From the NCBI GenBank assembly GCA_963796275.1, contig CAWCKY010000007.1, forward strand, positions 928,001 through 992,000: a DNA stretch of 64,000 nt, in the 5' to 3' direction. A model generated the notes under the pieces. The model saw only the letters and a program-made list of their open reading frames with translations, did not search any database and was not told where the DNA came from. Every line of letters starts with the position of its first letter. Positions within the stretch are counted from its first letter, which is position 1. This DNA comes from an uncultured Acidobacteriota bacterium. Lineage in GTDB: Bacteria; Acidobacteriota; Blastocatellia; RBC074. Positions 1 to 64,000 of the stretch are shown here, one piece after another. The translations under genes and the position numbers were made by a program.

Positions 1-1
1 C

Positions 2-184
2 GCCTTGCACAAGCTTGAGCAGGAAGGCTGGATTACTGCGGAATGGAAGCCGAGTGAGAATAATCGCCGCGCCAAGCTCTATTCGCTGACCCGACTCGGA
101 AGCCAGGAGCTGGAAAAAGAAGCTGCCAACTGGAATCGGCTCTCCACCGCTATCTCGCACGTGGTAAAACTCAAGGAGGCTTGA
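2..184 (+). CDS. PadR-family transcriptional regulator (acidobacterial type), 3' part
   Basis: Frame translates ALHKLEQEGWITAEWKPSENNRRAKLYSLTRLG...WNRLSTAISHVVKLKEA*, a typical PadR C-half directly upstream of an ADOP permease; truncated by the window edge. Confidence 0.85.
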   Translation, partial: ALHKLEQEGWITAEWKPSENNRRAKLYSLTRLGSQELEKEAANWNRLSTAISHVVKLKEA

Positions 185-187
185 GAA

Positions 188-2924
188 ATGCGTATTGAAC
201 GCTGGTTTTACACCATCCCATTGCGGTTACGCTCGCTGTTCCGCCGTTCCCAGGTGGAGCAGGAACTGGACGAGGAACTCAGCTATCACCTCGATCGACA
301 AATTGAAGAACACATCGCCAAAGGCATGACGCCGGAAGAGGCGCGCTATGCCGCAATGCGCGCCCTGGGTGGCGTCGAGCAGCGGAAGGAGGAGTGCCGC
401 GACGCTCGTGGAGTGCTGTGGCTTGAATATCTGTGGCAGGACCTGCGCTACGGCATTCGGATGCTGGTGAAGAATCCCGGCTTCACACTCACAGCTGCTA
501 TCTCATTGTCGGTAGGAATCGGAGTTAACTCCACCGTATTTGGTTTCGTCAACGCGATCTTATTCAAGTCAATTTCTGTTTCTAACAGCGAGGGGCTGGT
601 CTACGTTTTTGCAGGTGATCGCCGCAACCTGTATAGATCCTGCTCTTACCATAACGACATGCAATTTCGCGAACAGAATGACGTTTTTTCCGGGTTGGCG
701 GCTTACGCGGCGCCGCCTATGTTGATGACAACCGGTGAGCAGACCAAAGAAATAAGCTCAGAGGTAGTAACCGGAAACTACTTCTCTGTTTTTGACGTCC
801 CGATGCAGCGAGGACGAGCATTTACGGCTGCTCACGATCAATTGTCGTTCACTGAGCTCAACGCCGTGATTAGCGATAATTTCTGGAAACGGCGTTTCAA
901 CTCGGATCCGGACATAGTCGGCAAACAACTGATCCTCAACGGCAACAGGTTCTTCGTTATCGGGATCGCTTCGCCTGTGTTTACCGGTACTGACCCCACG
1001 AATATAACGGACATCTGGGTTCCCGTCACCCAATGGGCCACAATAGTTCCAAAGGTAGTCGCTGCACCAACCGTCGGACCATCTCCTCAAACAACCGGCG
1101 CCGCGCAACCCAACAACGCAGCCACAGCCCCGCAGGCACAGGACAATGGCAGACTTAGTCGCAGTCAGAATTGGTTGCAAATGGTCGGGCGCCTGAAACC
1201 GGGTGTTTCTCTAGAACAGGCCCAAGTAGTGATGACGTTGATCGCCAGCCGTTTGCAGGACTCCAATACAGCCGCGGACGAACAATATAGAATAACTCTT
1301 TCGTCAGTGACCGCGGTCCATCCTGAAATTCTTCACCAGGTAATTCCGGACGTGTTATTCGTGATGGCAGTAACAAGCCTCATTCTTATGATCTGTTGCG
1401 TCAACGTGTCCAGTCTGATGTTGTCGCGCGCGGTCGCTCGCCAGAAAGAGTTTGCAATCCGTATCGCCCTTGGCAGCAGTAGGCAGCGGCTCATTCGGCA
1501 ATTGTTAACCGAAGCCATGGTCCCTCTCACTCCTGGGCGGCATTCTCGGACTCGTGTTTGCTTATTGGACCACTCGCGCTGTACTCGGATTTATACCTCC
1601 TGGCGATCTCGGTCTTTCCGCTGGAGTCGCCCTAGATCAGCGAGTGCTCTGGTATTCGCTGGTGATCTCGGTGGTGACTGGTCTCCTCTCCGGATTGCCT
1701 CCCGCGTTGCATAGCTTTCGACCAAATCTTGTGCAATCGCTCGGAGCCGCAACCATGTCGAGCCGCAGCGGAAGGAGAAAGATCAACCTGCGGCGTGTGC
1801 TGGTGGTCATACAGATCGTCGCCTCTTTGGTTTTGTTGATTTCGACGGGACTATTCCTGCGCAGCTTTCAGGAAGGGCAGTCGATTAGCAAGAACTTCCT
1901 GAGCGACAAGATTTTGCTCCTCAACCTCAGTCCGGGTTACGGCTACTCCGTAAAATACAACAAGGCGTTTTACAGGCAGTTACTCGCCAGAATCGGCGCG
2001 ACACCGGGCGTGGAGTCGGTAACGTTGTCGAATGTACTACCGTTGACGATGTACAAGGACAACGTCTGGGTCAGCGTCGAAGGAAGAGAATCGAAAGACC
2101 TGCAGCGTGCAATCGTTGCGGAAAACTATTTTCAGACTCTTAAGATTCCGATTGTTCGTGGCCGGGAGTTTGACGCTTCTGATGACGGAGCTGCGAGCCG
2201 CGTAGTAATAATCAACGAAGCGATGGCTCGCACCTACTGGCCTGACGAGAATCCGCTCGGCAAAGTGATCGATATGGCGGGCAAGCCGTACGAGGTCATT
2301 GGAGTTGCGAAGGACAGTCCTTACAGTAGCTTCGGGAAAAGTTCAGAGCCATTTCTTTACTCCTGGCTTTATCAACGTCCCGACGAGAATGTTTCGTTGA
2401 TTGTTCGCACGTCTGGTCAACCTACAAGCATGATCGGTACAGTCCAGCGAGAGCTGAAGGAGCTCGGAGGAAACCTGCCGATATTCGATTTTAAGACTCT
2501 CAACGACGTGTCCAACTCTCAGCTCGTTCCCGTTAAAGCGGCTGTGGCTCTACTAAGCTTGCTCAGTTTAATCGGGCTGATCGTGGCGTCGATAGGAATT
2601 TACGGCGTTACCTCTTATGCCTACAACCAGCGGCGACGCGAGATCGGTATTCGCATGTCGCTGGGAGCGCAGCGCACCGATATCTTGCGACTGATTATGA
2701 AAGAAGGTGTGAGCCTGGCACTCGTGGGTATCGGAATCGGAGTGTTGCTGGCTTTGGGCACCACGCATTTAGTGTCGCGGATCCTCTATGGTGTCAGCCC
2801 GGTTGATCCAATCGTGTTTATCGTGGTATCGGCACTGCTCGCCGCGGTGGCGATCGGGGCGAGTTTGGTCCCCGCCCTCACGGCAGCGAAGTCGAATCCG
2901 GTAGAGCTGCTTAGATACGAATAA
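188..2924 (+). CDS. ADOP-family duplicated ABC permease (MacB/FtsX-like), frameshifted at ~1522
   Basis: EQELDEEL..HL prefix, WQDLRYGIRMLVKNPGF, RQKEFAIRIALG, RRREIGIRMSLGA, NPVELLRYE end; removing one C from ccc at 1522-1524 joins ORFs 188..1714 and 1554..2924 (EAMVLSLLGGILGLVFAYW). Confidence 0.88.
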
Positions 2925-2989
2925 AGTGGCTTTGCACAAAAAGTCAGTTCTGGTTCTTTAAGGTCTTTGCTCCGTAGGAGCAGGATGTT

Positions 2990-3300
2990 TATAGCTCCGA
3001 GATAGTAGACCTTTTGAAACGGAGCCGGGCCGCTGATATTGCCATTGCCATTCACGACGATGAGATATTCTCCGGGCGGAATATTCTCCAGTTGATAACC
3101 TCCCTGGAAATTCGTATAACCGAACTGCCAGGAAGCGGTGGAACCCGACGGATAGTGCAACAGAGAACAGACAACTGCTCAGCGCGCTTCCCTTTCGGTT
3201 GTAGAGCCAGGGACATATTGGGTAGTAGGCGCCCATCGGCATCTCGCACGTTTCCGGCCTAGAGTGTCAAGGAGAGATTGAACGGATGGTCGATATGCTA
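2990..3300 (-). pseudogene. Degenerate fragment of a carboxypeptidase-regulatory-like domain protein
   Basis: Fragment GYTNFQGGYQLENIPPGEYLIVVN...PFQKVYY with an upstream piece (DADGRLLPNMSLALQP) in another frame; no intact ORF. Confidence 0.4.
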
Positions 3301-3755
3301 ACAATTTAGAATGGAAAAAGATGTCGCATAGGTGTTTCGTTCCGGTCAGGACCATGGGCAACGTACAAATTCCCTTTGACACTCCAGCCCCTATTTATTG
3401 TACATGTGGAGAGAGCAACCGAAGGTCTTAGCAAGTTGGGCCGCCTGCTGGTCAGTGGGGTAGAATTTATATTTGAATGCCTTCTGCACTACAAAAATAT
3501 TTTATCTCACATAGATGCTGTGGTAAGGCCCGTTAATCGTGGACGAAGCGCTCACGATGCGAAATTTATCTCCATCCAAGCTCGCCAAGATGCTTGCTAT
3601 GGATGGAGCATTCTTTCGCGGATTTTGATAAATTGTCACTCGCCCTTTGACTGGAATGCTGGGCTCATGCGACTGTTGCTTGGTCGTAGCAAGACCACTA
3701 GCGCGACTACATCGCATGGGGAGTTTTCTTTTTTTGTGAATATGGGGAGATTGAA

Positions 3756-4523
3756 ATGAAGACATCCTTGAGCGCCAAGGAGACAATGCCCGTTAATGAG
3801 ATGCAAATGTACTATGAGATACATGGGCAAGGAGAGCCACTGGTCCTGCTGCACGGCTTCACTGGATCGGGCGCCAATTGGGAGCTCATCTTTAAGGCAC
3901 CGCCCAATGGATATCAACTGATCATCCCAGATCTGCGCGGCCACGGCCGGTCAACCAATCCATCAATAGTATTTACGCACCGCCAATCCGCGCTCGACGT
4001 GTTTGCATTGCTCGATCGATTGAAGATAGAGCGATTCAAGGCAATTGGCATGAGCTGTGGAGCCAAGACTCTCCTTCATCTGGCCACTCAACAACCGAAC
4101 CGAGTTGAGTCCATGGTGTTGATCAGTGCCGCGCACTATTTCCCAGAACTGGCCCGAGCCCTCATGCGCCAAATGACGGTTGACAGCCGAACAGATGAAG
4201 AATGGCAATTCATGCGACAACAACATAAACACGGCGATGATCAGATTCGAGCTTTGTGGACGCAAGGCAATGCCTTCAAAGATAGCTACGACGATATGAA
4301 TTTCACGCCTCCCTATTTGTCGACCATCACAGCCCGTACCCTGATTGTACATGGTGATCGGGACCCCCTCTATCCAGTCGACATTTCGATAGAAATGTAC
4401 AAAGCGATTGGTCAGTCGTATCTCTGGATCATTCCGAACGGTGGACATGTCCCAATCCTTGGCGAGATGGCAGACCGTTTTGCCGAGACCTCGTTAGCAT
4501 TCTTGCGCGGCGAATGGCATTAA
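3756..4523 (+). CDS. Alpha/beta fold hydrolase
   Basis: GQGEPLVLLHGF, PDLRGHGRS, nucleophile GMSCG, HGDRD, GGH. Confidence 0.9.
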   Translation: MKTSLSAKETMPVNEMQMYYEIHGQGEPLVLLHGFTGSGANWELIFKAPPNGYQLIIPDLRGHGRSTNPSIVFTHRQSALDVFALLDRLKIERFKAIGMSCGAKTLLHLATQQPNRVESMVLISAAHYFPELARALMRQMTVDSRTDEEWQFMRQQHKHGDDQIRALWTQGNAFKDSYDDMNFTPPYLSTITARTLIVHGDRDPLYPVDISIEMYKAIGQSYLWIIPNGGHVPILGEMADRFAETSLAFLRGEWH

Positions 4524-4924
4524 ACTGATCATTCCACCAGGCACTGACACTTTATAGGTTAAACGTCTGACTCTTTGTGCTTTTAGTGACACCAAGCCCA
4601 AGAGCGAAGATCACGACTCCGAAGACAGTCAGTATATGGTTAAGTAATAATCTGTGGATTAAGGCAAAAGTTTGGCCGTGAAACGGACCATAGTCTGGCC
4701 AAGCCACGAGGATTCTACAGGGCTTAGAGACACTCCCGGAATCCTGGGGGACTGCAAAATCAACCATAGTTCGACCGAGCGATGGGCTGCGAGATCCACG
4801 CGCTCAGATCTGCTGGCGTCAGGAAATTCGCTTGCGGCCTTGGGGCAGCGAAGTCGCGTCGAGTGATGAGACCTGGCTCGAACGGTCGGACCGGCATCCG
4901 GCCCGGAGAACTCATCGACCGAGT

Positions 4925-5698
4925 TCAGTTTTCGAAATAGGTCCCACTAATTGAGATGGCCAAGACATATCTGCATGATCGGGTGATCTCCCCGAAGACG
5001 GCCTTCACATCCTGAAGCTCCTGAACGTTGGTTGTCATATGTGGGCCGGTATGTCTCATCTGGATGGAGTCCATCCAACTGAGATCAACGGTCTCTTTCT
5101 CGGCATATGCAACGACCATGGCCAACCCGTTCTGATAGTACGGGCCTGGGGGGCTCAGATCGGAGACTAGGTGTTTGCGGTTGCGATCTCCGCCGGAAGG
5201 CGGTACGGGGTAACCACGATGGTAACCACGACGCAGATCATCATAGTCGGTCATGATTCTTTGAATGGAACTGTAGTCGGGCGAAGTCCAGCCGTGATGA
5301 TTGAGCAGCATCTCAAATTTGATCATTTGCGCTTGAAAATCGCCATTGAAACCATAGAACTGTGTGGCGCGAAACTCGCAGCGATGAGCATACGAATCCA
5401 CGATCTTCCACTTGGCTTCCCCTTGGTAGCACTGATCGTGAGTGGCGATCGCATATCTGGTGAAACCCGGGATGGTATCCAACACCTTGAATGTTGCCTC
5501 GATGTCATTCTTCATGGAAGCCCTGCGATTGATAATCGCTGGGTTCTTGAGGTCCGGTGCCGGGATTCTGCGTTTGCGCATCCCTTCGAGGCCACCAGAG
5601 AATACAAAAGGTAGATAGACATAGAAAAATAGGGGCGGGATGGCCAGCACTGTCAGGATCAGTGAACTGATCACAATCGCCTTCTTCTTTCGACCCAT
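4925..5698 (-). CDS. Hypothetical protein with N-terminal membrane anchor
   Basis: Long ORF; MGRKKKAIVISSLILTVLAIPPLFFYVY basic plus hydrophobic N-terminus, ggagg RBS upstream of 5698. Confidence 0.6.
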   Translation of the reverse strand: MGRKKKAIVISSLILTVLAIPPLFFYVYLPFVFSGGLEGMRKRRIPAPDLKNPAIINRRASMKNDIEATFKVLDTIPGFTRYAIATHDQCYQGEAKWKIVDSYAHRCEFRATQFYGFNGDFQAQMIKFEMLLNHHGWTSPDYSSIQRIMTDYDDLRRGYHRGYPVPPSGGDRNRKHLVSDLSPPGPYYQNGLAMVVAYAEKETVDLSWMDSIQMRHTGPHMTTNVQELQDVKAVFGEITRSCRYVLAISISGTYFEN

Positions 5699-6118
5699 TC
5701 TTACCTCCGGAAATTCAGAAGCTGGGAAGAGCCACAATTGGGGCACTATAACACACCGAAATGAAATCCCAGAGAAAAGACTGCTGCCAAGGTAGCGTCC
5801 CATGTGGTCTGTGGGTTGCAGATCGATCAAATTCTGTCCTTCGCGGCCATTCTATGGTTTAGCTTATATAATCTTCTGTGTCCAATTTATGATTTGATCT
5901 CGTTATCAGACGCAGGACGCACCAGAACTCCGGGAGCGAGGTAAAATTTTTTATATGCAATTGTCAAAAAAGTTCACGTCCGGGCTGTGACTGTGATGTA
6001 TGAAATCTTTATCGGCCGTTTCTTCAACCGAATTGAATTGATTTGATCGGTGATATAATCCATTCCGACATTGCTTACTAATATTTTAACTTTTATTTAA
6101 TCGTTACGATTTTAATCG

Positions 6119-8500
6119 ATGTATATACGCCGAATGCCTTGGAGACTTTTCTTTTCCATCTTCAAGGAAGCGTTACCATTCATTACGCTCTCTTTTTTCA
6201 TACTCACCACGCTGGTATTTATTCAGCAGGTTAGTAAGACTTCGAATTTTCCGTTGTTATTTCATGTTACACCTCTGATCACCTATCGTTTTCTGCTGAG
6301 TTTGATTCCCAATATAGTGGTAATCACGCTGCCGATCGCGTTGCTGATCGGCACCGTCATCACGTGCAGCCGTTTATCATCTGATGGCGAGCTGACGGCC
6401 GCGCAATCACTGAGCGTCAGTAAATTCAATCTCGCTCTGCCGTTCATTACTCTGGGACTTCTCGGCACTATGCTCACATTTTATCTTTCAAGCTACGTAA
6501 CCCCGAGCGCAATGAAAGAGCTGAAAGCGTTAAGAGATACAGTGTTGATCCATGCGGCTCGTACGCGGATCAGGCCCGACACTTTCATCGACTCTTTTCC
6601 CGATGTGCTGTTATACGTCCAGGATGTAGATACTCGCACCGGCGAATGGCTCGGCGTCTTCATTCTTCAACATGATGCGCAGCACGGCGTCTCAAAACTG
6701 CTGACTTCCGAGAGGGGGCAACTGACTCTCACTACGACCCCTACGATTACACTCGAGGCGGCGCTCTATAGCGGGTTATCCCTGGAGAGCAAGCTGACGC
6801 AAAACACGACGTCAGAGGATTCTAACTCTCAAACCGTAATTAAATTCGACAAATTCACAATCCAGTTATCCGGAAAAGGAGCGGGTGGGAACGGGGCCCA
6901 AGATTCTACGGAGATGTCCGAGATGACACTGAGTGAGGTCGCGCGGGTTGCAAGAGGGAATGGTAAAGATAAACTTCAAGCCAGGGTTGAATGGCACAGA
7001 CGACTCGCTTTTTCGTTTGCCTCTCTGACGCTGACTTGCATAACTTTTATTATAGCTCTTAGAGGCAAAAGGTTATCGACGCGACCGCGAACCGTCATCC
7101 TTATACTGTTTGTCGCGATGGCATTCTACCTGCTACTGATTGCCGGACAAAACCTGGCACTCTCAGGCGCGGTTCCCGCCTGGCTGGGCACCTGGTTTTC
7201 CACCCTATTGATCGCAGCCTATGTAATCAAGTCGTTTATTACTAATAAGCAATTTATATCTTTTTCCTTCGCTCCCGGTTTATTCGCCTGGTTTCCCAGT
7301 TCCCTACCCTTTTCGCCCTCCACGGACGGTGGGAACAAGAAAAAAAATTGGATAAGTATCAGCCCGGCCCGGCGTAGATTGATACCATCTGGTTTCAGCA
7401 TTCTGAATCTCATAAACTACATGATAGTAAGTGAGATCGCCAAATATTTTCTCCTGACTCTGATGGCGCTGGTTGTCACATCGATCATCTTCACCCTCTT
7501 CGACCTCATACCGTCAATGGCAAAGAGCGGAACTACTATAGGTTATGCCGCCAGCTATCTCGCCTATCTTGCACCGCAGTTTGCCTACACCGTATCACCG
7601 TTCGCGATGTTGGTTGCGATATTGATGGGATGCAGTGTCCTGGCCAGAAGCAATCAGCTCGTCGTCATCGCGAGCGCGGGACAGAGCAAGATGCGAAGCA
7701 CTACAGCGATTATGGTTGCCGCGCTCACCTTGGGATTCGGCCTCTGGTTCTTTTCCGATTACCTGCTTCCTTTTACGAATCGCGAGCAGGATGTACGCTA
7801 TCATAAAATCAAGAACAAGCAGTTGGAACAAACTACCATTGCCTTTGGGAAGAAATGGGTATTCGGACAAAACAATATCATCTACAGTTACCAGCGGATC
7901 GAAGGCAATAATAATCTGGTTAATGCTTCCATGTATTACCTCTCTCCCAAAAAAGGAGTGATCGAAAGAGCCACGCACTTTGGTGACGCAGTCCAACAAT
8001 CGCCCAATTTGTGGCGAGCGACAAATGGATGGATAGACATCATCAAACCCGATCTCGAAATAGCCAGAGAGAAACTGGATAACGGCAATCAACTTATTCG
8101 CATAGAGGATGGTCCCAACCTCTTCAGGCGGATGGTGAACGAATCGAGCAAAATGGCTTCAAGGGATCTGGATAACTACATCAAACAATTGGCTGGAATT
8201 GGAATTTCAACGATCGACTATAAGATAGACCTTCTGAAAAGGCTGGCGTTTCCCTTCTCCTGCTTATCTCTCGCTCTCATGGCAATGCCGTTTGCCATCA
8301 CCAAGCGCGCAAGAAGATCGACTCCTATTATGAGTATTACGCTTGGCGTCGGCATCAGCGTGGCATTCTTGTTTCTGATGACATTTTTCGAGGCCGCTGC
8401 CAAGCAGGCAAGCTTACCTGTAACTTTGGCGGTATGGGGCCCACAAATACTCATGCTCGCGTTTGGAATGTACCTGAATTTTCGATACCGCTCACAATAG
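6119..8500 (+). CDS. Fused LptF-LptG LPS export permease
   Basis: Two repeats of 3TM-jellyroll-3TM; RLSSDGELTA and LARSNQLVVIASAG motifs; EWHRRLAFSFA, KRLAFPFSCL. Confidence 0.88.
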   Translation: MYIRRMPWRLFFSIFKEALPFITLSFFILTTLVFIQQVSKTSNFPLLFHVTPLITYRFLLSLIPNIVVITLPIALLIGTVITCSRLSSDGELTAAQSLSVSKFNLALPFITLGLLGTMLTFYLSSYVTPSAMKELKALRDTVLIHAARTRIRPDTFIDSFPDVLLYVQDVDTRTGEWLGVFILQHDAQHGVSKLLTSERGQLTLTTTPTITLEAALYSGLSLESKLTQNTTSEDSNSQTVIKFDKFTIQLSGKGAGGNGAQDSTEMSEMTLSEVARVARGNGKDKLQARVEWHRRLAFSFASLTLTCITFIIALRGKRLSTRPRTVILILFVAMAFYLLLIAGQNLALSGAVPAWLGTWFSTLLIAAYVIKSFITNKQFISFSFAPGLFAWFPSSLPFSPSTDGGNKKKNWISISPARRRLIPSGFSILNLINYMIVSEIAKYFLLTLMALVVTSIIFTLFDLIPSMAKSGTTIGYAASYLAYLAPQFAYTVSPFAMLVAILMGCSVLARSNQLVVIASAGQSKMRSTTAIMVAALTLGFGLWFFSDYLLPFTNREQDVRYHKIKNKQLEQTTIAFGKKWVFGQNNIIYSYQRIEGNNNLVNASMYYLSPKKGVIERATHFGDAVQQSPNLWRATNGWIDIIKPDLEIAREKLDNGNQLIRIEDGPNLFRRMVNESSKMASRDLDNYIKQLAGIGISTIDYKIDLLKRLAFPFSCLSLALMAMPFAITKRARRSTPIMSITLGVGISVAFLFLMTFFEAAAKQASLPVTLAVWGPQILMLAFGMYLNFRYRSQ

Positions 8501-8611
8501 GCATAAAAAATCGAGATGTTGCGCGAGTTCTTCAACGATGGCGTTCTCCCATGTTGGCACAAGTTGTAGCCTTGCCAGCTGCCGTCCGATCTCTGGTTTC
8601 CTGCCAGGCAT
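8497..8611 (-). pseudogene. Truncated N-terminal fragment of an ADOP-type permease
   Basis: MPGRKPEIGRQLARLQLVPTWENAIVEELAQHLD resembles the ADOP permease-prefix (EEL..HL) and ends at the lptFG stop. Confidence 0.6.
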
Positions 8612-8660
8612 CGCGGTTCTTCCTTCGGCTTTTGATCTGCTTGGCGTTTTTCGCACCTTT

Positions 8661-9389
8661 TCATTTGGAGACGCGCAGATTGGTGAAGTGCGCGACCGTT
8701 CCTGTCCCAACCCATAACGCAATCTGGCCCTGGCTTTGTCCTTGTTTGAGATCGTTGACAACTAACACAGGCTGCGGCGCGTCATGCACGTACAAGCGCG
8801 CTTTGTCGCCGCGCACTTCGATCTTCACTTTCGTCCACTCGCCCGGCACGAGGTCTACGTAGCTTTCGTACTTTTCCGGGAACTCCTTGCGCAATCGGGG
8901 CCAGGGGAAGTCCGGGTAAGAGATGTACTGCGTCGAATGGTTGCGCCGCACCTGATCGTCGGCGCGGCCATTGGTCGGGCGCAGGTAAAAGCATTCATAT
9001 TGGGCCGCGTCAGCCGCAACGCGAAAGGCAACGCCAACAAAGCCGCGCGCTCCTGCGCCCGCATTGGCAGCAGGTTCGCCCGTCAACTCGATTTCGATCA
9101 CGCCGTCCTGAAATTGAGTCTTGTTCAAGACAACGAGTTGAATTCCGTCGGCGACGTTGGCCGGTGCAGCGTCAGTTGCGCGCAACGCTTTTCGACCCTT
9201 GTAACTCACCTGTTCCGTTTTCACATTGCGGGGCTGCATTTCGCTCGGATTGTCCAGTCGAATGGTTGTCGTCTTGACCTGTGTGAATCCAGTACCCAGC
9301 ACCATTGTCAGCACAGTCATCAGGATGAAGCGCGGTTGTTTCATTAACCGGCACGCACGGAAGTGCCGGTCTTGCCGAAGTCTTTGCAT
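8661..9389 (-). CDS. DUF1080-like (LamG/concanavalin-fold) protein with ADOP-derived leader
   Basis: aaggagg RBS; F..GVIEIEL, GFVGVAFRV, YECFYLRPTNG, GEWTKVKIEV, GQIALWVG..AHFTNLRV. Confidence 0.7.
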   Translation of the reverse strand: MQRLRQDRHFRACRLMKQPRFILMTVLTMVLGTGFTQVKTTTIRLDNPSEMQPRNVKTEQVSYKGRKALRATDAAPANVADGIQLVVLNKTQFQDGVIEIELTGEPAANAGAGARGFVGVAFRVAADAAQYECFYLRPTNGRADDQVRRNHSTQYISYPDFPWPRLRKEFPEKYESYVDLVPGEWTKVKIEVRGDKARLYVHDAPQPVLVVNDLKQGQSQGQIALWVGTGTVAHFTNLRVSK

Positions 9390-9419
9390 GGTTCCTCCTT
9401 TTATTATTGTGTTTCGGGC

Positions 9420-9640
9420 ATTCGCTTCGTAAAGCAATCATCGGGTCTACCTTTGTCGCCCGCCGCGCCGGCACGTAGCAGGCCAGCAGCGCAATGGCGA
9501 CCAGCAACAGCGCGATTCCTGCGAACGTCAAAGGGTCGTTTGCGCTGACGCGAAATAATAGACTGGACATCCAGCGCGTGAGGAAGAACGCCGACGACAA
9601 GCCAATCACGATGCCGAATACACCGACGGCAATGCATTTT
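9420..9640 (-). pseudogene. C-terminal remnant of an ADOP permease
   Basis: LTRWMSSLLFRVSANDPLTFAGIALLLVAIALLACYVPARRATKVDPMIALRSE is the canonical ADOP C-terminus; the 5' part is missing. Confidence 0.8.
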
Positions 9641-9803
9641 GTTTCCTGTGCAAGCGATACGGTCCGATATGCCTTCCTTCCACCGCGCGGCTATGCCAGA
9701 CAGTCATTGGCGAGCAGACGTTCGACCTCGGCCAGCAGCCCTGATCGCCGGCGCAAACTTTGCCGGTGTTCTGACGGCATTTCTCCTAGAGCCTTGTCAA
9801 TTG

Positions 9804-10394
9804 CTATTCCGGAAGTTTCCCCTTCAATGCCTCAACTCGAAACGAGTTCATGGCAATGACGCTTCCCCATGCGGGCCCGATTCCAACAGCTGCCTCAAGC
9901 TTCTCAAAGTTGCCGTACCTTCGGGCGCGCTCCTTCCCATCGACGAGCACGCGCATCCCATTGGGATACATTTCCCAGGCTATGTCATGGTAGACGTTCG
10001 GCTCAATCTTTCCCTGGTTATCAACGCCGATTACCTCGTTCGTTGCAGGATCATGGAAGCGCAGTTCGTCTTCGTTCACTTCCCAGTTGAAAATCAGAAC
10101 CCCTGCGTTGTAGTAGAGGCGCAGATTCGTGGAATCCGTTTTCGCCTTGACGCGAAGCACGAACGGGGGTTTGTGCTCTTTTGCGGTTAGGACTTGCGCC
10201 CGATCATCGTCAGGCCCTTTCAAAACGATCGTGTTCTCCTGCTTGATTACCTCACAGCCCCACGTGCGAACAAGCTGCGGAAACTCGCCGGCTGGAACCG
10301 CAGGCAGCTGCTTCAGTGCATCCCCACTCTTTGATAGAGGGGGGAATGCAACCAAGAGGCACAGCACAAAGATGAACAACCCACTTACCGACAT
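9804..10394 (-). CDS. Secreted hypothetical protein, probable beta-sandwich (LamG-like)
   Basis: gaggagg RBS, signal-like MSVSGLFIFVLCLLVAFP, beta-rich sequence. Confidence 0.6.
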   Translation of the reverse strand: MSVSGLFIFVLCLLVAFPPLSKSGDALKQLPAVPAGEFPQLVRTWGCEVIKQENTIVLKGPDDDRAQVLTAKEHKPPFVLRVKAKTDSTNLRLYYNAGVLIFNWEVNEDELRFHDPATNEVIGVDNQGKIEPNVYHDIAWEMYPNGMRVLVDGKERARRYGNFEKLEAAVGIGPAWGSVIAMNSFRVEALKGKLPE

Positions 10395-10447
10395 GATGAT
10401 TCCTCCTCGATGAAAGTTCCAAACTACTCTTAGGCGGACGCCCAAAC

Positions 10448-10481
10448 TTCTTTTAGTGGAAACTCGTTTCCACTAAAAGAA
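10448..10481. repeat. Perfect 16-bp inverted repeat (REP-like hairpin or operator)
   Basis: ttcttttagtggaaac-tc-gtttccactaaaagaa. Confidence 0.75.
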
Positions 10482-10687
10482 ACGACTTTCCGCGGATGGA
10501 AAGTTTCACCTTTTCACTAACTGAAAATTTTTGCTAACTGGCTTATTCACAAGAAGGAAGGCAAAGTGACAGGTGATTAAGCATAAATAAACGCCCATAC
10601 GAAAAGCGAACTATAGTGAAAACGATGTCCAGTGCTCAGCTAAGCAGGCAGCCTTAATGCATGAAAAAAAGTCACAATATCCCCTAT

Positions 10688-12268
10688 TTAACGTTTCGGT
10701 TCCACGAATTCTTTGATAAAGAGTTTGATTGTGGAAACTTCGGAGAGGGGAAACTTGATATTCAGGTCCAATGACGACAGAGGAACAAAGTAATAAGACC
10801 CGATCTCAAATTCCTCAAAATCCTTCTTATCGTTCTTATCGTTCTTATCCCTTTTTTTTCCTCCGCCATTAATGGTCAGGCCGAGATAGTAGTTGGGAAT
10901 ATCGAGGCTTTTTTTCGCGATCCATTGCGGGTTACTGGTGAATACTTCGTCCGCGTTCGGCTTGAAGCTCTCGCAGGAGACTTTGCCTTTCTTTATGATT
11001 AACCAGCAAGGAGAGTTGTTATCGGTGATGCGCCTCTGATCTTTATCAAGCTTCTCTCCGAAATTGACGCGAAACCTCGCTTCGCCACCGAGATCCAGCG
11101 CCTTGGTTGCGAGCTCGCGCGACAATACCGGGTCTTTGCGATAGTAGAGGTAGATCGCAGCCAACATCGAAATCGCTTCCGGCTTATCAGGTACCATCTC
11201 TCGCAACCGCTCGAGGATAGCCGTGGCATCATTGATCTTCTGTTCCGAAGCTTTTCCATCATTGAAGGGTCTGATCCGCTCGAGATGTTGATTAAACGAG
11301 CTGTAAAAGGTCGGTTTGTCCGGCTCTGCGATAGCGGTATATGCGCGCTGCAACTGGCCGCGGTAGCCTTCATCCGTCAGTCCTTTGCGGGTCACGCTCA
11401 AACGATAATCGCTCGATCTATTTGATCTATCGATGACACGCAGTGTGTATTCGCCTGCGGCAGGGAGGATCAATTGTCTGCTGGAAGGATCATCCGATTC
11501 GCCATCGGGCCCCATTTCAAGCGGATTCCCTGTTTGATCGATGACCTGAATTGACAGGTCCGCTGCCGGTTCGGATTGCAGATCGAATTGAATAATGTCG
11601 CCTCCGAGGGCGCCATCGAGCACGTACGAATGAAAGTATCCCTTCGTATTTTCAGCACAATAGGAAGTCGGTGGGCTGAGCTTTCCGGTTAATGAATCGT
11701 CGAACTTGATCCTCGGCAGCGTTGTCGGAGGAGGGTTGCAGATGCGCGCCTCTTCAGTGGAGGCGATCTTTTCGCGCGCGGATGCGACGAAGGAGGCCGA
11801 GCCGTTTTTCGCCAGATTAGTGATTGTGACGGATGCGAGGTTGAACACTAACCCATCGTGAGCGGGTATGATTTTATAATTACGTTTGCAAGGCAGTTTG
11901 TTAAATTTGTATGTGCCAGTTCCATCGGTTACGCCGCTGCTCTGGTCGGCATCGTCCATAGTCAAGGTTACAGCTGAGATCGGTTCGCCGCCTGGTGTGG
12001 TTACCTTGACATTAATCGTACAAGTATTCGCGGCTGTATTGCGCGATCGTGGCGGTTTTTGTCGCTGTCGTTCAGGTTTTGGTGGAACTACGGCAGGTTT
12101 GTTTTCCTGCGGGCTTCCACAGCTACCATCTTTATTCGGAGGTCTGCCTCCAGGGCATTGCGCGTTGGCATTGTCCGGGGAGACGGAGACAATCGCAAAC
12201 AACAGCAACAGGGATAATCTCCTCAGGAGGAATGAAAAAATCATCTTGGTGTTATCTCTTTTGCGCAA
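10688..12268 (-). CDS. Exported multi-domain protein (carboxypeptidase-regulatory-like, PPC-like, TPR-like); last gene of the T6SS-like operon
   Basis: Signal-like LSLLLLFAIVS...ANAQ; GVTDGTGTYKFNKLP; LILPAAGEYTLRV; overlaps the 3' end of the upstream kinase gene. Confidence 0.65.
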   Translation of the reverse strand: MRKRDNTKMIFSFLLRRLSLLLLFAIVSVSPDNANAQCPGGRPPNKDGSCGSPQENKPAVVPPKPERQRQKPPRSRNTAANTCTINVKVTTPGGEPISAVTLTMDDADQSSGVTDGTGTYKFNKLPCKRNYKIIPAHDGLVFNLASVTITNLAKNGSASFVASAREKIASTEEARICNPPPTTLPRIKFDDSLTGKLSPPTSYCAENTKGYFHSYVLDGALGGDIIQFDLQSEPAADLSIQVIDQTGNPLEMGPDGESDDPSSRQLILPAAGEYTLRVIDRSNRSSDYRLSVTRKGLTDEGYRGQLQRAYTAIAEPDKPTFYSSFNQHLERIRPFNDGKASEQKINDATAILERLREMVPDKPEAISMLAAIYLYYRKDPVLSRELATKALDLGGEARFRVNFGEKLDKDQRRITDNNSPCWLIIKKGKVSCESFKPNADEVFTSNPQWIAKKSLDIPNYYLGLTINGGGKKRDKNDKNDKKDFEEFEIGSYYFVPLSSLDLNIKFPLSEVSTIKLFIKEFVEPKR

Positions 12269-14586
12269 CGAAAACCTAATACTGCATAGGCGTTTCTGAC
12301 CTGGCTCAACGCGGACGGCTGATATTCACTACGGAATACTGCCGAAGCGTCTCGAGGCTGATCAAAATATGCGCCACCTCGGATGACTTTGCAAGGTTCG
12401 TCGCATTTCCCTGGTTCTGTTTGATAGGAGCTTCCCGGGTATACTTTGAAATCGCTAGACGTCCACTCCATAGCGTTACCTGACATGTCTGAGACACCGA
12501 ATGGGCTGTCTCCGCTCGGAAAACTGCCGACCGTCGAAAATCCGCCAATGGTATTGGCAATGTTCGCTCTTCCTGTTTCGAAAGCATCCCCCCAGGGATA
12601 TAACCTGCCGTCAGTGCCGCGCGCAGCGAATTCCCATTCTTCCTCGGTGGGCAGGCGCTTACCCAAAGACCTACAAAAACGGTCAGCCTTAACCCAGGTT
12701 ACACCAGTTGCGGGTAGTCTGTTTCCATCTTTATTCCGATCATTCCGGTATGCGCCGACAGTCACCTCATATTTGTCGATGAAAAACGGATTCACCGTCA
12801 CTTCGTGAGATGGCCCAGATTGATTATCGCTTGCCGCCGTGCCAAAACCCAATTTAAATGTTCCGCCGCGAATGTAGATCATCCCTTCAGGCGCGACCGG
12901 TTCAGCATCAGCCCGACCAGACTGGTTATTCGGGGCAGGCGGAACTGTCGAGGATGTAGGAGCTGTCGTATCGGCGGCAGGCGAGTTCGTCTTCGTTTCC
13001 GATATTTGATCGGCTTTGTTTCCCAACCAGATAAAAATCGCCACTATCAAAACGGCTACGGCTGCCACTGCCGCGTATACCAACCATCTGCTTTGATTGG
13101 GTATCTGTGTGCTGCATTCCGGGCAGAACTTAAGCAATAAGGATACGCGCGCACTGCAATTACTGCATGTCTGCTTGGTCTCTATGGCACGCCATCGTTG
13201 CGCCAGCTCACCGATTATACGTTTGACGGGTTTCAACAGATCAAATTGAGGGCGGATGTCTAACTGCATCGGAGCATATGCCTGTTTCCATACCTCGACT
13301 TTAAGCGGCGATTCGGCGGGTAGATATTTGGGATGTGTGACCCTGATGGCATATGAACCGGCAGCGATCGATTCTAAATAGAGTCTGCCGTTTTGATCGG
13401 TATTTCCATAGGACTTACCGGAAATCTCTACGCTCGCGTTCGGCACGTTGCAGGAAATAATCAATTCACCTATTTGCTTGCGCTCGAGCTTCGCAACGAC
13501 GGTCAATTCTTCATTGGGTTGGAGTTCTACTGATCTGTTCAGGGAGACGTAACGCGGTGATTCAACCTCGATCAGATACTGGCGCGGCGTCATATTTTTC
13601 TTACTCCACCACCCATCCTCTCCGGTACGTCCTTCGTGCTTGCCGTTCAGATATATCTCAGCTTGCGTAACGATCAGGCCGCTATTGTCGTCGACGCATT
13701 GAAGCACGATCTCGCTCATAGCGATGTTGGCCGCCTGCCTTAAGGCGCGCGCAAAATCGATCGCCGTAGGATAGCGATCGAGCGGTCTTTTTGCGATCGC
13801 TTTCAACACGACATCCTCGATCGCCTGGGGGATATCGGGGTGGATATCGCGCAGCGGCCGGGGCAGTATCGACCGGTGCATATCCATCACCTGCCCCTCG
13901 CTATCGCCCTCGAATGGGACCTGACCGGTCAGCAATTGATAGGTTATGATGCCGAGACTGTATATATCGGCGCCCTGATCGATCGGGCTGTGAGCAATGG
14001 TCTGCTCCGGTGAGATGTAGTATGACGTACCGGCCACGCGAGTGTTGGTTCCTATCGTCGTGCTGAGCACCTTGGCGATCCCGAAATCCAGTACGCGAAT
14101 ACTCTCTTCCCCGTTCTCCTCCCGAACGAGCATGATATTGCCCGGTTTCAGGTCTCGGTGAATGATCCCTTTCCTGTGAGCGTATGCCACGGCATCGGCG
14201 ATCTGATCGAGCATTTCGATCACGCGCTGAAGCGATGGGGCGCCGCTCGCTTTCAGCTCCTCGGCGAGCGTCAGCCCGTCTAGCCATTCCATCACCATAT
14301 ACGCCGAACCGTCCGGAGTATAATCGGCGCTGATGACCTTAATGATCATGGGATGACGTAATGCGACCGTCTTGGTGGCTTCTTCGAAGAAAAACCCGAC
14401 GCCCTCCTCATTGCTGATCGTCAGGTCGGGCCTCAGTATCTTTATGGCAACTCTGGCTTTGGTGATCTCGTGCTGCGCGCGGTAGACGACACCCATACCA
14501 CCGATTCCGATCAATTCCTGAATCTCGTATCGTTCCAGTATTGTGCCTACAAGTTTGTATGGGTCGCGTTTCACCTGTGAGTTCAT
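12241..14586 (-). CDS. Membrane Ser/Thr kinase with PEGA-like repeats, Zn-ribbon, TM and C-terminal FGE-sulfatase (SUMF1-like) domain
   Basis: IGIGGMGVVY, VAIK, HRDLKPGN, DFGIAK; CSNC..FCPEC; TM WLVYAAVAAVAVLIVAIFIWL; RLPTEEEWEFAARG, DMSGNAMEW, RGG, GFRCA. Confidence 0.9.
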   Translation of the reverse strand: MNSQVKRDPYKLVGTILERYEIQELIGIGGMGVVYRAQHEITKARVAIKILRPDLTISNEEGVGFFFEEATKTVALRHPMIIKVISADYTPDGSAYMVMEWLDGLTLAEELKASGAPSLQRVIEMLDQIADAVAYAHRKGIIHRDLKPGNIMLVREENGEESIRVLDFGIAKVLSTTIGTNTRVAGTSYYISPEQTIAHSPIDQGADIYSLGIITYQLLTGQVPFEGDSEGQVMDMHRSILPRPLRDIHPDIPQAIEDVVLKAIAKRPLDRYPTAIDFARALRQAANIAMSEIVLQCVDDNSGLIVTQAEIYLNGKHEGRTGEDGWWSKKNMTPRQYLIEVESPRYVSLNRSVELQPNEELTVVAKLERKQIGELIISCNVPNASVEISGKSYGNTDQNGRLYLESIAAGSYAIRVTHPKYLPAESPLKVEVWKQAYAPMQLDIRPQFDLLKPVKRIIGELAQRWRAIETKQTCSNCSARVSLLLKFCPECSTQIPNQSRWLVYAAVAAVAVLIVAIFIWLGNKADQISETKTNSPAADTTAPTSSTVPPAPNNQSGRADAEPVAPEGMIYIRGGTFKLGFGTAASDNQSGPSHEVTVNPFFIDKYEVTVGAYRNDRNKDGNRLPATGVTWVKADRFCRSLGKRLPTEEEWEFAARGTDGRLYPWGDAFETGRANIANTIGGFSTVGSFPSGDSPFGVSDMSGNAMEWTSSDFKVYPGSSYQTEPGKCDEPCKVIRGGAYFDQPRDASAVFRSEYQPSALSQVRNAYAVLGFRCAKEITPR

Positions 14587-14758
14587 AAACTATCGCCCTC
14601 AGGGGATCAAGAATAACTGAATGTCAATCAGTAGATAGGTGAAGAGGGCTGCGCAAAGCATATTATGGAAAAAAAAGGAGATACGCAAGTCCGACGACCG
14701 TCGGTTTGACGGTCCTGTTATATAGTTACTGCGCATGCCTCCATTCCAATAATAAAGA

Positions 14759-16996
14759 TTAATAAGGTATCTTCGCGATCTCGTTTCTCAACTTTCCTGC
14801 CCATTCGGATCCCAGAGCTTGAAGCTTGTTGTACTGACCGGTTGCTTCATTCCTGCGTCTCTGAGCAACATAAATCAGCCCCAGGTGATAGATGGCCAGC
14901 TCGTTCTGCGGATTAACGTCGATCAATCTCCGGTAAAAATCTCTGGCAATATCATGACCACGCGACTGAGCGAGGAATGCTTTCTGAGCGCAAGTATATG
15001 CTTCCAGGTATTTGACATCACGCCTGATCGCCTCTGCACATTGATTGGCGGCGACCTGATATTTAGCCTGGATGAGATAGATATTTCCGAGTTTCACGTA
15101 AACTATGGGATTCTGGAACCCGAGATTAATGGCCCGGTAATACTGCTCGATCGCCTTATGATAATTCTCCGGCATTCCCGAATAGGCGTCACCGAGCCGA
15201 AGGTTGGCAGCCACATCGCCAGGCCTGACCTTCAATATCTGCTGAAAAGAATTGGCAGCGCTCCTGTACTGTCGGCGGGCGAGAAAATAACTGCCGAGCT
15301 GATGGTACGCCTCCAATAACCCTTCCTGCGCGCTGCGGTTATTCCGTTGAAGGGCCAGCGCCTGCCTATAACTGTCGACTGCCTCCTGAAAACGCTTCGC
15401 CTTGAACGCCTGACCGGCCTTTGCCATCAAATCATCGAATGATTCCGGGCCAGCCGGAGTGGCAGATGGATCAGGTGAGGGTTTGGGATCGATATTCGCT
15501 TCGTCCCCAGTATTACCGGTTATGGGAGTTGGCTCGACGACCGGTGTTGGAGTTATATTCGTCGATTGGTTCTCATTAAACCATTTACGATATGCCCCAT
15601 AAACGACCAGCGAGAGGAATAGAACCAAAACAACCGGAGCGATAATTCGGGGAGAGCGCCATTCAATGCCTACCTTGGGCTCCATAGTAAGATCGAGGCT
15701 GTTCCGCTGCCATGCCTCGATTTCAATTGCGGCTTCTACAGGCTGATGTTTCGGGTGAATGAGCTTCACTCTATGTCGACCCGCATCTACCGAATCGGAA
15801 GTGAACCGCCGGTTGTCATCCGTCACTCCGATTCTTCTCCCGTCAAGCTCTACTCTGGCATTTGTTACATTACACTTTATCTCCAAACTTCCGCGAAGCT
15901 CCCGTTCGAGTTTGATTGCCACGACGAGTTCTTCCTGCGGCTCGAGCGTGAATGATTTTTGTGCGCTCCGGTAACGCGGGAATTCGATCTCAATCCGGTA
16001 TTCCCTGGGAGTCAGCTGCTCTAATCTCAATTCGCCGCTGGCATCGGTATTACCGGCGAACTTGCCGTTGAGATAGACGGAAGCGCCAGCCAGACGCGAC
16101 TGATCGGCGGCATCGGCGCACTCGACGATCAGCGTCGCCGGCTGGATGTTGGCCGCGCTGCGGAAAGCGCGCGCGAGTTCGGTCGCTGACTGATAGCGGT
16201 CTGCTGGTTTTTTGGCGAGCGCCTTGAGCACTACATCCTCGATAGCCTGCGGAATCTCGGGCTTGACTTCTCGCAGCGGCCTGGGAGATGCCTCGCAATG
16301 AAGCTTGATCATTTCCGGCATCGAGTCGGCATCGAACGGTTTCTCCCCGGTCAGCATTTGGTAGAGCACGATGCCGAGGCTGTAAATGTCCGCCCGGCGA
16401 TCTATCGCGGCGCCCTTGGTGAGTTGCTCGGGTGAAGTGTAGTAATAGGTACCGGCGACCTGTGTGTTTGTTCCGAGGGTCGCGTCTAGTACTTTGGCGA
16501 TGCCGAAATCCAGAATGCGTATCGTCTCTTCTTCGTGTTCATCGGACACCAGCATGATGTTGCCCGGTTTCAAGTCGCGGTGAATCACGCTCTTACTGTG
16601 GGCGTGTTCGACTGCCCCGCAGATTTGATCGAGCAATTTCGAAGCCCGTTCGATTGAGAGAGACCCGTGATCTTTCAGCTCGTCAAATAATGTGCGCCCG
16701 TCGAGCCATTCCATCACGAGATAAGCCCAGCCCTCTTCCGTTTGATCGACGTCATTGATGCGAATGATCGACGGGTGCCTCAAAGTAGCGGTATTTCTCG
16801 CTTCAGCCAGAAATGAGGTGACCATCTTCGGATCGCCGGCGAGCGTTGGATCGAGGACCTTCACGGCCACAACATACTCGCCGATTTCGTGCCGCGCACG
16901 GTAAACGACACTCATACCGCCCTGCCCGGCGAATTCCTCGATTCTGTACCGGTTCAGCTTCTCTCCGATTAAACCCAATGGGTCGCGTTTAGCCAT
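14759..16996 (-). CDS. Membrane Ser/Thr kinase with PEGA-like repeats, TM and C-terminal TPRs
   Basis: GQGGMSVVY, VAVK, HRDLKPGN, DFGIAK; TM IIAPVVLVLFLSLVVYGAY; Pro/Thr linker; multiple TPR helices. Confidence 0.9.
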   Translation of the reverse strand: MAKRDPLGLIGEKLNRYRIEEFAGQGGMSVVYRARHEIGEYVVAVKVLDPTLAGDPKMVTSFLAEARNTATLRHPSIIRINDVDQTEEGWAYLVMEWLDGRTLFDELKDHGSLSIERASKLLDQICGAVEHAHSKSVIHRDLKPGNIMLVSDEHEEETIRILDFGIAKVLDATLGTNTQVAGTYYYTSPEQLTKGAAIDRRADIYSLGIVLYQMLTGEKPFDADSMPEMIKLHCEASPRPLREVKPEIPQAIEDVVLKALAKKPADRYQSATELARAFRSAANIQPATLIVECADAADQSRLAGASVYLNGKFAGNTDASGELRLEQLTPREYRIEIEFPRYRSAQKSFTLEPQEELVVAIKLERELRGSLEIKCNVTNARVELDGRRIGVTDDNRRFTSDSVDAGRHRVKLIHPKHQPVEAAIEIEAWQRNSLDLTMEPKVGIEWRSPRIIAPVVLVLFLSLVVYGAYRKWFNENQSTNITPTPVVEPTPITGNTGDEANIDPKPSPDPSATPAGPESFDDLMAKAGQAFKAKRFQEAVDSYRQALALQRNNRSAQEGLLEAYHQLGSYFLARRQYRSAANSFQQILKVRPGDVAANLRLGDAYSGMPENYHKAIEQYYRAINLGFQNPIVYVKLGNIYLIQAKYQVAANQCAEAIRRDVKYLEAYTCAQKAFLAQSRGHDIARDFYRRLIDVNPQNELAIYHLGLIYVAQRRRNEATGQYNKLQALGSEWAGKLRNEIAKIPY

Positions 16997-17024
16997 TTAT
17001 TACTCTAATTACTTATTACTCCGC

Positions 17025-18566
17025 TTACTCCGCTTTTCGTCTTCCGCCGGCAGACCGCTGAAAGATCAAGGTCGCCGCGCCCGCCAGCGATATCTCGTTC
17101 TTGTTTCGCAGTAATTGCCCATTCTCCTTCGGCACCGGCTGTCCATTCACGAATGTCCCATTCACGCTCTCGTCGATTATGTAGAAATCGCGATTCTCCT
17201 GCCAGATCAGGCAATGCCTGCGCGAGATAAGCCGTTTGCGATCGTTGATGACGATGTCTGCTTCACCGTCAACGGCACCGATGAGAGTTTCCGGCCCATC
17301 GAGCACAAAGGTCTCACCCTTGCACGGTCCATCGACGCATCTCAACTCCCAATTTCCGGGGCGAAAGAAAAAATAGAGGCCGAAGAACAACCCGGTAATT
17401 GCCAGGAGGGCGAACCCGATCCAAAAATAAGTGACCGAGGAACACCGTGATGCCCAAGAATCGATCTCTTTATCAAGTCTGGAAGCCAGCAGGTTAGATG
17501 AGTCTATCTGACGCGCCTGAACGATAGTCTCCTTGGCTATCTCGGACTCTTCACAATTTCGCGCAAAGAAAATATCTTTCGCGATGCCGATCTTCAGCAG
17601 AGCATCGAACCGGGAGACCAATCCTTGAAACTCCGAGAATCTGACTGAACCGTCTCTCGCTATCTTTAAAGCATCTGCCAGCCGGTCATCCCTTTCTGCG
17701 GAGTTAATCTGATCATAAAGGGATTTCTTATCGGCATCTTCCGCGATCTTGTCAAGATCTTCCTCGTGCTTCTTGATCTCTTCCTGCAGTCTCCCCCGCG
17801 CGCCGAGGTCCGTCGGATCCAAAAAATCTATCATCAAATTGTCGAGCGCGACCTGTCTCGTCGGATTCCCTTTTGCCTGATCATGTAGTTCCAGCAATCG
17901 CCGCATCCCCTCTTTCTTATCGTCATTAAGTGATGCTGACGATTCGCTCGGGCCAGATCGGCGTAAACTGAGTTCCTGTAGACCGCGCTCGGTCAAGGAC
18001 AACTCGACATGTACCGCCTGCTTCGGTCCTTCCCGGATAATCCGTTCGATCTTCACCAACCCTTTATCCTTCGCCCTGCGTACGGCCGATTCGATCGCGG
18101 CCTGATTGGGACCGGCCAAATCGAAGACGATCAGATCCTGGCTCGAATGTGGCGTCTTATCAGGATCCGCGATTATGTATCCCCGTTTGCGCAGTTCGGC
18201 CAGGACGGGCCGCCAGGTCTCAGGCTTCTCCACTCGCATGTTGGGTGGAAGTGATATCCCCTCGACCTGCGCGTAATGACGAATTACGCCTAGTTGATCG
18301 CTGGCCGCACGAAAACCGGATGTCAGACGCGTGCCGTTCGGCAAACAACATTCCACCAGCAGAGTGAAAGCTACAAAAACAGAAACGTTATCCTTCTCGA
18401 TGACATCCACGCCTCCCTGCTTCTGCTCCTTGGCCGTCTGACCGGAGACACGAGCGACGATCACAAAAGTAAAAAGACCAGGTGTGAAAACCAAAAAGAC
18501 AAAGAGAGGCATGAGAGGCAAATTTTTTTTGTCCCTTTTGCCCCTCTCTATCTTTCTCGTCTCCAT
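17025..18566 (-). CDS. Membrane protein: putative M15-like peptidase domain, helical region, TM, C-terminal FHA domain
   Basis: FHA motifs (LIG...ISRRHCLI...IIDESVNGTFVNG...NEISLAG); TM FWIGFALLAITGLFFGLYFFF; N-terminal TSGFR...PH..D...HVE motif set. Confidence 0.75.
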   Translation of the reverse strand: METRKIERGKRDKKNLPLMPLFVFLVFTPGLFTFVIVARVSGQTAKEQKQGGVDVIEKDNVSVFVAFTLLVECCLPNGTRLTSGFRAASDQLGVIRHYAQVEGISLPPNMRVEKPETWRPVLAELRKRGYIIADPDKTPHSSQDLIVFDLAGPNQAAIESAVRRAKDKGLVKIERIIREGPKQAVHVELSLTERGLQELSLRRSGPSESSASLNDDKKEGMRRLLELHDQAKGNPTRQVALDNLMIDFLDPTDLGARGRLQEEIKKHEEDLDKIAEDADKKSLYDQINSAERDDRLADALKIARDGSVRFSEFQGLVSRFDALLKIGIAKDIFFARNCEESEIAKETIVQARQIDSSNLLASRLDKEIDSWASRCSSVTYFWIGFALLAITGLFFGLYFFFRPGNWELRCVDGPCKGETFVLDGPETLIGAVDGEADIVINDRKRLISRRHCLIWQENRDFYIIDESVNGTFVNGQPVPKENGQLLRNKNEISLAGAATLIFQRSAGGRRKAE

Positions 18567-18602
18567 CTTATCTCCATTTGATTACCGTTATCGGACCCAA
18601 GT

Positions 18603-21164
18603 TCACAGATGAATACTCAATCCCTCAGATTCGGAATACGAAATTATCAGCCTCTGCCCGGGCTGGACCTCTTCGGCGATCAACATCTTCGCGATGGGCG
18701 CCAGCGCCAACCGCTGAAGCGTGCGTTCGACCGGGCGAGCGCCGTATATCGGATCATAGGCTTTCTGGGCGAGATAGGTCATGGCTCCGGATTCGATTTC
18801 GAGTTCGACCTCGTGTTCTTCGACAAGTTTTTTGCGCAGGTCATTCATGTTTCGGGCGACTATCTGTTCCAGGACAGGTTCGTCGAGAGAATTGAAGCAT
18901 ATGACTTCATCGAATCGGTTGTAGAGCTCGGGCCTGAGGCTGGCCTTGACCACCTCCACGATGATCTCGGTCTTCTTCTGCAAATCATCGGTCAGTTCGT
19001 TAGCCTCACGAACTCCGAGGTTCGAAGTGCAGACGACCATTGCGCTGGAGAAGTCGCAGAAACGACCCTTTGCATCCGTCAATCGACCTTCGCCGAGCAC
19101 ACCGAGCAGAAGGTCGTGGACCTCGCTGGCGCCCTTCTCCACCTCATCGAAGAGCACGACGGAATATGGCTGTCGCCGCACGCGTTCGGTCAGGAACCCA
19201 CCCTCATCCGAGCCGACGAGCCCCGGACGAGAGCCGATGAGGCCGGCGATGGAGCTGCTGTCTTTGTATTCGGCCATATCGACCCGGATCAAACTATCTT
19301 CATCGTCGAAGAGCGCTTCCGCCAGGGCCTTGGTCATCTCGGTCTTGCCGACGCCGGTCGGGCCGACGAAGAGGAACGATGCGGGGCGCCTGGTGCGCCG
19401 CAGGTCGGTGCGCATCTGCCGCGCCGCGCTGGCTGCCAGCTCTATGGCTTGCGGCTGGCCGAAGACGCGGCCGCCGATACGCTCTTCGAGTTTCATCATT
19501 CGTTCGCGTTCCGACTCGAACAATCGCGCCACGGGTATGCGGGCGCGGCGGGCGACGACTTCCGCGATCTGCTCTTTGCCGACCTCCTGCGGGACCAGCC
19601 CCCCATCTCGTTCAATCTCGGCGACATCGCGCTCGAGGTCCGCCAGCTGTTGTTCGAGGAATTTCAGGCTGCCATAACGGATCTCCGCCGCACGCGCGAT
19701 CTCCCCGCGCGCCTCGGCAGCCTCCAGCGCCACGCGCTGTTCCTCGATCGCCTGCTTCGTCTTCTGCAGGTTGGCATTCGCATTTCGCTCCCGCTGCCAT
19801 CGCCCCTTCAGCTCGTCGAGCTTAGCCTTCATCTCCGCGGCCTCTCCCTCTTTCGACCGTATGGCGGAGGGGTCTTCTTTGCGCAGAATTTCTAACTCGC
19901 CCTGAGTTCTGACGTACTTTCGTTCGAGTTCATCGATCGCGTTCGGCTTCGACTCCAGCTGCATCCGGATGCGTGATGTCGCTTCGTCGATCACGTCGAT
20001 CGCTTTGTCTGGCAAGAAGCGGTCGCGCAGGTAGCGGCGCGAGAGTTTGACCGCCAGCACCAGGCTCTCGTCAGGCAGGCGCACAGCGTGGTGGGCCTCG
20101 TAATACGGGCGCACGCCGCGCAGGATGGCGAGCGCCGTCTCGTCATCGGGCTCCTCAACGACCACGCGTTCGAAGCGCCGCGCCAGCGCGCCGTCCTTCT
20201 CGATACGTTCGCGGTATTCGTCGTATGTCGTCGCGCCGATGCACCGCAGTTCGCCGCGAGCGAGCGCCGGTTTCAGGATGTTCGCAGCGTCAAGGCCGCC
20301 GGCATTACCGCCCGCGCCTACCAGCGTGTGCAGTTCGTCGAGAAAAAGAATGATCTCGCCCTGGCGCGCTGTGACCTCGTCAACCACGCTCTTTATGCGC
20401 TCCTCGAATTCGCCGCGGTATTTTGCACCTGCGACCAGAAGCGTCAGGTCGAGCGCATACAACCGGCACGCTTTCAGCGAATCGGGAACGTCGCCCGCGA
20501 CTATCCGCTGGGCGAGCCCCTCAACTATCGCCGATTTCCCCGTGCCCGGATCGCCGACCAGAACCGGATTGTTCTTCGTCTTTCTGAGAAGAGTCTGGAT
20601 GACGAAGCGGATCTCCTGGTCGCGCCCGACGACCGGCATAAACTTCCCCTGCCGCGCGAGTTCGCACAGATCGCGTCCGAATCGCTCGAGCATAGAGCCC
20701 GGATCAGATCGCTTCCCGAGCACCTCGCCCGTATTGCTCTTCGCCTGCGCCGCCTTCTTCACCGCTTCCGTCTGCAACCCCGCATCGCGCAAAGTCGAGC
20801 GCAGTCCATCCTCGCCGCCTTCCAGCGCCGCGGTCAGGAAATCCGATGGCTCGACCAATTCGGAGGTTCGGCGTTCCGCGATATTGAACGCGACGTCGAT
20901 CAGATCGCGCAGAGCCTTGCCGGCCACGGGACGTTTACCGGGCTCAAGCCTGACGGCGCGATCTTCATTGGCACTCAGGAGATCGAGCACGCGCGCGCGG
21001 CTGAGATTCAGCTTCTCGGCCATGGCTGCGAGCGCGCCGTTCGTATCGAGCATGACGTGAAGCAGATGAACGGGAGTCATGAACGCTTCGCCGCGCCGTT
21101 CGGCAAAATGCCGCGCGTCTTCCAGCGCGCGTTCGAATTCTAGGGAAAGCTTATCTAGCTCCAT
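18603..21164 (-). CDS. clpV: ClpV/ClpB-type AAA+ ATPase (TssH)
   Basis: Clp-N, GRDQEIR, KNNPVLVGDPGTGKS, AGAKYRGEFEER, GPTGVGKTE, YGARPV; lies within the T6SS operon. Confidence 0.85.
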   Translation of the reverse strand: MELDKLSLEFERALEDARHFAERRGEAFMTPVHLLHVMLDTNGALAAMAEKLNLSRARVLDLLSANEDRAVRLEPGKRPVAGKALRDLIDVAFNIAERRTSELVEPSDFLTAALEGGEDGLRSTLRDAGLQTEAVKKAAQAKSNTGEVLGKRSDPGSMLERFGRDLCELARQGKFMPVVGRDQEIRFVIQTLLRKTKNNPVLVGDPGTGKSAIVEGLAQRIVAGDVPDSLKACRLYALDLTLLVAGAKYRGEFEERIKSVVDEVTARQGEIILFLDELHTLVGAGGNAGGLDAANILKPALARGELRCIGATTYDEYRERIEKDGALARRFERVVVEEPDDETALAILRGVRPYYEAHHAVRLPDESLVLAVKLSRRYLRDRFLPDKAIDVIDEATSRIRMQLESKPNAIDELERKYVRTQGELEILRKEDPSAIRSKEGEAAEMKAKLDELKGRWQRERNANANLQKTKQAIEEQRVALEAAEARGEIARAAEIRYGSLKFLEQQLADLERDVAEIERDGGLVPQEVGKEQIAEVVARRARIPVARLFESERERMMKLEERIGGRVFGQPQAIELAASAARQMRTDLRRTRRPASFLFVGPTGVGKTEMTKALAEALFDDEDSLIRVDMAEYKDSSSIAGLIGSRPGLVGSDEGGFLTERVRRQPYSVVLFDEVEKGASEVHDLLLGVLGEGRLTDAKGRFCDFSSAMVVCTSNLGVREANELTDDLQKKTEIIVEVVKASLRPELYNRFDEVICFNSLDEPVLEQIVARNMNDLRKKLVEEHEVELEIESGAMTYLAQKAYDPIYGARPVERTLQRLALAPIAKMLIAEEVQPGQRLIISYSESEGLSIHL

Positions 21165-21310
21165 AGTAAAGATAATCAAAAGGCCAAAGGAAAAAGGCAA
21201 AAATCAAAATGTCGGATTTTCTGTCTTTATTATCTGACTTCCATGCTTACGTATCCGTCTTTTGATTATTGTCTCTCTCCTTCTGCCCTCTGCCTTTGAT
21301 TTCAGGGTTA

Positions 21311-23004
21311 TTACTCTAGCCGCCTGCGTTTCTTCGGCTGATCTTGGTCGAATGTACGCGGTTGTTCTGTCCTCTCTTCTGTCGGCCATGATTCGGATAA
21401 TCTGTTGTTCGTTTCCTGGGGTGCGACCGCCAGCTTCGGAACCAGAGGCGGCGGCTCTGGCGGAGGCGGTACCGCCTGCGCAACCCGCGACGCTCCGGGC
21501 GTGATGAGGCGCCGCCTGTACAGCAGGCAACTGCGAATGCGATAAGCCGAATTGACGGTCACACGCACATCGGAGATCGTATGTATTTCGGGTGGGAGCC
21601 TGAAATCGACTGCGAAGTTGCGCTGATCGTATAATTCAGACTTCGCCTTCGGATATATCGGTTCATGGCCCTGCCCCGCCCCCTGATTGATCTGCACTAT
21701 TGTGGCGATGCTATCGCCCACGTCGAATTGCGCATCATTATCGCGGATCAATACGATACGAAAGTTTTGACGACCGTCCAGTCGCAGCGGCGCAAAGACG
21801 AACGATAGGTCATCACCGTAAATCTGTGGGCGCGCCGGCCGCGACTGGGTCTCAAAAAGAGCGGATCTTCGGTACGGCGATCGAAGAAGAATGGCAGCGC
21901 TTCCAGCGCCGTGCTCACGCGATAATCGAGATATTTGCCCTCCAGCGCCTCTTCCAGTCGCCGCAGCCTGTTCAACGCCGCTTCGATGCGCGACACGTCC
22001 TCGCTCAGGTTGTCGTGTATCGTCAATTCGCGGTTGGCCAGCAGTGCCTGCTGCTCCTGCTCGAGCAGTGAGCTGAACTCCGTCATGCCCAACGCCACCA
22101 ACTCTCTGAAATATTCGCGCGTCGGAGGGCTGAGATCGAGATAGACCGATGCGCTGCGAACCACGCGATAGAGTTTCTGAAGAAATTGCCGCGGCGGCTG
22201 CAACGGGTCGAGGACATCGTAGATGCTCGACTCGAGCGCTATCACCATCCTCCCGACGAATTGCAGCACCTCGTTATCTCCGCCGGTCGGAATATAACTT
22301 CCCGCAGCGATAGCGATGTATTCGACGATCGCCTTATGCAATTGCAGGTAACGTTCGCTGAGCGAGATGATCTGGTCGCGCAGCCGTTCCCAGGCTCGCT
22401 TCAGCTCGCTATGACCGATGAGCGTCGTACAGACCGGGATGAGACCTGGGATGCGTTCGTAACGAATACTGCCTTCAGCCTTGCGCAATCGGCTGACCAT
22501 CAAACTATGCGTCGCCTCGGCGGCCGTCACGTCCAACTGCAGGCGGTAACGCTGTCGCCGCGTCGATTTGACCTGCGGATTGGCCGGATCCTCGTAACCG
22601 TTTTCGATGACCTTATCGTGCGGCTCGCCGACGATGTAGACGCCTATCTCCTGATGGCCTTCGATCTGTGATTTGGGAAACGAGTTGTCTATCGCGTTCG
22701 ACGGAGAGATTTCGATGATGTCGCCCGAAGGAGTGATGCCGCGGCACTGGGTGACCGAAACCTTGACTGCCTCGCCGTCATCGTCGACACTGATGACCGG
22801 ATCATGCTTGGCCGCCCCGCGTTCAGCCGGTTCCGCCCTCGCTCCGGATCCGACCAGCCCGTATCCATCTAAACCATAGTGGATCGCCCATAACAACGCC
22901 GAATCGAAATACTTCTCCTGCCTCAGAAAATGCTCCGGCGTGAGCAGCATCCCCTGCGTCCAGTTGACGGAGCCGAGATTTATATCTTTGTCATTCATGT
23001 TCAT
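21311..23004 (-). CDS. tssK: TssK-like baseplate protein with C-terminal extension, frameshifted at the A5 run 21854-21858
   Basis: VNWTQGMLLTPEHFLRQE and YGL N-terminal TssK motifs; adding one T (minus strand) gives ...DPLFFETQSRPARPQIYGDDL...IRDNDAQ, joining ORF 21311..21751. Confidence 0.75.
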
Positions 23005-23027
23005 TCATTTTCATTTCATACATAAAT

Positions 23028-23936
23028 TTACCGACTTCCCAGGTGGCTATTGATGCCCAGGACCGCATTCTCGATCTCGATCCCGAGGCGGGGGCCGCGG
23101 TCGACATCGCCCGTCAACCATTTGAACCGATAGACCCAGTGATAGGGGGCTACCAGGCGCATCACCTGATCGATTCGCCGCTGGCCCTCGCCCGTCTGGT
23201 GACGGCGAAACTTTTCGAGCGTCTCTGCGCGTAATGTAATCTCCATCAACGCCTCGTCGTCGATCCCGTCGCCGACGATCATATCCACTCCCAGACGACT
23301 GGCGCGCGCCCCGAGCGATGAGCGATCCGATGGATCCATGAGCGTGCGGCGCGCGCGCCACGTGATCGACGCTATTTCAAGCTCGAGCAGCATTCGCATC
23401 GACAGCCGCAGACCCGATTCGCGCCCGGTCAAATAACGCAGACATGGCAGGAGGATCGCCAACTTGTACCATCTCTCTTTCGGCCAGTCTTCCGGCTCGA
23501 TGCCGAATAACTTTATCCAGCGCGCGCATCCTACTGGATTCGACGGCCGCACGTCGAAGAAGAGGCCGCCCAGACGCATATAGACAGCAGCCTTCTCGAC
23601 CGCATCGTCAAAGATCGATACCATCTCACGCGTTCCGATCTCGCCGTCGTTGGACGATTCCTGCATTCCGACCGGCAGGTGATAGAACATACTGTCGCCT
23701 TCGACGGTCAGTTCTACTACCATCTCCTGTGTGAGCGGTGTACCTGGAACCGGTTGCTGATCAATGACGCGCGACTGCGCCCATCCACGCCCCGCCTTCC
23801 TGATCGTAATGCGATCGGTCCCGATGCCCACGCGCAACAATGCCAGGAGCGCCGAGTCGACGGTGTGATGAAATCCGTGACGTGGTCGGATCAAGTCCGG
23901 CATAGACTCATCTATTTCAAACTCTTCGGGTGGCAT
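23028..23936 (-). CDS. tssG: TssG-like baseplate protein
   Basis: SMFYHLPVGM, WIKLFGI, G.ESGLRLSMRMLL, SSLGARASRLGVDMIVGD, AVLGINSHLG; adjacent to tssK. Confidence 0.7.
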   Translation of the reverse strand: MPPEEFEIDESMPDLIRPRHGFHHTVDSALLALLRVGIGTDRITIRKAGRGWAQSRVIDQQPVPGTPLTQEMVVELTVEGDSMFYHLPVGMQESSNDGEIGTREMVSIFDDAVEKAAVYMRLGGLFFDVRPSNPVGCARWIKLFGIEPEDWPKERWYKLAILLPCLRYLTGRESGLRLSMRMLLELEIASITWRARRTLMDPSDRSSLGARASRLGVDMIVGDGIDDEALMEITLRAETLEKFRRHQTGEGQRRIDQVMRLVAPYHWVYRFKWLTGDVDRGPRLGIEIENAVLGINSHLGSR

Positions 23937-24019
23937 CAAGATATCCCAACAACCACGTTTTCCTGGATCGAAACCGAAAATCTACAACTCACTGAATCAT
24001 GTTCACCTGTTTCTATAAG

Positions 24020-24481
24020 CTATCCGCATAAAACAGCCACTGCATAACCTCTCTTGGCTGCCTCTCTGATCGCTGACTCAAAGGCGTAATAAACTGTTTC
24101 TACATACTTCTCTCTTTTTTTCAAAAATCGCTCGACCTCATTCTCTGAGATCGCTTCGTAGCTATCATTCAGATCTTTAACAACCGCCGGCTTGAAATAT
24201 CCAAAATCCGGATAATCGTCATTATCGGGATCCAGTAGATTATGGGGAGAATTCGCAAAAGAAAATGTTGGCATCAAATCCGTCCCCCCCGTCACTAGTT
24301 GATCGATCGATTCCAAAGCCTCCGCAAGCGGTAAAAAATCCAACGAGATCATTTCCCATTGACTTCCCACCTCTTTTACCTTGGCCAAGAGTTTCTCGTA
24401 CTTCTCCACTTCAGAAAGCCCCGGAAGAGCCATCGGTAACTTACCCTCGTCGACTACATAAAGGAGGTATGTGTCATTCAT
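24020..24481 (-). CDS. Hypothetical acidic protein, possible second immunity protein
   Basis: Overlaps the 3' end of the Imm49-like gene; AT-richer sequence; DFGYFKPAVVK..AAKRGYAVAV. Confidence 0.5.
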   Translation of the reverse strand: MNDTYLLYVVDEGKLPMALPGLSEVEKYEKLLAKVKEVGSQWEMISLDFLPLAEALESIDQLVTGGTDLMPTFSFANSPHNLLDPDNDDYPDFGYFKPAVVKDLNDSYEAISENEVERFLKKREKYVETVYYAFESAIREAAKRGYAVAVLCG

Positions 24482-25256
24482 CAATCGACCCCAATAAATG
24501 CAAAGGGAGGTAATCAGATTTCACGGTTACATCCATCTGCTTTTCACGCCCCAGCTGGGCCAGCATCAATCCCGGCAAACAGATCAACCCTTCGTACATC
24601 AAGCGATACTCTCCGCGTAATGCTTCCCACTTATGAGCTTCAACCAAATCCGTTATTGCCCTATGAAAAGCCGGCTGGTCGCTATCCATGATCGCCTTGA
24701 CCCCTCTGATCTTGGGCAGCAGGAATTTCATCTCTTCTTTCGATGCTCGATCCGATGAACAGTACACTTCCAGTCTCTGTATCTCGTCCTCAGCCCAAGC
24801 GCCCTCAGCTACGTATCGTTTCTCAACCTCTAAAAAATCAGCCCTTATTAGATACTCACCATGCTCGGGGAAGTTATATTGCCACCGTTGTATCCCGGCC
24901 AGCTCTCTTCTCAGCTCTCTTTTCCCGAAACAGACAGCCAGGTCTATGGTCTTTTCAAAATCACCGACAAACCGAGTTTCCATCTCTCTTGGCTCGGCTC
25001 GTTTCGAGAGGAACATGACATAAAAATCTGCCGCGCTTCTCATGTGGGAAACGATCTCTTCTTTCGGCGCCTGCTGCTGGTAAAGCAGCATACCAGTTTC
25101 AAAATTTAATTCCGCCAGCTTTTCGAGATGTTTCAGGCTCTCGCTCGCATCACCAGAGGCTTCCAGCTTGGCTACCCGGCGAGGAATAATTTCGAGATTA
25201 TCTTTAATCTCCTCTTGGGCATTTTCGTCCGATATTTTGTTAAGTTTTAACCCCAT
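24474..25256 (-). CDS. Immunity protein, Imm49-like
   Basis: Directly downstream of the RHS toxin; all-alpha; C-terminal GLICLPGLMLAQLG...VKSDYLPLHLL pattern. Confidence 0.7.
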   Translation of the reverse strand: MGLKLNKISDENAQEEIKDNLEIIPRRVAKLEASGDASESLKHLEKLAELNFETGMLLYQQQAPKEEIVSHMRSAADFYVMFLSKRAEPREMETRFVGDFEKTIDLAVCFGKRELRRELAGIQRWQYNFPEHGEYLIRADFLEVEKRYVAEGAWAEDEIQRLEVYCSSDRASKEEMKFLLPKIRGVKAIMDSDQPAFHRAITDLVEAHKWEALRGEYRLMYEGLICLPGLMLAQLGREKQMDVTVKSDYLPLHLLGSIDE

Positions 25257-25292
25257 AATTGATCTTTCCCCATGCAGTTACTAGCATGATCA

Positions 25293-28200
25293 TCAGTTGT
25301 AGATGCCTCCGTCCGGAACTGGCAACTCGCGCGTCGAGCCATCCGGTTGAGATTGAACAACCATGCCCCTAACCTTCGGTGGCGGGCCATTTTTCATGGC
25401 TTTCTGGATATCTTTCGCCACTGGATTTCCAGATTTAGCCCACTCATCCGCGGAATTCTTCACCCATTTTTGACTCATTTGCGGCCCTTTCTTCGCCTTT
25501 GTGCTGAGTTCAGCGCCTGGTCCCTTTGCTTCGACAACCATATATTCAGTGACTTCGCCCGCTGCGTTTCGTTTAACGTAGACCTGATCATAGCCGGTCC
25601 CCGGAGCAAATCCACTCACCATCTCATACCCCGGATGGTTCTGCCTCATGTGTCTCGCCGTCCCGGTTTCACCTATGGCCTCTGTAACTTTCGCTTTGTA
25701 ACCGCCCTGAGATTGTTTACTTGCCCCTCGCTGCCTCGCCCTATCCGTTTTCCTCTTGTATTTTCTCTGGTGAGCTCCGACATCCTGCATATGCTGTGCG
25801 AAGACGGGTCTGGGATTCCTGGCGATTCTTCTTTGACGATTTAATTTCTTCCATTGCGCTCTGGTCATACTCCGAGGGACCGACACGTCTGTCCTCGATG
25901 GTCGACCGTCACCGTCACCACGACTCCTGCTTCGAGCCGGACCGCCCGGATGAAGCCCTAGAATGTCGACTCCAGTCAGCGGATTGGCCAGATAGGCATA
26001 GAGATTATAGCCGCCCGCTATTCCCAAGGGATCGCACTGCAAATAGCGCCCGAGTTCCGGGTCATAATACCGGAATCGATTATAGTGCAGCCCAACCTCG
26101 GCATCATAATAATGCCCTGGAAATCGGAGGTTGATATCATCCGAATTGCCAGATTCAACTCGGATCGCGCCATATGAAAAGACTTCACCCTCCCAGATGG
26201 TTCTTCCAGATTTATCTTCTAATCGCTCTGGCACACCTAGCTGATTGGTGAAAAGATATTTTATTACTCCGCTTTCCGGTTCTGCATCGAGGCTTGCATA
26301 CTCGACAAACAGAAAAGGTACCAACGCTTCCACATCCGCATACACATAGATGCGAACGTATCCATCATCTCTGATCTCACCCGATAATCGATCATGATCC
26401 CAGTAATACTCGGTCTTCTGTCCCTTCCAGCGTTTCCAGATTCTCCGACCGAGCACGTCATATTCGGCTCTCCACTCGCGGCCATTCATTGAGATCCCGA
26501 TGATTTGATCGAAAGAGTCGTATTCATAGCGCATTGTCCTCTTTTCACTCTCACGCAGCGTGACATTGTCGCGTTTATCATATTGGAACTTCTCGCCGTT
26601 GGCTTGCTTGAGCTTATTTCCGGATCCGACCCGTACGCCATCCAGTCCTGGCTGCAAGACCAGATTCCCTGCTTCATCGTTAGCATATAGTTCGGTCCTC
26701 CCGTCCCCGCGCTCTGCGATCTTCAACCTGTGCGCCGCATCGTAATGATATTTCACCGTCCCGCGCCTGCTGTCTTCGACCTGCAATAGATCGCCAGCCC
26801 CACTGTAGCGGTAGTTTCTGACATGTAGCTTCCCCTCAGCCATAGCCGCTACTTTACGCAGACATCGTCCTCCGGAATCATACTGACTCAGTTCCCTGGT
26901 TCCGTTGCCCAGTTCCTTAAGGATCAACCCATTATTACTGAAGTGAAATGTGTGTGCGCCACCTGTCGGATCGTTTATGACGAGGTTGCCGTTATACCCT
27001 CTTCTGTACGCGATGACAAACTTTCCAAATATCGTGGTGGAGAACAAACTATCCCCAATGAATTCGTGTTCAACCCCTAATCCATTGCGGATGTCCTTGA
27101 TCAGCCGTCCCTCCTCGTCGTAATCGAATGACATCCGGGCACGACGTGTCTGTGCTCTGATAATCTGGCCGCGTTTGTTGTACTCAAATTGATAAACTTC
27201 ACCATCAGCAAACCGCTGAATACGATCGAGCCGCCCAAATCCTGGTTCACGATCTAGCAGTCTTCGCCCCCTGCCATCCAGTTTTTCGATCAGATTGTCA
27301 GCTTCGTCATAGCGGTAAATGTCATAGGCGACTCCATCGCGCCGCACCTCGACCAGCCTGTCCTTCTTGTCGTAGACGAAGTCGTGAACGACTCCACCCG
27401 CATCGATAAACTGGGTTATCTCTTCAGTTGGTGAATATTTAAATGTGCAAGTGCTGCCGACAGGATCGGTTTCGCCATGGAGAAGATTCCAAGACGTGTA
27501 CGCTCTGCGGCGTATTCCGCCATCGCCATCGACGTACAAAACCTCATTCCCTTCTTCATCGTACTCCCAATGCTCAACCGAGCCGTCTTCATTTCGCCGC
27601 TCAATCAACCGCCCCAGCAGATCATAATTCTCTTGTGGAATCGATCGCTGGTACCTATTTGATCCGGCATTCCATGATTGCGCGAGCTCAGAAGCGACTT
27701 CCGGAAAACCTTCCAGTAGAGGATCATTCGTAGAAACAAGTTTGATAAACTCCCGGTCCAGCAGATCGCCGAACTCCCATTCGAGCGGTGTTTCGGGTAC
27801 CCTGTGTTCCAGTGGATCTGCTGGATGCGGCTCCAAATCCAGCGGCGGCGCCCAATATCCCCACGGGTCTCGCCTGCCCGTGTGCGCTCCCTGCTCATCA
27901 TATAGAAGATCAGTCGGATTGCCCGCCGGATCGAGCTCACGGCTGACTAATCCAGTATCCGGGTCAATGAGACGGTGGTGCGTTCCGCCATAAGGATCGG
28001 TGATCTTGGCTATCGTTCCCAGTTCGTTGTACTCGTATTCCCAACTGCCTCCGTCGGAATACTTCACCACCGTCGCATTGTCTTCCGGATAATATTTCAG
28101 CCACCCTTCGTACATTCCGTCTTCCCCGCTCGTATAGACGCAACGCCCCTGTTCATCGTACTGATACCGATAACTGTATCCGCGCCGGTCGGTCTTGCGC

Positions 28201-29801
28201 GTCATACGGCGCGCGGGGTCATATTCGTACCGCGCAACTCGATCGAGCGCGTCACGAAATTCAATCAGGCAGCCGTCGTCGTCATAACGGTATCTCGCCA
28301 CATAGACAACTTCATGCCCCGGCCGCTTCAGCAACACCTCACTCACCAATCCCGCCGAAGAATAGTTCAACTGAATCGTTCTCTCATCATCAATCCGAAT
28401 TCCGATGAGCCGTCCCTGTTCGTCATAAGCGAACGTGAAATTCCTATCTTCATCCCGTAGCCTCACCAGCCGCGCAGGCTCCGTCATCTCGCGAAATTCA
28501 AACTCTATCGCCGGTCGATTGTGCGAATTCAGCTCGAATCGCCGCGCCGCGAGGCGTTTCAACGCATAACCGTGCTGTGTGACACGCTCGCTCGGGTATT
28601 CGGTGATAAAAGACGGGAATGGGAAAGAGTTTCCTTCCGGATCCGTGTATGTGTATTGCGAAGTGGATTGGTCGTATGTCAGCTCCAGTTGATATTCATG
28701 TCTGAATCCCCATCCCAGCGGACCTGCCCCTGCCAGCTCCTGCAGTTGCGAGTTGTACCAGCGCCGCCAGACGAACCGAGGGGCAGGTAGCATGAAGTCG
28801 GTAAAATCGTCGACATTGGCCCCGGTGACTACGTCGATCGGTTCGAACAACTTGCCGCAACCCTGATTGAGTCCCATTCTTTGGGAGAGCTTCATAGCTC
28901 GACGCTTGAGCAGCTTCCCCAACCCTCTCAGAATCACGTCCCATCCCGGCATCGGCAGTCCGCCGATCAATACGTTCTGGCTCCCGGTGATGAATTTCCC
29001 CCAACAGTTTAACGGAGTGAATCCCGGGTCTTTTCCCATCCCGATTGACAGGGCCATCGCCGCGATGTCCGCCGCCATCTGAAGCCCCGCCATCGCCGCC
29101 TCGATTCCCGCCGCCTCCGATTTCGCCGCTGCCTCTTTAGCATCCGACTCCGATTCCGCGCTGTCCTCCATCTCCTGGTAGCCCACATGATCGGCCAGCG
29201 CCGCCGCCCCGCCCAGCGCTCCCATCGCCACCGGGAGAGCCATCATTGCCTTATCCAACTTCGACAGTCCCTTAAATCCCTTTTTCGCCGCCTTGACTCC
29301 TTTCAATCCCGGAATCCCCGGCAGGCAGTGCTTGGTGAAGTCGATCAAGAATCGGGCAGGCCTCGCTCCACCGATAAATACGTTTGAGGAACCTGTGAAG
29401 ACTTCGAACAACGGATAGTAGCCCCCACACCAAACTCCGAATCCCACGTCTCCGGTCCTCACGGCCGGCAAGCCGTTGATCAGAACGTTGACCGCCCCGG
29501 CGCAGATAACCGGCCCGATGCTCGGCAATGGGAAGCCAAAGGACGGCGGGTGCGGATGGCTGTGCGGCCATCCCAACACCAGGTCTATAAACAACCGCGC
29601 GGCGGGAAAACTCGGCAGAGCGTTGGAGAGCCAATTAGTCGCTTTCGCGACTCCCAGATTGGCCATATCGACAGGCTTCGTGGCGACCGACATGACTTCG
29701 CCGACAAAATTCTGTACGTCGCGCGCCGGGTTGGGCGGCGGCGGCAGCGCCTCGTTCGATGGATTGGCTGGGAGTTGGGTAGCGCGTTTAAGTTTTTCCA
29801 T
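25293..29801 (-). CDS. PAAR-RHS polymorphic toxin with C-terminal PD-(D/E)xK-like nuclease
   Basis: PAAR, NVLINGLPAVRTGD, TGSSNVFIGG; EPIDVVTG (DUF6531-like), GPLGWGFRH; YD repeats; LRFPGHYYDAEVGLHYNRFRYYDPELGRYLQCDPLG...DILGL; toxin E..GE...GYDQVY...VVEAKG...QMSQKWV. Confidence 0.92.
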   Translation of the reverse strand: MEKLKRATQLPANPSNEALPPPPNPARDVQNFVGEVMSVATKPVDMANLGVAKATNWLSNALPSFPAARLFIDLVLGWPHSHPHPPSFGFPLPSIGPVICAGAVNVLINGLPAVRTGDVGFGVWCGGYYPLFEVFTGSSNVFIGGARPARFLIDFTKHCLPGIPGLKGVKAAKKGFKGLSKLDKAMMALPVAMGALGGAAALADHVGYQEMEDSAESESDAKEAAAKSEAAGIEAAMAGLQMAADIAAMALSIGMGKDPGFTPLNCWGKFITGSQNVLIGGLPMPGWDVILRGLGKLLKRRAMKLSQRMGLNQGCGKLFEPIDVVTGANVDDFTDFMLPAPRFVWRRWYNSQLQELAGAGPLGWGFRHEYQLELTYDQSTSQYTYTDPEGNSFPFPSFITEYPSERVTQHGYALKRLAARRFELNSHNRPAIEFEFREMTEPARLVRLRDEDRNFTFAYDEQGRLIGIRIDDERTIQLNYSSAGLVSEVLLKRPGHEVVYVARYRYDDDGCLIEFRDALDRVARYEYDPARRMTRKTDRRGYSYRYQYDEQGRCVYTSGEDGMYEGWLKYYPEDNATVVKYSDGGSWEYEYNELGTIAKITDPYGGTHHRLIDPDTGLVSRELDPAGNPTDLLYDEQGAHTGRRDPWGYWAPPLDLEPHPADPLEHRVPETPLEWEFGDLLDREFIKLVSTNDPLLEGFPEVASELAQSWNAGSNRYQRSIPQENYDLLGRLIERRNEDGSVEHWEYDEEGNEVLYVDGDGGIRRRAYTSWNLLHGETDPVGSTCTFKYSPTEEITQFIDAGGVVHDFVYDKKDRLVEVRRDGVAYDIYRYDEADNLIEKLDGRGRRLLDREPGFGRLDRIQRFADGEVYQFEYNKRGQIIRAQTRRARMSFDYDEEGRLIKDIRNGLGVEHEFIGDSLFSTTIFGKFVIAYRRGYNGNLVINDPTGGAHTFHFSNNGLILKELGNGTRELSQYDSGGRCLRKVAAMAEGKLHVRNYRYSGAGDLLQVEDSRRGTVKYHYDAAHRLKIAERGDGRTELYANDEAGNLVLQPGLDGVRVGSGNKLKQANGEKFQYDKRDNVTLRESEKRTMRYEYDSFDQIIGISMNGREWRAEYDVLGRRIWKRWKGQKTEYYWDHDRLSGEIRDDGYVRIYVYADVEALVPFLFVEYASLDAEPESGVIKYLFTNQLGVPERLEDKSGRTIWEGEVFSYGAIRVESGNSDDINLRFPGHYYDAEVGLHYNRFRYYDPELGRYLQCDPLGIAGGYNLYAYLANPLTGVDILGLHPGGPARSRSRGDGDGRPSRTDVSVPRSMTRAQWKKLNRQRRIARNPRPVFAQHMQDVGAHQRKYKRKTDRARQRGASKQSQGGYKAKVTEAIGETGTARHMRQNHPGYEMVSGFAPGTGYDQVYVKRNAAGEVTEYMVVEAKGPGAELSTKAKKGPQMSQKWVKNSADEWAKSGNPVAKDIQKAMKNGPPPKVRGMVVQSQPDGSTRELPVPDGGIYN

Positions 29802-29818
29802 GGAGGTTCATCAAATGC

Positions 29819-31042
29819 CTAAGATTTCAATTGAGAAAGCGCAGCCTTGCAGACGGAGAGGCGCCGGGAATCCCCCAGCTCTCGATATAGATCTCGCAGG
29901 CGCTCCCAATTCGCCCGCTGCCCTTCTTCGAATTTCAACTTGCGGCTCAACTCAACCGCCTGTTCCCAGTTCTCGGCGGCTTCAGCCGATTTTCCCATCC
30001 GGTGATTAGCCGTCCCCATCTGTTCAAGAGCCTGTATCTGTTGTACCGGCAGATTCGAAGCCCTCGCGAGTTGCTCCATCGCTTCGTAATAGACAAGGGC
30101 GTCGGTAAATCTGTTCTGCATCAACAGGGCATTACCCAGATTGAACCCCTGGTATAGAACCAAAGGCTCCGATTTCAATCCGACCGAAACGTTGATGGCA
30201 CGCTCGTACCAGTTTTGAGCCTCTTTATATTTTTTCTGCGTGTAATGCAGATCGCCGATGTTATTCAACACGATGGCCTCTTGATGTCGCTGCCCGGCGC
30301 GCCCGAAATAACCGGCCAATTCCAGATTGCGAGACAGCGCCATGTCGTAGCGTTGATGTGCGACGTCAAAACCGGTCAGCATCATCTGAAGCTGCGCATG
30401 TTCTTCCACAGGAAGACGCGGATCGTTCGCTTTCTCTTCAAGCTTCTTTTCGAATGATTCGGGGTCGAGTCCCGGGCGGTATATTCTTACGTTCGGCTGA
30501 GCGCCAATCCCTCGCTCAAGATTCGGAGAAATCGCGCCGTCACGGACGATCAACTTAGTCATCCGCAATGACCCTGTCTTCAACTCGTCGTAGACATTAC
30601 TGACCAACTCAGCATATTTAGTCGTGGCGTCGATCTCCAGCGGAAAGAAGGTCCAGATCACGCGGCGTTGGTCAGTAACCAGGTTTTCGACATATCGCAT
30701 GAGCCCGACCAGCCGAGTGGTAGGCTTCTGCGATTCATCCGTCAGCTCAGATGGTGGAGCCGGAAGAGCAGACTCGCCACGCTTAGCTAGTTCCTGATTG
30801 ACGCCGGCAAGTTGGAGGCTGATGATCGGAGGGATTTCCCGGACGTATTGGCCCGGATCGGTGAACGGATGACCGAAGGTCAGGAAAAGGTCGAGCGACC
30901 CCGGGTCGTCGTCCAGAGACTCGAGTGCCTTGAATAGAAGCGCTGAATGATCCGGCTCACATGGGACGATCAAAAGGTTTTCCGTTCGGCTGTCAATGAA
31001 CCGCTGAAACTCCGATTGAATGTCCTGCATGATGCTTCTCAT
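29819..31042 (-). CDS. TPR-containing protein, candidate effector chaperone/adaptor
   Basis: C-terminal TPRs (LNNIGDLHY..KYKEAQNWYERAI; NLGNALL; QMGTANH); lies between the spike module and PAAR-RHS. Confidence 0.7.
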   Translation of the reverse strand: MRSIMQDIQSEFQRFIDSRTENLLIVPCEPDHSALLFKALESLDDDPGSLDLFLTFGHPFTDPGQYVREIPPIISLQLAGVNQELAKRGESALPAPPSELTDESQKPTTRLVGLMRYVENLVTDQRRVIWTFFPLEIDATTKYAELVSNVYDELKTGSLRMTKLIVRDGAISPNLERGIGAQPNVRIYRPGLDPESFEKKLEEKANDPRLPVEEHAQLQMMLTGFDVAHQRYDMALSRNLELAGYFGRAGQRHQEAIVLNNIGDLHYTQKKYKEAQNWYERAINVSVGLKSEPLVLYQGFNLGNALLMQNRFTDALVYYEAMEQLARASNLPVQQIQALEQMGTANHRMGKSAEAAENWEQAVELSRKLKFEEGQRANWERLRDLYRELGDSRRLSVCKAALSQLKS

Positions 31043-31079
31043 CGCGCCTCCGCATAATGTGCCGCTTAAAACGCCTCGT

Positions 31080-31643
31080 TCAATTGATCTTGACGATTAC
31101 GCCCTGAATAGTCACGCCCGTGCTGTCAATCTTGATCGACCCGCCCGGCCCCTGAATGACCAGCTCTACCCCCGCGTTGATAACGATCGTCTCCTTGCCG
31201 AATTCGCTGATGTGTCTAGCGTTAATGTTCCGGGCATTGGTCACGCTAACCATCTGATCACGGGTAATCGTCACATTCTGATCATCGATGACAGTCACTA
31301 TTTGATTTTTTCCGACCGTCAAAGTATCGCTCAGCGTTACCGCCGTATTACGATTTTGATCAAACTGGAGCACATCCTCAGGGTCGCCGTCGCGAACGCG
31401 GAACATGAATTTCTTTTGAATCTCCTCCAGGCGCTGTCCTTCCGATACCAGGGCCGTCTGATCACCGACCTTGATCAAAACCTGCTCCTGGCCTGGTTTC
31501 GGTCCGGCCAGAAAACTTTCGCTCGTAATTGATCCCCAGCTCGCCGCGCTGCCGTTTGTGGGAATATGGTTGTCGGAGCCAGCATTGGGCACCGCAGTGC
31601 CAGTGCTCGTTTGAGTGTCTGCGCTATATACTTCACCCGGCAT
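31080..31643 (-). CDS. Stand-alone gp5/VgrG C-terminal beta-helix spike module B
   Basis: 8-residue repeats (DQNRNTAV, TLTVGKNQ, IVTVIDDQ, NVTITRDQ); ends ELVIQGPGGSIKIDSTGVTIQGVIVKIN like VgrG tips. Confidence 0.75.
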   Translation of the reverse strand: MPGEVYSADTQTSTGTAVPNAGSDNHIPTNGSAASWGSITSESFLAGPKPGQEQVLIKVGDQTALVSEGQRLEEIQKKFMFRVRDGDPEDVLQFDQNRNTAVTLSDTLTVGKNQIVTVIDDQNVTITRDQMVSVTNARNINARHISEFGKETIVINAGVELVIQGPGGSIKIDSTGVTIQGVIVKIN

Positions 31644-31686
31644 ATGCTAATCCTCCAATATAGAACCGTTGGCAGTTTGGTAAGGA

Positions 31687-32106
31687 CTAAGTTATCGTTC
31701 GATATATAAAAAAAGCTCCCGTCAGAAACAATGCAACCGCAACTGCAATAAGCGCTAATCCTGCATAATACAATTTGCCGCTCTTGATAGGCATCCACAG
31801 CCGCGGGAATTGAATTCCATAGAAAATAGGAATTTGATCGCCGAGCTGCGTCTGATCGAACTCTTTCTGCGTAACGGACAAAACACCCTGGAAGCTATTG
31901 CCATCCTCCGGATAGGTAAATTTGAGTTCGCATCCATTTTGAGTAAGCTGTTTTTCTACAACCGTGCCATTGCCTTTGATATAGGAGACCTGATCGGAAT
32001 CGATAAACCCGACTTTGCTTTTAGCGTTAATGTACACCGAGTAAAGAAACCAGGTGAGCATCCCAGCAATTCCCCAAAAGACTATCCCTTTAAACAGGTC
32101 GCCCAT
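31687..32106 (-). CDS. Two-TM membrane protein (DUF3592-like)
   Basis: TM, GTVVEK...LKFTYP..G....GDQIPIFY..P, TM. Confidence 0.6.
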   Translation of the reverse strand: MGDLFKGIVFWGIAGMLTWFLYSVYINAKSKVGFIDSDQVSYIKGNGTVVEKQLTQNGCELKFTYPEDGNSFQGVLSVTQKEFDQTQLGDQIPIFYGIQFPRLWMPIKSGKLYYAGLALIAVAVALFLTGAFFIYRTIT

Positions 32107-32140
32107 AGATTCTAAATCGCCTCAGTTACTCAACCTAGAT

Positions 32141-32905
32141 TCACCAGCGTAATATTTCAGATTCAGATTCAATATCCTGCTCTGGTAGTTCTGTTACCAT
32201 ATTCTCAAGCGAACCTTTTAGATTCTCTCTACTAGCAATCACAATACCCTGGTCCTCTTTGCTCTCACCGATATACAGTTCAAAGGTTCCGAACCATGAC
32301 GACAAATCATCTTCGGTCGCACTTTGAAAGGATTTAACTCCAAATAACGGAATGAAGCGAGGCATGCTGCGGAAGTGGCGATCGGTAACCCTGCTACCGA
32401 ACAATTCCTTCCATTTCCGCTGGAGGTCATTGGTTTTCAATTTTGTAAGCATTATGCTCAAGGCGCCATGTCCCGACATGGCCTCAAAACACCTCTTTTT
32501 GGCGGCTTCATCCGTTATTTGAAAAACAAACTCGGGAATATCGACAACCCCTTCAACTCCAAACTGATTTATCAGCCTCGGGTCTGCGCCTTCTATCTCA
32601 GATCGACCGGGCATGTGCGGAGGCGGCTTATGAGGGATAACGGCTAAGCCTTGTTGCGGCATCCACTGGGGAGCATTGTCAACGAACTCGGCTAGCAAAC
32701 CCGTTTGCAAACAACTTTGCCTGATCATGACTTCAAGCGACAGCTGGTTATCTGCCGATAGATACTCCTCGACAAGCGAGTCGATCAGCTTCTGCACGAG
32801 AGTTAGTTCTGATCCAGCCAATGGAAATCGGCTAACCGACAATAAATGGAGATCGCCTTTTGCAATCCCTGAAAGACGCTCAATTGAGTGAGTCCGTGCG
32901 GGCAT
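32141..32905 (-). CDS. Hypothetical protein, paralog of 32921..33709
   Basis: Shared motifs VSxFP, WxPQ..AVxPxxPPPHxP, FGxxxTD, YxGESxxDxGxVIxS. Confidence 0.7.
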   Translation of the reverse strand: MPARTHSIERLSGIAKGDLHLLSVSRFPLAGSELTLVQKLIDSLVEEYLSADNQLSLEVMIRQSCLQTGLLAEFVDNAPQWMPQQGLAVIPHKPPPHMPGRSEIEGADPRLINQFGVEGVVDIPEFVFQITDEAAKKRCFEAMSGHGALSIMLTKLKTNDLQRKWKELFGSRVTDRHFRSMPRFIPLFGVKSFQSATEDDLSSWFGTFELYIGESKEDQGIVIASRENLKGSLENMVTELPEQDIESESEILRW

Positions 32906-32920
32906 TTTTACCTCTTTCGA

Positions 32921-33709
32921 TCAAACCTCGCTCTGTCTCTTGCGTTTGTCTGACAGTATGTGAGCCAATTCAGAAATTTCTCTATCCAACCATTTGTCTG
33001 AGACTATAACCACTCCTTCATCGCGCATACTCTCGCCAACATAAAAACCCGCGAAGCTTGACAGCGCTCTGAATTGGGTACTGGTTGCATTGAGCAATGT
33101 GTCAATACCTAAAACCGGTAAACAGTCCATCATTTGAAAGGATTTGTCGGTTATCTTATATCCAAATACTTCTTTCGCTTTGGCCAACAGCTTCCGCTCA
33201 TCAAGAACAGTTGCATAGAATATCGTTCCACCGCAGCCAAACAACTCTTCGTATGCTTCCCCTACCGCGTTCTTCTTGGTAATGTAACTGATCATAGGCA
33301 TTACCTCATGTACCGGGAAACCTTCTTTCCATGACAGTGCTTCCTCCCGTGATGGCACATGCGGAGGAGGCTGATCAGGGAAGACAGCCATAGCCAGTTG
33401 CGGCTGCCAGTCGAAAACGTTCAGCCCTATCTTTTCGAGAACTTCAAATTCCAACACGTTACTGATTATTCCCAGACACCCCAGCAGATCTGTTTCAATC
33501 AGGCTGGCATAGCGTTTCTGTAACTCATCCAGGAAACGTTTGATGCTTTTTCGCTCCGCATCAGGTATGGGGAAATTCGAAACAGGTATGAAATAGACGT
33601 TCCCTCTATCTGCGACCTCCGCTTTACGTACAGGATATAGCTCTATCTGCTCACCCTGAGAGTGGAAGACTGATTCGCTGCGCTCCCTCTGTTTCTTCTG
33701 ATATTTCAT
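32921..33709 (-). CDS. Hypothetical protein, paralog of 32141..32905
   Basis: Same motif set as its neighbour; directly downstream of spike module A. Confidence 0.7.
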   Translation of the reverse strand: MKYQKKQRERSESVFHSQGEQIELYPVRKAEVADRGNVYFIPVSNFPIPDAERKSIKRFLDELQKRYASLIETDLLGCLGIISNVLEFEVLEKIGLNVFDWQPQLAMAVFPDQPPPHVPSREEALSWKEGFPVHEVMPMISYITKKNAVGEAYEELFGCGGTIFYATVLDERKLLAKAKEVFGYKITDKSFQMMDCLPVLGIDTLLNATSTQFRALSSFAGFYVGESMRDEGVVIVSDKWLDREISELAHILSDKRKRQSEV

Positions 33710-33724
33710 GGACTGATTTTTGGT

Positions 33725-34414
33725 TTAGACCCCGACGTACCAGGCATGGGTGCTGACGCCGCCGATGTCAGGCTTAGCGACACCTATTTTTGGCCTCACT
33801 ACTGTTAAAGAAGCAGCTAAAAGACCGGTCGCCAGCCATAGAGCAATCGTTTCGTTTTTTATTAAGACAGCTTCCGTCTTGACTGCCGCCAAACCGGCCT
33901 TGAGACCGAGAAGTTCGGACTTGTTTCCATAAATCTGGATATTTACGCCTCCAAACTTGACTTTGAACCATCCTTCGTTGATGTACCACGATGACACTTC
34001 ATTGGACGTCTTGGGGCCGACACTGGTATCCAAATAGGGCCCTAGAATAGTCCTAACGTTACTGCCGGTAACCGTCATGACGCGTTCTCCATTAATCGTC
34101 ATGTTTTCATTGGGCGCTACGGTTGTGTTACGCCCCTGAAGAACGTTGCGATCCTCGCCCGAGATAATGGTGGTCGTCAAATGGCCGTTAACGTGAAGCT
34201 CCCTATTTCCCGTAGTCTGTGCTGTCTGATTGCCTTTGACAAGAAGCTGCTCCTGTCCTGGCTGGGGACCGGAGAGGAAACTGTCGCCGGTTATCCCACC
34301 CCAATTCGCCACGCTGCCTTTAATGTTTATGTGATTGTCTGTCCCCGCATCAGGATTCTTGGTTCTTGTTACAGTCAAAGTGTTCATATCGAACACGGAA
34401 GATATATCGGCCAT
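33725..34414 (-). CDS. Stand-alone gp5/VgrG C-terminal beta-helix spike module A
   Basis: aaggag RBS; 8-residue repeats (GNQTAQTT, GNRELHVN, GHLTTTII, GRNTTVAP, GERVMTVT); heptad-like C-terminal tail. Confidence 0.7.
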   Translation of the reverse strand: MADISSVFDMNTLTVTRTKNPDAGTDNHINIKGSVANWGGITGDSFLSGPQPGQEQLLVKGNQTAQTTGNRELHVNGHLTTTIISGEDRNVLQGRNTTVAPNENMTINGERVMTVTGSNVRTILGPYLDTSVGPKTSNEVSSWYINEGWFKVKFGGVNIQIYGNKSELLGLKAGLAAVKTEAVLIKNETIALWLATGLLAASLTVVRPKIGVAKPDIGGVSTHAWYVGV

Positions 34415-34487
34415 GCACTCTCCTTAAAAATTCGATTATTAGATTTTGCGGCTATTGTGTTCTTCTTTTCTGATTCTGCTCTCACTT

Positions 34488-36119
34488 TCATCCAGTCTCC
34501 CTCGAAAAGAACTTGCTCCGTATATGGACCCTTCCATCCGGCGCATTCAGGAAGATATCGCCGGGAGAATTGAGGCAGAGCATCTTCCGCCCTCCCGTTT
34601 CCGGACAGCTGTCTATCAACTGAATCGTCTGCCCGCCAGGAGTCGAGATGACTATCGATTCCTTGCCTCCCACATCGACCAGTTGAATGCGATTGCCGCT
34701 TTTGGTGACGATGCGCTTGATATCGTTGCGGGCCATGTCGGACGCTATCTGCGTCCCATTGCTCCCGACGGCCTGCATCCCTTCACCATCCCAGAAACCC
34801 TGACGCGGTGCGCTGTCTACGCCGTTCCACAAGCCTCCGACGATGTATGGGCGCTCGGCATCGCCGTGCTCGAATGCCACCAGCACCTCGTCGCCGATTT
34901 CGGGCATGAACATGAAGCCTCGCCCGCCTCCCGCGCTCGGCGTCGTCATTCGCGCCCAGGAGGTCATCGCGTCCTCCATCCAATCGTATTTGATCTGAAT
35001 TCTCCCCATCCCGCGCGGGTCGTTGTGATTGACGACGCGGGCGGAGACGACGCCGGACATCCGCTTCGGCTGCGGCTGCTCGGCGACTGTGTAATCCATC
35101 CAGGGCGTGGCGATGAACTCGTTCCGGTAGCCGTCGGTTTGATCGTAGTGGTGAACTACGTGGGTCAGGCCATACTCGCCCTCAGCCGCGAAGTTGGTTC
35201 CTTCGATTTTGACCTTGTCGCCTGGCTTGAGACGCACATTGCGGCTGATGCCGGTAGCGATGACCTTTGAGCCGATGGCCCGCTGGCTCTCTTTTTCGAG
35301 CAAAGTCCGATAGCTCTCGATCTTCGGCGCGCGGCCGTCGAAGACCAGACGGTCAGGCGGCAATTGTTTCGATTGCTCGATTACGGCTCCCACCATATCG
35401 GCGGCAGTATCAGGAAAGAACTGCGGATCTTTACTGACCTTGGTGAAACGCCTGCTCTCCATCGTGCGCGGATCGTAGCAAGTGCCGTCGAAGGCGGGCT
35501 GCCCCAAGCGACCCTTGATCGTAAAACTCGTCAGGCCGTGTTCGTCGTGCCAGCGCATCGTCAGCCCCGTATCCTCGAATCCTTGTCTGATCTCCACGCC
35601 TTTTTCGGTGGGACGGATGAAGCATCCCTGGTCATCGGCGATGCGGTGGATAAAATCGAAATCGCTCTCGCCCCATTGCACGTAGTTCATCCGCGTGGAT
35701 TCGCCGTTGGCGTTGTACTGCAACTCCAACCCATCTTCGCTGATGACCTGTTGAGCTACCTCCTTCAGATTCTTTTTGTAGAAGTAATCCTCCTCAGGCG
35801 TGAGTTGCAGTTTGTAAGATTGAGTAACTCCACGTAATCTCGCGATGTAATCTCCATGTAGTTCGTACGACAGTTCGGCCTCAAGCACGAGGCCGTTGAA
35901 AAGCGGTAACTCGGCTGTATACTCCTCGAAGGCGATGAACTCGATCGGCTTGCCGAGGTAGGTCGCGACAGGAGGTTGTTGCTGGTTGATCAGACGGAAC
36001 TCGATGTCGCACCAGTAGTGAGTGCCCAACTCCTGGCGAATTGCGAGGTTCGAGATCATCGCATCTTTTAAAATTTGGCCGTCGATCTTCAAATAAAAGG
36101 GCCAGTGTCCGTTTGCCAT
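34488..36119 (-). CDS. vgrG: VgrG/gp27-gp5 spike hub protein (short form)
   Basis: YVQWGESDFDFIHRIA, ARVVNHNDPRGMGRIQIKYDW, WARMTTPSAGGGRGFMFMPEIGDEVLVAFEHGDAERPYIVGGLWNG, KRIVTKSGN. Confidence 0.92.
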   Translation of the reverse strand: MANGHWPFYLKIDGQILKDAMISNLAIRQELGTHYWCDIEFRLINQQQPPVATYLGKPIEFIAFEEYTAELPLFNGLVLEAELSYELHGDYIARLRGVTQSYKLQLTPEEDYFYKKNLKEVAQQVISEDGLELQYNANGESTRMNYVQWGESDFDFIHRIADDQGCFIRPTEKGVEIRQGFEDTGLTMRWHDEHGLTSFTIKGRLGQPAFDGTCYDPRTMESRRFTKVSKDPQFFPDTAADMVGAVIEQSKQLPPDRLVFDGRAPKIESYRTLLEKESQRAIGSKVIATGISRNVRLKPGDKVKIEGTNFAAEGEYGLTHVVHHYDQTDGYRNEFIATPWMDYTVAEQPQPKRMSGVVSARVVNHNDPRGMGRIQIKYDWMEDAMTSWARMTTPSAGGGRGFMFMPEIGDEVLVAFEHGDAERPYIVGGLWNGVDSAPRQGFWDGEGMQAVGSNGTQIASDMARNDIKRIVTKSGNRIQLVDVGGKESIVISTPGGQTIQLIDSCPETGGRKMLCLNSPGDIFLNAPDGRVHIRSKFFSRETG

Positions 36120-36173
36120 ATAAATTTATTCCTCTGATCGTTACTATCTGGTCATTCCAGGTCGTGCCGGGTC

Positions 36174-36488
36174 TTAGGGAAACGGCAAATGTAAAACTTG
36201 AATGAAATCGCGGTAGTGATTCCCCGTCACATATACCTCGCTGCCATCCCCCAGTACCACACGTAGCGTGCCCGATTCTGCGGAAGTTCCCAGATAGAAT
36301 TCCTTGTAGTAACCATGGGATCGATTCGGCAGATCATTATATTTGTTGACAAAGATGCTGTTTCCGCGCCACCCGAAGGGTAACCGGCCCAACCGGAAGT
36401 CTTTCACCAGGTGATACAGATTACGCAGACGCGGATCGCCGAGCGGGTTGCGATTGTCCGTCTTAACTGTCCATTTGATCGTTTTCAT
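36174..36488 (-). CDS. Guanyl-specific ribonuclease (barnase/RNase Sa family)
   Basis: FVNKYNDLP..GYYKEF...GTLRVVLG...YVTGNHYRDF; catalytic E, one R and H retained. Confidence 0.8.
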   Translation of the reverse strand: MKTIKWTVKTDNRNPLGDPRLRNLYHLVKDFRLGRLPFGWRGNSIFVNKYNDLPNRSHGYYKEFYLGTSAESGTLRVVLGDGSEVYVTGNHYRDFIQVLHLPFP

Positions 36489-36512
36489 ACGTTCCAGTAA
36501 TAGAGTGAATTC

Positions 36513-36578
36513 GCCACGTAGGCACAGAGGCACGGAGGGGAACGCGTTTCACTCTCCGTGTCTCTGTGTCTCTATGGC
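36513..36578. repeat. REP-like imperfect palindrome
   Basis: gccacgtaggcacagaggcacggag...ctccgtgtctctgtgtctctatggc. Confidence 0.65.
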
Positions 36579-36583
36579 AGGTT

Positions 36584-36937
36584 TCACTTGATCTGCAGGC
36601 GTTCTATGCCTTTGCCTTTGTAAAAGAGCGTGAATACATAAACCGGTTCGTAAGCATCGCTCGTAGGATCAACCTCGATCATCTTCACTTCGACCCAATC
36701 GATTCCCAGTTCACGCAGGCCCTCATTCATTCTCTTGACAGTCTCCTGCCGCAAGCTGAGTTTGAACGGAAGCTCCGCCAATGCGTCACGGATGCCGAAA
36801 TTCGGGGAACCGGGCCAGCCGCTTGCCGGCGTCGCGAGCATCACTTTCAGCAGGCGCAGAAGGTTCGCTTCCGCGCCGGTTGAACGCTCCATCCGACCGA
36901 TCGGATCGATCCGCAAAGGGAAAGCCAGGTAGTCCAT
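36584..36937 (-). CDS. tssE: TssE/gp25-like baseplate wedge protein
   Basis: YLAFPLR...LKVMLATPASGWPGSPNFGI gp25 motif; downstream of hcp. Confidence 0.8.
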   Translation of the reverse strand: MDYLAFPLRIDPIGRMERSTGAEANLLRLLKVMLATPASGWPGSPNFGIRDALAELPFKLSLRQETVKRMNEGLRELGIDWVEVKMIEVDPTSDAYEPVYVFTLFYKGKGIERLQIK

Positions 36938-36942
36938 CAGGG

Positions 36943-37368
36943 TTAATTACCGAGAGTGATCTCCTGATAGTTCGCCTGGTTGTGTACCGGTGTGAACTCG
37001 ATGTCGAGCACGTGGTTATAAACGGTCCCGCCGGCATCGGCGCCAACGTTTGAAACGCGGAAGGAACTGATCCAGGCCTTGCATTTGAAGGAGCAGATGA
37101 CATCTTTCTTCGAGTCATCTTTCCAGCACTCGAGTTTCAACTCCTTGATCTTCTCGCGTGTCGCAACATTACTAAGGTCGAAAAATTTCTTAATGGTTGC
37201 GAATTTGGCATTCTGGTCGTCGTGCAGATCGAGACGAACATTCACCGCGGTGGTGAGGGTTTGCATCTGCGGCATCCCCGCAGGATCCTTCGCCGTGTTC
37301 ATGGCAAAAACGGCATCCACCACATCTACTTTCTCACCATCAAATGTTATGGTAGCTCTAACTGGCAT
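36943..37368 (-). CDS. tssD: Tube protein Hcp (Bacteroidota TssD-like)
   Basis: 141 aa, ggagg RBS; RATITFDGEKVDV...F.....D..G.P...; SFKCKAWISSF; follows the sheath genes. Confidence 0.7.
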   Translation of the reverse strand: MPVRATITFDGEKVDVVDAVFAMNTAKDPAGMPQMQTLTTAVNVRLDLHDDQNAKFATIKKFFDLSNVATREKIKELKLECWKDDSKKDVICSFKCKAWISSFRVSNVGADAGGTVYNHVLDIEFTPVHNQANYQEITLGN

Positions 37369-37407
37369 AACAATCCTCCATTGAAAGGTAATCAGTTTCA
37401 GTTTTTA

Positions 37408-37464
37408 GACAGTACCGGCAGGATTCGCCGAGATCACCCGAGGTAAATCCTGTCAATCCTGTCT
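37408..37464. repeat. REP-like palindrome upstream of hcp
   Basis: gacag...ggcaggatt...aatcctgtcaatcctgtc. Confidence 0.5.
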
Positions 37465-37628
37465 GAGTAACACTTCAGACTCACTGAGCGTTGATCACTG
37501 CCGAAGGAATAAGGAGAACTGTTCCCGCATCCATTCGAGCATCGATTTAAATTTCGCGCCGAGTCGCGCGCGAAAACTTGGCCTCGGCGACTTCCCTGCT
37601 TCAATCACCGATAGTGGCGTGTTCGGTG

Positions 37629-37664
37629 CGCTGCCGGTCATGACGCGTAACTTCACCGGCAGCG
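37629..37664 (-). terminator. Hairpin just downstream of tssC (possible attenuator or mRNA-stabilising stem)
   Basis: cgctgccggt-N16-accggcagcg 10-bp stem; no U-tract on the minus strand. Confidence 0.4.
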
Positions 37665-37667
37665 TTT

Positions 37668-39023
37668 TCAGTTTCCCGCACTATCCGGCACATCGCCCAG
37701 AGGCTTGAATTCAGGGACGTCGATCTTGACGCGGAAGACCTCAGCCGGTCCCGTCGGCATCACTTCGAGATAGATGTCGCACACGCCCTGCATCCGTTTG
37801 TTGTAGTCTTTATCGACAAACAGGTTGTATTCGAGGATCGTGCCCTGCGACTTCTGATCTTCCAGCAACCGCTGGATCGGCTTCTCGACTTCTTCATCCA
37901 TAAAATCCCGGGTCAGCACCTGTCCGGCAATTTCACGCAGCCGAGCTGAGACGGAGCGTTCGAGATATGAGAGCACTCGGTAGGCTGTGAAGAATTTATA
38001 GACGCCATATTTGTCATCGGCCAGACTGCGGCAGCCGTAAAAACAGAGATGGTTATCGGCGTCGCGGATGATAGGAATCACCTGCATCTCTTGCGAAAGC
38101 AATTCCATCTGGCTGATCAAACATTCGATGCGCGCCTTTTCGACCCCTTTGATTCGGCCGAACTTGGTGCCGATCGGGCCCTGTACCACGCTGTCGCGCG
38201 CGCGGTCGGTGCGCGCCACCGCTCCGGCGAAGATCAGTGAAGCCGGCGCATAAAGATCATCGCCATACTCCTTTTCGAACCAATGAGCATCGCGAAGTTT
38301 GAGGGTGCCGACCATAACGACGTCGGAGGCCGCCTGATCGTCCGGGCGTTTGAGGAATTCGTATCGTCCGCCGGGTCGAAATTGGTCTACCACCTTCTTG
38401 TACGACCCTTCATCACCCAGATCGGTGATGAGCAGCATGCCCCACTTCCACGCCTCTTCTTCGAGCGCCTCGCGGATCATCATCGGGATTTCACCCGGCA
38501 CGACCACGTTGCAGATGTCGTCGCGAAAGTTGAAATTGTCGTTGCGGTTGGTGACGAACCGACGGATAGCTTCAAGGGTTGAGCTCTCGCGGTTGCGCAT
38601 CGACTGCGGGTCCGCATTGTAGATGAAGAATTCGACCGGTTTGCGCTGCTTACCATCGGGGACGATCGAATTTTCGAAGAAAAGCCAGATCTGCCGATAG
38701 GCCGACTCGAGCGGGCGAATCTCATCGAAGAGTTTCTCCATCACCTCATCGCGTACTTTTTCAGCGTGGTCGATCTGCCCCTGGAATTTTTGGAGAGTTT
38801 CATCGTAACTGTCCGCCTCAGAGAGCAACGATTCGAAGTCGGTCAGGCGCAATAAAAATTCGCTCGCCGTCTCTGGCGTGAAGATAGTCTCCACTGAGGT
38901 CTTCTGTTCACCCAGCCGCGGATGAATGGCGACGAAGATCTCGTCCAGCACTTTGCGCACCGGCGCTTCGGCATCGGCGAAGATATCAGCAATGGTTGCA
39001 GTCTTGACTTCCTGTTGGGCCAT
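37668..39023 (-). CDS. tssC: Contractile sheath large subunit, Bacteroidota-type (DUF5458-like)
   Basis: RPLESAYRQIWLFFEN, NVVVPG, MLLITD, LYAPAS..FAG, G.KFG, YRV.SYL, sheath-like C-terminus. Confidence 0.8.
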   Translation of the reverse strand: MAQQEVKTATIADIFADAEAPVRKVLDEIFVAIHPRLGEQKTSVETIFTPETASEFLLRLTDFESLLSEADSYDETLQKFQGQIDHAEKVRDEVMEKLFDEIRPLESAYRQIWLFFENSIVPDGKQRKPVEFFIYNADPQSMRNRESSTLEAIRRFVTNRNDNFNFRDDICNVVVPGEIPMMIREALEEEAWKWGMLLITDLGDEGSYKKVVDQFRPGGRYEFLKRPDDQAASDVVMVGTLKLRDAHWFEKEYGDDLYAPASLIFAGAVARTDRARDSVVQGPIGTKFGRIKGVEKARIECLISQMELLSQEMQVIPIIRDADNHLCFYGCRSLADDKYGVYKFFTAYRVLSYLERSVSARLREIAGQVLTRDFMDEEVEKPIQRLLEDQKSQGTILEYNLFVDKDYNKRMQGVCDIYLEVMPTGPAEVFRVKIDVPEFKPLGDVPDSAGN

Positions 39024-39505
39024 CATTCACCACCTTTCCCGGCATGTGCGACCTTCTCCAGCTCAGCGTGCAGGCGGGCCAGGGCGGCGAGTATCTGCTT
39101 GCGTTGAGCCGGATTTGACCAGGCGCGTTTGACAGAGGGCAGCGCCCAACGATCCTTCATCCGATAGAGCAGATCGATGGCGCTCTTCAAATCAGCGATA
39201 TCGTTGCGTTGGCCCGGATTCCTTTTCTGGATATTTTCCGGGCTGAAATCTTTGAGGCTGCGGAACTCGAGATCTGCCACGAACTCTGTCGCCTCCTCAC
39301 CTGCCTGGGTTTCAAAATGGATTGAAGGTTTGAATTTCTCTAAGGCGTCATTGACGCTGTCCACGCGCACGGCCTCTTCATCTTCACTCTCGAGTTCCCT
39401 GCCCATGCGCTCTAACGTCACAGGAAGCACAGCCAAGGTCGTATCGGTAGGAACGGGACGTACCGCAGGGGTTATACCTTTACGGATGACTTCGATCTTA
39501 GGCAT
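39023..39505 (-). CDS. tssB: Contractile sheath small subunit
   Basis: DLEFRSLKDFSPENI TssB motif; coupled to tssC. Confidence 0.8.
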   Translation of the reverse strand: MPKIEVIRKGITPAVRPVPTDTTLAVLPVTLERMGRELESEDEEAVRVDSVNDALEKFKPSIHFETQAGEEATEFVADLEFRSLKDFSPENIQKRNPGQRNDIADLKSAIDLLYRMKDRWALPSVKRAWSNPAQRKQILAALARLHAELEKVAHAGKGGE

Positions 39506-39889
39506 ATCTTCTCCACTCCTAAATAGGAGGCGTTAATAGGTTAATAAAGAAGGGGCTATAGATTTATTGAGTTATTCGATGCCAACCGTCAGCGATTGTG
39601 GACCGCATATCTTTTTCCACGTATGAGGAAAGTGGTTGGTACTAAGATGTATGGCTTATCTGGGTAATCGCGGCAATGGGGGCTACTGGGGCAAAGGAGG
39701 ATTCGGTTCATAATTTTCACTGTGTCAATATGGCCGGACAGGCTGTAGGTCCGACAGCGAAAGAATTCGGGAGATTTCAAGAATTTCTGCTCGCCGGTTC
39801 CTTACTCAGCCCAACACGGCGAACTGAAATCTACAATTTTTTCCAGCAAAAGCAACCGGATGTTACCATTGATGGTTTACCGGGATCAA

Positions 39890-41632
39890 TCATAAAGCTT
39901 CTGCCGGTTCCATATTGACCACAACGCGAACCTCCAATCCCAATAGTGACCGCTCCTGCAGACTCGCCTCCAACTCACGTTTCAAGATTTCCGCTTCTTC
40001 CTCCGGGGCAGCAAAGGCATCACGATCGAGCGTGATAGTTACTCTCTGTACTCGGTGTAATCCGTCGGCCCCGCGTTCGAGCATCGGTACAGCTTCTACC
40101 GCGCGGATCTTCGGTTCGAACGATCTGGTCATCGCCTCCAGGTCGGGATACGTAACCGGACGTTCGCGCGAGAGCAGCAGCTCGGTGAACCTTCGCTTGG
40201 TCTCCATCAATCCCTCGCCATCATCGCCACCTGCCGCCCCCGTAACATTTCTGATATCCAATGTGCGCGGCGTCGCGCGATTGAGAAAAGTCTTAATCCC
40301 TCCGGCGGAGACATCGTTGCCCAGCGCTCCATTGCAAAGCAGTACCCGGACATTCGCATAAGCATCCGCCTCACCGCGCGGGGTGCGCGCCGGTTCGATT
40401 TCGAGCTTGTCCAGACGGATGCGGTAACGCCCTGCATCTTCATCGGCGCTCGGTTCGCTTTCGAGCAGGTACTTCGTGCCGCGCTCCCCCTTGACCGAAA
40501 GCAACTTGACCAGATGACGCACGCGCCCGCCTCCCGTCGTCAACGGCACCACCGCACCGTCTGCGGAAAACTTGATCGTTTGATTGAGCGTTTCAATATT
40601 CGATGCCGTAGTGCAATGTAAGACGACTCGAATCAAGTCTTCAGAGATAGTCGCTGTCTCCTTCGGCAATCCGATTCGCAGCCACGCGCGCGGACGATCG
40701 AACAAATCCTTCTGTCCCGTTTGCCCCGTTTGCCCCGAAGCCCGCTGAAATATTCTTCCGAGCGGCGTCTCCATTCTCCTCGGAATCCGAGTCAAGAACC
40801 GGCGTTCACTCGGGATGTGTGGAAAAACAAAGACGCGGCCGCCATAAAACCCCTCCGGCAACAAATCGGTCGCCACCGGCTCCCCATCTCCGACCAGCCA
40901 ATCAAGCTTGCGCACCCCGCCATTGCCCGTACACGGCCGCAGCAACCCTTCGGCTCGTATCCCGCCTTCATCATCGAGCAGGCACCATATCTCACGTTTC
41001 AAATAACCGGCCAGATCGCGCGCCTCAGGCAGTAATTCAAAATAGAATCCGTGCCGGCTCAGATGTTCCTCGTCGTCAACATCAATCGCAATGTAGATCG
41101 CGGGACTGCTCCCCAACTCCGCCGGCACGGCATCAAACGAAGGTCGCGCATCTTCCAGCTCTTTAACCAGCTCCGTCCCGTGATGCAGCCGCAACATCCC
41201 GTCCTGATAGATGGCGACGAAAGCTATCCTGGCGGTTGAGACGTCGATAGAGGTGTCGAGAGCGAAAGTAAGCTTCTCTCGCGGAACCGCCTCTCCCACC
41301 AATTCCGTCATCTCCTCAAAAGACTCGCGCCCATTCAACAAACTGAATCTGATGACGCTCTGCGCTGCGCGAGCATTCCGCTCGGGCATTCCCAATCCCG
41401 ACATCAATTCGTCGAGAATCGCCAGCGGTATACTCTCGGCCGCCTGCTCATAGACCTCGCCTATCTGTGCAGCAAATGAGCGGAGCAACACGGCCAGAAT
41501 AGGATCCGTCTCCTGCGTCGTGATGCCATATTCCTTGAGCAGACGGCGAAAGTCTTCGCGTAGTTTTTTATCTATTTCGGTGGGACGCGGTGGTAGCCAT
41601 TGTGGCATAGAATCTTTAGGAACCTCCTTCAC
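39890..41632 (-). CDS. tssF: TssF-like baseplate protein
   Basis: TDPILAVLLRSFA, AAQSVIRF, VLLCNGALGN, GAAGGDDGE, LLSRERPVTYPDL. Confidence 0.82.
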   Translation of the reverse strand: MKEVPKDSMPQWLPPRPTEIDKKLREDFRRLLKEYGITTQETDPILAVLLRSFAAQIGEVYEQAAESIPLAILDELMSGLGMPERNARAAQSVIRFSLLNGRESFEEMTELVGEAVPREKLTFALDTSIDVSTARIAFVAIYQDGMLRLHHGTELVKELEDARPSFDAVPAELGSSPAIYIAIDVDDEEHLSRHGFYFELLPEARDLAGYLKREIWCLLDDEGGIRAEGLLRPCTGNGGVRKLDWLVGDGEPVATDLLPEGFYGGRVFVFPHIPSERRFLTRIPRRMETPLGRIFQRASGQTGQTGQKDLFDRPRAWLRIGLPKETATISEDLIRVVLHCTTASNIETLNQTIKFSADGAVVPLTTGGGRVRHLVKLLSVKGERGTKYLLESEPSADEDAGRYRIRLDKLEIEPARTPRGEADAYANVRVLLCNGALGNDVSAGGIKTFLNRATPRTLDIRNVTGAAGGDDGEGLMETKRRFTELLLSRERPVTYPDLEAMTRSFEPKIRAVEAVPMLERGADGLHRVQRVTITLDRDAFAAPEEEAEILKRELEASLQERSLLGLEVRVVVNMEPAEAL

Positions 41633-41989
41633 TCCAATAAGTTCTCGAACTCTGAACGATAAGACAAATTATCTTCATCAAGCTTTTCAATCAAGGTCAA
41701 AGTCAATCATGGTTAAAGAAAATTAGTCGATCGTTCATTGCCACCGCCTCGACGAAGAAACATCAAATTCGTTTAGACAAAATCCCCTGAAATATTCCAC
41801 GATGCAAAGATTGTTCGTGATCCAAGCCTATTTGGATCGAGCGCAGCAGATCCCGAGGATATGGGTCTTCATTTGCCCGAACCCCTCTATTTTTACGGGT
41901 ATGCACGGGGCAACCAACTACGCATCCGAACTTCAATTGTTAGTGGGAAATCTTAGGACAAAATTTCATGAAAAAATTTCATTTCGATT

Positions 41990-42472
41990 TTACAAAACCT
42001 TTTTTCCGCGCCTTTGCGATTCCCTTTTCGTTTTCACCTGCCGACCTGGATCTTTCAAGCCGCGTCTGGCTGTAATCCAAAGCAAGCTGCCCAATAGTAT
42101 CGCCTGTATTCCGAAGAAGGCTGTGGTTAAGTAACTTATGAGTGGCGTTAACAATAAACCTTCGGACAATTCGTTTGCATGGAGATGACGGTTGATATTG
42201 CGAATCGTGAAGAAAACGATAAAGCCAACGACAATAACGCGGTTTCTCAGGGGGTTTCGCGCGGCAAGCAGAGCCAAAAGCCCCATGACAAAGGCGAATG
42301 CCCCGATGACGCGAAGTAGATATATGTTCGCAGCGGTCCAATCAAGACGAGCGCCATATAAGGTCGCGGAGATTTTTTGAAATCCGATTGAGGACATCAG
42401 TCCCAATCCTACTGCCAGGTGGGAGATGGCGATGAAGAACATCAGGCTGCGCAGCGCCTTCAAATAGGTCAT
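41990..42472 (-). CDS. Small 4-TM membrane protein
   Basis: Four hydrophobic segments, aaggagag RBS. Confidence 0.65.
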   Translation of the reverse strand: MTYLKALRSLMFFIAISHLAVGLGLMSSIGFQKISATLYGARLDWTAANIYLLRVIGAFAFVMGLLALLAARNPLRNRVIVVGFIVFFTIRNINRHLHANELSEGLLLTPLISYLTTAFFGIQAILLGSLLWITARRGLKDPGRQVKTKRESQRRGKKVL

Positions 42473-42571
42473 TTATTACTCTCTCCTTGGAAGACTATAA
42501 GGCAAGTGCAACATAACCAACGACCTACCATCCGGACGCTTCTCAAAGTCTTAGAATTACAGATACCTGTG

Positions 42572-43606
42572 CTACTTGATGAAAACCGATTTTATCGTTT
42601 TGCGATTACCTGAAAGTAGCAGAATCTCGAGTTCCTCAAAATCTTTCCCTCCCTCTTTCGGGGCACTTAGCGTCAGCGTGAAGTCCTGCGTTTCAATCGC
42701 CCTGAATCTATCAGCCGGCACTCTGACGGCGACAATCTGGTTGGATCTGGTCTGCCTGACTCTGCTGGCCTCGCCTTTCCAAATCTCTCTGTTTCCATCA
42801 ACCGTCGTGACGACCGCTAGATAAGGCGGCTGTTTCTCTTGCCGTTCCATGGTCACTCGCAGCTCTACGAACGTTGTGTCGACGAAGATAACCGCTTTGT
42901 CCAGCCCTTTGATGTCTCTGACTCCCGGCGCCAGTGCCAGAAAAACGACTCGATTTTTCGATGCTTGAGACCCGTCTGAATCATTTACCAATCGGTCCAG
43001 CCGGCCAGTAACATTATCAAGATCATCACGCAGGGCGCTGCCCTGTTTGCGTTCCTCAGCCAGTAGCTGTCGTTCGCGGGCGAGTTGACGCTCTGCCTCC
43101 ATAGCTCTTTGCTCGATTGCGGCACGCTCTTCACCTGCCGCGGCGAGTCGCCCGCGCAGCCGGAGCAGTTCGATGCCCAAACTCAGAGCCAGAATTAACA
43201 GAAATGCCGCTGTCAAGCTGGAACCCAGAACCAGGTAGCGTTTCTCAAACAACCCTAGCCACGAAGACGAGTACAGCGAAGAAAACCAACTCCCACTGCG
43301 ACTATCCGAAGCAGAATGAATTGTCGATTGTGATGTGCAGGCATGGACTAGCTGCCTGGCCATCTCGATTCTAGCGCGGCGCTTCTCGGAAGCGAGATAG
43401 TGCTGCTCGAAAAGTTGACGCTCGGGGTCTGAAAGTTCACCTTTCGCATAATCCTCAATCAGTTCCTCTTCCAGAGCCAGTACCTGTTCAAACATATCCC
43501 CGTCCTCCAGATAAGCCTCTTCGAAGCGCGCCTCATCCTCTTCAGACAGCTGATTGAGGAGATACCGGATTATCGTCTGATCACTTATTGCGGTTGGTTG
43601 CTTCAC
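42572..43606 (-). CDS. Putative anti-sigma factor (N-terminal domain, TM, coiled coil, beta domain)
   Basis: IIRYLLNQLSEEDEARFEEAYL...EEELIEDY..GELS..ERQLFEQHYL; downstream of the ECF sigma. Confidence 0.7.
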   Translation of the reverse strand: MKQPTAISDQTIIRYLLNQLSEEDEARFEEAYLEDGDMFEQVLALEEELIEDYAKGELSDPERQLFEQHYLASEKRRARIEMARQLVHACTSQSTIHSASDSRSGSWFSSLYSSSWLGLFEKRYLVLGSSLTAAFLLILALSLGIELLRLRGRLAAAGEERAAIEQRAMEAERQLARERQLLAEERKQGSALRDDLDNVTGRLDRLVNDSDGSQASKNRVVFLALAPGVRDIKGLDKAVIFVDTTFVELRVTMERQEKQPPYLAVVTTVDGNREIWKGEASRVRQTRSNQIVAVRVPADRFRAIETQDFTLTLSAPKEGGKDFEELEILLLSGNRKTIKSVFIK

Positions 43607-43711
43607 AATAGCATACGACCTTTCATCGTATAGTGGTAAAAACCCTGGCTTAATTTCTCAATAATTTTCAGTGAGCAGGTTTCCCATGTACCCTCGGTCG
43701 ATCTTTTTGCA

Positions 43712-44263
43712 CTACCCTTTGTATACCTTTACGCACTTCTCATAACACCTATTAAGCCTCGCCCTGATACGGAATACCCTCAGCCTATAAGCATTTATTG
43801 TCAATCCCATACCTAGAGCTGCCTTTTCTCTGCCGTTCTTATTCAGCGTACAATTTTGAACAATCAGATTACGCTCTTCCGGCGATATCCCCTGCAAGCA
43901 TTTTTTCATGCAGTCCAATCGATGATCATCGAATTCCTGATCAATCAGGGGAGACGAAAAGCGATCGTCGAGTCGTTCCCACTCTCTTTTTGAATCGTCC
44001 CAGTGTTCCAGCAGCACCAAACGCGCCACGCCGAAGGAAAACTTGAAAACATCTTTGATCTCAAGGCCTTCTTCGATCTTACGAGCCATTCGATTGATCG
44101 TCTCGTCGCCCAGCTCGTCAGGTATCCGGCACCCTTTCCTTTCGAAGAAATAAATTAATCTCGTACGAAGTTTTTCATACTCTTCTCCGGCTAGTGCCGA
44201 ATCAGGATTTAGCCGCGCAAGTAACCGAATTAAACCTTCTTCACTCAACTCCCAGTTCTTCAT
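43712..44263 (-). CDS. ECF-type RNA polymerase sigma factor-like protein
   Basis: YEKLRTRLIYFF, ELGDETINR, FGVARLV, CLQGISPEERNLI, AYRLRVFRIRARL. Confidence 0.75.
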   Translation of the reverse strand: MKNWELSEEGLIRLLARLNPDSALAGEEYEKLRTRLIYFFERKGCRIPDELGDETINRMARKIEEGLEIKDVFKFSFGVARLVLLEHWDDSKREWERLDDRFSSPLIDQEFDDHRLDCMKKCLQGISPEERNLIVQNCTLNKNGREKAALGMGLTINAYRLRVFRIRARLNRCYEKCVKVYKG

Positions 44264-47200
44264 TCAATTCATCTTTTCCCTGGTTCGTTTGCCATCCAGG
44301 TTCGCCCATTCTCCTGATTGGATGAAGCTCGCCCAATAGTAGGGATGTTGCCGATTAGCCTTCTTGAGCATCTCCAATTGCACTTGCCTCAATGCCTCCC
44401 CGCGCCCCTCACCTTGCTGCAACAAATGGTAATAGGAGATCATCAATTCTCGCGTCCCTTTGTCTGAGACGGCCCAGAGACTCATGACCTGCGTTTCCGC
44501 GCCGGCCAGCACCAACGCGCGGCGCAGACCATGGACCCCATCTCCATTCTTCACGTCTCCAATTCCGGTATCACAAGCCGATAGCACCACCAGCTTCGTC
44601 CCCCACAGATTGAGTCCTGTCACCTCTAGTGCAGTCAGTATCCCATTGTCTTCCTGTTTATGTTCGTTGGCTCCGGCCAGCGCTAACCCGGACCGCAACA
44701 ATGGGTTCTCGATGCTGATGCCGCTCCTTTCCATCTGCCGTATCATACGGTCCGGATCGTCGCTACTTTCTTGATAGCCGCGCCCTCCGCCGGCGCTCAA
44801 CATTTGCGAATCTTCGAGAAAGAACCCGTGTGTAGCGATGTGCAATAATGCCGGACTGCTTATCTGGCTGAGCTCCGTCTTGGTCGCCTGCTCTCCGGTG
44901 AGCAGGATCGACCCGGGCATCAACTCGCGCAACACATCTCCTTCCTGCGCCGTGTAGGGCAACGGCGAGAAATAGAACTCTCTGAAAGCCGATGCAGCCG
45001 ATTCATCCTTCTTACTCGGTTGCGACCGGCGCCCCGCATCAACCTTCGCGCGTTTTCCGAAGGCGGGGTTTGCGACTACCAGCGGGCCGTTACGGCTTTC
45101 TCGGTCCACCTGCAAGCGTAGCAGATCGCGCCCGCTGGCGAGATAGCTGATCGAGTATCGCTCGATCGCATACCGGCCCCGCTCATCCAGAAGCGCTACG
45201 AAAGGGACGAGATTGAGATTGCCATCCGGCGAGATGAGCAACTGAGTAATCTTTCCGAGTAACGGGCGCAGAGGTTGAAATACCTTCTGATCCACGGCAC
45301 GAGCTCGGCGCTTCACATCACTGCGCTTCGGGTCGCGTAATGCATCGCGCAGTGCAGTGATGGCCTCGTCGATTATCTTTACCTCACCCAGTTCCTTCCA
45401 CTGAATCTTTCCGTGCTGGCGCAGGATATACGCAACATAACAAGGTTGGCCATATGCCTCCTCATTTCTACTGGATTTGGCATTGATTGGACGGTATGAG
45501 GCGAATTCGATCAATGCGACATCGGCGGGGATGGCCGATTGCACTGCCGCGATCGTGATCGGAAGAGCCTGGGCTCGAAATTCACTGCTTCTGTGACTTA
45601 TGTCGGCCTCATAGGCTTCTGCCCTATCTTCGAGCTTCTTGAGCCGCCCGTTATATTGCTCGGCGGTCATTCTTTGGGGACCGGCGAGGACGTGCCTGGC
45701 AAGCTGCGATCGGGTATCGGTCAACTCATCGAGCAAGACTCGATCTTTCGAGTCGAAGCGCGCGCGTAACGCGTTGAGATTTTCAGAAGTGGCGTCGAGC
45801 GCACGCCCCTTGCGTTGCAGGATCATGGCGGCAGCCAGGTTGAGCGCCGCTGGATTATCGGGAGCATAGCGGAGATGTAGCGATATTGTTTGATCGACTT
45901 GCCCCGAAAGAGTGGCAAGATATGCGAGTTTTTGCCTCTCTGAGCCCGTGACGAGATTGAACGCGAGATTGCGCTCGCTCAGAATGTTGCCCCGCGACTG
46001 TAATGCGATGGCCTGGGCTATATCGCCTTTGGCTGCGTTAAGTATGGCGAGATTGTTGAGAGAAGAAGCAATGTAGGGGTGTTCCGGGCCCAAAGCTTTC
46101 TCCAGGATGACCAGGGAACGTTTAACCAGCGGTTCTGCTTTTGCGTATTCGCCTCGGCTGTTGTAAAGGCCTGCGATGTCGTTGAGAGAACTACCGACAT
46201 CCGGATGTTCGGGACCAAGCGATTTCTCCCGGATATCCAGCGCGCGCCGGTAAAGCGATTCCGCGCGCGCATAGTCTCCCTTGTCCCAGTATAGATTTGC
46301 GATATTGTTGAGTGAAGTTGCGACATCCGGATGATCAGGGCCCAGCGTTTTCTCCCGAATAGCCAGTGCGCGACGATGCAGCGGCTCCGCCTTCTCATTG
46401 TCCCCCTTGTCGCGGTAGAGACTGGCAAGATTACTGAGAGACTGAGCAACGTCGGGGTGCTCGGGTCCCAGTACCTTCTCCCGAATCGCCAGCGAGCGTT
46501 GATAGAGCGGTTCTGCCTTCTCATAGTCGCCCTTATCGCGATATATGATAGCTAGATTGTTGAGGGAAAGAGCGACATCGCGGTGTTCCTGGCCAAGCGC
46601 TCTCTCACGTATATCGAGCGCGCGTTGGCGCATTGGCTCAGCTTTCTCATAGTCGCCTTTATCGCGGTAGAGATTGGCTAGATTATCGAGAGTGACGGCG
46701 ACATAAGGATGCTCCGGTCCCAAAACATTCTCGAAGATGGTTAACGCTCGCTGATAGAGCGGCTCTGCCTTAGCGAAGGCCCCCATGTCCCAACAAAGGA
46801 CCGCGAAATTGATGATAGGTATTGCGACATCAGGATGCTCCGGCCCTACCGCTTTCTCCCAAATCGCGATTGAGCGTTGAAATATAGGAACTGCTTTCGC
46901 ATAGTCGCCTTTGTCGCGGTAGAGAAGCGCTAGATTGTTGAGAGAAGCACCGACAGTCGGATGCTCGGCTCCCAGCCCTTTCTCACGGATGGCCAGCGCT
47001 CGCTGATACAACGATTCGGCTCTTTCATACTCGCCTTTGTCGCGATAGAGGACGCCCAGACTGTTGATAGCCGCGCCGGCATCCGGGTGATCCTTTCCCA
47101 GTATCTTTTCACGGATCGCCAGGACGCGCTCAATCAACGGAAGCGCCTCGTCATACCTGCCTGCGCGTTCCAATTCGAGATGCTTATCAAACAGTTCACG

Positions 47201-47743
47201 AGCCTCCTGCAGAGCGCGGTCATTCTCTGTTGCATCGCGCAGCTCCTCGACCCGAAGCTCATAGCTTCCAGCCTGAACATTTTTGATTCTTGAGCGAACA
47301 TCCAACCGGTACTCGCCTGCCGTTTTCGCAACCAGCGATACGATCTCTTTCCCGCTAGTCCTACGTTCGGAGTCGAGGTCTGCGATCTGCTTACCATCTA
47401 CCCCAGATACCCTCACCACTACATCAATGCCATACTGTTCGACCGCTACCTTCAAAAACTGATCTGCAATCAGCCTGATTTGATAGCTATGTTGTTGCCC
47501 GCCCGCCAGCTCCCGCCTGGCCGGCTTTCCCGCCTCGATCGGGCGAACTTCTTGCTCATCCGCATTTCCGCGCGACTCTTGTATTGGCTTTTCCCCTATC
47601 AGGTTTCCCGAAAAAATGCGCAATGGCGCCACTGCACCTGTCAGGCTGAATAGTAGGAAAAGAGCCAGGAAATTTGCCGGATTTTGATAAATGATCTGTC
47701 TCTGATGTTGGGCTGGAGCTGTGTGAGTTCGGCTCCTTATCAT
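44264..47743 (-). CDS. TPR (42-aa KLC-like repeats)-CHAT domain protease
   Basis: About 9 LGPEHPDVA.SLNNLA repeats; LLISPDG.L..VPF, LHIATHGFF, LVVLSACDTG, SLWAVSD, HPYYWASF. Confidence 0.92.
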   Translation of the reverse strand: MIRSRTHTAPAQHQRQIIYQNPANFLALFLLFSLTGAVAPLRIFSGNLIGEKPIQESRGNADEQEVRPIEAGKPARRELAGGQQHSYQIRLIADQFLKVAVEQYGIDVVVRVSGVDGKQIADLDSERRTSGKEIVSLVAKTAGEYRLDVRSRIKNVQAGSYELRVEELRDATENDRALQEARELFDKHLELERAGRYDEALPLIERVLAIREKILGKDHPDAGAAINSLGVLYRDKGEYERAESLYQRALAIREKGLGAEHPTVGASLNNLALLYRDKGDYAKAVPIFQRSIAIWEKAVGPEHPDVAIPIINFAVLCWDMGAFAKAEPLYQRALTIFENVLGPEHPYVAVTLDNLANLYRDKGDYEKAEPMRQRALDIRERALGQEHRDVALSLNNLAIIYRDKGDYEKAEPLYQRSLAIREKVLGPEHPDVAQSLSNLASLYRDKGDNEKAEPLHRRALAIREKTLGPDHPDVATSLNNIANLYWDKGDYARAESLYRRALDIREKSLGPEHPDVGSSLNDIAGLYNSRGEYAKAEPLVKRSLVILEKALGPEHPYIASSLNNLAILNAAKGDIAQAIALQSRGNILSERNLAFNLVTGSERQKLAYLATLSGQVDQTISLHLRYAPDNPAALNLAAAMILQRKGRALDATSENLNALRARFDSKDRVLLDELTDTRSQLARHVLAGPQRMTAEQYNGRLKKLEDRAEAYEADISHRSSEFRAQALPITIAAVQSAIPADVALIEFASYRPINAKSSRNEEAYGQPCYVAYILRQHGKIQWKELGEVKIIDEAITALRDALRDPKRSDVKRRARAVDQKVFQPLRPLLGKITQLLISPDGNLNLVPFVALLDERGRYAIERYSISYLASGRDLLRLQVDRESRNGPLVVANPAFGKRAKVDAGRRSQPSKKDESAASAFREFYFSPLPYTAQEGDVLRELMPGSILLTGEQATKTELSQISSPALLHIATHGFFLEDSQMLSAGGGRGYQESSDDPDRMIRQMERSGISIENPLLRSGLALAGANEHKQEDNGILTALEVTGLNLWGTKLVVLSACDTGIGDVKNGDGVHGLRRALVLAGAETQVMSLWAVSDKGTRELMISYYHLLQQGEGRGEALRQVQLEMLKKANRQHPYYWASFIQSGEWANLDGKRTREKMN

Positions 47744-48269
47744 CGCTTCTCCTCCCCCGATTTCACAATTTTGGGCATCGTCTTGGCGACAAGAATACCG
47801 CAAGTGCTATTAAGCGATGGGACACGGCGCAAAGTTTATCATATATATAGGATGGAGAACGCGGTTGAAAGCGTGGCATTTATGGAGAGAACTTGTATAA
47901 AGATGCAACTAAGTAACCACTGGAGGTGGTAAGCTTGATTGTCTCCTTATGTCCACTCTGTCGATTTGTTCGCGCGAGCCTTCCTGTTGCGGTCGCCATT
48001 CCATCGCCTCCATCACAGAAATCATCCCGATAATTCACCTTGTATCTCCGCTACCAATGAATGCCGGCGATAATTTTGGTTTGCTAGAAAGTAATAAAAA
48101 TAACTTCAGCGATCCACATCTGCAATTTTTAATTCTCAATTTCCAAATTCTAAATATATACAGCCACGCAGGTTATCCGGTCTAAGGCATCGCTTTGTCT
48201 GGCGGTATTAAAAATATTTTCCGGTCAGCACAGCCGATTCGTCATGTTTTTCCAAAATACTGTCACATA

Positions 48270-48317
48270 ATGATATGTAGATGATATGTAGATGATATGT
48301 AGATGATATGTAGATGA
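48270..48317. repeat. 11-bp tandem repeat (atgatatgtag) x4.4
   Basis: Directly visible; intergenic between the divergent CHAT and caspase genes. Confidence 0.9.
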
Positions 48318-48394
48318 AAAATACGGTCTAACATCAGATTGCCATGGACAGATCGATTTACAGCCCACACGAGTAAAAATTATTGAGAGATGCG

Positions 48395-50623
48395 ATGAGG
48401 AATAGATTCATCCAAAACCATTTAGATATTGCCGCAAAAGCGATGCTCGGGATTGTGTTACTGGCTTGCCAAAACGCCCGAGCCCAAAATACTGGCCATG
48501 TGCCCCAATCCCCCTCTAGGAGTTCAGTCTATCAGGACCTCACTGCAGTGCAGCGTCCTGGTAATCGCCTCCCTGCCCCTGTCAAACGCACCGTCAATCG
48601 GCGCTCCGCCCCTGTCAAACCTAGCAGCCAACATCCGCCTTCCCCTACCAATATCCCTACCACGATTACCGCCTCAGCCCCGACCAAAAGCCGACAATTG
48701 GATGTCAAAGAGATTCGCAGCGGCGGCGCGCTCGACGGGCGCGGTAAACTCTGGGCCGTCGTGATCGGCGTCTCGACTTACAAGAACCTCGCTCCCAAAG
48801 ATCAACTCGAATTCGCCCATCGCGACGCCTCTGATTTCGCGGATTTCCTCCGCAGCCCGAACGGCGGCGGCTTCCCCTCCAACCAGCTCATGCTGCTGAC
48901 CAATCAGACGGCGACTCTTTCAGCGATGCGCAGCGCGCTCGGAACAACTCTGCCACGAATGGTCGAGCCCGATGATATGGTCATCATATTCTTCGCTGGT
49001 CACGGCGTTGTCGAAGGTGCGATCGATGGATACCTGCTAGCCCACGATTCCGACCCGCAGAACCTCTACGCCACTGCATTGCAACTCTCCGAACTCAATC
49101 GCATCGTCACGGAGAGGGTGAAAGCACGCTCTGTCATCCTGATCACCGACGCGTGTCATTCCGGGCGCCTGGGATGGGCCGCGCGCAGCACAGGCGAATC
49201 GTCGATTCTCGTCAATCGGTACCTGGACGATGTTGGCAGAAACGGCAAGGGGATAATCCGTCTGCTCGCCTCCCGCGCCGATCAACTGAGTTATGAGGAC
49301 AAACGATTCGGCGGCGGCCATGGAGTCTTCACATGGTTTCTGCTGGAAGCGTTGAGAGGCAAGGGAGACGCCGACGCGGACGGGTTCGTTCGTATGGGCG
49401 AACTGCTAGACTATCTGTCGGAGACCGTGCCGAAGGCCACGCAGTCGCTCCAGCATCCGCGCGCCGTGGGAGATATCGACAGGCGGCTGCCGCTCTCGGT
49501 TCTTACCGCCAGCGCACCGAAGATCAGCGAAAACGTCTCCTCGCCTGAAAGGACGGTCGCGCTCGAAGTACGAGGCGCACCCGGGATTGAGGTTTATCTC
49601 GACAGCGCATTTCGCGGCCACATTCTGCCGAGCGGCGTCTTGATGATCGAACGGCTCAAACCGGGCGACTACGATCTCTCGTTCATCTCGCGCAGCATCG
49701 ATCCCATTTCTCAGAAAGTATCGCTGACCGCCGCGACGACTGTTTTCAACGTCGATAGGAGCGCCGCCTTCTCACCGCTGGTCTTGCAGATAAAGAAGAC
49801 GCTCAAAGAAGGCGACGTACGCGGTGCATTCGATCTTTATCAGAAGTTTATCAAGGCATATCCGGAGTCTCCGCAGCGCGCTTCGATCGAAATGGCGCTC
49901 ACCAACGTTTTTGAATCGGTCGGGCAGAAGGCGATCAACGCTTATGTGAAGACATCTAGCACAGAGCATAACCGCGTGATGTTCTATGAAGCCGCTGAAG
50001 CTTACAGGATGATGAAGACAATACAGCCTACTATAACCCGTGAGAACGAGGCTAAATACTCCTTCTGCATAGGCCAGTCCATGATAGAGGAACTGCGTTA
50101 CGAGAATGCGGTTACGCAGCTCAACCAAGCAGTTACCCTCGATCCACGAGCAGCCTATGCTCACTATGCTCTCGGGCAAGCCTATCATTGGCTTAAAGAG
50201 CAAGATATGGCCCTCGGCTCGTTAAAGCGCGCCGCACAACTCTCTCCCGCCTGGGCTTCGCCTCGGATTCAGCTGGGCGCGGTTTATCTCGATCAAGGAA
50301 TGATGGATGAAGCTATAGCGGCGTTGAACGAAGCGGCGCGTCTTGATCCGTTGAACTATGTGCCGCGGGAAGAACTGTCGCGCCTGTACCTAAAGGAGGG
50401 AAACATAGAGGAGGCAACACTGGAGGCAGAGAAGGCTATCAGCCTGGGTTCGAACACGGGAATCTCGCATCTGGTACAGGGGCAGGTTTATGAGAAGATG
50501 AAGGCCTGGAAGCCCGCGGCGGACTCATACGAGAAAGGATTGCGGCTGAACCCCAGTATTAGCAAGGATGAATGGAAGGATTTTGCGAAGCGGATGAAAA
50601 AGTGCCGCGAGAAACTGAACTGA
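48395..50623 (+). CDS. Caspase-family (C14) peptidase with PEGA-like domain and TPRs
   Basis: WAVVIGVSTY, FFAGHG, ITDACHSG, GHGVFT; C-terminal TPRs; N-terminal signal-like segment. Confidence 0.9.
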   Translation: MRNRFIQNHLDIAAKAMLGIVLLACQNARAQNTGHVPQSPSRSSVYQDLTAVQRPGNRLPAPVKRTVNRRSAPVKPSSQHPPSPTNIPTTITASAPTKSRQLDVKEIRSGGALDGRGKLWAVVIGVSTYKNLAPKDQLEFAHRDASDFADFLRSPNGGGFPSNQLMLLTNQTATLSAMRSALGTTLPRMVEPDDMVIIFFAGHGVVEGAIDGYLLAHDSDPQNLYATALQLSELNRIVTERVKARSVILITDACHSGRLGWAARSTGESSILVNRYLDDVGRNGKGIIRLLASRADQLSYEDKRFGGGHGVFTWFLLEALRGKGDADADGFVRMGELLDYLSETVPKATQSLQHPRAVGDIDRRLPLSVLTASAPKISENVSSPERTVALEVRGAPGIEVYLDSAFRGHILPSGVLMIERLKPGDYDLSFISRSIDPISQKVSLTAATTVFNVDRSAAFSPLVLQIKKTLKEGDVRGAFDLYQKFIKAYPESPQRASIEMALTNVFESVGQKAINAYVKTSSTEHNRVMFYEAAEAYRMMKTIQPTITRENEAKYSFCIGQSMIEELRYENAVTQLNQAVTLDPRAAYAHYALGQAYHWLKEQDMALGSLKRAAQLSPAWASPRIQLGAVYLDQGMMDEAIAALNEAARLDPLNYVPREELSRLYLKEGNIEEATLEAEKAISLGSNTGISHLVQGQVYEKMKAWKPAADSYEKGLRLNPSISKDEWKDFAKRMKKCREKLN

Positions 50624-50794
50624 CGCCCGGGATATAGCGAAATTGTCATGAACGAGTAGAAAAATAATGGGAAAATAATGGAGAGGGAGATGTAGACAAA
50701 AAGTACGCCACAATCTACGCTTGCATCACAGTTAACAATAGTGTATTTCTAAATCTCTTCACACCCCGTGATCATTACTTTGGAGGTTCATATT

Positions 50795-51199
50795 ATGCAT
50801 TCTGGTGCGCGGCAGACCCTTGGACTGCTGTTTTTTTCATTACTGCTTACTATTTTCGTATTCCCGTCATCTCTCCAGGCACAATCGCATGTAGTCAGCC
50901 CTACCGATATCCACACGGAACTGGTTAACGCTACCAAGACGAGGCAGAAGAATCTGGAAAAAGCGCAAAGTATCTTCTCTTCGAATAAGGCGAAAAATGC
51001 CCTGGAATCTGCTCATATGAATCCTGAGCAGATAACTGGGGCTGTTTCGACTCTGAGCGACGCCGAGCTGGCGCGACTGGCTTCCCGGGCGGACAAGCTC
51101 GAGCGAGACTTGGCGGCAGGCGCGCTGTCTGACCGAGACCTGCTGATCATTCTTCTTGGGATCGCCGCGCTCGTATTGATCATCGTCGCAGTGCGATAA
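50795..51199 (+). CDS. PA2779-like exported small protein
   Basis: Signal peptide; AVSTLSDAELARLA..AAG followed by a hydrophobic C-terminal tail. Confidence 0.65.
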   Translation: MHSGARQTLGLLFFSLLLTIFVFPSSLQAQSHVVSPTDIHTELVNATKTRQKNLEKAQSIFSSNKAKNALESAHMNPEQITGAVSTLSDAELARLASRADKLERDLAAGALSDRDLLIILLGIAALVLIIVAVR

Positions 51200-51209
51200 G
51201 AATGACTAA

Positions 51210-51770
51210 ATGATGTCCTGTCGATTCGCTATCTTGGTTGTCTCGTTCGTCTATTTCTGTTGTGTAATGCCAGCTGCAGGATCGGATGAGATATGGGTTG
51301 ACGTTCCGTACGTCAAGCAGGAGAAGAACGGCTGCGGAGCGGCGACCATCGCGATGGTGATGCAATATTGGCTGAACAAGCGGCTGGATCGCCCGGCGGA
51401 TGTTGGCGCAGTCGACGCGATCAAGATACATCGGGATATCTATGATCCCGATGCCAAAGGTATCTACGCATCGGCAATGGAACGTTATTTCCGGCAACAC
51501 GGATTCCGCACATTCTCGTTTCGCGGCGAGTGGAGCGATCTCCACCAACATCTCATAAAGGGACGTCCGTTGATTGTCGCCCTCAAACCGTCGGGAGCTG
51601 GCAGTCCCCTTCATTATGTCGTCGTATCCGGAATGGATAAGGAGCGTGGGTTTGTATTGTTGAATGACCCCGCAAGACGAAAGCTGCTCAAACAAGACCG
51701 GTCCGACTTTGAAAAACAATGGGCCGCTACCGACAACTGGACGTTGCTGGCTTTACCTCAGTCCAATTAG
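51210..51770 (+). CDS. C39-like cysteine peptidase
   Basis: VPYVKQEKNGCGAATIAMV, LHYVVVSG, LNDP. Confidence 0.85.
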   Translation: MMSCRFAILVVSFVYFCCVMPAAGSDEIWVDVPYVKQEKNGCGAATIAMVMQYWLNKRLDRPADVGAVDAIKIHRDIYDPDAKGIYASAMERYFRQHGFRTFSFRGEWSDLHQHLIKGRPLIVALKPSGAGSPLHYVVVSGMDKERGFVLLNDPARRKLLKQDRSDFEKQWAATDNWTLLALPQSN

Positions 51771-51775
51771 CGCTG

Positions 51776-53486
51776 ATGAAGATCGCTGTCGTCCTTCTTA
51801 TCCTTATAACTTCATTCCTTCCCCTCAGGGCTCAAAATTCGATCTCCGATCTTCAGCGTTATGCTGAGGTCAAAGGGCTCCTCACCGAAGAACGCTGGCT
51901 AGAGATCATCCAGCTTGCTGAGGCCGAATCTGAGCGTACCCCAGAATCTTATATTTTATTATGGTACAGCGTTGTTCCGCCTGGGACGCTGGGATGATGC
52001 CAGGCAAGCATTTCTGAAAGGTCACAGCCTGAACCCCGGCGATAAACGATTTCTTCTTGAGCTGGCCGGGATATCATTCAAGCAAAAGAATTATACTGAT
52101 GCGGCAGATTATTTGCGCCGGGCGCTGCGGCTAGACCCCTCGGATGGTTACGCTCACGATTTTCTGGCGAGCGTTTACTTCCTGCAGGGAAATCTCGAAG
52201 CTGCGGTGAAGAACTGGAATAACATCTCAAAGCCGCAAATCGAGGCGGTGCGGATCGAACCGGCCCAAAGTGTCGATCCGGTTCTGCTCGATCGCGCATT
52301 TGCCCTCGCCCCGGCTTCTATGCTGAGCCTTTCCCAGTTGCAAACCACCAAAGCGAGAGTCGATGGCCTTCATATCTTTACGCATTACCGAATCGATCTC
52401 GAAGCACGTCCGGATGGTAATTTCGATGCGGTATTCCGAGCTCGAGAGCGACACGGTTGGGGGAACTCAAAATGGGAAGGGCTTTTTTCCTTGCTTCGCG
52501 GTCTACCTTTTCAATCCATCAATCCGGAATACTTAAATATCGGGCATCGCGCCATTAGCTTTGAATCGATGTTCCGGTGGGATGCTGATAAGCGGCGTAT
52601 ACGCGCCAATTTGTCGGGTCCATTCAGAAATGATCCGAAGCGACGTTATCGGTTCGAATTTGATCTGCGCAATGAGAATTGGGATATACTCAGTTCATTG
52701 AACGATACTGCGCCGCTGCTCGGTCGTTTCAATATGCGGAGGCAGGCGGTTACCGCCGATATCACTTCGATCGAAAATGGCAGATTTAACTGGTCCACGG
52801 GGGTTGAACTATCCAACCGCGATTTTCGGGACGTTTATGCCGGGGCGACTCTGACCCCGCAACTTCTGGCGGGCGGTTTCCAACTTAAGCATCTGGGAGA
52901 ACTCAATTATAAGATGGTGAGTTTACCGGATCGGAAATTTAGTGTTCTTGCCACCGCTTCGACAGAAGTCGGAAGAATATTGTCACAGCCGTCACAGGCT
53001 TTTGCCAGACTCCAGTCATCCCTGCTGGCCGATTGGCAACCGCAAGCCAAGGGCGACGATTATGAAATGTATGCGAGGATATATTCGGGCAGGACTTTGG
53101 GGTATCCATCATTCGATGAACTGTTCATTCTCGGCGTCGAACGCGACAACAACCTTTGGCTGAGAGCGCACGTTGGAACTCGAGACGGCCGCAAAGGCAG
53201 CGCTCCGCTGGGCCGAAACTATATCCTCTCCAATTGGGAGATGGATAAAAATCTCTACAGCAATGAATTGTTAAACTTCAAGCTGGGTCCTTTCGTGGAC
53301 AGCGGCAAGGTCACGGGATCATCATTCGGGGTGGGATCGAAGACATGGCTGTGGGATGTGGGAGTTCAAACCAAGGTCCGAATGCTCGGCGTTGGAGTCG
53401 CTTTCTCCTATGGTAAGGACCTGCGCTCAGGTAATAATGCGTTCTATGTCTCGATGTTTCAATGGAACTCATCATCGTCAAACTAA
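51776..53486 (+). CDS. TPR plus outer-membrane beta-barrel-like protein, frameshifted at ~51945
   Basis: Signal MKIAVVLLILITSF in one frame continues as LIFYYGTALFRLGRW (TPR) in the next; C-terminal beta strands (PFVDSG, FSYGKDL..FYVS). Confidence 0.7.
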
Positions 53487-53605
53487 ATCAAACTACGACG
53501 AACATTGGTGCAGTACCGGGACAGTAACCAATCATAAGCTCCACATCACATAACCTTGTCATCAAATTTCTAACGGATTTTGTGGCATCTGCCCGAAGGG
53601 CAGAG

Positions 53606-53653
53606 AGATGGTAGCCAGGGGTTGAGCGCGTAGCGCGAACCCCCTGGCTATCT
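53606..53653. repeat. REP-like hairpin
   Basis: tagccaggggttgagcgcgtagcgcgaaccccctggcta inverted repeat. Confidence 0.6.
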
Positions 53654-53906
53654 TCTTAACTCCCTTCGGGATTATGATCCTTAATTCAATACAATTCGGA
53701 TTGGGAATTCCCAAATACCAGACAGACTGTTATCCGGTGGATAGGAGAAATGTTTTCAATAAGTTTTCATCGCCAGTCTACTATTCAGCCTGACGCGATA
53801 AAACCCGGATGCTCATTACCGTCGAACGCAAAAAGTGCTACCATCTATAATCTACAATCTGCTGTATCAATAGTAATTTACACTTTTCTAACTGGTATTA
53901 TCTTCG

Positions 53907-55022
53907 ATGTCTAAGCGAATCGTTCTCTTCTTGCTACTGACATACATGAGTTTATCCTGCGGCACGCAGAAGAGTGCGGAGAATACTGAATCAGCAGCAA
54001 ATACAACCGGACTTCCGGTAGCGATCGACGCGCCGCTCGGGTTGCCGCAGGTCCCAATTCCGATCGATAACCGAACCACGACCGAATCAATCGCGCTCGG
54101 GCGCAAACTCTTCTACGATGTCAGGCTTTCCCGAAACAACTCGCTCTCCTGCGCCAGTTGTCACAACCCGGCCCTGCGCTTCGCCGATGGTCTGGCAGTG
54201 GCGAAAGGGATCGACGGTCAACTTGGCACGCGAAATACTCCAACTCTGCTCAATGCTGTTTATAACAACGGGCAATTCTGGGACGGGCGCGTAGATAGCC
54301 TTGAGCAACAGGCGGGTAATCCGATTGCCAGCCCGAGGGAGATGGATCAACCGCACGAGGTTTGCCTCACCAAACTCACCGCTGATCAGACTTATAAAGA
54401 GGCATTCGCGCAAGCGTTCGGACCGGGGTTGATTACAATGGACAAGGTCGTGAAAGCCATAGCAGGCTTTGAGCGAACTTTGCTCAGCGGGAATTCCCCT
54501 TTCGATCGATATGAGTACGGTGGTGATAAAACATCGCTCGACGCCGCAGCCATTCGCGGATTCGCGATCTTCACAGACAAGACCAGAGGGAATTGTTCGT
54601 CCTGTCACACTGTCGGAGAGAAGTTCGCTTTATTCACCGATGGTAAATTTCATAACATCGGCGCCGGGATGAACTCAGATGGCGAATTGACGGATATGGG
54701 TCGTTACACGCATACAGGTTCCGATACCGACCGCGGCGCGTTCCGTACTCCGAGCCTGCGAAACGTCGCGAAGACCGCACCTTACATGCACGATGGCAGT
54801 TTGAAGACGCTCAAAGACGTCGTAGATTTTTATGTGGGTGGCGGCAATTCCAATCCTCAATTGGATAGAGAGATAATTCCGCTCAAATTATCATCGCAGG
54901 ATCGTCGTGACCTTGTCATTTTTCTTGAAGCGCTAACAGGGGATATTCCCTCCAATGCGGGGCCCCCTGGAAGGGACGAACAGAATTTGGGACAAGGAGA
55001 TAATGGGATAAGGAGAGAGTAA
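53907..55022 (+). CDS. Di-heme cytochrome c peroxidase/MauG family lipoprotein
   Basis: CASCH, RNTPTL, QFWDGR, CSSCH, FRTPSLRNV..TAPYMHDG; lipobox-like LSC. Confidence 0.9.
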   Translation: MSKRIVLFLLLTYMSLSCGTQKSAENTESAANTTGLPVAIDAPLGLPQVPIPIDNRTTTESIALGRKLFYDVRLSRNNSLSCASCHNPALRFADGLAVAKGIDGQLGTRNTPTLLNAVYNNGQFWDGRVDSLEQQAGNPIASPREMDQPHEVCLTKLTADQTYKEAFAQAFGPGLITMDKVVKAIAGFERTLLSGNSPFDRYEYGGDKTSLDAAAIRGFAIFTDKTRGNCSSCHTVGEKFALFTDGKFHNIGAGMNSDGELTDMGRYTHTGSDTDRGAFRTPSLRNVAKTAPYMHDGSLKTLKDVVDFYVGGGNSNPQLDREIIPLKLSSQDRRDLVIFLEALTGDIPSNAGPPGRDEQNLGQGDNGIRRE

Positions 55023-55030
55023 AGGTTCTT

Positions 55031-55822
55031 ATGATAGGCCGCGCCAAACCGATAGCAGTCTTGATCTTTTTTACCTGTATGACCGCCCTCATTGCGGGGT
55101 CGGCGTGCAGGAGTTCAAACCAACCCGCACCAGCTGAAACAGCCTTGTTTAAAGTCGATCCGAATACCGCGGGAACTCTGAACGGCAAGGCGTTGTTTAA
55201 CGGAAAAAAGCCGCCGCAAAAACAGATCGATATGGACGAAGAGCCTTCATGCGCGAAGCTACATCAAAGCGCTGTTTTCGATGAGGTCATCAAAATCAAC
55301 AATAATGGAACGCTCGCCAATGTCTTCGTTTATATCAAGCAGGGACTGGAAGGTAAAAAGTTTGAGCCTCCCGCAGATCCTGTGTTGATCGACCAGCAGG
55401 GATGCTGGTTCAACCCGCGAGTTCTTGGTATTCAAGTGGGGCAGACATTAAGAGTATCGAACTCCGATCCGCTGACGCATAACATCCATCCGCTCGCACA
55501 GGTCAATCGTGACTGGAATCAAAGCCAGGCGCCGGGGGCGGCTCCACTCAATCGCAGGTTCGCGCAACCCGAAGTAATGATCCGCGTGAAGTGCAACATT
55601 CATTCCTGGATGCACGCGTGGATTGGTTCGGTCGCCCATCCCTATTTCGCCGTGACCGGGGAGGACGGTTCATTCCAACTCCGTAATGTCCCGCCGGGCA
55701 ATTACACGATCGAGGCCTGGCAGGAAGGGTTGGGCAGGCGGGAACAGCAGGTTACGCTCGAGCCTTCCGAGGTGAGAGAAATAGATTTCAAGTTCGAGGG
55801 GGAGAATGATTATCAGAAATAA
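55031..55822 (+). CDS. Cupredoxin-like / carboxypeptidase-regulatory domain lipoprotein
   Basis: IDQQGCWFNPRV, NSDPLTHNIH, KCNIHSWM, NVPPGNYTIEAW. Confidence 0.75.
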   Translation: MIGRAKPIAVLIFFTCMTALIAGSACRSSNQPAPAETALFKVDPNTAGTLNGKALFNGKKPPQKQIDMDEEPSCAKLHQSAVFDEVIKINNNGTLANVFVYIKQGLEGKKFEPPADPVLIDQQGCWFNPRVLGIQVGQTLRVSNSDPLTHNIHPLAQVNRDWNQSQAPGAAPLNRRFAQPEVMIRVKCNIHSWMHAWIGSVAHPYFAVTGEDGSFQLRNVPPGNYTIEAWQEGLGRREQQVTLEPSEVREIDFKFEGENDYQK

Positions 55823-56897
55823 GCACACACATATTTTAACCGCCGTTTTCCTCACAATGTTCGTTGCGGCCTGCTCAACTGGTCCGTCGTCAAAAGATGG
55901 AGGCGCTACGCAGCCGGCGCCTGTAAGCGAATGGAAATCCGGATACCGTGTTTATATTACGAACGAGTCTTCTGGTGATCTCAGCATTATCGATGGTTCA
56001 ACGCTGGAGATCATTGCAACAGTCCCGCTCGGAAAACGACCGCGCGGCATTCACGCCAGTCCCGACAAGCGTACGATCTTCGTAGCCTTGAGCGGATCGC
56101 CGCCCGCCCCGCCGGGCGTGGACGAAAGCACACTACCGCCTCCTGATAAGAGTGCGGATGGTATCGGAGTCTTCGACGTCGATCAGAATAATCTGGTGCG
56201 TGTGATCGAGGGCGGCTCGGACCCTGAGAATTTCGATGTGAGCCGCGACGGAGCCACAATCTTCGTTTCCAACGAGGATATTTCCGCCGTCAGTTTCATT
56301 GAAGTAGCCACGGGAAAACTTATTAAGACTATAACAGGGCTGGGCGGCGAACCCGAAGGCGTCACGCTCGCTCCGGACGGTAAGCTGGTCTATGTCACGA
56401 CGGAAGCCGATGGTGCTATCTCCGTCATAGACGTGAACGAAGCTAAACTAATCAAAAGTTTTAAAGTCGGCCGCCGCCCGCGCAATATCGTTTTTCTTCC
56501 CGATGGGAAGAGAGCTTATGTCAACGCGGAAAATGATGGCGGCATTGTCCTTCTCGATACACAGAAGAACGAGAAGATGCAGGCGATTCCGCTCGGCCCT
56601 CCTGGCGAGATCAAACCGATGGGGTTGGCGCTATCCCCTGATTCCGGGAAACTCTATGTTAGCTCGGGCCGCGGACGTAAGGTGTTTGTAGTCGATACGG
56701 CAACGAATCAACCGCTCTCTTCATTTGAAGTCGGACTGCGACCGTGGGGCATCGCGGTCTCGCCCGATGGAAAGACGCTCTTCACAGCCAACGGGCCTTC
56801 GAACGACGTTTCTGTGGTAGATCTGAATAATCAGACGGTGACTAAAAAGATACCGGTGACGGGAAGTCCCTGGGGCGTCCTGATTATTGGGAGGTAG
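55806..56897 (+). CDS. YVTN/YncE-type beta-propeller lipoprotein
   Basis: YITNE, repeated P.G...SPDG..YV units. Confidence 0.85.
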   Translation: MIIRNKHTHILTAVFLTMFVAACSTGPSSKDGGATQPAPVSEWKSGYRVYITNESSGDLSIIDGSTLEIIATVPLGKRPRGIHASPDKRTIFVALSGSPPAPPGVDESTLPPPDKSADGIGVFDVDQNNLVRVIEGGSDPENFDVSRDGATIFVSNEDISAVSFIEVATGKLIKTITGLGGEPEGVTLAPDGKLVYVTTEADGAISVIDVNEAKLIKSFKVGRRPRNIVFLPDGKRAYVNAENDGGIVLLDTQKNEKMQAIPLGPPGEIKPMGLALSPDSGKLYVSSGRGRKVFVVDTATNQPLSSFEVGLRPWGIAVSPDGKTLFTANGPSNDVSVVDLNNQTVTKKIPVTGSPWGVLIIGR

Positions 56898-56900
56898 AGC

Positions 56901-59183
56901 CTATTGGGTGATGACAATTTCTCGTGCCGTCGTCTCTCGCCCTTGCGCGTCGACAACGTAGATAACGGTGCGGCCGGTTGAAAGCCCAGGTGGTAATTGG
57001 AAGCTGATCCGGTTTGACCCTTCCCACCAATGATCAGGTGGCGTAGAACCACCAGTGATCGTGTACGTCTTTACAAGCGTGCCGGTGGGAGAACCGGCAT
57101 ATTGCTCCACAATTACCTTATTTCCGCTATTCGTATGATTCCCACTATCTGAGAATCTGGTACCAGAGATAACTGCAACATCATTCTTACTGAACACGGT
57201 AGTGTTGGATACGGCATTCACGATGCCGTTCTTTGCTTTAAGGATTGGTGGGGGTGGATAGCCGCAGTTCTGCATTTGGCAGTTTTGCGATATTCCGATA
57301 GGCCAGTCGTTGGACTGTACATTTTGTGAGTCGGTGACATAAACGAGCGCCATACGATTGATCAAAATGTCGGTTGGCAATGTAACCTTGATCTGATTCG
57401 GCGATTGGAATGTCGGAGTGAGCACGTATGATTGCAGTGTGTTCCGGCCATCGATCTGTTCAATAAATATGGTATTTCCGGTGGCAGAAAATAGTTCGCC
57501 ATTTATCGTGATCTCATCTCCTGGATAATATTCGGTCAACTGATAAGGCCCCGCTTCAATAGAAGAAATCTTGGGACAAGTCGAGCACGTCAAATTGATA
57601 AGGATGCTGTTCGAGTCGATCGAGTTCGCGTCGGAGACGTATACGAGAGCAAGGCCGGGGCGTCGTGCGGGATTTATCGCCGCCCTGATTCGTGACGACG
57701 ATTGGCTGAGTATTCTACCAGTCAATCTCCTATTGCCCTGATCTAAATGTACGGTGTTGCCAGAGGGAGAGAAGGGATTGGCGGAACTCTGGCAGCAATC
57801 CGGACCGTAGATAGATAGTAGGCTGTCTGGATTGAGGTGAACTGGCCCGCCTCCTTGTTTGGAGTCGACCACGCCCGGAATTGATTCCGGCGGCGATGTA
57901 CGTAAGGCCGGACAGTTCGCGTGGACAGTTGCCTTTTGGTTATTTATGCGTTGCTGAAAAGTCGTAAAAGCCCTGGTTTGATTGAGCGACCCGTTGCGGA
58001 ATTTATAGAGACCAAATCCACCCCGGTCAGTAATGAATATCGGTGCATTATCGAGTATCTGCCACAAGATGACAAAGGAAGGGTGAAATGTTTCAGGGTC
58101 GAGTGGGTTCACTGCATCGAATATCTCATTGATGTAATTAGCGGTATTGCATTCGCCGTATATCTCCCGTGAAAAACCGAATTCGCCGATGATGAAGTTG
58201 GGTTGAGCTATCGTCGGACGAATAGATTTCACCTGGCTAAGCGCTATGTCGAGAGCCTTTTTTAGGACCATCTTGAGGCTGGCAGACGGATTATCAACTT
58301 TGACTGCCATGCTTCCCCAAGCGGAGTATGAGTAGTAATCGACGGTTACGTTTGGCGCAACATAATCAATCACACAGCGGTACTTATAGGGATCAGTAGT
58401 TAGCGGGTCTTCACCGGTTTGGGCTAATGTAGTTCCGCAAATCCGGCCATTCATCTCCACGGCATTGAATTCCAAACCGGAATAGAGCCTGGTTGTGCTG
58501 CTTGAATAGTCGGATCTGGCTAGAGCAACGCCGTCCGCTCTGGACTGAATCCAATCTCTATATGCGTCCCATGCGATTCTCTTATTCCTTACATGATCGA
58601 TCGCATTGTCTCCCTCCCAATTGAGAATTATGAAGGTCTTTCCAGCGAGGTTTGCATTGCTGAGCAAGTAAGCGCCCAATGCCCTGACTTCTTCTCTTTC
58701 GGCAGCATATTCGGCCGTTGTGAAGCCGTCAGCCCAGGCGTGGGCGTCATCGGCATTGGAATATGTCGTCAATAAATAATAATCGAAAGCTGGATTGGTA
58801 AATAGCGTATTGTAGGCAGCGTGTTGCGCGATCTGCGCCAGGGTGGCTCCCGACGGGAAATTTAGTTGATAGGATGTAGCCTGGCTCGGTCCCAGATAGA
58901 CGCGAATTGTGCGGCTCCCTGTTGCCTCGACTTTATCTGCACCATAGTTGAGTCGATCGCAGGGTGGAATGCAGGAAGGGGAGTCTATATTCCAATTATA
59001 GACTCCGAACCGCTGTGTCGTTGCGGTAGGAATAACAATTCCCTTCTCTACCGGAACAGTTCGGAATCGATTTTTTATTAAGTTGTAGTTGAGCAGGATC
59101 GCACACGCGAGGACAATCAGGAGGACGGCGATAGATATTGTTATTTTTTTTATCGAAATCCTGATGTCCTTTCTCGTTTGCAA
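56901..59183 (-). CDS. Membrane-anchored protein with putative glycoside-hydrolase-like barrel and IPT/TIG-like repeats
   Basis: N-terminal TM; NWEGD, DYYSYS, IIGEFG, LWQ; three F S..GN repeats each ending in YV.D... Confidence 0.55.
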   Translation of the reverse strand: MQTRKDIRISIKKITISIAVLLIVLACAILLNYNLIKNRFRTVPVEKGIVIPTATTQRFGVYNWNIDSPSCIPPCDRLNYGADKVEATGSRTIRVYLGPSQATSYQLNFPSGATLAQIAQHAAYNTLFTNPAFDYYLLTTYSNADDAHAWADGFTTAEYAAEREEVRALGAYLLSNANLAGKTFIILNWEGDNAIDHVRNKRIAWDAYRDWIQSRADGVALARSDYSSSTTRLYSGLEFNAVEMNGRICGTTLAQTGEDPLTTDPYKYRCVIDYVAPNVTVDYYSYSAWGSMAVKVDNPSASLKMVLKKALDIALSQVKSIRPTIAQPNFIIGEFGFSREIYGECNTANYINEIFDAVNPLDPETFHPSFVILWQILDNAPIFITDRGGFGLYKFRNGSLNQTRAFTTFQQRINNQKATVHANCPALRTSPPESIPGVVDSKQGGGPVHLNPDSLLSIYGPDCCQSSANPFSPSGNTVHLDQGNRRLTGRILSQSSSRIRAAINPARRPGLALVYVSDANSIDSNSILINLTCSTCPKISSIEAGPYQLTEYYPGDEITINGELFSATGNTIFIEQIDGRNTLQSYVLTPTFQSPNQIKVTLPTDILINRMALVYVTDSQNVQSNDWPIGISQNCQMQNCGYPPPPILKAKNGIVNAVSNTTVFSKNDVAVISGTRFSDSGNHTNSGNKVIVEQYAGSPTGTLVKTYTITGGSTPPDHWWEGSNRISFQLPPGLSTGRTVIYVVDAQGRETTAREIVITQ

Positions 59184-59190
59184 ATAAGGG

Positions 59191-59970
59191 CTACAGGTTC
59201 TTCAGCCAAATATTGCGAAATTCTACCTTCATGGGAGGCCCGACGTGCATCTGAAACCCGAGCAATCCGCTCATCGCGCGACCAGCCGCATCGTCATCAA
59301 TCGCTTCAGCCATGAGGTGGCCGTTCAGAATGTGCGTCAGCACATTCCCGCGCGCGATGATGTGAAAATGATTCCAATCGTTGGCCTTGATCAGGCCTTT
59401 CAGTTCATCGCCCCCCAGTTTGGCGATCTGGCTCTTTTTGCTCGGCTGCAGACGTGTCATCTGGCCGCGGAGGGCGAGGAATCCGCGCCCCCGCTCTTCA
59501 TAAAGCTGTCCCGTATAAGTATTCTGAAAATCAATGTCCGCCTGGTAGCCTTTGAGTACCCACTTCCCGACATCTGGAAGCTCGATGCTGCGGTATTGTA
59601 TGCCGCTATTGGTCGAGTTAATGCGATACTCCAGTTTCAGTTCGAAATCCTTGGGTTGACCGGCTCGCCATATGAGAAAGGTATTGGATTTGAGAGGCTT
59701 TTCAGTTGTGCTCTCGCCGACGATCTCGCCGTTTTCGACACGCCAGTAAGCCGTATCTCCATCCCATCCCTCGAGCGATTTCCCATCGAAGATGGCTTCG
59801 AAACCGTTGTGATCATCCAAAGCCAGAGCCTCGATGCCCGGCCCGCGTCCGCCACCACGCGGTGGGCCCTGCGGAGAATTGGGAGTCAGCAAGGAGCGAC
59901 TGGAAACTATCGGAAAAGTCAGAAGCGTTATTGCGAGCAAAGTGGCGATAACCAAGATAGGATTTTTCAT
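59191..59970 (-). CDS. DUF1080 / 3-keto-disaccharide hydrolase family
   Basis: [47 protein letters not shown]. Confidence 0.88.
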
Positions 59971-60002
59971 GACATTATTCTCGGAAAATGGTTTATCTGA
60001 AA

Positions 60003-61146
60003 CTATGACCTGACTTGCTCCCACTGGCGAGTCCTGGCTGACTTCAAGACAGCATCGGTTACGTGATCCGTCGCTAAAGCATCCCTGAATGTCGGAGACG
60101 CTGCTTTTCCTGATCCAATAGCTTCCAGGAAATCCGCGAATTGATGGATAAACGTGTGCTCATATCCGATCTGCAAGCCCGGCACCCACCAACGATTCAT
60201 GTATGGATGGTCTCCATCGGTCACATGGACGTTTCTCCATCCGCGCAATTTTCCTTCATCGCGGTGATCGAAGAATTGGATGCGGTGCAGATCGTGCAGG
60301 TCCCAGCTCGCCGAAGCATGCTCACCGTTGATTTCGAGAGTGTAGAGCGCCTTATGACCGCGCGCATAACGCGTAGCTTCGAACGTCGCGAGCGATCCAT
60401 TATCGAACCGGCAGAGAAAAGCGCTGGCATCATCGATCCCGACAGGCTCGACCTTGCCGGTCAAATTATGTTTTCTTTCTTTGATGAAGGTCTCGGTCAT
60501 GGCAACGACCTCCGAGATCGGCCCATTAAGCCACATTGCGGTATCGATGTTATGGGCCAGCAAATCACCGGTGACGCCGCTGCCGGCAACCCCCACATCG
60601 AGACGCCACAGCCCTTCGCCGCCTTGCGGCAATTCCTGCGAGATCGTCCAGTCCTGCAGAAATTTGGCCCGATAATGAAAAATCCTTCCGAAGCGTCCCT
60701 CATCGATCAGGTTTTTCAATAGCACCACAGCCGGCACACGGCGATAGTTGTACCAGACCATGTTGGCAACTTTGGCAGATTCGACCGCCTCCGTCATCGC
60801 AATGGCTTCTGCGGCGCTACGCCCCAACGGCTTTTCACACATAACCATCTTGCCGGCCTGCGCGGCGGCGACGGCTATTTCAGCATGTCGTATCGTTCGG
60901 ACTGGCGATATCTATCAAATCGATATCTTTGCGGTCGATCAGCTTACGCCAATCCGTCTCGATGGATTCATATCCCCAGTTAGCTGCAAAGGATTGCACG
61001 CGTTCGGGATTGCGAGCGCAAACGGCTTTCAACACGGCTTGATAAGGCAGATCGAAATACCGATTCCCCTGCAGGAACGCATTCGAGTGGGTACGCCCCA
61101 TGAATCCATAACCGACTAAACCGACGTTCAGATGTTTTTTGCTCAT
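60003..61146 (-). CDS. Gfo/Idh/MocA oxidoreductase, frameshifted at ~60888
   Basis: [10 protein letters not shown]...SPNDT[a][20 protein letters not shown]; one extra base splits the ORF. Confidence 0.88.
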
Positions 61147-61232
61147 TACTCGCTCTAGTAGTAAGGGAGGATTCACCGCAAAATTAATAGATCGTTGCGG
61201 GGAATGCCTGGCTGTTCGTTTACTATCACGCT

Positions 61233-62288
61233 TCAGTTCCAACCGTGGGCATTTCTCACGGCAATCATCGTATTCAGGATGTTCCGCCACGTTTGCGGAT
61301 CCAACATCACTTCATTGGGGAACATACAGCCATCCCAGTTGATGTGCTGGTACTCTTTTGTAGGTTGGCCGCTCGCATCTCGCATCCACAGCCCGGCCGC
61401 GCGCACAATATCCATCTTGCCGTTCGGATCGTTCGGCAGACAGTGCCGTCCGGTCTTATCGTGTGAACCCGATCCTTTTACCGTGGCATCGTTCTGCGCT
61501 ACGTGAAAATCTTTCACCCACGGGCGGAGCCGGCTCGTCATCTGGCCCAGCGCTTCATAAAGCGTCCCATCATCGGACCAATCGTGGTTTTCCGGGAGAA
61601 TGCGATCAGCCGGCGCGTTGTAACCGAGAGTGAAGAGGAGCGTGTGCGCCATATCAGCCTGCATACCCAGCGTCTGCGGGCGGTCTACCATCTCGAGCAG
61701 TTCGGCCATCCGTTTCCAGCTGTGCATCCCGCCCCAGCAGATTTCGCCCTCCGCCGCAAGCTTCTCGCCATAACTCTCCGCTATATTGCAGGCTTCGCGG
61801 AAAGTGTCGGCTATCAACCTGGTATTTCCTTCCGGATCCGCAGCCCAATCGGCCGGGCTGCACGCCGAATCGATCCGCACTATACCGTAGCGGCGGATGC
61901 CCATCTCGCGGAGCTTCCTGCCGATCGCGCAGGATTTACGAACCTGTGTGAGAAAGCTTTTGCGCTCATCGGTTGATCCCATCGCCGAACCTCCGCCTGT
62001 GGGAGGCCATACCGGTGCGACGAGCGAGCCGATGACCAGGTTTCGCGCCGCAACCTGATCAGCCAGCAGTTTCAAATCGTCATCGGTAGAATCGATGTCC
62101 GTGTGCGGCAAGGAGAGGAAAATGTCTACGCCGTCAAAACGGATGCCGTCCACTTCCGCGGCCGCTGTGAGGTCGAGCATCGTCTCCAATTCGATAAAGG
62201 GTTCAGCACCCGGGCCGCCTTTTCCGACGAGTCCCGGCCAGGTTGCATTATGTAATTTAGGATATGCGTATTTGTTTTCAGTGCTCAT
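61233..62288 (-). CDS. Sugar phosphate isomerase/epimerase (xylose-isomerase-like TIM barrel)
   Basis: [26 protein letters not shown]. Confidence 0.85.
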
Positions 62289-62367
62289 TGATATGTTCCT
62301 GATAATAGTTTTCAGTTTTTATACTTCAATAAATATCGGCGTCTGATTACTAAAACGGGAATCTTTG

Positions 62368-63120
62368 TCACTTCTCACCCAGGGCCTGGGCGATCGCCTT
62401 TTCCGCGAGTGGAGCCATAACAGCATAGCCGGCAGCATTCGGCAGCACTCCATCACTGGTAAGCTCCCTCTTCAGATTTCGTCCGTCTGCCATGGCCGAA
62501 TAGTAATCGAGATATACTGAGTCGCTCTGCGCTGCATACTCTTTCAACCATCCGTTGATCCCGATAATTTTTCCCTGCGGCCGGAGGGCCGTCTGTTTTG
62601 AAAAGCAGTCGCAGACCGGAGTGAGAGATGACAGGATAACTTTGATACCGTTCGCTTTTGCGAGTTCAACTATCGACATAAAGTTTTCCGCCATCATCCC
62701 CTGTGTGATCGGGCCGGTGACGCTCGCCAGATCGTTTGTGCCCGCCAGGATCACCACCACCTTAGGTTTCAATGCAATCACGTCCTGGCGGAAGCGTACG
62801 AGCAGCTGTGGAGTGGTCTGGCCCTGGATGCCGCGGTTAAAATAAGGCTTTCCCGGAAAGAACTTTGCGTCGCCGCGCCCCCAAAATTCCGTGATCTCGT
62901 CTCCTAAAAATACCACCCTTGCTTCTCCGCTCGCCGGCGAGGGAAGCTCAGTATTCTCGCTGCCGTACCGAATCAAGCCGGCCCAATCGACCAACAAATG
63001 CCTTTGTGCGGCCATCCGCTGTTCTAGCGCTGTGATGGTTGAAGTGCAGTCCGAAGCGGATTGCGAGGAAGTGAAAATAACCCCCAGACCGAGCAGGAGA
63101 TTGATAACCCGTATCTTCAT
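62368..63120 (-). CDS. SGNH/GDSL hydrolase family protein
   Basis: VVFLGDEIT (E in place of the usual catalytic S), NRGIQGQTT, AGTND, DGVLPN (L in place of the usual H). Confidence 0.8.
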   Translation of the reverse strand: MKIRVINLLLGLGVIFTSSQSASDCTSTITALEQRMAAQRHLLVDWAGLIRYGSENTELPSPASGEARVVFLGDEITEFWGRGDAKFFPGKPYFNRGIQGQTTPQLLVRFRQDVIALKPKVVVILAGTNDLASVTGPITQGMMAENFMSIVELAKANGIKVILSSLTPVCDCFSKQTALRPQGKIIGINGWLKEYAAQSDSVYLDYYSAMADGRNLKRELTSDGVLPNAAGYAVMAPLAEKAIAQALGEK

Positions 63121-63121
63121 T

Positions 63122-63634
63122 TTAAAAAGTGATGCGATCCTTCTTCGCCTCGATCTTTGCCGTGTCGACGCCGGGGACCTTTTTTAAATCTTCGATCGAT
63201 TGGAAATCACCGTGTTTTTTGCGGTACTGAATGATCATCGCAGCTTGTGAGCGCTTGAGCGACAATCCGCTCTCGAGGTCGATAGCATCCGCTTTGTTTA
63301 CGTTGATCTTCGGAACGTCATCAGCTGGGAAGTTCTTTACCAGATACTCGATGACTGCATTCAATTCCTCATCGGTGCCTTTCGCGCCAAGGGCCACCAT
63401 CTTGTCCACGGTCCGCTGCCAGCCTACCCGATCCTGATTAACGGAGAAAGACTTTTCCAGCTCGTGGCATCTAGCGCAGATTTTCTGCGTCGCTTCCTTA
63501 CCGGGACCGTCCGGTATAGGCCTACCCTGCCATGCCGCAGAAGGCGTCCACGCCGCGACCGTGAAAAACGTGATGACCGCAAGAAACAGAGCTCTACCTA
63601 AATTTCCTTTGAGAGAAGTAGTAAGTGAATACAT
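63122..63634 (-). CDS. Mono-heme cytochrome c fused to ComEA-type helix-hairpin-helix domain
   Basis: CARCH; KINVNKA...[24 protein letters not shown]. Confidence 0.8.
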
Positions 63635-63682
63635 AATCTGAGTTACACGTTTGCTTTATATATGCCTGGTGAAAATCTTTCC

Positions 63683-64000
63683 TCAGTGTTCCATGGGAAA
63701 CCCGAAAGCATACAGAGTGCCGTCGTACGTCCCCACATAAAGCTGCCCGCCGCCGCCTGACAACGCACTGCCGCGCACGAATGATGTTATCGTCCTGCCG
63801 CTGCTCCACAACTGTTTACCCGTCATACCGTCCAGGGCGTATAAAACCGCGGGCGTCGACCGCCTCGCGCGCTGTGCCGCTGTTATTTTGCTGTCGTTGG
63901 GACGGAACTCGCCGCTGGAGACCGCGAATACAATACCGTTGATTATCGTCGGAGGCAGAGGCGATGTAAGATCGCGCGATACCCATCCGGGCTGCAACGT
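63683..64000 (-). CDS. PQQ-binding-like beta-propeller protein, 3' part
   Basis: [30 protein letters not shown]. Confidence 0.75.

What the first reader, a model, noticed from the sequence alone, without database searches (positions are those of the whole stretch)
31080..36119. Split VgrG: a short hub plus two stand-alone, interchangeable spike-extension genes with a shared N-terminal docking motif
Seen: VgrG (543 aa) stops soon after the OB-fold with only a short beta-helix. Two separate downstream genes (33725..34414, 31080..31643) are gp5-like 8-residue repeat proteins sharing P[DN]AG[TS]DNHI..xGSxAxWGxITxxSFLxGPxPGQEQ, with nucleotide similarity too, but with different tips. B ends in a classic PAAR-receiving tip (GGSIKIDSTGVTIQGVIVKIN) and heads the TPR/PAAR-RHS/Imm cassette. 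A ends in a heptad-like tail and heads a different cassette. Neither contains gp27 or OB-fold remnants, and A has a clear RBS. Inference: swappable needle cartridges that dock on one VgrG hub and select which cargo is fired, instead of multiple full-length VgrGs.
Basis: partly seen in the sequence, partly recalled or inferred. Interest (0 to 1): 0.85.

Follow-up and report, generated by a model that had tools for sequence, protein, structure and literature searches.

The report
Two-gene T6SS spike: hub plus needles
In this soil bacterium's type VI secretion system the spike is encoded as a short hub gene plus small separate needle genes that share one head motif but end differently, each sitting in front of its own toxin genes, which hints at a plug-in way of choosing what is fired.

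Summary
A 543-aa VgrG (gp27 + OB domains) is followed by two intact small genes (229 and 187 aa). Both have their own RBS, an 8-residue gp5-type periodicity, and a shared N-terminal motif.

This is neither debris nor an assembly error.
- The hub's 120 best relatives are all at most 594 aa; 113 are 520-594 aa.
- 70 of 74 metagenomic hubs with enough downstream DNA have such a module gene next to them, sometimes with overlapping stop and start.
- 31 of 58 library hits are small stand-alone proteins that carry the motif at their own N-terminus.

Nearly the same hub pairs with at least five module C-terminal classes. The genome holds one hub but three modules. The third is an orphan heading an Eag-chaperone/prePAAR-Rhs cassette.

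My best reading (0.6) is a two-part spike: module trimers dock by the N-motif on the conserved hub C-terminus and select the cargo.

One hub with one module is the common state. More modules than hubs occur in 3 of 12 genomes. Some hubs are fused directly to effector domains.

Closest precedents are Francisella VgrG/PdpA and T4 gp27/gp5. I rate it a new variant of a known kind. I found no description in seven literature searches.

The parts
34488..36119 (-). Short VgrG hub (543 aa): gp27-like domain, gp5 OB fold, and a ~110-aa conserved C-terminal region ending ...GRVHIRSKFFSRETG
   Evidence: Pfam PF05954 at 43.7 bits and PF04717 at 92.8 bits, both above their cut-offs. NCBIfam VgrG models score below their cut-offs. 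The best solved-structure sequence matches are CIS/eCIS spikes and Bacteroides VgrG. Of the 120 best relatives, 113 are 520-594 aa. The C-terminal ~80 aa are highly conserved.
33725..34414 (-). Module A (229 aa): N-terminal family motif, 8-residue-repeat beta-helix segment, C-terminal domain with one hydrophobic segment
   Evidence: The monomer model is confident only for residues ~61-130, which are extended.
32921..33709 (-). P0004 (262 aa), unknown family travelling with tail-type modules
   Evidence: No Pfam, NCBIfam, PADLOC or PHROGs family. 23 homologues besides the window's own protein (24 rows listed); every source name given is 'hypothetical protein'. The model is confident (pLDDT 87.4), yet no PDB fold match reaches E <= 0.001.
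32141..32905 (-). P0005 (254 aa), paralogue of P0004
   Evidence: 30% identity over 215 aa, E 7e-28.
31687..32106 (-). P0006 (139 aa), small protein with two hydrophobic segments (about 8-26 and 109-139)
   Evidence: Homologues occupy the same cassette in L038, G001, L064 and G133.
31080..31643 (-). Module B (187 aa): N-terminal family motif, beta-helix, canonical VgrG-type tip ...GPGGSIKIDSTGVTIQGVIVKIN
   Evidence: The family profile matches the beta-helix of VgrG1 (4mtk residues 490-625) and of T4 gp5.
29819..31042 (-). TPR protein (407 aa), candidate adaptor or chaperone of the Rhs effector
   Evidence: TPR Pfam hits. The same gene follows B-type modules in L041 (85% identity) and L039 (43%).
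25293..29801 (-). PAAR-DUF6531-RHS effector (1502 aa) with a C-terminal toxin region
   Evidence: Pfam and NCBIfam.
24474..25256 (-). Imm49-family immunity candidate (260 aa)
   Evidence: PF15575, 39.9 bits.
37668..39505 (-). TssC (37668-39026) and TssB (39023-39505) sheath genes of the same divergent T6SS
18603..23939 (-). TssG-like (23028-23939), TssK-like (21748-23004) and ClpV (18603-21200), directly downstream of the cargo cassettes
   Evidence: The TssG and TssK matches are below the curated cut-offs.

Best explanation
The spike of this divergent Acidobacteriota-type T6SS is built from two gene products.

Piece 1 is a short VgrG hub. It has a gp27-like domain, an OB fold, and a conserved ~110-aa C-terminal end of the kind seen in Afp8/Pvc8-like spikes.

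Piece 2 is a separately translated trimeric gp5C-type beta-helix protein, the 'module'.

Inferred mechanism: the module's family-specific N-terminal ~60 residues dock on the hub's invariant C-terminus. The module's variable C-terminus then decides what is loaded.
- Module B ends in a canonical VgrG tip. That tip would receive the PAAR domain of the downstream Rhs toxin, helped by the TPR protein.
- Module A ends in a conserved hydrophobic C-terminal domain. It travels with two paralogous unknown proteins and a small membrane protein.
- A third module sits elsewhere in the genome. It heads an Eag (DcrB) chaperone and a prePAAR-Rhs effector.

With one hub gene and three modules, this genome would assemble alternative spikes on one hub.

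Shown:
- The two-gene unit is conserved.
- The modules are intact and mosaic.
- The modules associate with cargo genes.

Inferred:
- The docking geometry.
- The 3:3 stoichiometry.
- Cargo selection.
- Sharing of one hub among modules.
For: 1. The hub is short by design. 633 relatives score E <= 1e-20. Of the 120 listed, 113 are 520-594 aa, 7 are shorter fragments and none is longer. The last ~80 residues are strongly conserved down to ~50% overall identity, with GRVH invariant.

2. The two-gene unit is conserved. Among 80 metagenome loci, 74 hubs have a complete 3' end and at least 300 nt of downstream DNA. 70 of these have a module gene next to them. The aligned start lies -39 to +157 nt from the hub stop, and the module start overlaps the hub's stop codon in six listed loci (L102, L103, L104, L109, L125, L126). 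There are 59 distinct module N-termini among 71 modules.

3. Named genomes show the same unit: 4 of 4 real pattern hits, three titled Blastocatellia and one Desulfobacteraceae MAG.

4. The modules are a stand-alone family. 31 of 58 hits in the 1.84-billion-protein library are at most 272 aa and carry the motif within their first 20 residues. Only 1 of the 14 hits of at least 458 aa aligns with the query from its N-terminus (residues 3-187); a second matches only residues 32-71.

5. The modules are mosaic. One hub type pairs with at least five module C-terminal classes that all share the N-motif. Hub C-terminal identity tracks module N-terminal identity (rho 0.69) better than the rest of the module (rho 0.56). 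Among 250 close-hub pairs, 8% keep the N-terminus at >=50% identity with a remainder <30% identical, and 0% show the reverse (the pairs are not independent).

6. A second hub type occurs in 4 loci (L064, L084, L088, L097). It always pairs with a distinct N-motif variant. One tail class (...GSIRF / ...GSIRW) occurs with either N-variant, matching its neighbouring hub each time.

7. Cargo follows the modules. B-type modules are followed by TPR and PAAR-RHS in the window and in L041; L039 shows the TPR gene before its fetched stretch ends. Tail-type modules are followed by the P0004-like pair and a membrane protein in the window, G001, L038 and L064 (in L043 and L049 a P0004-like gene follows), and at both G133 loci. 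Orphan modules precede DcrB and a prePAAR effector in G000 and G001.

8. The own genome holds exactly 1 hub and 3 N-motif modules.

9. The modules look like gp5-type beta-helices. Lag-8 periodicity has z about 4.1. The family profile hits VgrG1 and T4 gp5 helices in the PDB at E 1.5e-6 to 2e-4. B aligns colinearly with the post-OB part of a canonical VgrG.
Against: - No physical or structural evidence of hub-module contact was obtained.
- Profile-profile comparison finds no similarity between the module family and the hub (E 0.55). A seamless continuation of a common helix is therefore not implied.
- The hub's last 80 residues lack the 8-residue periodicity.
- Some hubs may work without a module:
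  - 4 of 74 metagenomic hubs have none next to them. L093, L094 and L096 are followed by a TssF-like gene, and L110 by another gene.
  - Two genomic hubs are fused directly to a lipase-like domain (L052, 902 aa) or a TTR-like domain (L050, 643 aa).
  - In G230 and G317 a membrane-protein gene intervenes between hub and module.
- 'One hub, several cartridges' is rare. 0 of 71 metagenomic modules lacked an adjacent hub within the fetched flanks.
- Hub:module counts in 12 genomes are 1:3, 3:5, 1:2, 2:1, 2:1, 1:1, 1:1, 2:2, 2:2, 1:1, 1:1 and 1:1.
- Loci with two hub+module pairs (L064, L097) and the hub-type/N-variant match could mean pair specificity rather than free exchange.
- The genome is 94.7% complete, so a second hub could be unassembled.
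- The monomer model of module A is of low confidence in the N-motif, pLDDT about 55.
Confidence: 0.6

Rival explanations
1. The hub is a complete Afp8/Pvc8-like spike on its own. The modules are cargo, co-effectors or adaptors carried some other way: hanging from the tip as PAAR proteins do, or held in the baseplate cavity. They would not form an obligatory distal part of the needle.
For: - By sequence the hub is closest to CIS/eCIS spikes of 529-643 aa (9gtr, 7aef, 7b5h, Afp8 6rbk, Pvc8 6j0m). From my own knowledge, not from a call, those are capped directly by a PAAR-like protein.
- Some hubs are fused directly to a lipase-like or TTR-like domain.
- 4 of 74 hubs have no module next to them.
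- Tail-type modules carry a conserved C-terminal domain that could itself be an effector.
Against: - Adjacency in 70 of 74 cases, with start codons that overlap the hub's stop, is what one expects of stoichiometric partners.
- B-type modules end in a canonical VgrG tip and are followed by PAAR effectors. This places them between hub and PAAR rather than beside PAAR.
- The modules have the periodicity of a needle, not of a globular cargo.
Confidence: 0.25
2. Each module works only with its own cognate hub. The two extra modules of this genome are left over after the loss of their hubs, and are silent or non-functional with the remaining hub.
For: - Related clusters carry two hub+module pairs in the same gene order (L064, L097).
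- Hub type and N-motif variant go together.
- 1:1 is the common ratio.
Against: - Modules A, B and the orphan are intact ORFs. A and B have an RBS and full cargo cassettes.
- The same one-hub, two-module cluster is kept in a second species of the genus at 68% hub identity.
- Module A carries the N-variant that matches the hub present, not the variant seen with the other hub type.
- Hubless module cassettes also occur in G133 and G001.
Confidence: 0.12
3. The small genes are decayed 3' fragments of full-length vgrG genes left by island recombination, or the split is a frameshift or assembly artefact.
For: - Module B aligns colinearly with residues 461-629 of a canonical VgrG (30% identity).
- Canonical VgrGs of 650-1100 aa match the helix part of the module profile.
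Against: - The same break point recurs in 70 of 74 independent metagenomic loci and in 4 named genomes.
- No relative of the hub among the 120 listed is longer than 594 aa.
- 31 stand-alone library clusters start with the motif.
- The genes have their own RBS, and module A has in-frame stops upstream.
- The hub and module A are in different frames, 73 nt apart.
Confidence: 0.03

Closest known systems
Francisella T6SS-ii spike: needle-only VgrG (164 aa) plus PdpA
   Same: A T6SS spike made of two gene products. One is a small beta-helix-only protein lacking the gp27 and OB domains; the other supplies the hub (PMC5924787, passages read; PMC8632748, one table passage read).
   Different: Here the hub keeps the OB fold and its own ~110-aa C-terminal end. 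The needle protein carries a distinct conserved N-terminal motif. It comes in many C-terminal classes, with several paralogues per genome, each in front of its own cargo. No sequence relation to the Francisella proteins was tested.
Canonical VgrG 'a la carte' cargo selection (several full-length VgrGs with cargo-specific C-termini; class I prePAAR effector + Eag chaperone + cognate VgrG)
   Same: Each spike variant is encoded just upstream of its adaptor, effector and immunity genes. Module B ends like a canonical VgrG tip. The orphan locus has DcrB, prePAAR, PAAR and RHS.
   Different: The variable unit is a gene of about 160-400 aa (one of ~900 aa) without hub domains, not a 650-1000-aa VgrG. 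I saw PMC4067218 only as a search listing with the start of its abstract. The prePAAR/Eag/VgrG rule is recalled, not read.
Phage T4 gp27 / gp5 / gp5.4, and eCIS spikes Afp8/Pvc8 with a PAAR-like cap
   Same: The hub, needle and tip are separate polypeptides in phages. The hub here resembles the short Afp8/Pvc8-type spikes by sequence. The modules resemble gp5C helices.
   Different: In T4 the OB fold and the needle are on one chain (gp5), and the split is between gp27 and gp5. Here the split comes after the OB fold and a short C-terminal region. The locus is a T6SS (TssB, TssC, TssG, TssK, ClpV), not an eCIS.
Phage tailspike and tail-fibre modularity (conserved N-terminal anchor, exchangeable distal part)
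   Same: The pattern of a conserved N-terminal ~60 residues matched to the particle, with a freely exchanged C-terminal part.
   Different: This is an analogy recalled from general knowledge. No homology is claimed or tested.

Membership tests
VgrG / TssI (fusion of gp27-like and gp5-like parts), for the hub | gp27-like (Phage_GPD) domain | tested here: met
   PF05954, residues 48-327, 43.7 bits against a cut-off of 30.1.
VgrG / TssI, for the hub | gp5 OB-fold domain | tested here: met
   PF04717, residues 359-431, 92.8 bits against a cut-off of 23.8.
VgrG / TssI, for the hub | Long C-terminal gp5C-type beta-helix; full-length match to the curated VgrG models | tested here: not met
   The protein ends at residue 543. 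There is no Gp5_C hit. Lag-8 periodicity is absent in residues 465-543 (z 0.7). TIGR03361 scores 100.4 against 186.35, TIGR01646 117.9 against 121.8, and NF033848 165.5 against 275.
VgrG / TssI, for the hub | Encoded within a T6SS gene cluster | tested here: met
   TssB, TssC, TssG-like, TssK-like, ClpV and an FHA protein flank it.
gp5C-type triple-stranded beta-helix, for the modules | 8-residue repeat periodicity and similarity to known gp5/VgrG helices | tested here: met
   Lag-8 autocorrelation is 0.43 (A) and 0.37 (B), z about 4.1. The family profile hits 7q5p, 4mtk residues 490-625 and T4 gp5 residues 482-562 at E 1.5e-6 to 2e-4. Pfam Gp5_trimer_C scores only 22.1 and 21.0 bits against a cut-off of 30.9.
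gp5C-type triple-stranded beta-helix, for the modules | Trimeric, intertwined assembly | not testable with these tools
   Only a monomer could be folded. Residues 61-130 are confident but extended, as expected of a chain taken out of a trimer.
Needle-only VgrG of T6SS-ii (Francisella type) | Lacks gp27 and OB domains, and a separate protein supplies the hub | tested here: met
   No gp27 or OB hit in modules A and B. The hub gene lies next to module A, and a hub lies next to the module in 70 of 74 metagenome loci.
Needle-only VgrG of T6SS-ii (Francisella type) | Partner hub lacks its own OB fold and needle (PdpA type); FPI-type gene set | tested here: not met
   The hub has an OB fold and a conserved C-terminal end. 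The cluster has a ClpV and TssK/TssG-like genes. Homology to IglG, PdpA and the other FPI proteins was not tested.
PAAR tip proteins, for the modules | PAAR motif domain | tested here: not met
   No PF05488 hit in modules A and B. It is present in the Rhs proteins instead.
Orphan or decayed vgrG fragments | No conserved start, variable break points, not conserved as separate genes | tested here: not met
   Own RBS. The same architecture recurs in 70 of 74 loci and in 31 stand-alone library clusters.
Class I prePAAR effector cassette (orphan locus on contig C1) | Eag (DcrB/DUF1795) chaperone + prePAAR + PAAR + Rhs, preceded by the cognate spike gene | tested here: met
   DcrB 106.1 bits, prePAAR_I 37.0, PAAR 70.6, plus DUF6531 and RHS repeats. 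The spike gene position is taken by a module. The Rhs reading frame is in three pieces.

The most novel reading that the evidence does not exclude
The N-terminal ~60 residues of the modules are a universal plug for the hub's invariant C-terminus. Any module, encoded in the cluster or at an orphan locus, can then be mounted on the single hub. Cargo choice in this T6SS lineage would be made by competition among small needle cartridges. New cargo specificities would be acquired by moving a gene set that begins with a needle gene of well under 1 kb (0.56-0.69 kb in this window), not a whole vgrG island.
Probability: 0.35. Interest if true: 0.8.

Novelty: new variant of a known kind. Interest (0 to 1): 0.65.

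Why it matters
T6SS cargo selection is currently explained by several full-length VgrG, PAAR and adaptor sets.

- Here a lineage common in soil metagenomes separates the invariant hub from a small exchangeable needle. The nearest hub relatives carry names from three Acidobacteriota groups and one Desulfobacteraceae MAG.
- If docking is confirmed, two things follow. It would define a new spike architecture between the fused VgrG of types i/iii and the gp27/gp5-type splits of types ii/iv and phages. It would also define a compact, conserved protein-protein interface that specifies loading.
- The module family and the P0004-like family are so far annotated as hypothetical proteins. Automatic T6SS annotation therefore misses part of the spike and its cargo in these genomes.

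Tried and rejected
**Complex prediction.** I submitted the hub C-terminal half x3 with the module N-terminal 140 residues x3. The answer was NOT FOLDED, because chain 1 (the hub) is of a kind the tool does not fold. No verdict on binding exists. I did not fold the hub anywhere else.

**Locus scans with alignments.** The search for related loci with alignments A1 and A2 failed because no stretch was conserved enough. I replaced it with a degenerate DNA pattern scan. Of its 7 hits, 3 were chance matches with no ORF over the pattern (L036, L037, L042).

**Profile-profile comparison.** Module family against hub family: nothing (E 0.55). My eyeballed likeness between the module N-motif and the hub's own post-OB segment is therefore not supported. 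The likeness to a canonical VgrG's post-OB segment rests on one pairwise alignment (library-wide E 1.6e-4).

**Protein atlas.** P0004 gave no usable hit. Module B gave phage Gp5_C-type clusters at 0.93-0.94, which are leads only.

**P0004 fold.** The model is confident, but no PDB match reaches E <= 0.001 among 567 matches at E <= 10.

**Module A monomer model.** Mean pLDDT is 59.6. I judged it too poor for a fold search, and it says nothing about docking.

**Sequencing runs.** No RNA holder was listed. The only holder carried a 0.14 share of words, so I did not lay reads.

**Other libraries.** PADLOC and PHROGs gave nothing for the modules, apart from a weak 'baseplate hub subunit and tail lysozyme' hit for module A.

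**Literature.** Seven searches found no description of stand-alone needle modules or of this T6SS type in Acidobacteriota. These are word searches of open-access text only, and supplements are closed, so a description elsewhere cannot be excluded.

**Readings considered and rejected.**
- Programmed frameshift or readthrough fusing the hub to module A. The frames differ, TAA TAA stops lie in the spacer, and the split is conserved.
- Recent gene conversion between A and B. There is no long identical DNA tract.

Full report
**What is in the window.**

On the minus strand the genes run in this order:
- a 543-aa VgrG at 34488-36119;
- module A at 33725-34414 (229 aa);
- two paralogous unknown proteins, P0004 and P0005 (30% identical);
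- a 139-aa protein with two hydrophobic segments, P0006;
- module B at 31080-31643 (187 aa);
- a TPR protein;
- a 1502-aa PAAR-DUF6531-RHS protein;
- an Imm49-family protein.

The block is embedded in a divergent T6SS.
- TssC and TssB lie upstream.
- TssG-like, TssK-like, ClpV, an FHA protein and two Ser/Thr kinases lie downstream.
- Most core matches fall below the curated cut-offs.

The taxon is probably Acidobacteriota, class Blastocatellia. The nearest hub homologues are named Blastocatellia, Chloracidobacterium and Bryobacteraceae MAG proteins. The real hits of the pattern scan carry Blastocatellia titles three times and a Desulfobacteraceae title once.

**Checking the observation.**

The hub has Phage_GPD at residues 48-327 and the OB domain at 359-431, and stops at residue 543.

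Modules A and B:
- They share 42% identity over 114 aa (E 6e-25), concentrated in the first ~60 residues (53-57% there against 26-28% in the rest).
- The motif written as a DNA pattern occurs twice in the window and in none of 100 shuffles.
- Both have a Shine-Dalgarno sequence, and A has in-frame stops upstream.
- Neither has any gp27 or OB match.
- Both show the 8-residue hydropathy period of gp5-type helices (z about 4.1).

Three details are weaker.
- The hub's last 80 residues lack that period, so 'short beta-helix' is unverified.
- A's 'heptad-like tail' rests on two low-confidence helices and one hydrophobic segment.
- The DNA similarity is no more than the protein motif implies.

**The split is real and old.**

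The hub family is large, with 633 hits at E <= 1e-20. Its length is fixed: of the 120 best, 113 are 520-594 aa, 7 are shorter fragments and none is longer. Its C-terminal ~80 residues are among its best-conserved parts and end in ...GRVH.....FSREIG.

I fetched 80 metagenome loci with the hub profile and built an iterated HMM of module N-termini.
- 74 hubs had a complete 3' end and at least 300 nt of downstream DNA.
- 70 of them have a module gene next to them.
- The aligned start lies -39 to +157 nt from the hub stop, and in six listed loci (L102, L103, L104, L109, L125, L126) the module's start codon overlaps the hub's stop codon.
- The four exceptions are three near-identical contigs where a TssF-like gene follows the hub, and L110.
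- All 71 modules found lie next to a hub, and 59 have distinct N-termini.

Four further hubs were left out of the count because too little DNA follows them (L056, L078, L083, L100). L056's contig ends within its module, which is the 71st.

In the 1.84-billion-protein library, module B finds 58 proteins at E <= 1e-3.
- 31 are at most 272 aa and carry the motif within their first 20 residues.
- Two carry it after a short N-terminal extension.
- Of the 14 hits of at least 458 aa, only a 755-aa canonical VgrG aligns with the query from its N-terminus (residues 3-187). One other, of 3481 aa, matches only residues 32-71.

Sources call these small proteins 'hypothetical protein' almost throughout. 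These results exclude decay, frameshift and assembly error.

**Where the modules come from.**

Module B aligns in one piece with residues 461-629 of that canonical VgrG. That stretch runs from the last OB strand to the ...GVTIQG.LV.IN tip (30% identity).

The family profile matches the helices of VgrG1 (4mtk residues 490-625) and T4 gp5. In 401 genomes of the phylum, the profile hits canonical VgrGs of about 650-1100 aa only from about profile position 50 onward.

So a module is the detached post-OB part of a VgrG. The hub keeps a different C-terminal end, which resembles those of CIS/eCIS spikes and Bacteroides VgrGs. That end shows no profile similarity to the modules (E 0.55).

**Mosaic structure.**

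Next to nearly the same hub type, modules end in at least five different ways, yet all start with the same motif:
- ...GVTIQGVLVKIN
- ...GGDVFIN
- ...VDINP
- ...VEINP
- ...VKVNC

The tail types of the window, G001 and L038 add to this list.

A second hub type occurs in L064, L084, L088 and L097.
- It always pairs with a distinct N-motif variant (...AQNY.DDVKVPI...).
- It pairs with three different tails.
- One tail class (...GSIRF / ...GSIRW) occurs with either N-variant, in each case the one that fits the neighbouring hub.

Across 2016 pairs of 64 distinct hub-module units, hub C-terminal identity correlates with module N-terminal identity at rho 0.69, and with the rest of the module at rho 0.56. 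Among 250 close-hub pairs, 8% keep the N-terminus but not the rest, and none show the reverse. The pairs are not independent, so I give no probability.

This is the pattern of a conserved attachment end with an exchangeable working end.

**Cargo.**

- B-type modules are followed by the TPR protein and a PAAR-Rhs effector in the window and in L041. L039 shows the TPR gene, after which the fetched stretch ends.
- Tail-type modules travel with one or two P0004-like proteins and a small membrane protein. This holds in the window, G001, L038 and L064 (in L043 and L049 a P0004-like gene follows), and at two loci of G133, one of them far from any hub.
- The genome's third module lies on contig C1 (L054 7760-8272). 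It is followed by a DcrB/Eag chaperone and a prePAAR-PAAR-Rhs effector.
- The sister species has the same kind of orphan with a different effector.

**How many hubs and modules.**

An HMM search of the whole genome finds one hub, three modules and one canonical 698-aa VgrG. The canonical VgrG belongs to a second, ordinary T6SS with its own ClpV and a DUF4123 adaptor.

Hub:module counts in 12 genomes:

| Genome | Hubs:modules |
|---|---|
| G000 | 1:3 |
| G001 | 3:5 |
| G133 | 1:2 |
| G083 | 2:1 |
| G230 | 2:1 |
| G155 | 1:1 |
| G240 | 1:1 |
| G298 | 2:2 |
| G317 | 2:2 |
| G428 | 1:1 |
| G429 | 1:1 |
| G430 | 1:1 |

Three of the 12 have more modules than hubs.

Related clusters (L064, L097) carry two hub+module pairs in the gene order of the window. 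The window keeps only the second hub type, placed in front of module A. Two hubs are fused directly to a lipase-like or a TTR-like domain.

**Reading.**

The best-supported explanation is a two-part spike in which the module docks by its N-motif on the hub's conserved end and carries the cargo-specific tip. In this genome three modules would share one hub.

What is shown is the conserved gene pair, the mosaicism and the cargo linkage. Contact, geometry and sharing are inferred.

The main rival is that the hub is a self-sufficient Afp8-like spike and the modules are cargo or adaptors mounted some other way. A second rival is strict hub-module pairing, with the extra modules being relics.

**Comparison with what is known.**

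- Split spikes are known in T6SS-ii, where Francisella has a 164-aa needle-only VgrG plus PdpA (PMC5924787, passages read).
- They are also known in type iv and in T4, as gp27 + gp5 (PMC8632748, one table passage read).
- Cargo-specific VgrGs are textbook knowledge (PMC4067218, seen only as a listing with the start of its abstract).

What I did not find in seven literature searches is a split after the OB fold, a stand-alone needle family with its own conserved head motif, or several such needles per hub.

I therefore rate it a new variant of a known kind. It would interest T6SS specialists, and it depends on a binding experiment.

Noticed in passing
window 32921-33709 and 32141-32905 (-): The P0004/P0005 family shares a conserved motif near the C-terminus (Y.GES..D.G.VI.S). 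It has no Pfam, NCBIfam, PADLOC or PHROGs match. The AlphaFold model is confident (pLDDT 87.4, pTM 0.83), but no PDB fold match reaches E <= 0.001. The family always travels with tail-type modules. It may be a new fold acting as an adaptor or immunity protein.
   Followed up: partly
window 36174-36533 (-): A 119-aa ORF directly upstream of the hub has a ribonuclease (PF00545, barnase/T1 type) match at E 3.6e-6, 27.9 bits against a cut-off of 24. It could be a small T6SS effector. At the corresponding place the sister species has a different gene, which looked to me like a trypsin-type protease (no family scan was run).
   Followed up: no
G000 contig C1, L054 8907-13122: The prePAAR-PAAR-Rhs effector of the orphan module locus is read in three overlapping or separate ORFs (8907-11051, 10948-11835, 12217-13122). 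The cause is either frameshifts or a broken gene. I left it as it is.
   Followed up: no
G000 contig C3, L055 2187-10058: A second, ordinary T6SS module lies here: ClpV, a caspase-TPR protein, a canonical 698-aa VgrG (GPD + OB + Gp5_trimer_C at 103 bits) and a DUF4123 adaptor. The genome therefore runs a canonical and a split-spike system side by side.
   Followed up: partly
L052 1486-4194 and L050 1402-3333 (other Acidobacteriota genomes): Some hubs of the same family are fused at their conserved C-terminus to other domains: a lipase-like domain with a GHSLGG motif (902 aa), or an Ala-rich linker plus a TTR-like domain (643 aa). These are 'evolved hubs' that carry no module gene directly downstream.
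   Followed up: partly
L064 3673-12349 and L097 (metagenome contigs): These clusters carry two hub+module pairs in the same gene order as the window. They look like the ancestral or alternative state of the window's one-hub, two-module arrangement. In L097 the second hub is read in two pieces.
   Followed up: partly
G240 contig C6 103977-106499: This module sits in a 913-aa open frame and matches the helix part of the module profile about eight times in tandem. It is an extremely long needle.
   Followed up: no
L108, L112, L114 (metagenome contigs): The modules next to these hubs stop after only 82-90 aa, all at the same ...KDVVKT.IG end. They are either mini-modules or a shared truncation.
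   Followed up: no
window 44264-47803 (-), 48383-50623 (+), 12241-16996 (-): Several large signalling-type genes flank the T6SS: a 1179-aa TPR-CHAT protein, a caspase-TPR protein, and two Ser/Thr kinases with PEGA domains, one of which also has an FGE-sulfatase domain. An ECF-type sigma factor and a zf-HC2 anti-sigma pair lie at 42572-44263.
   Followed up: no
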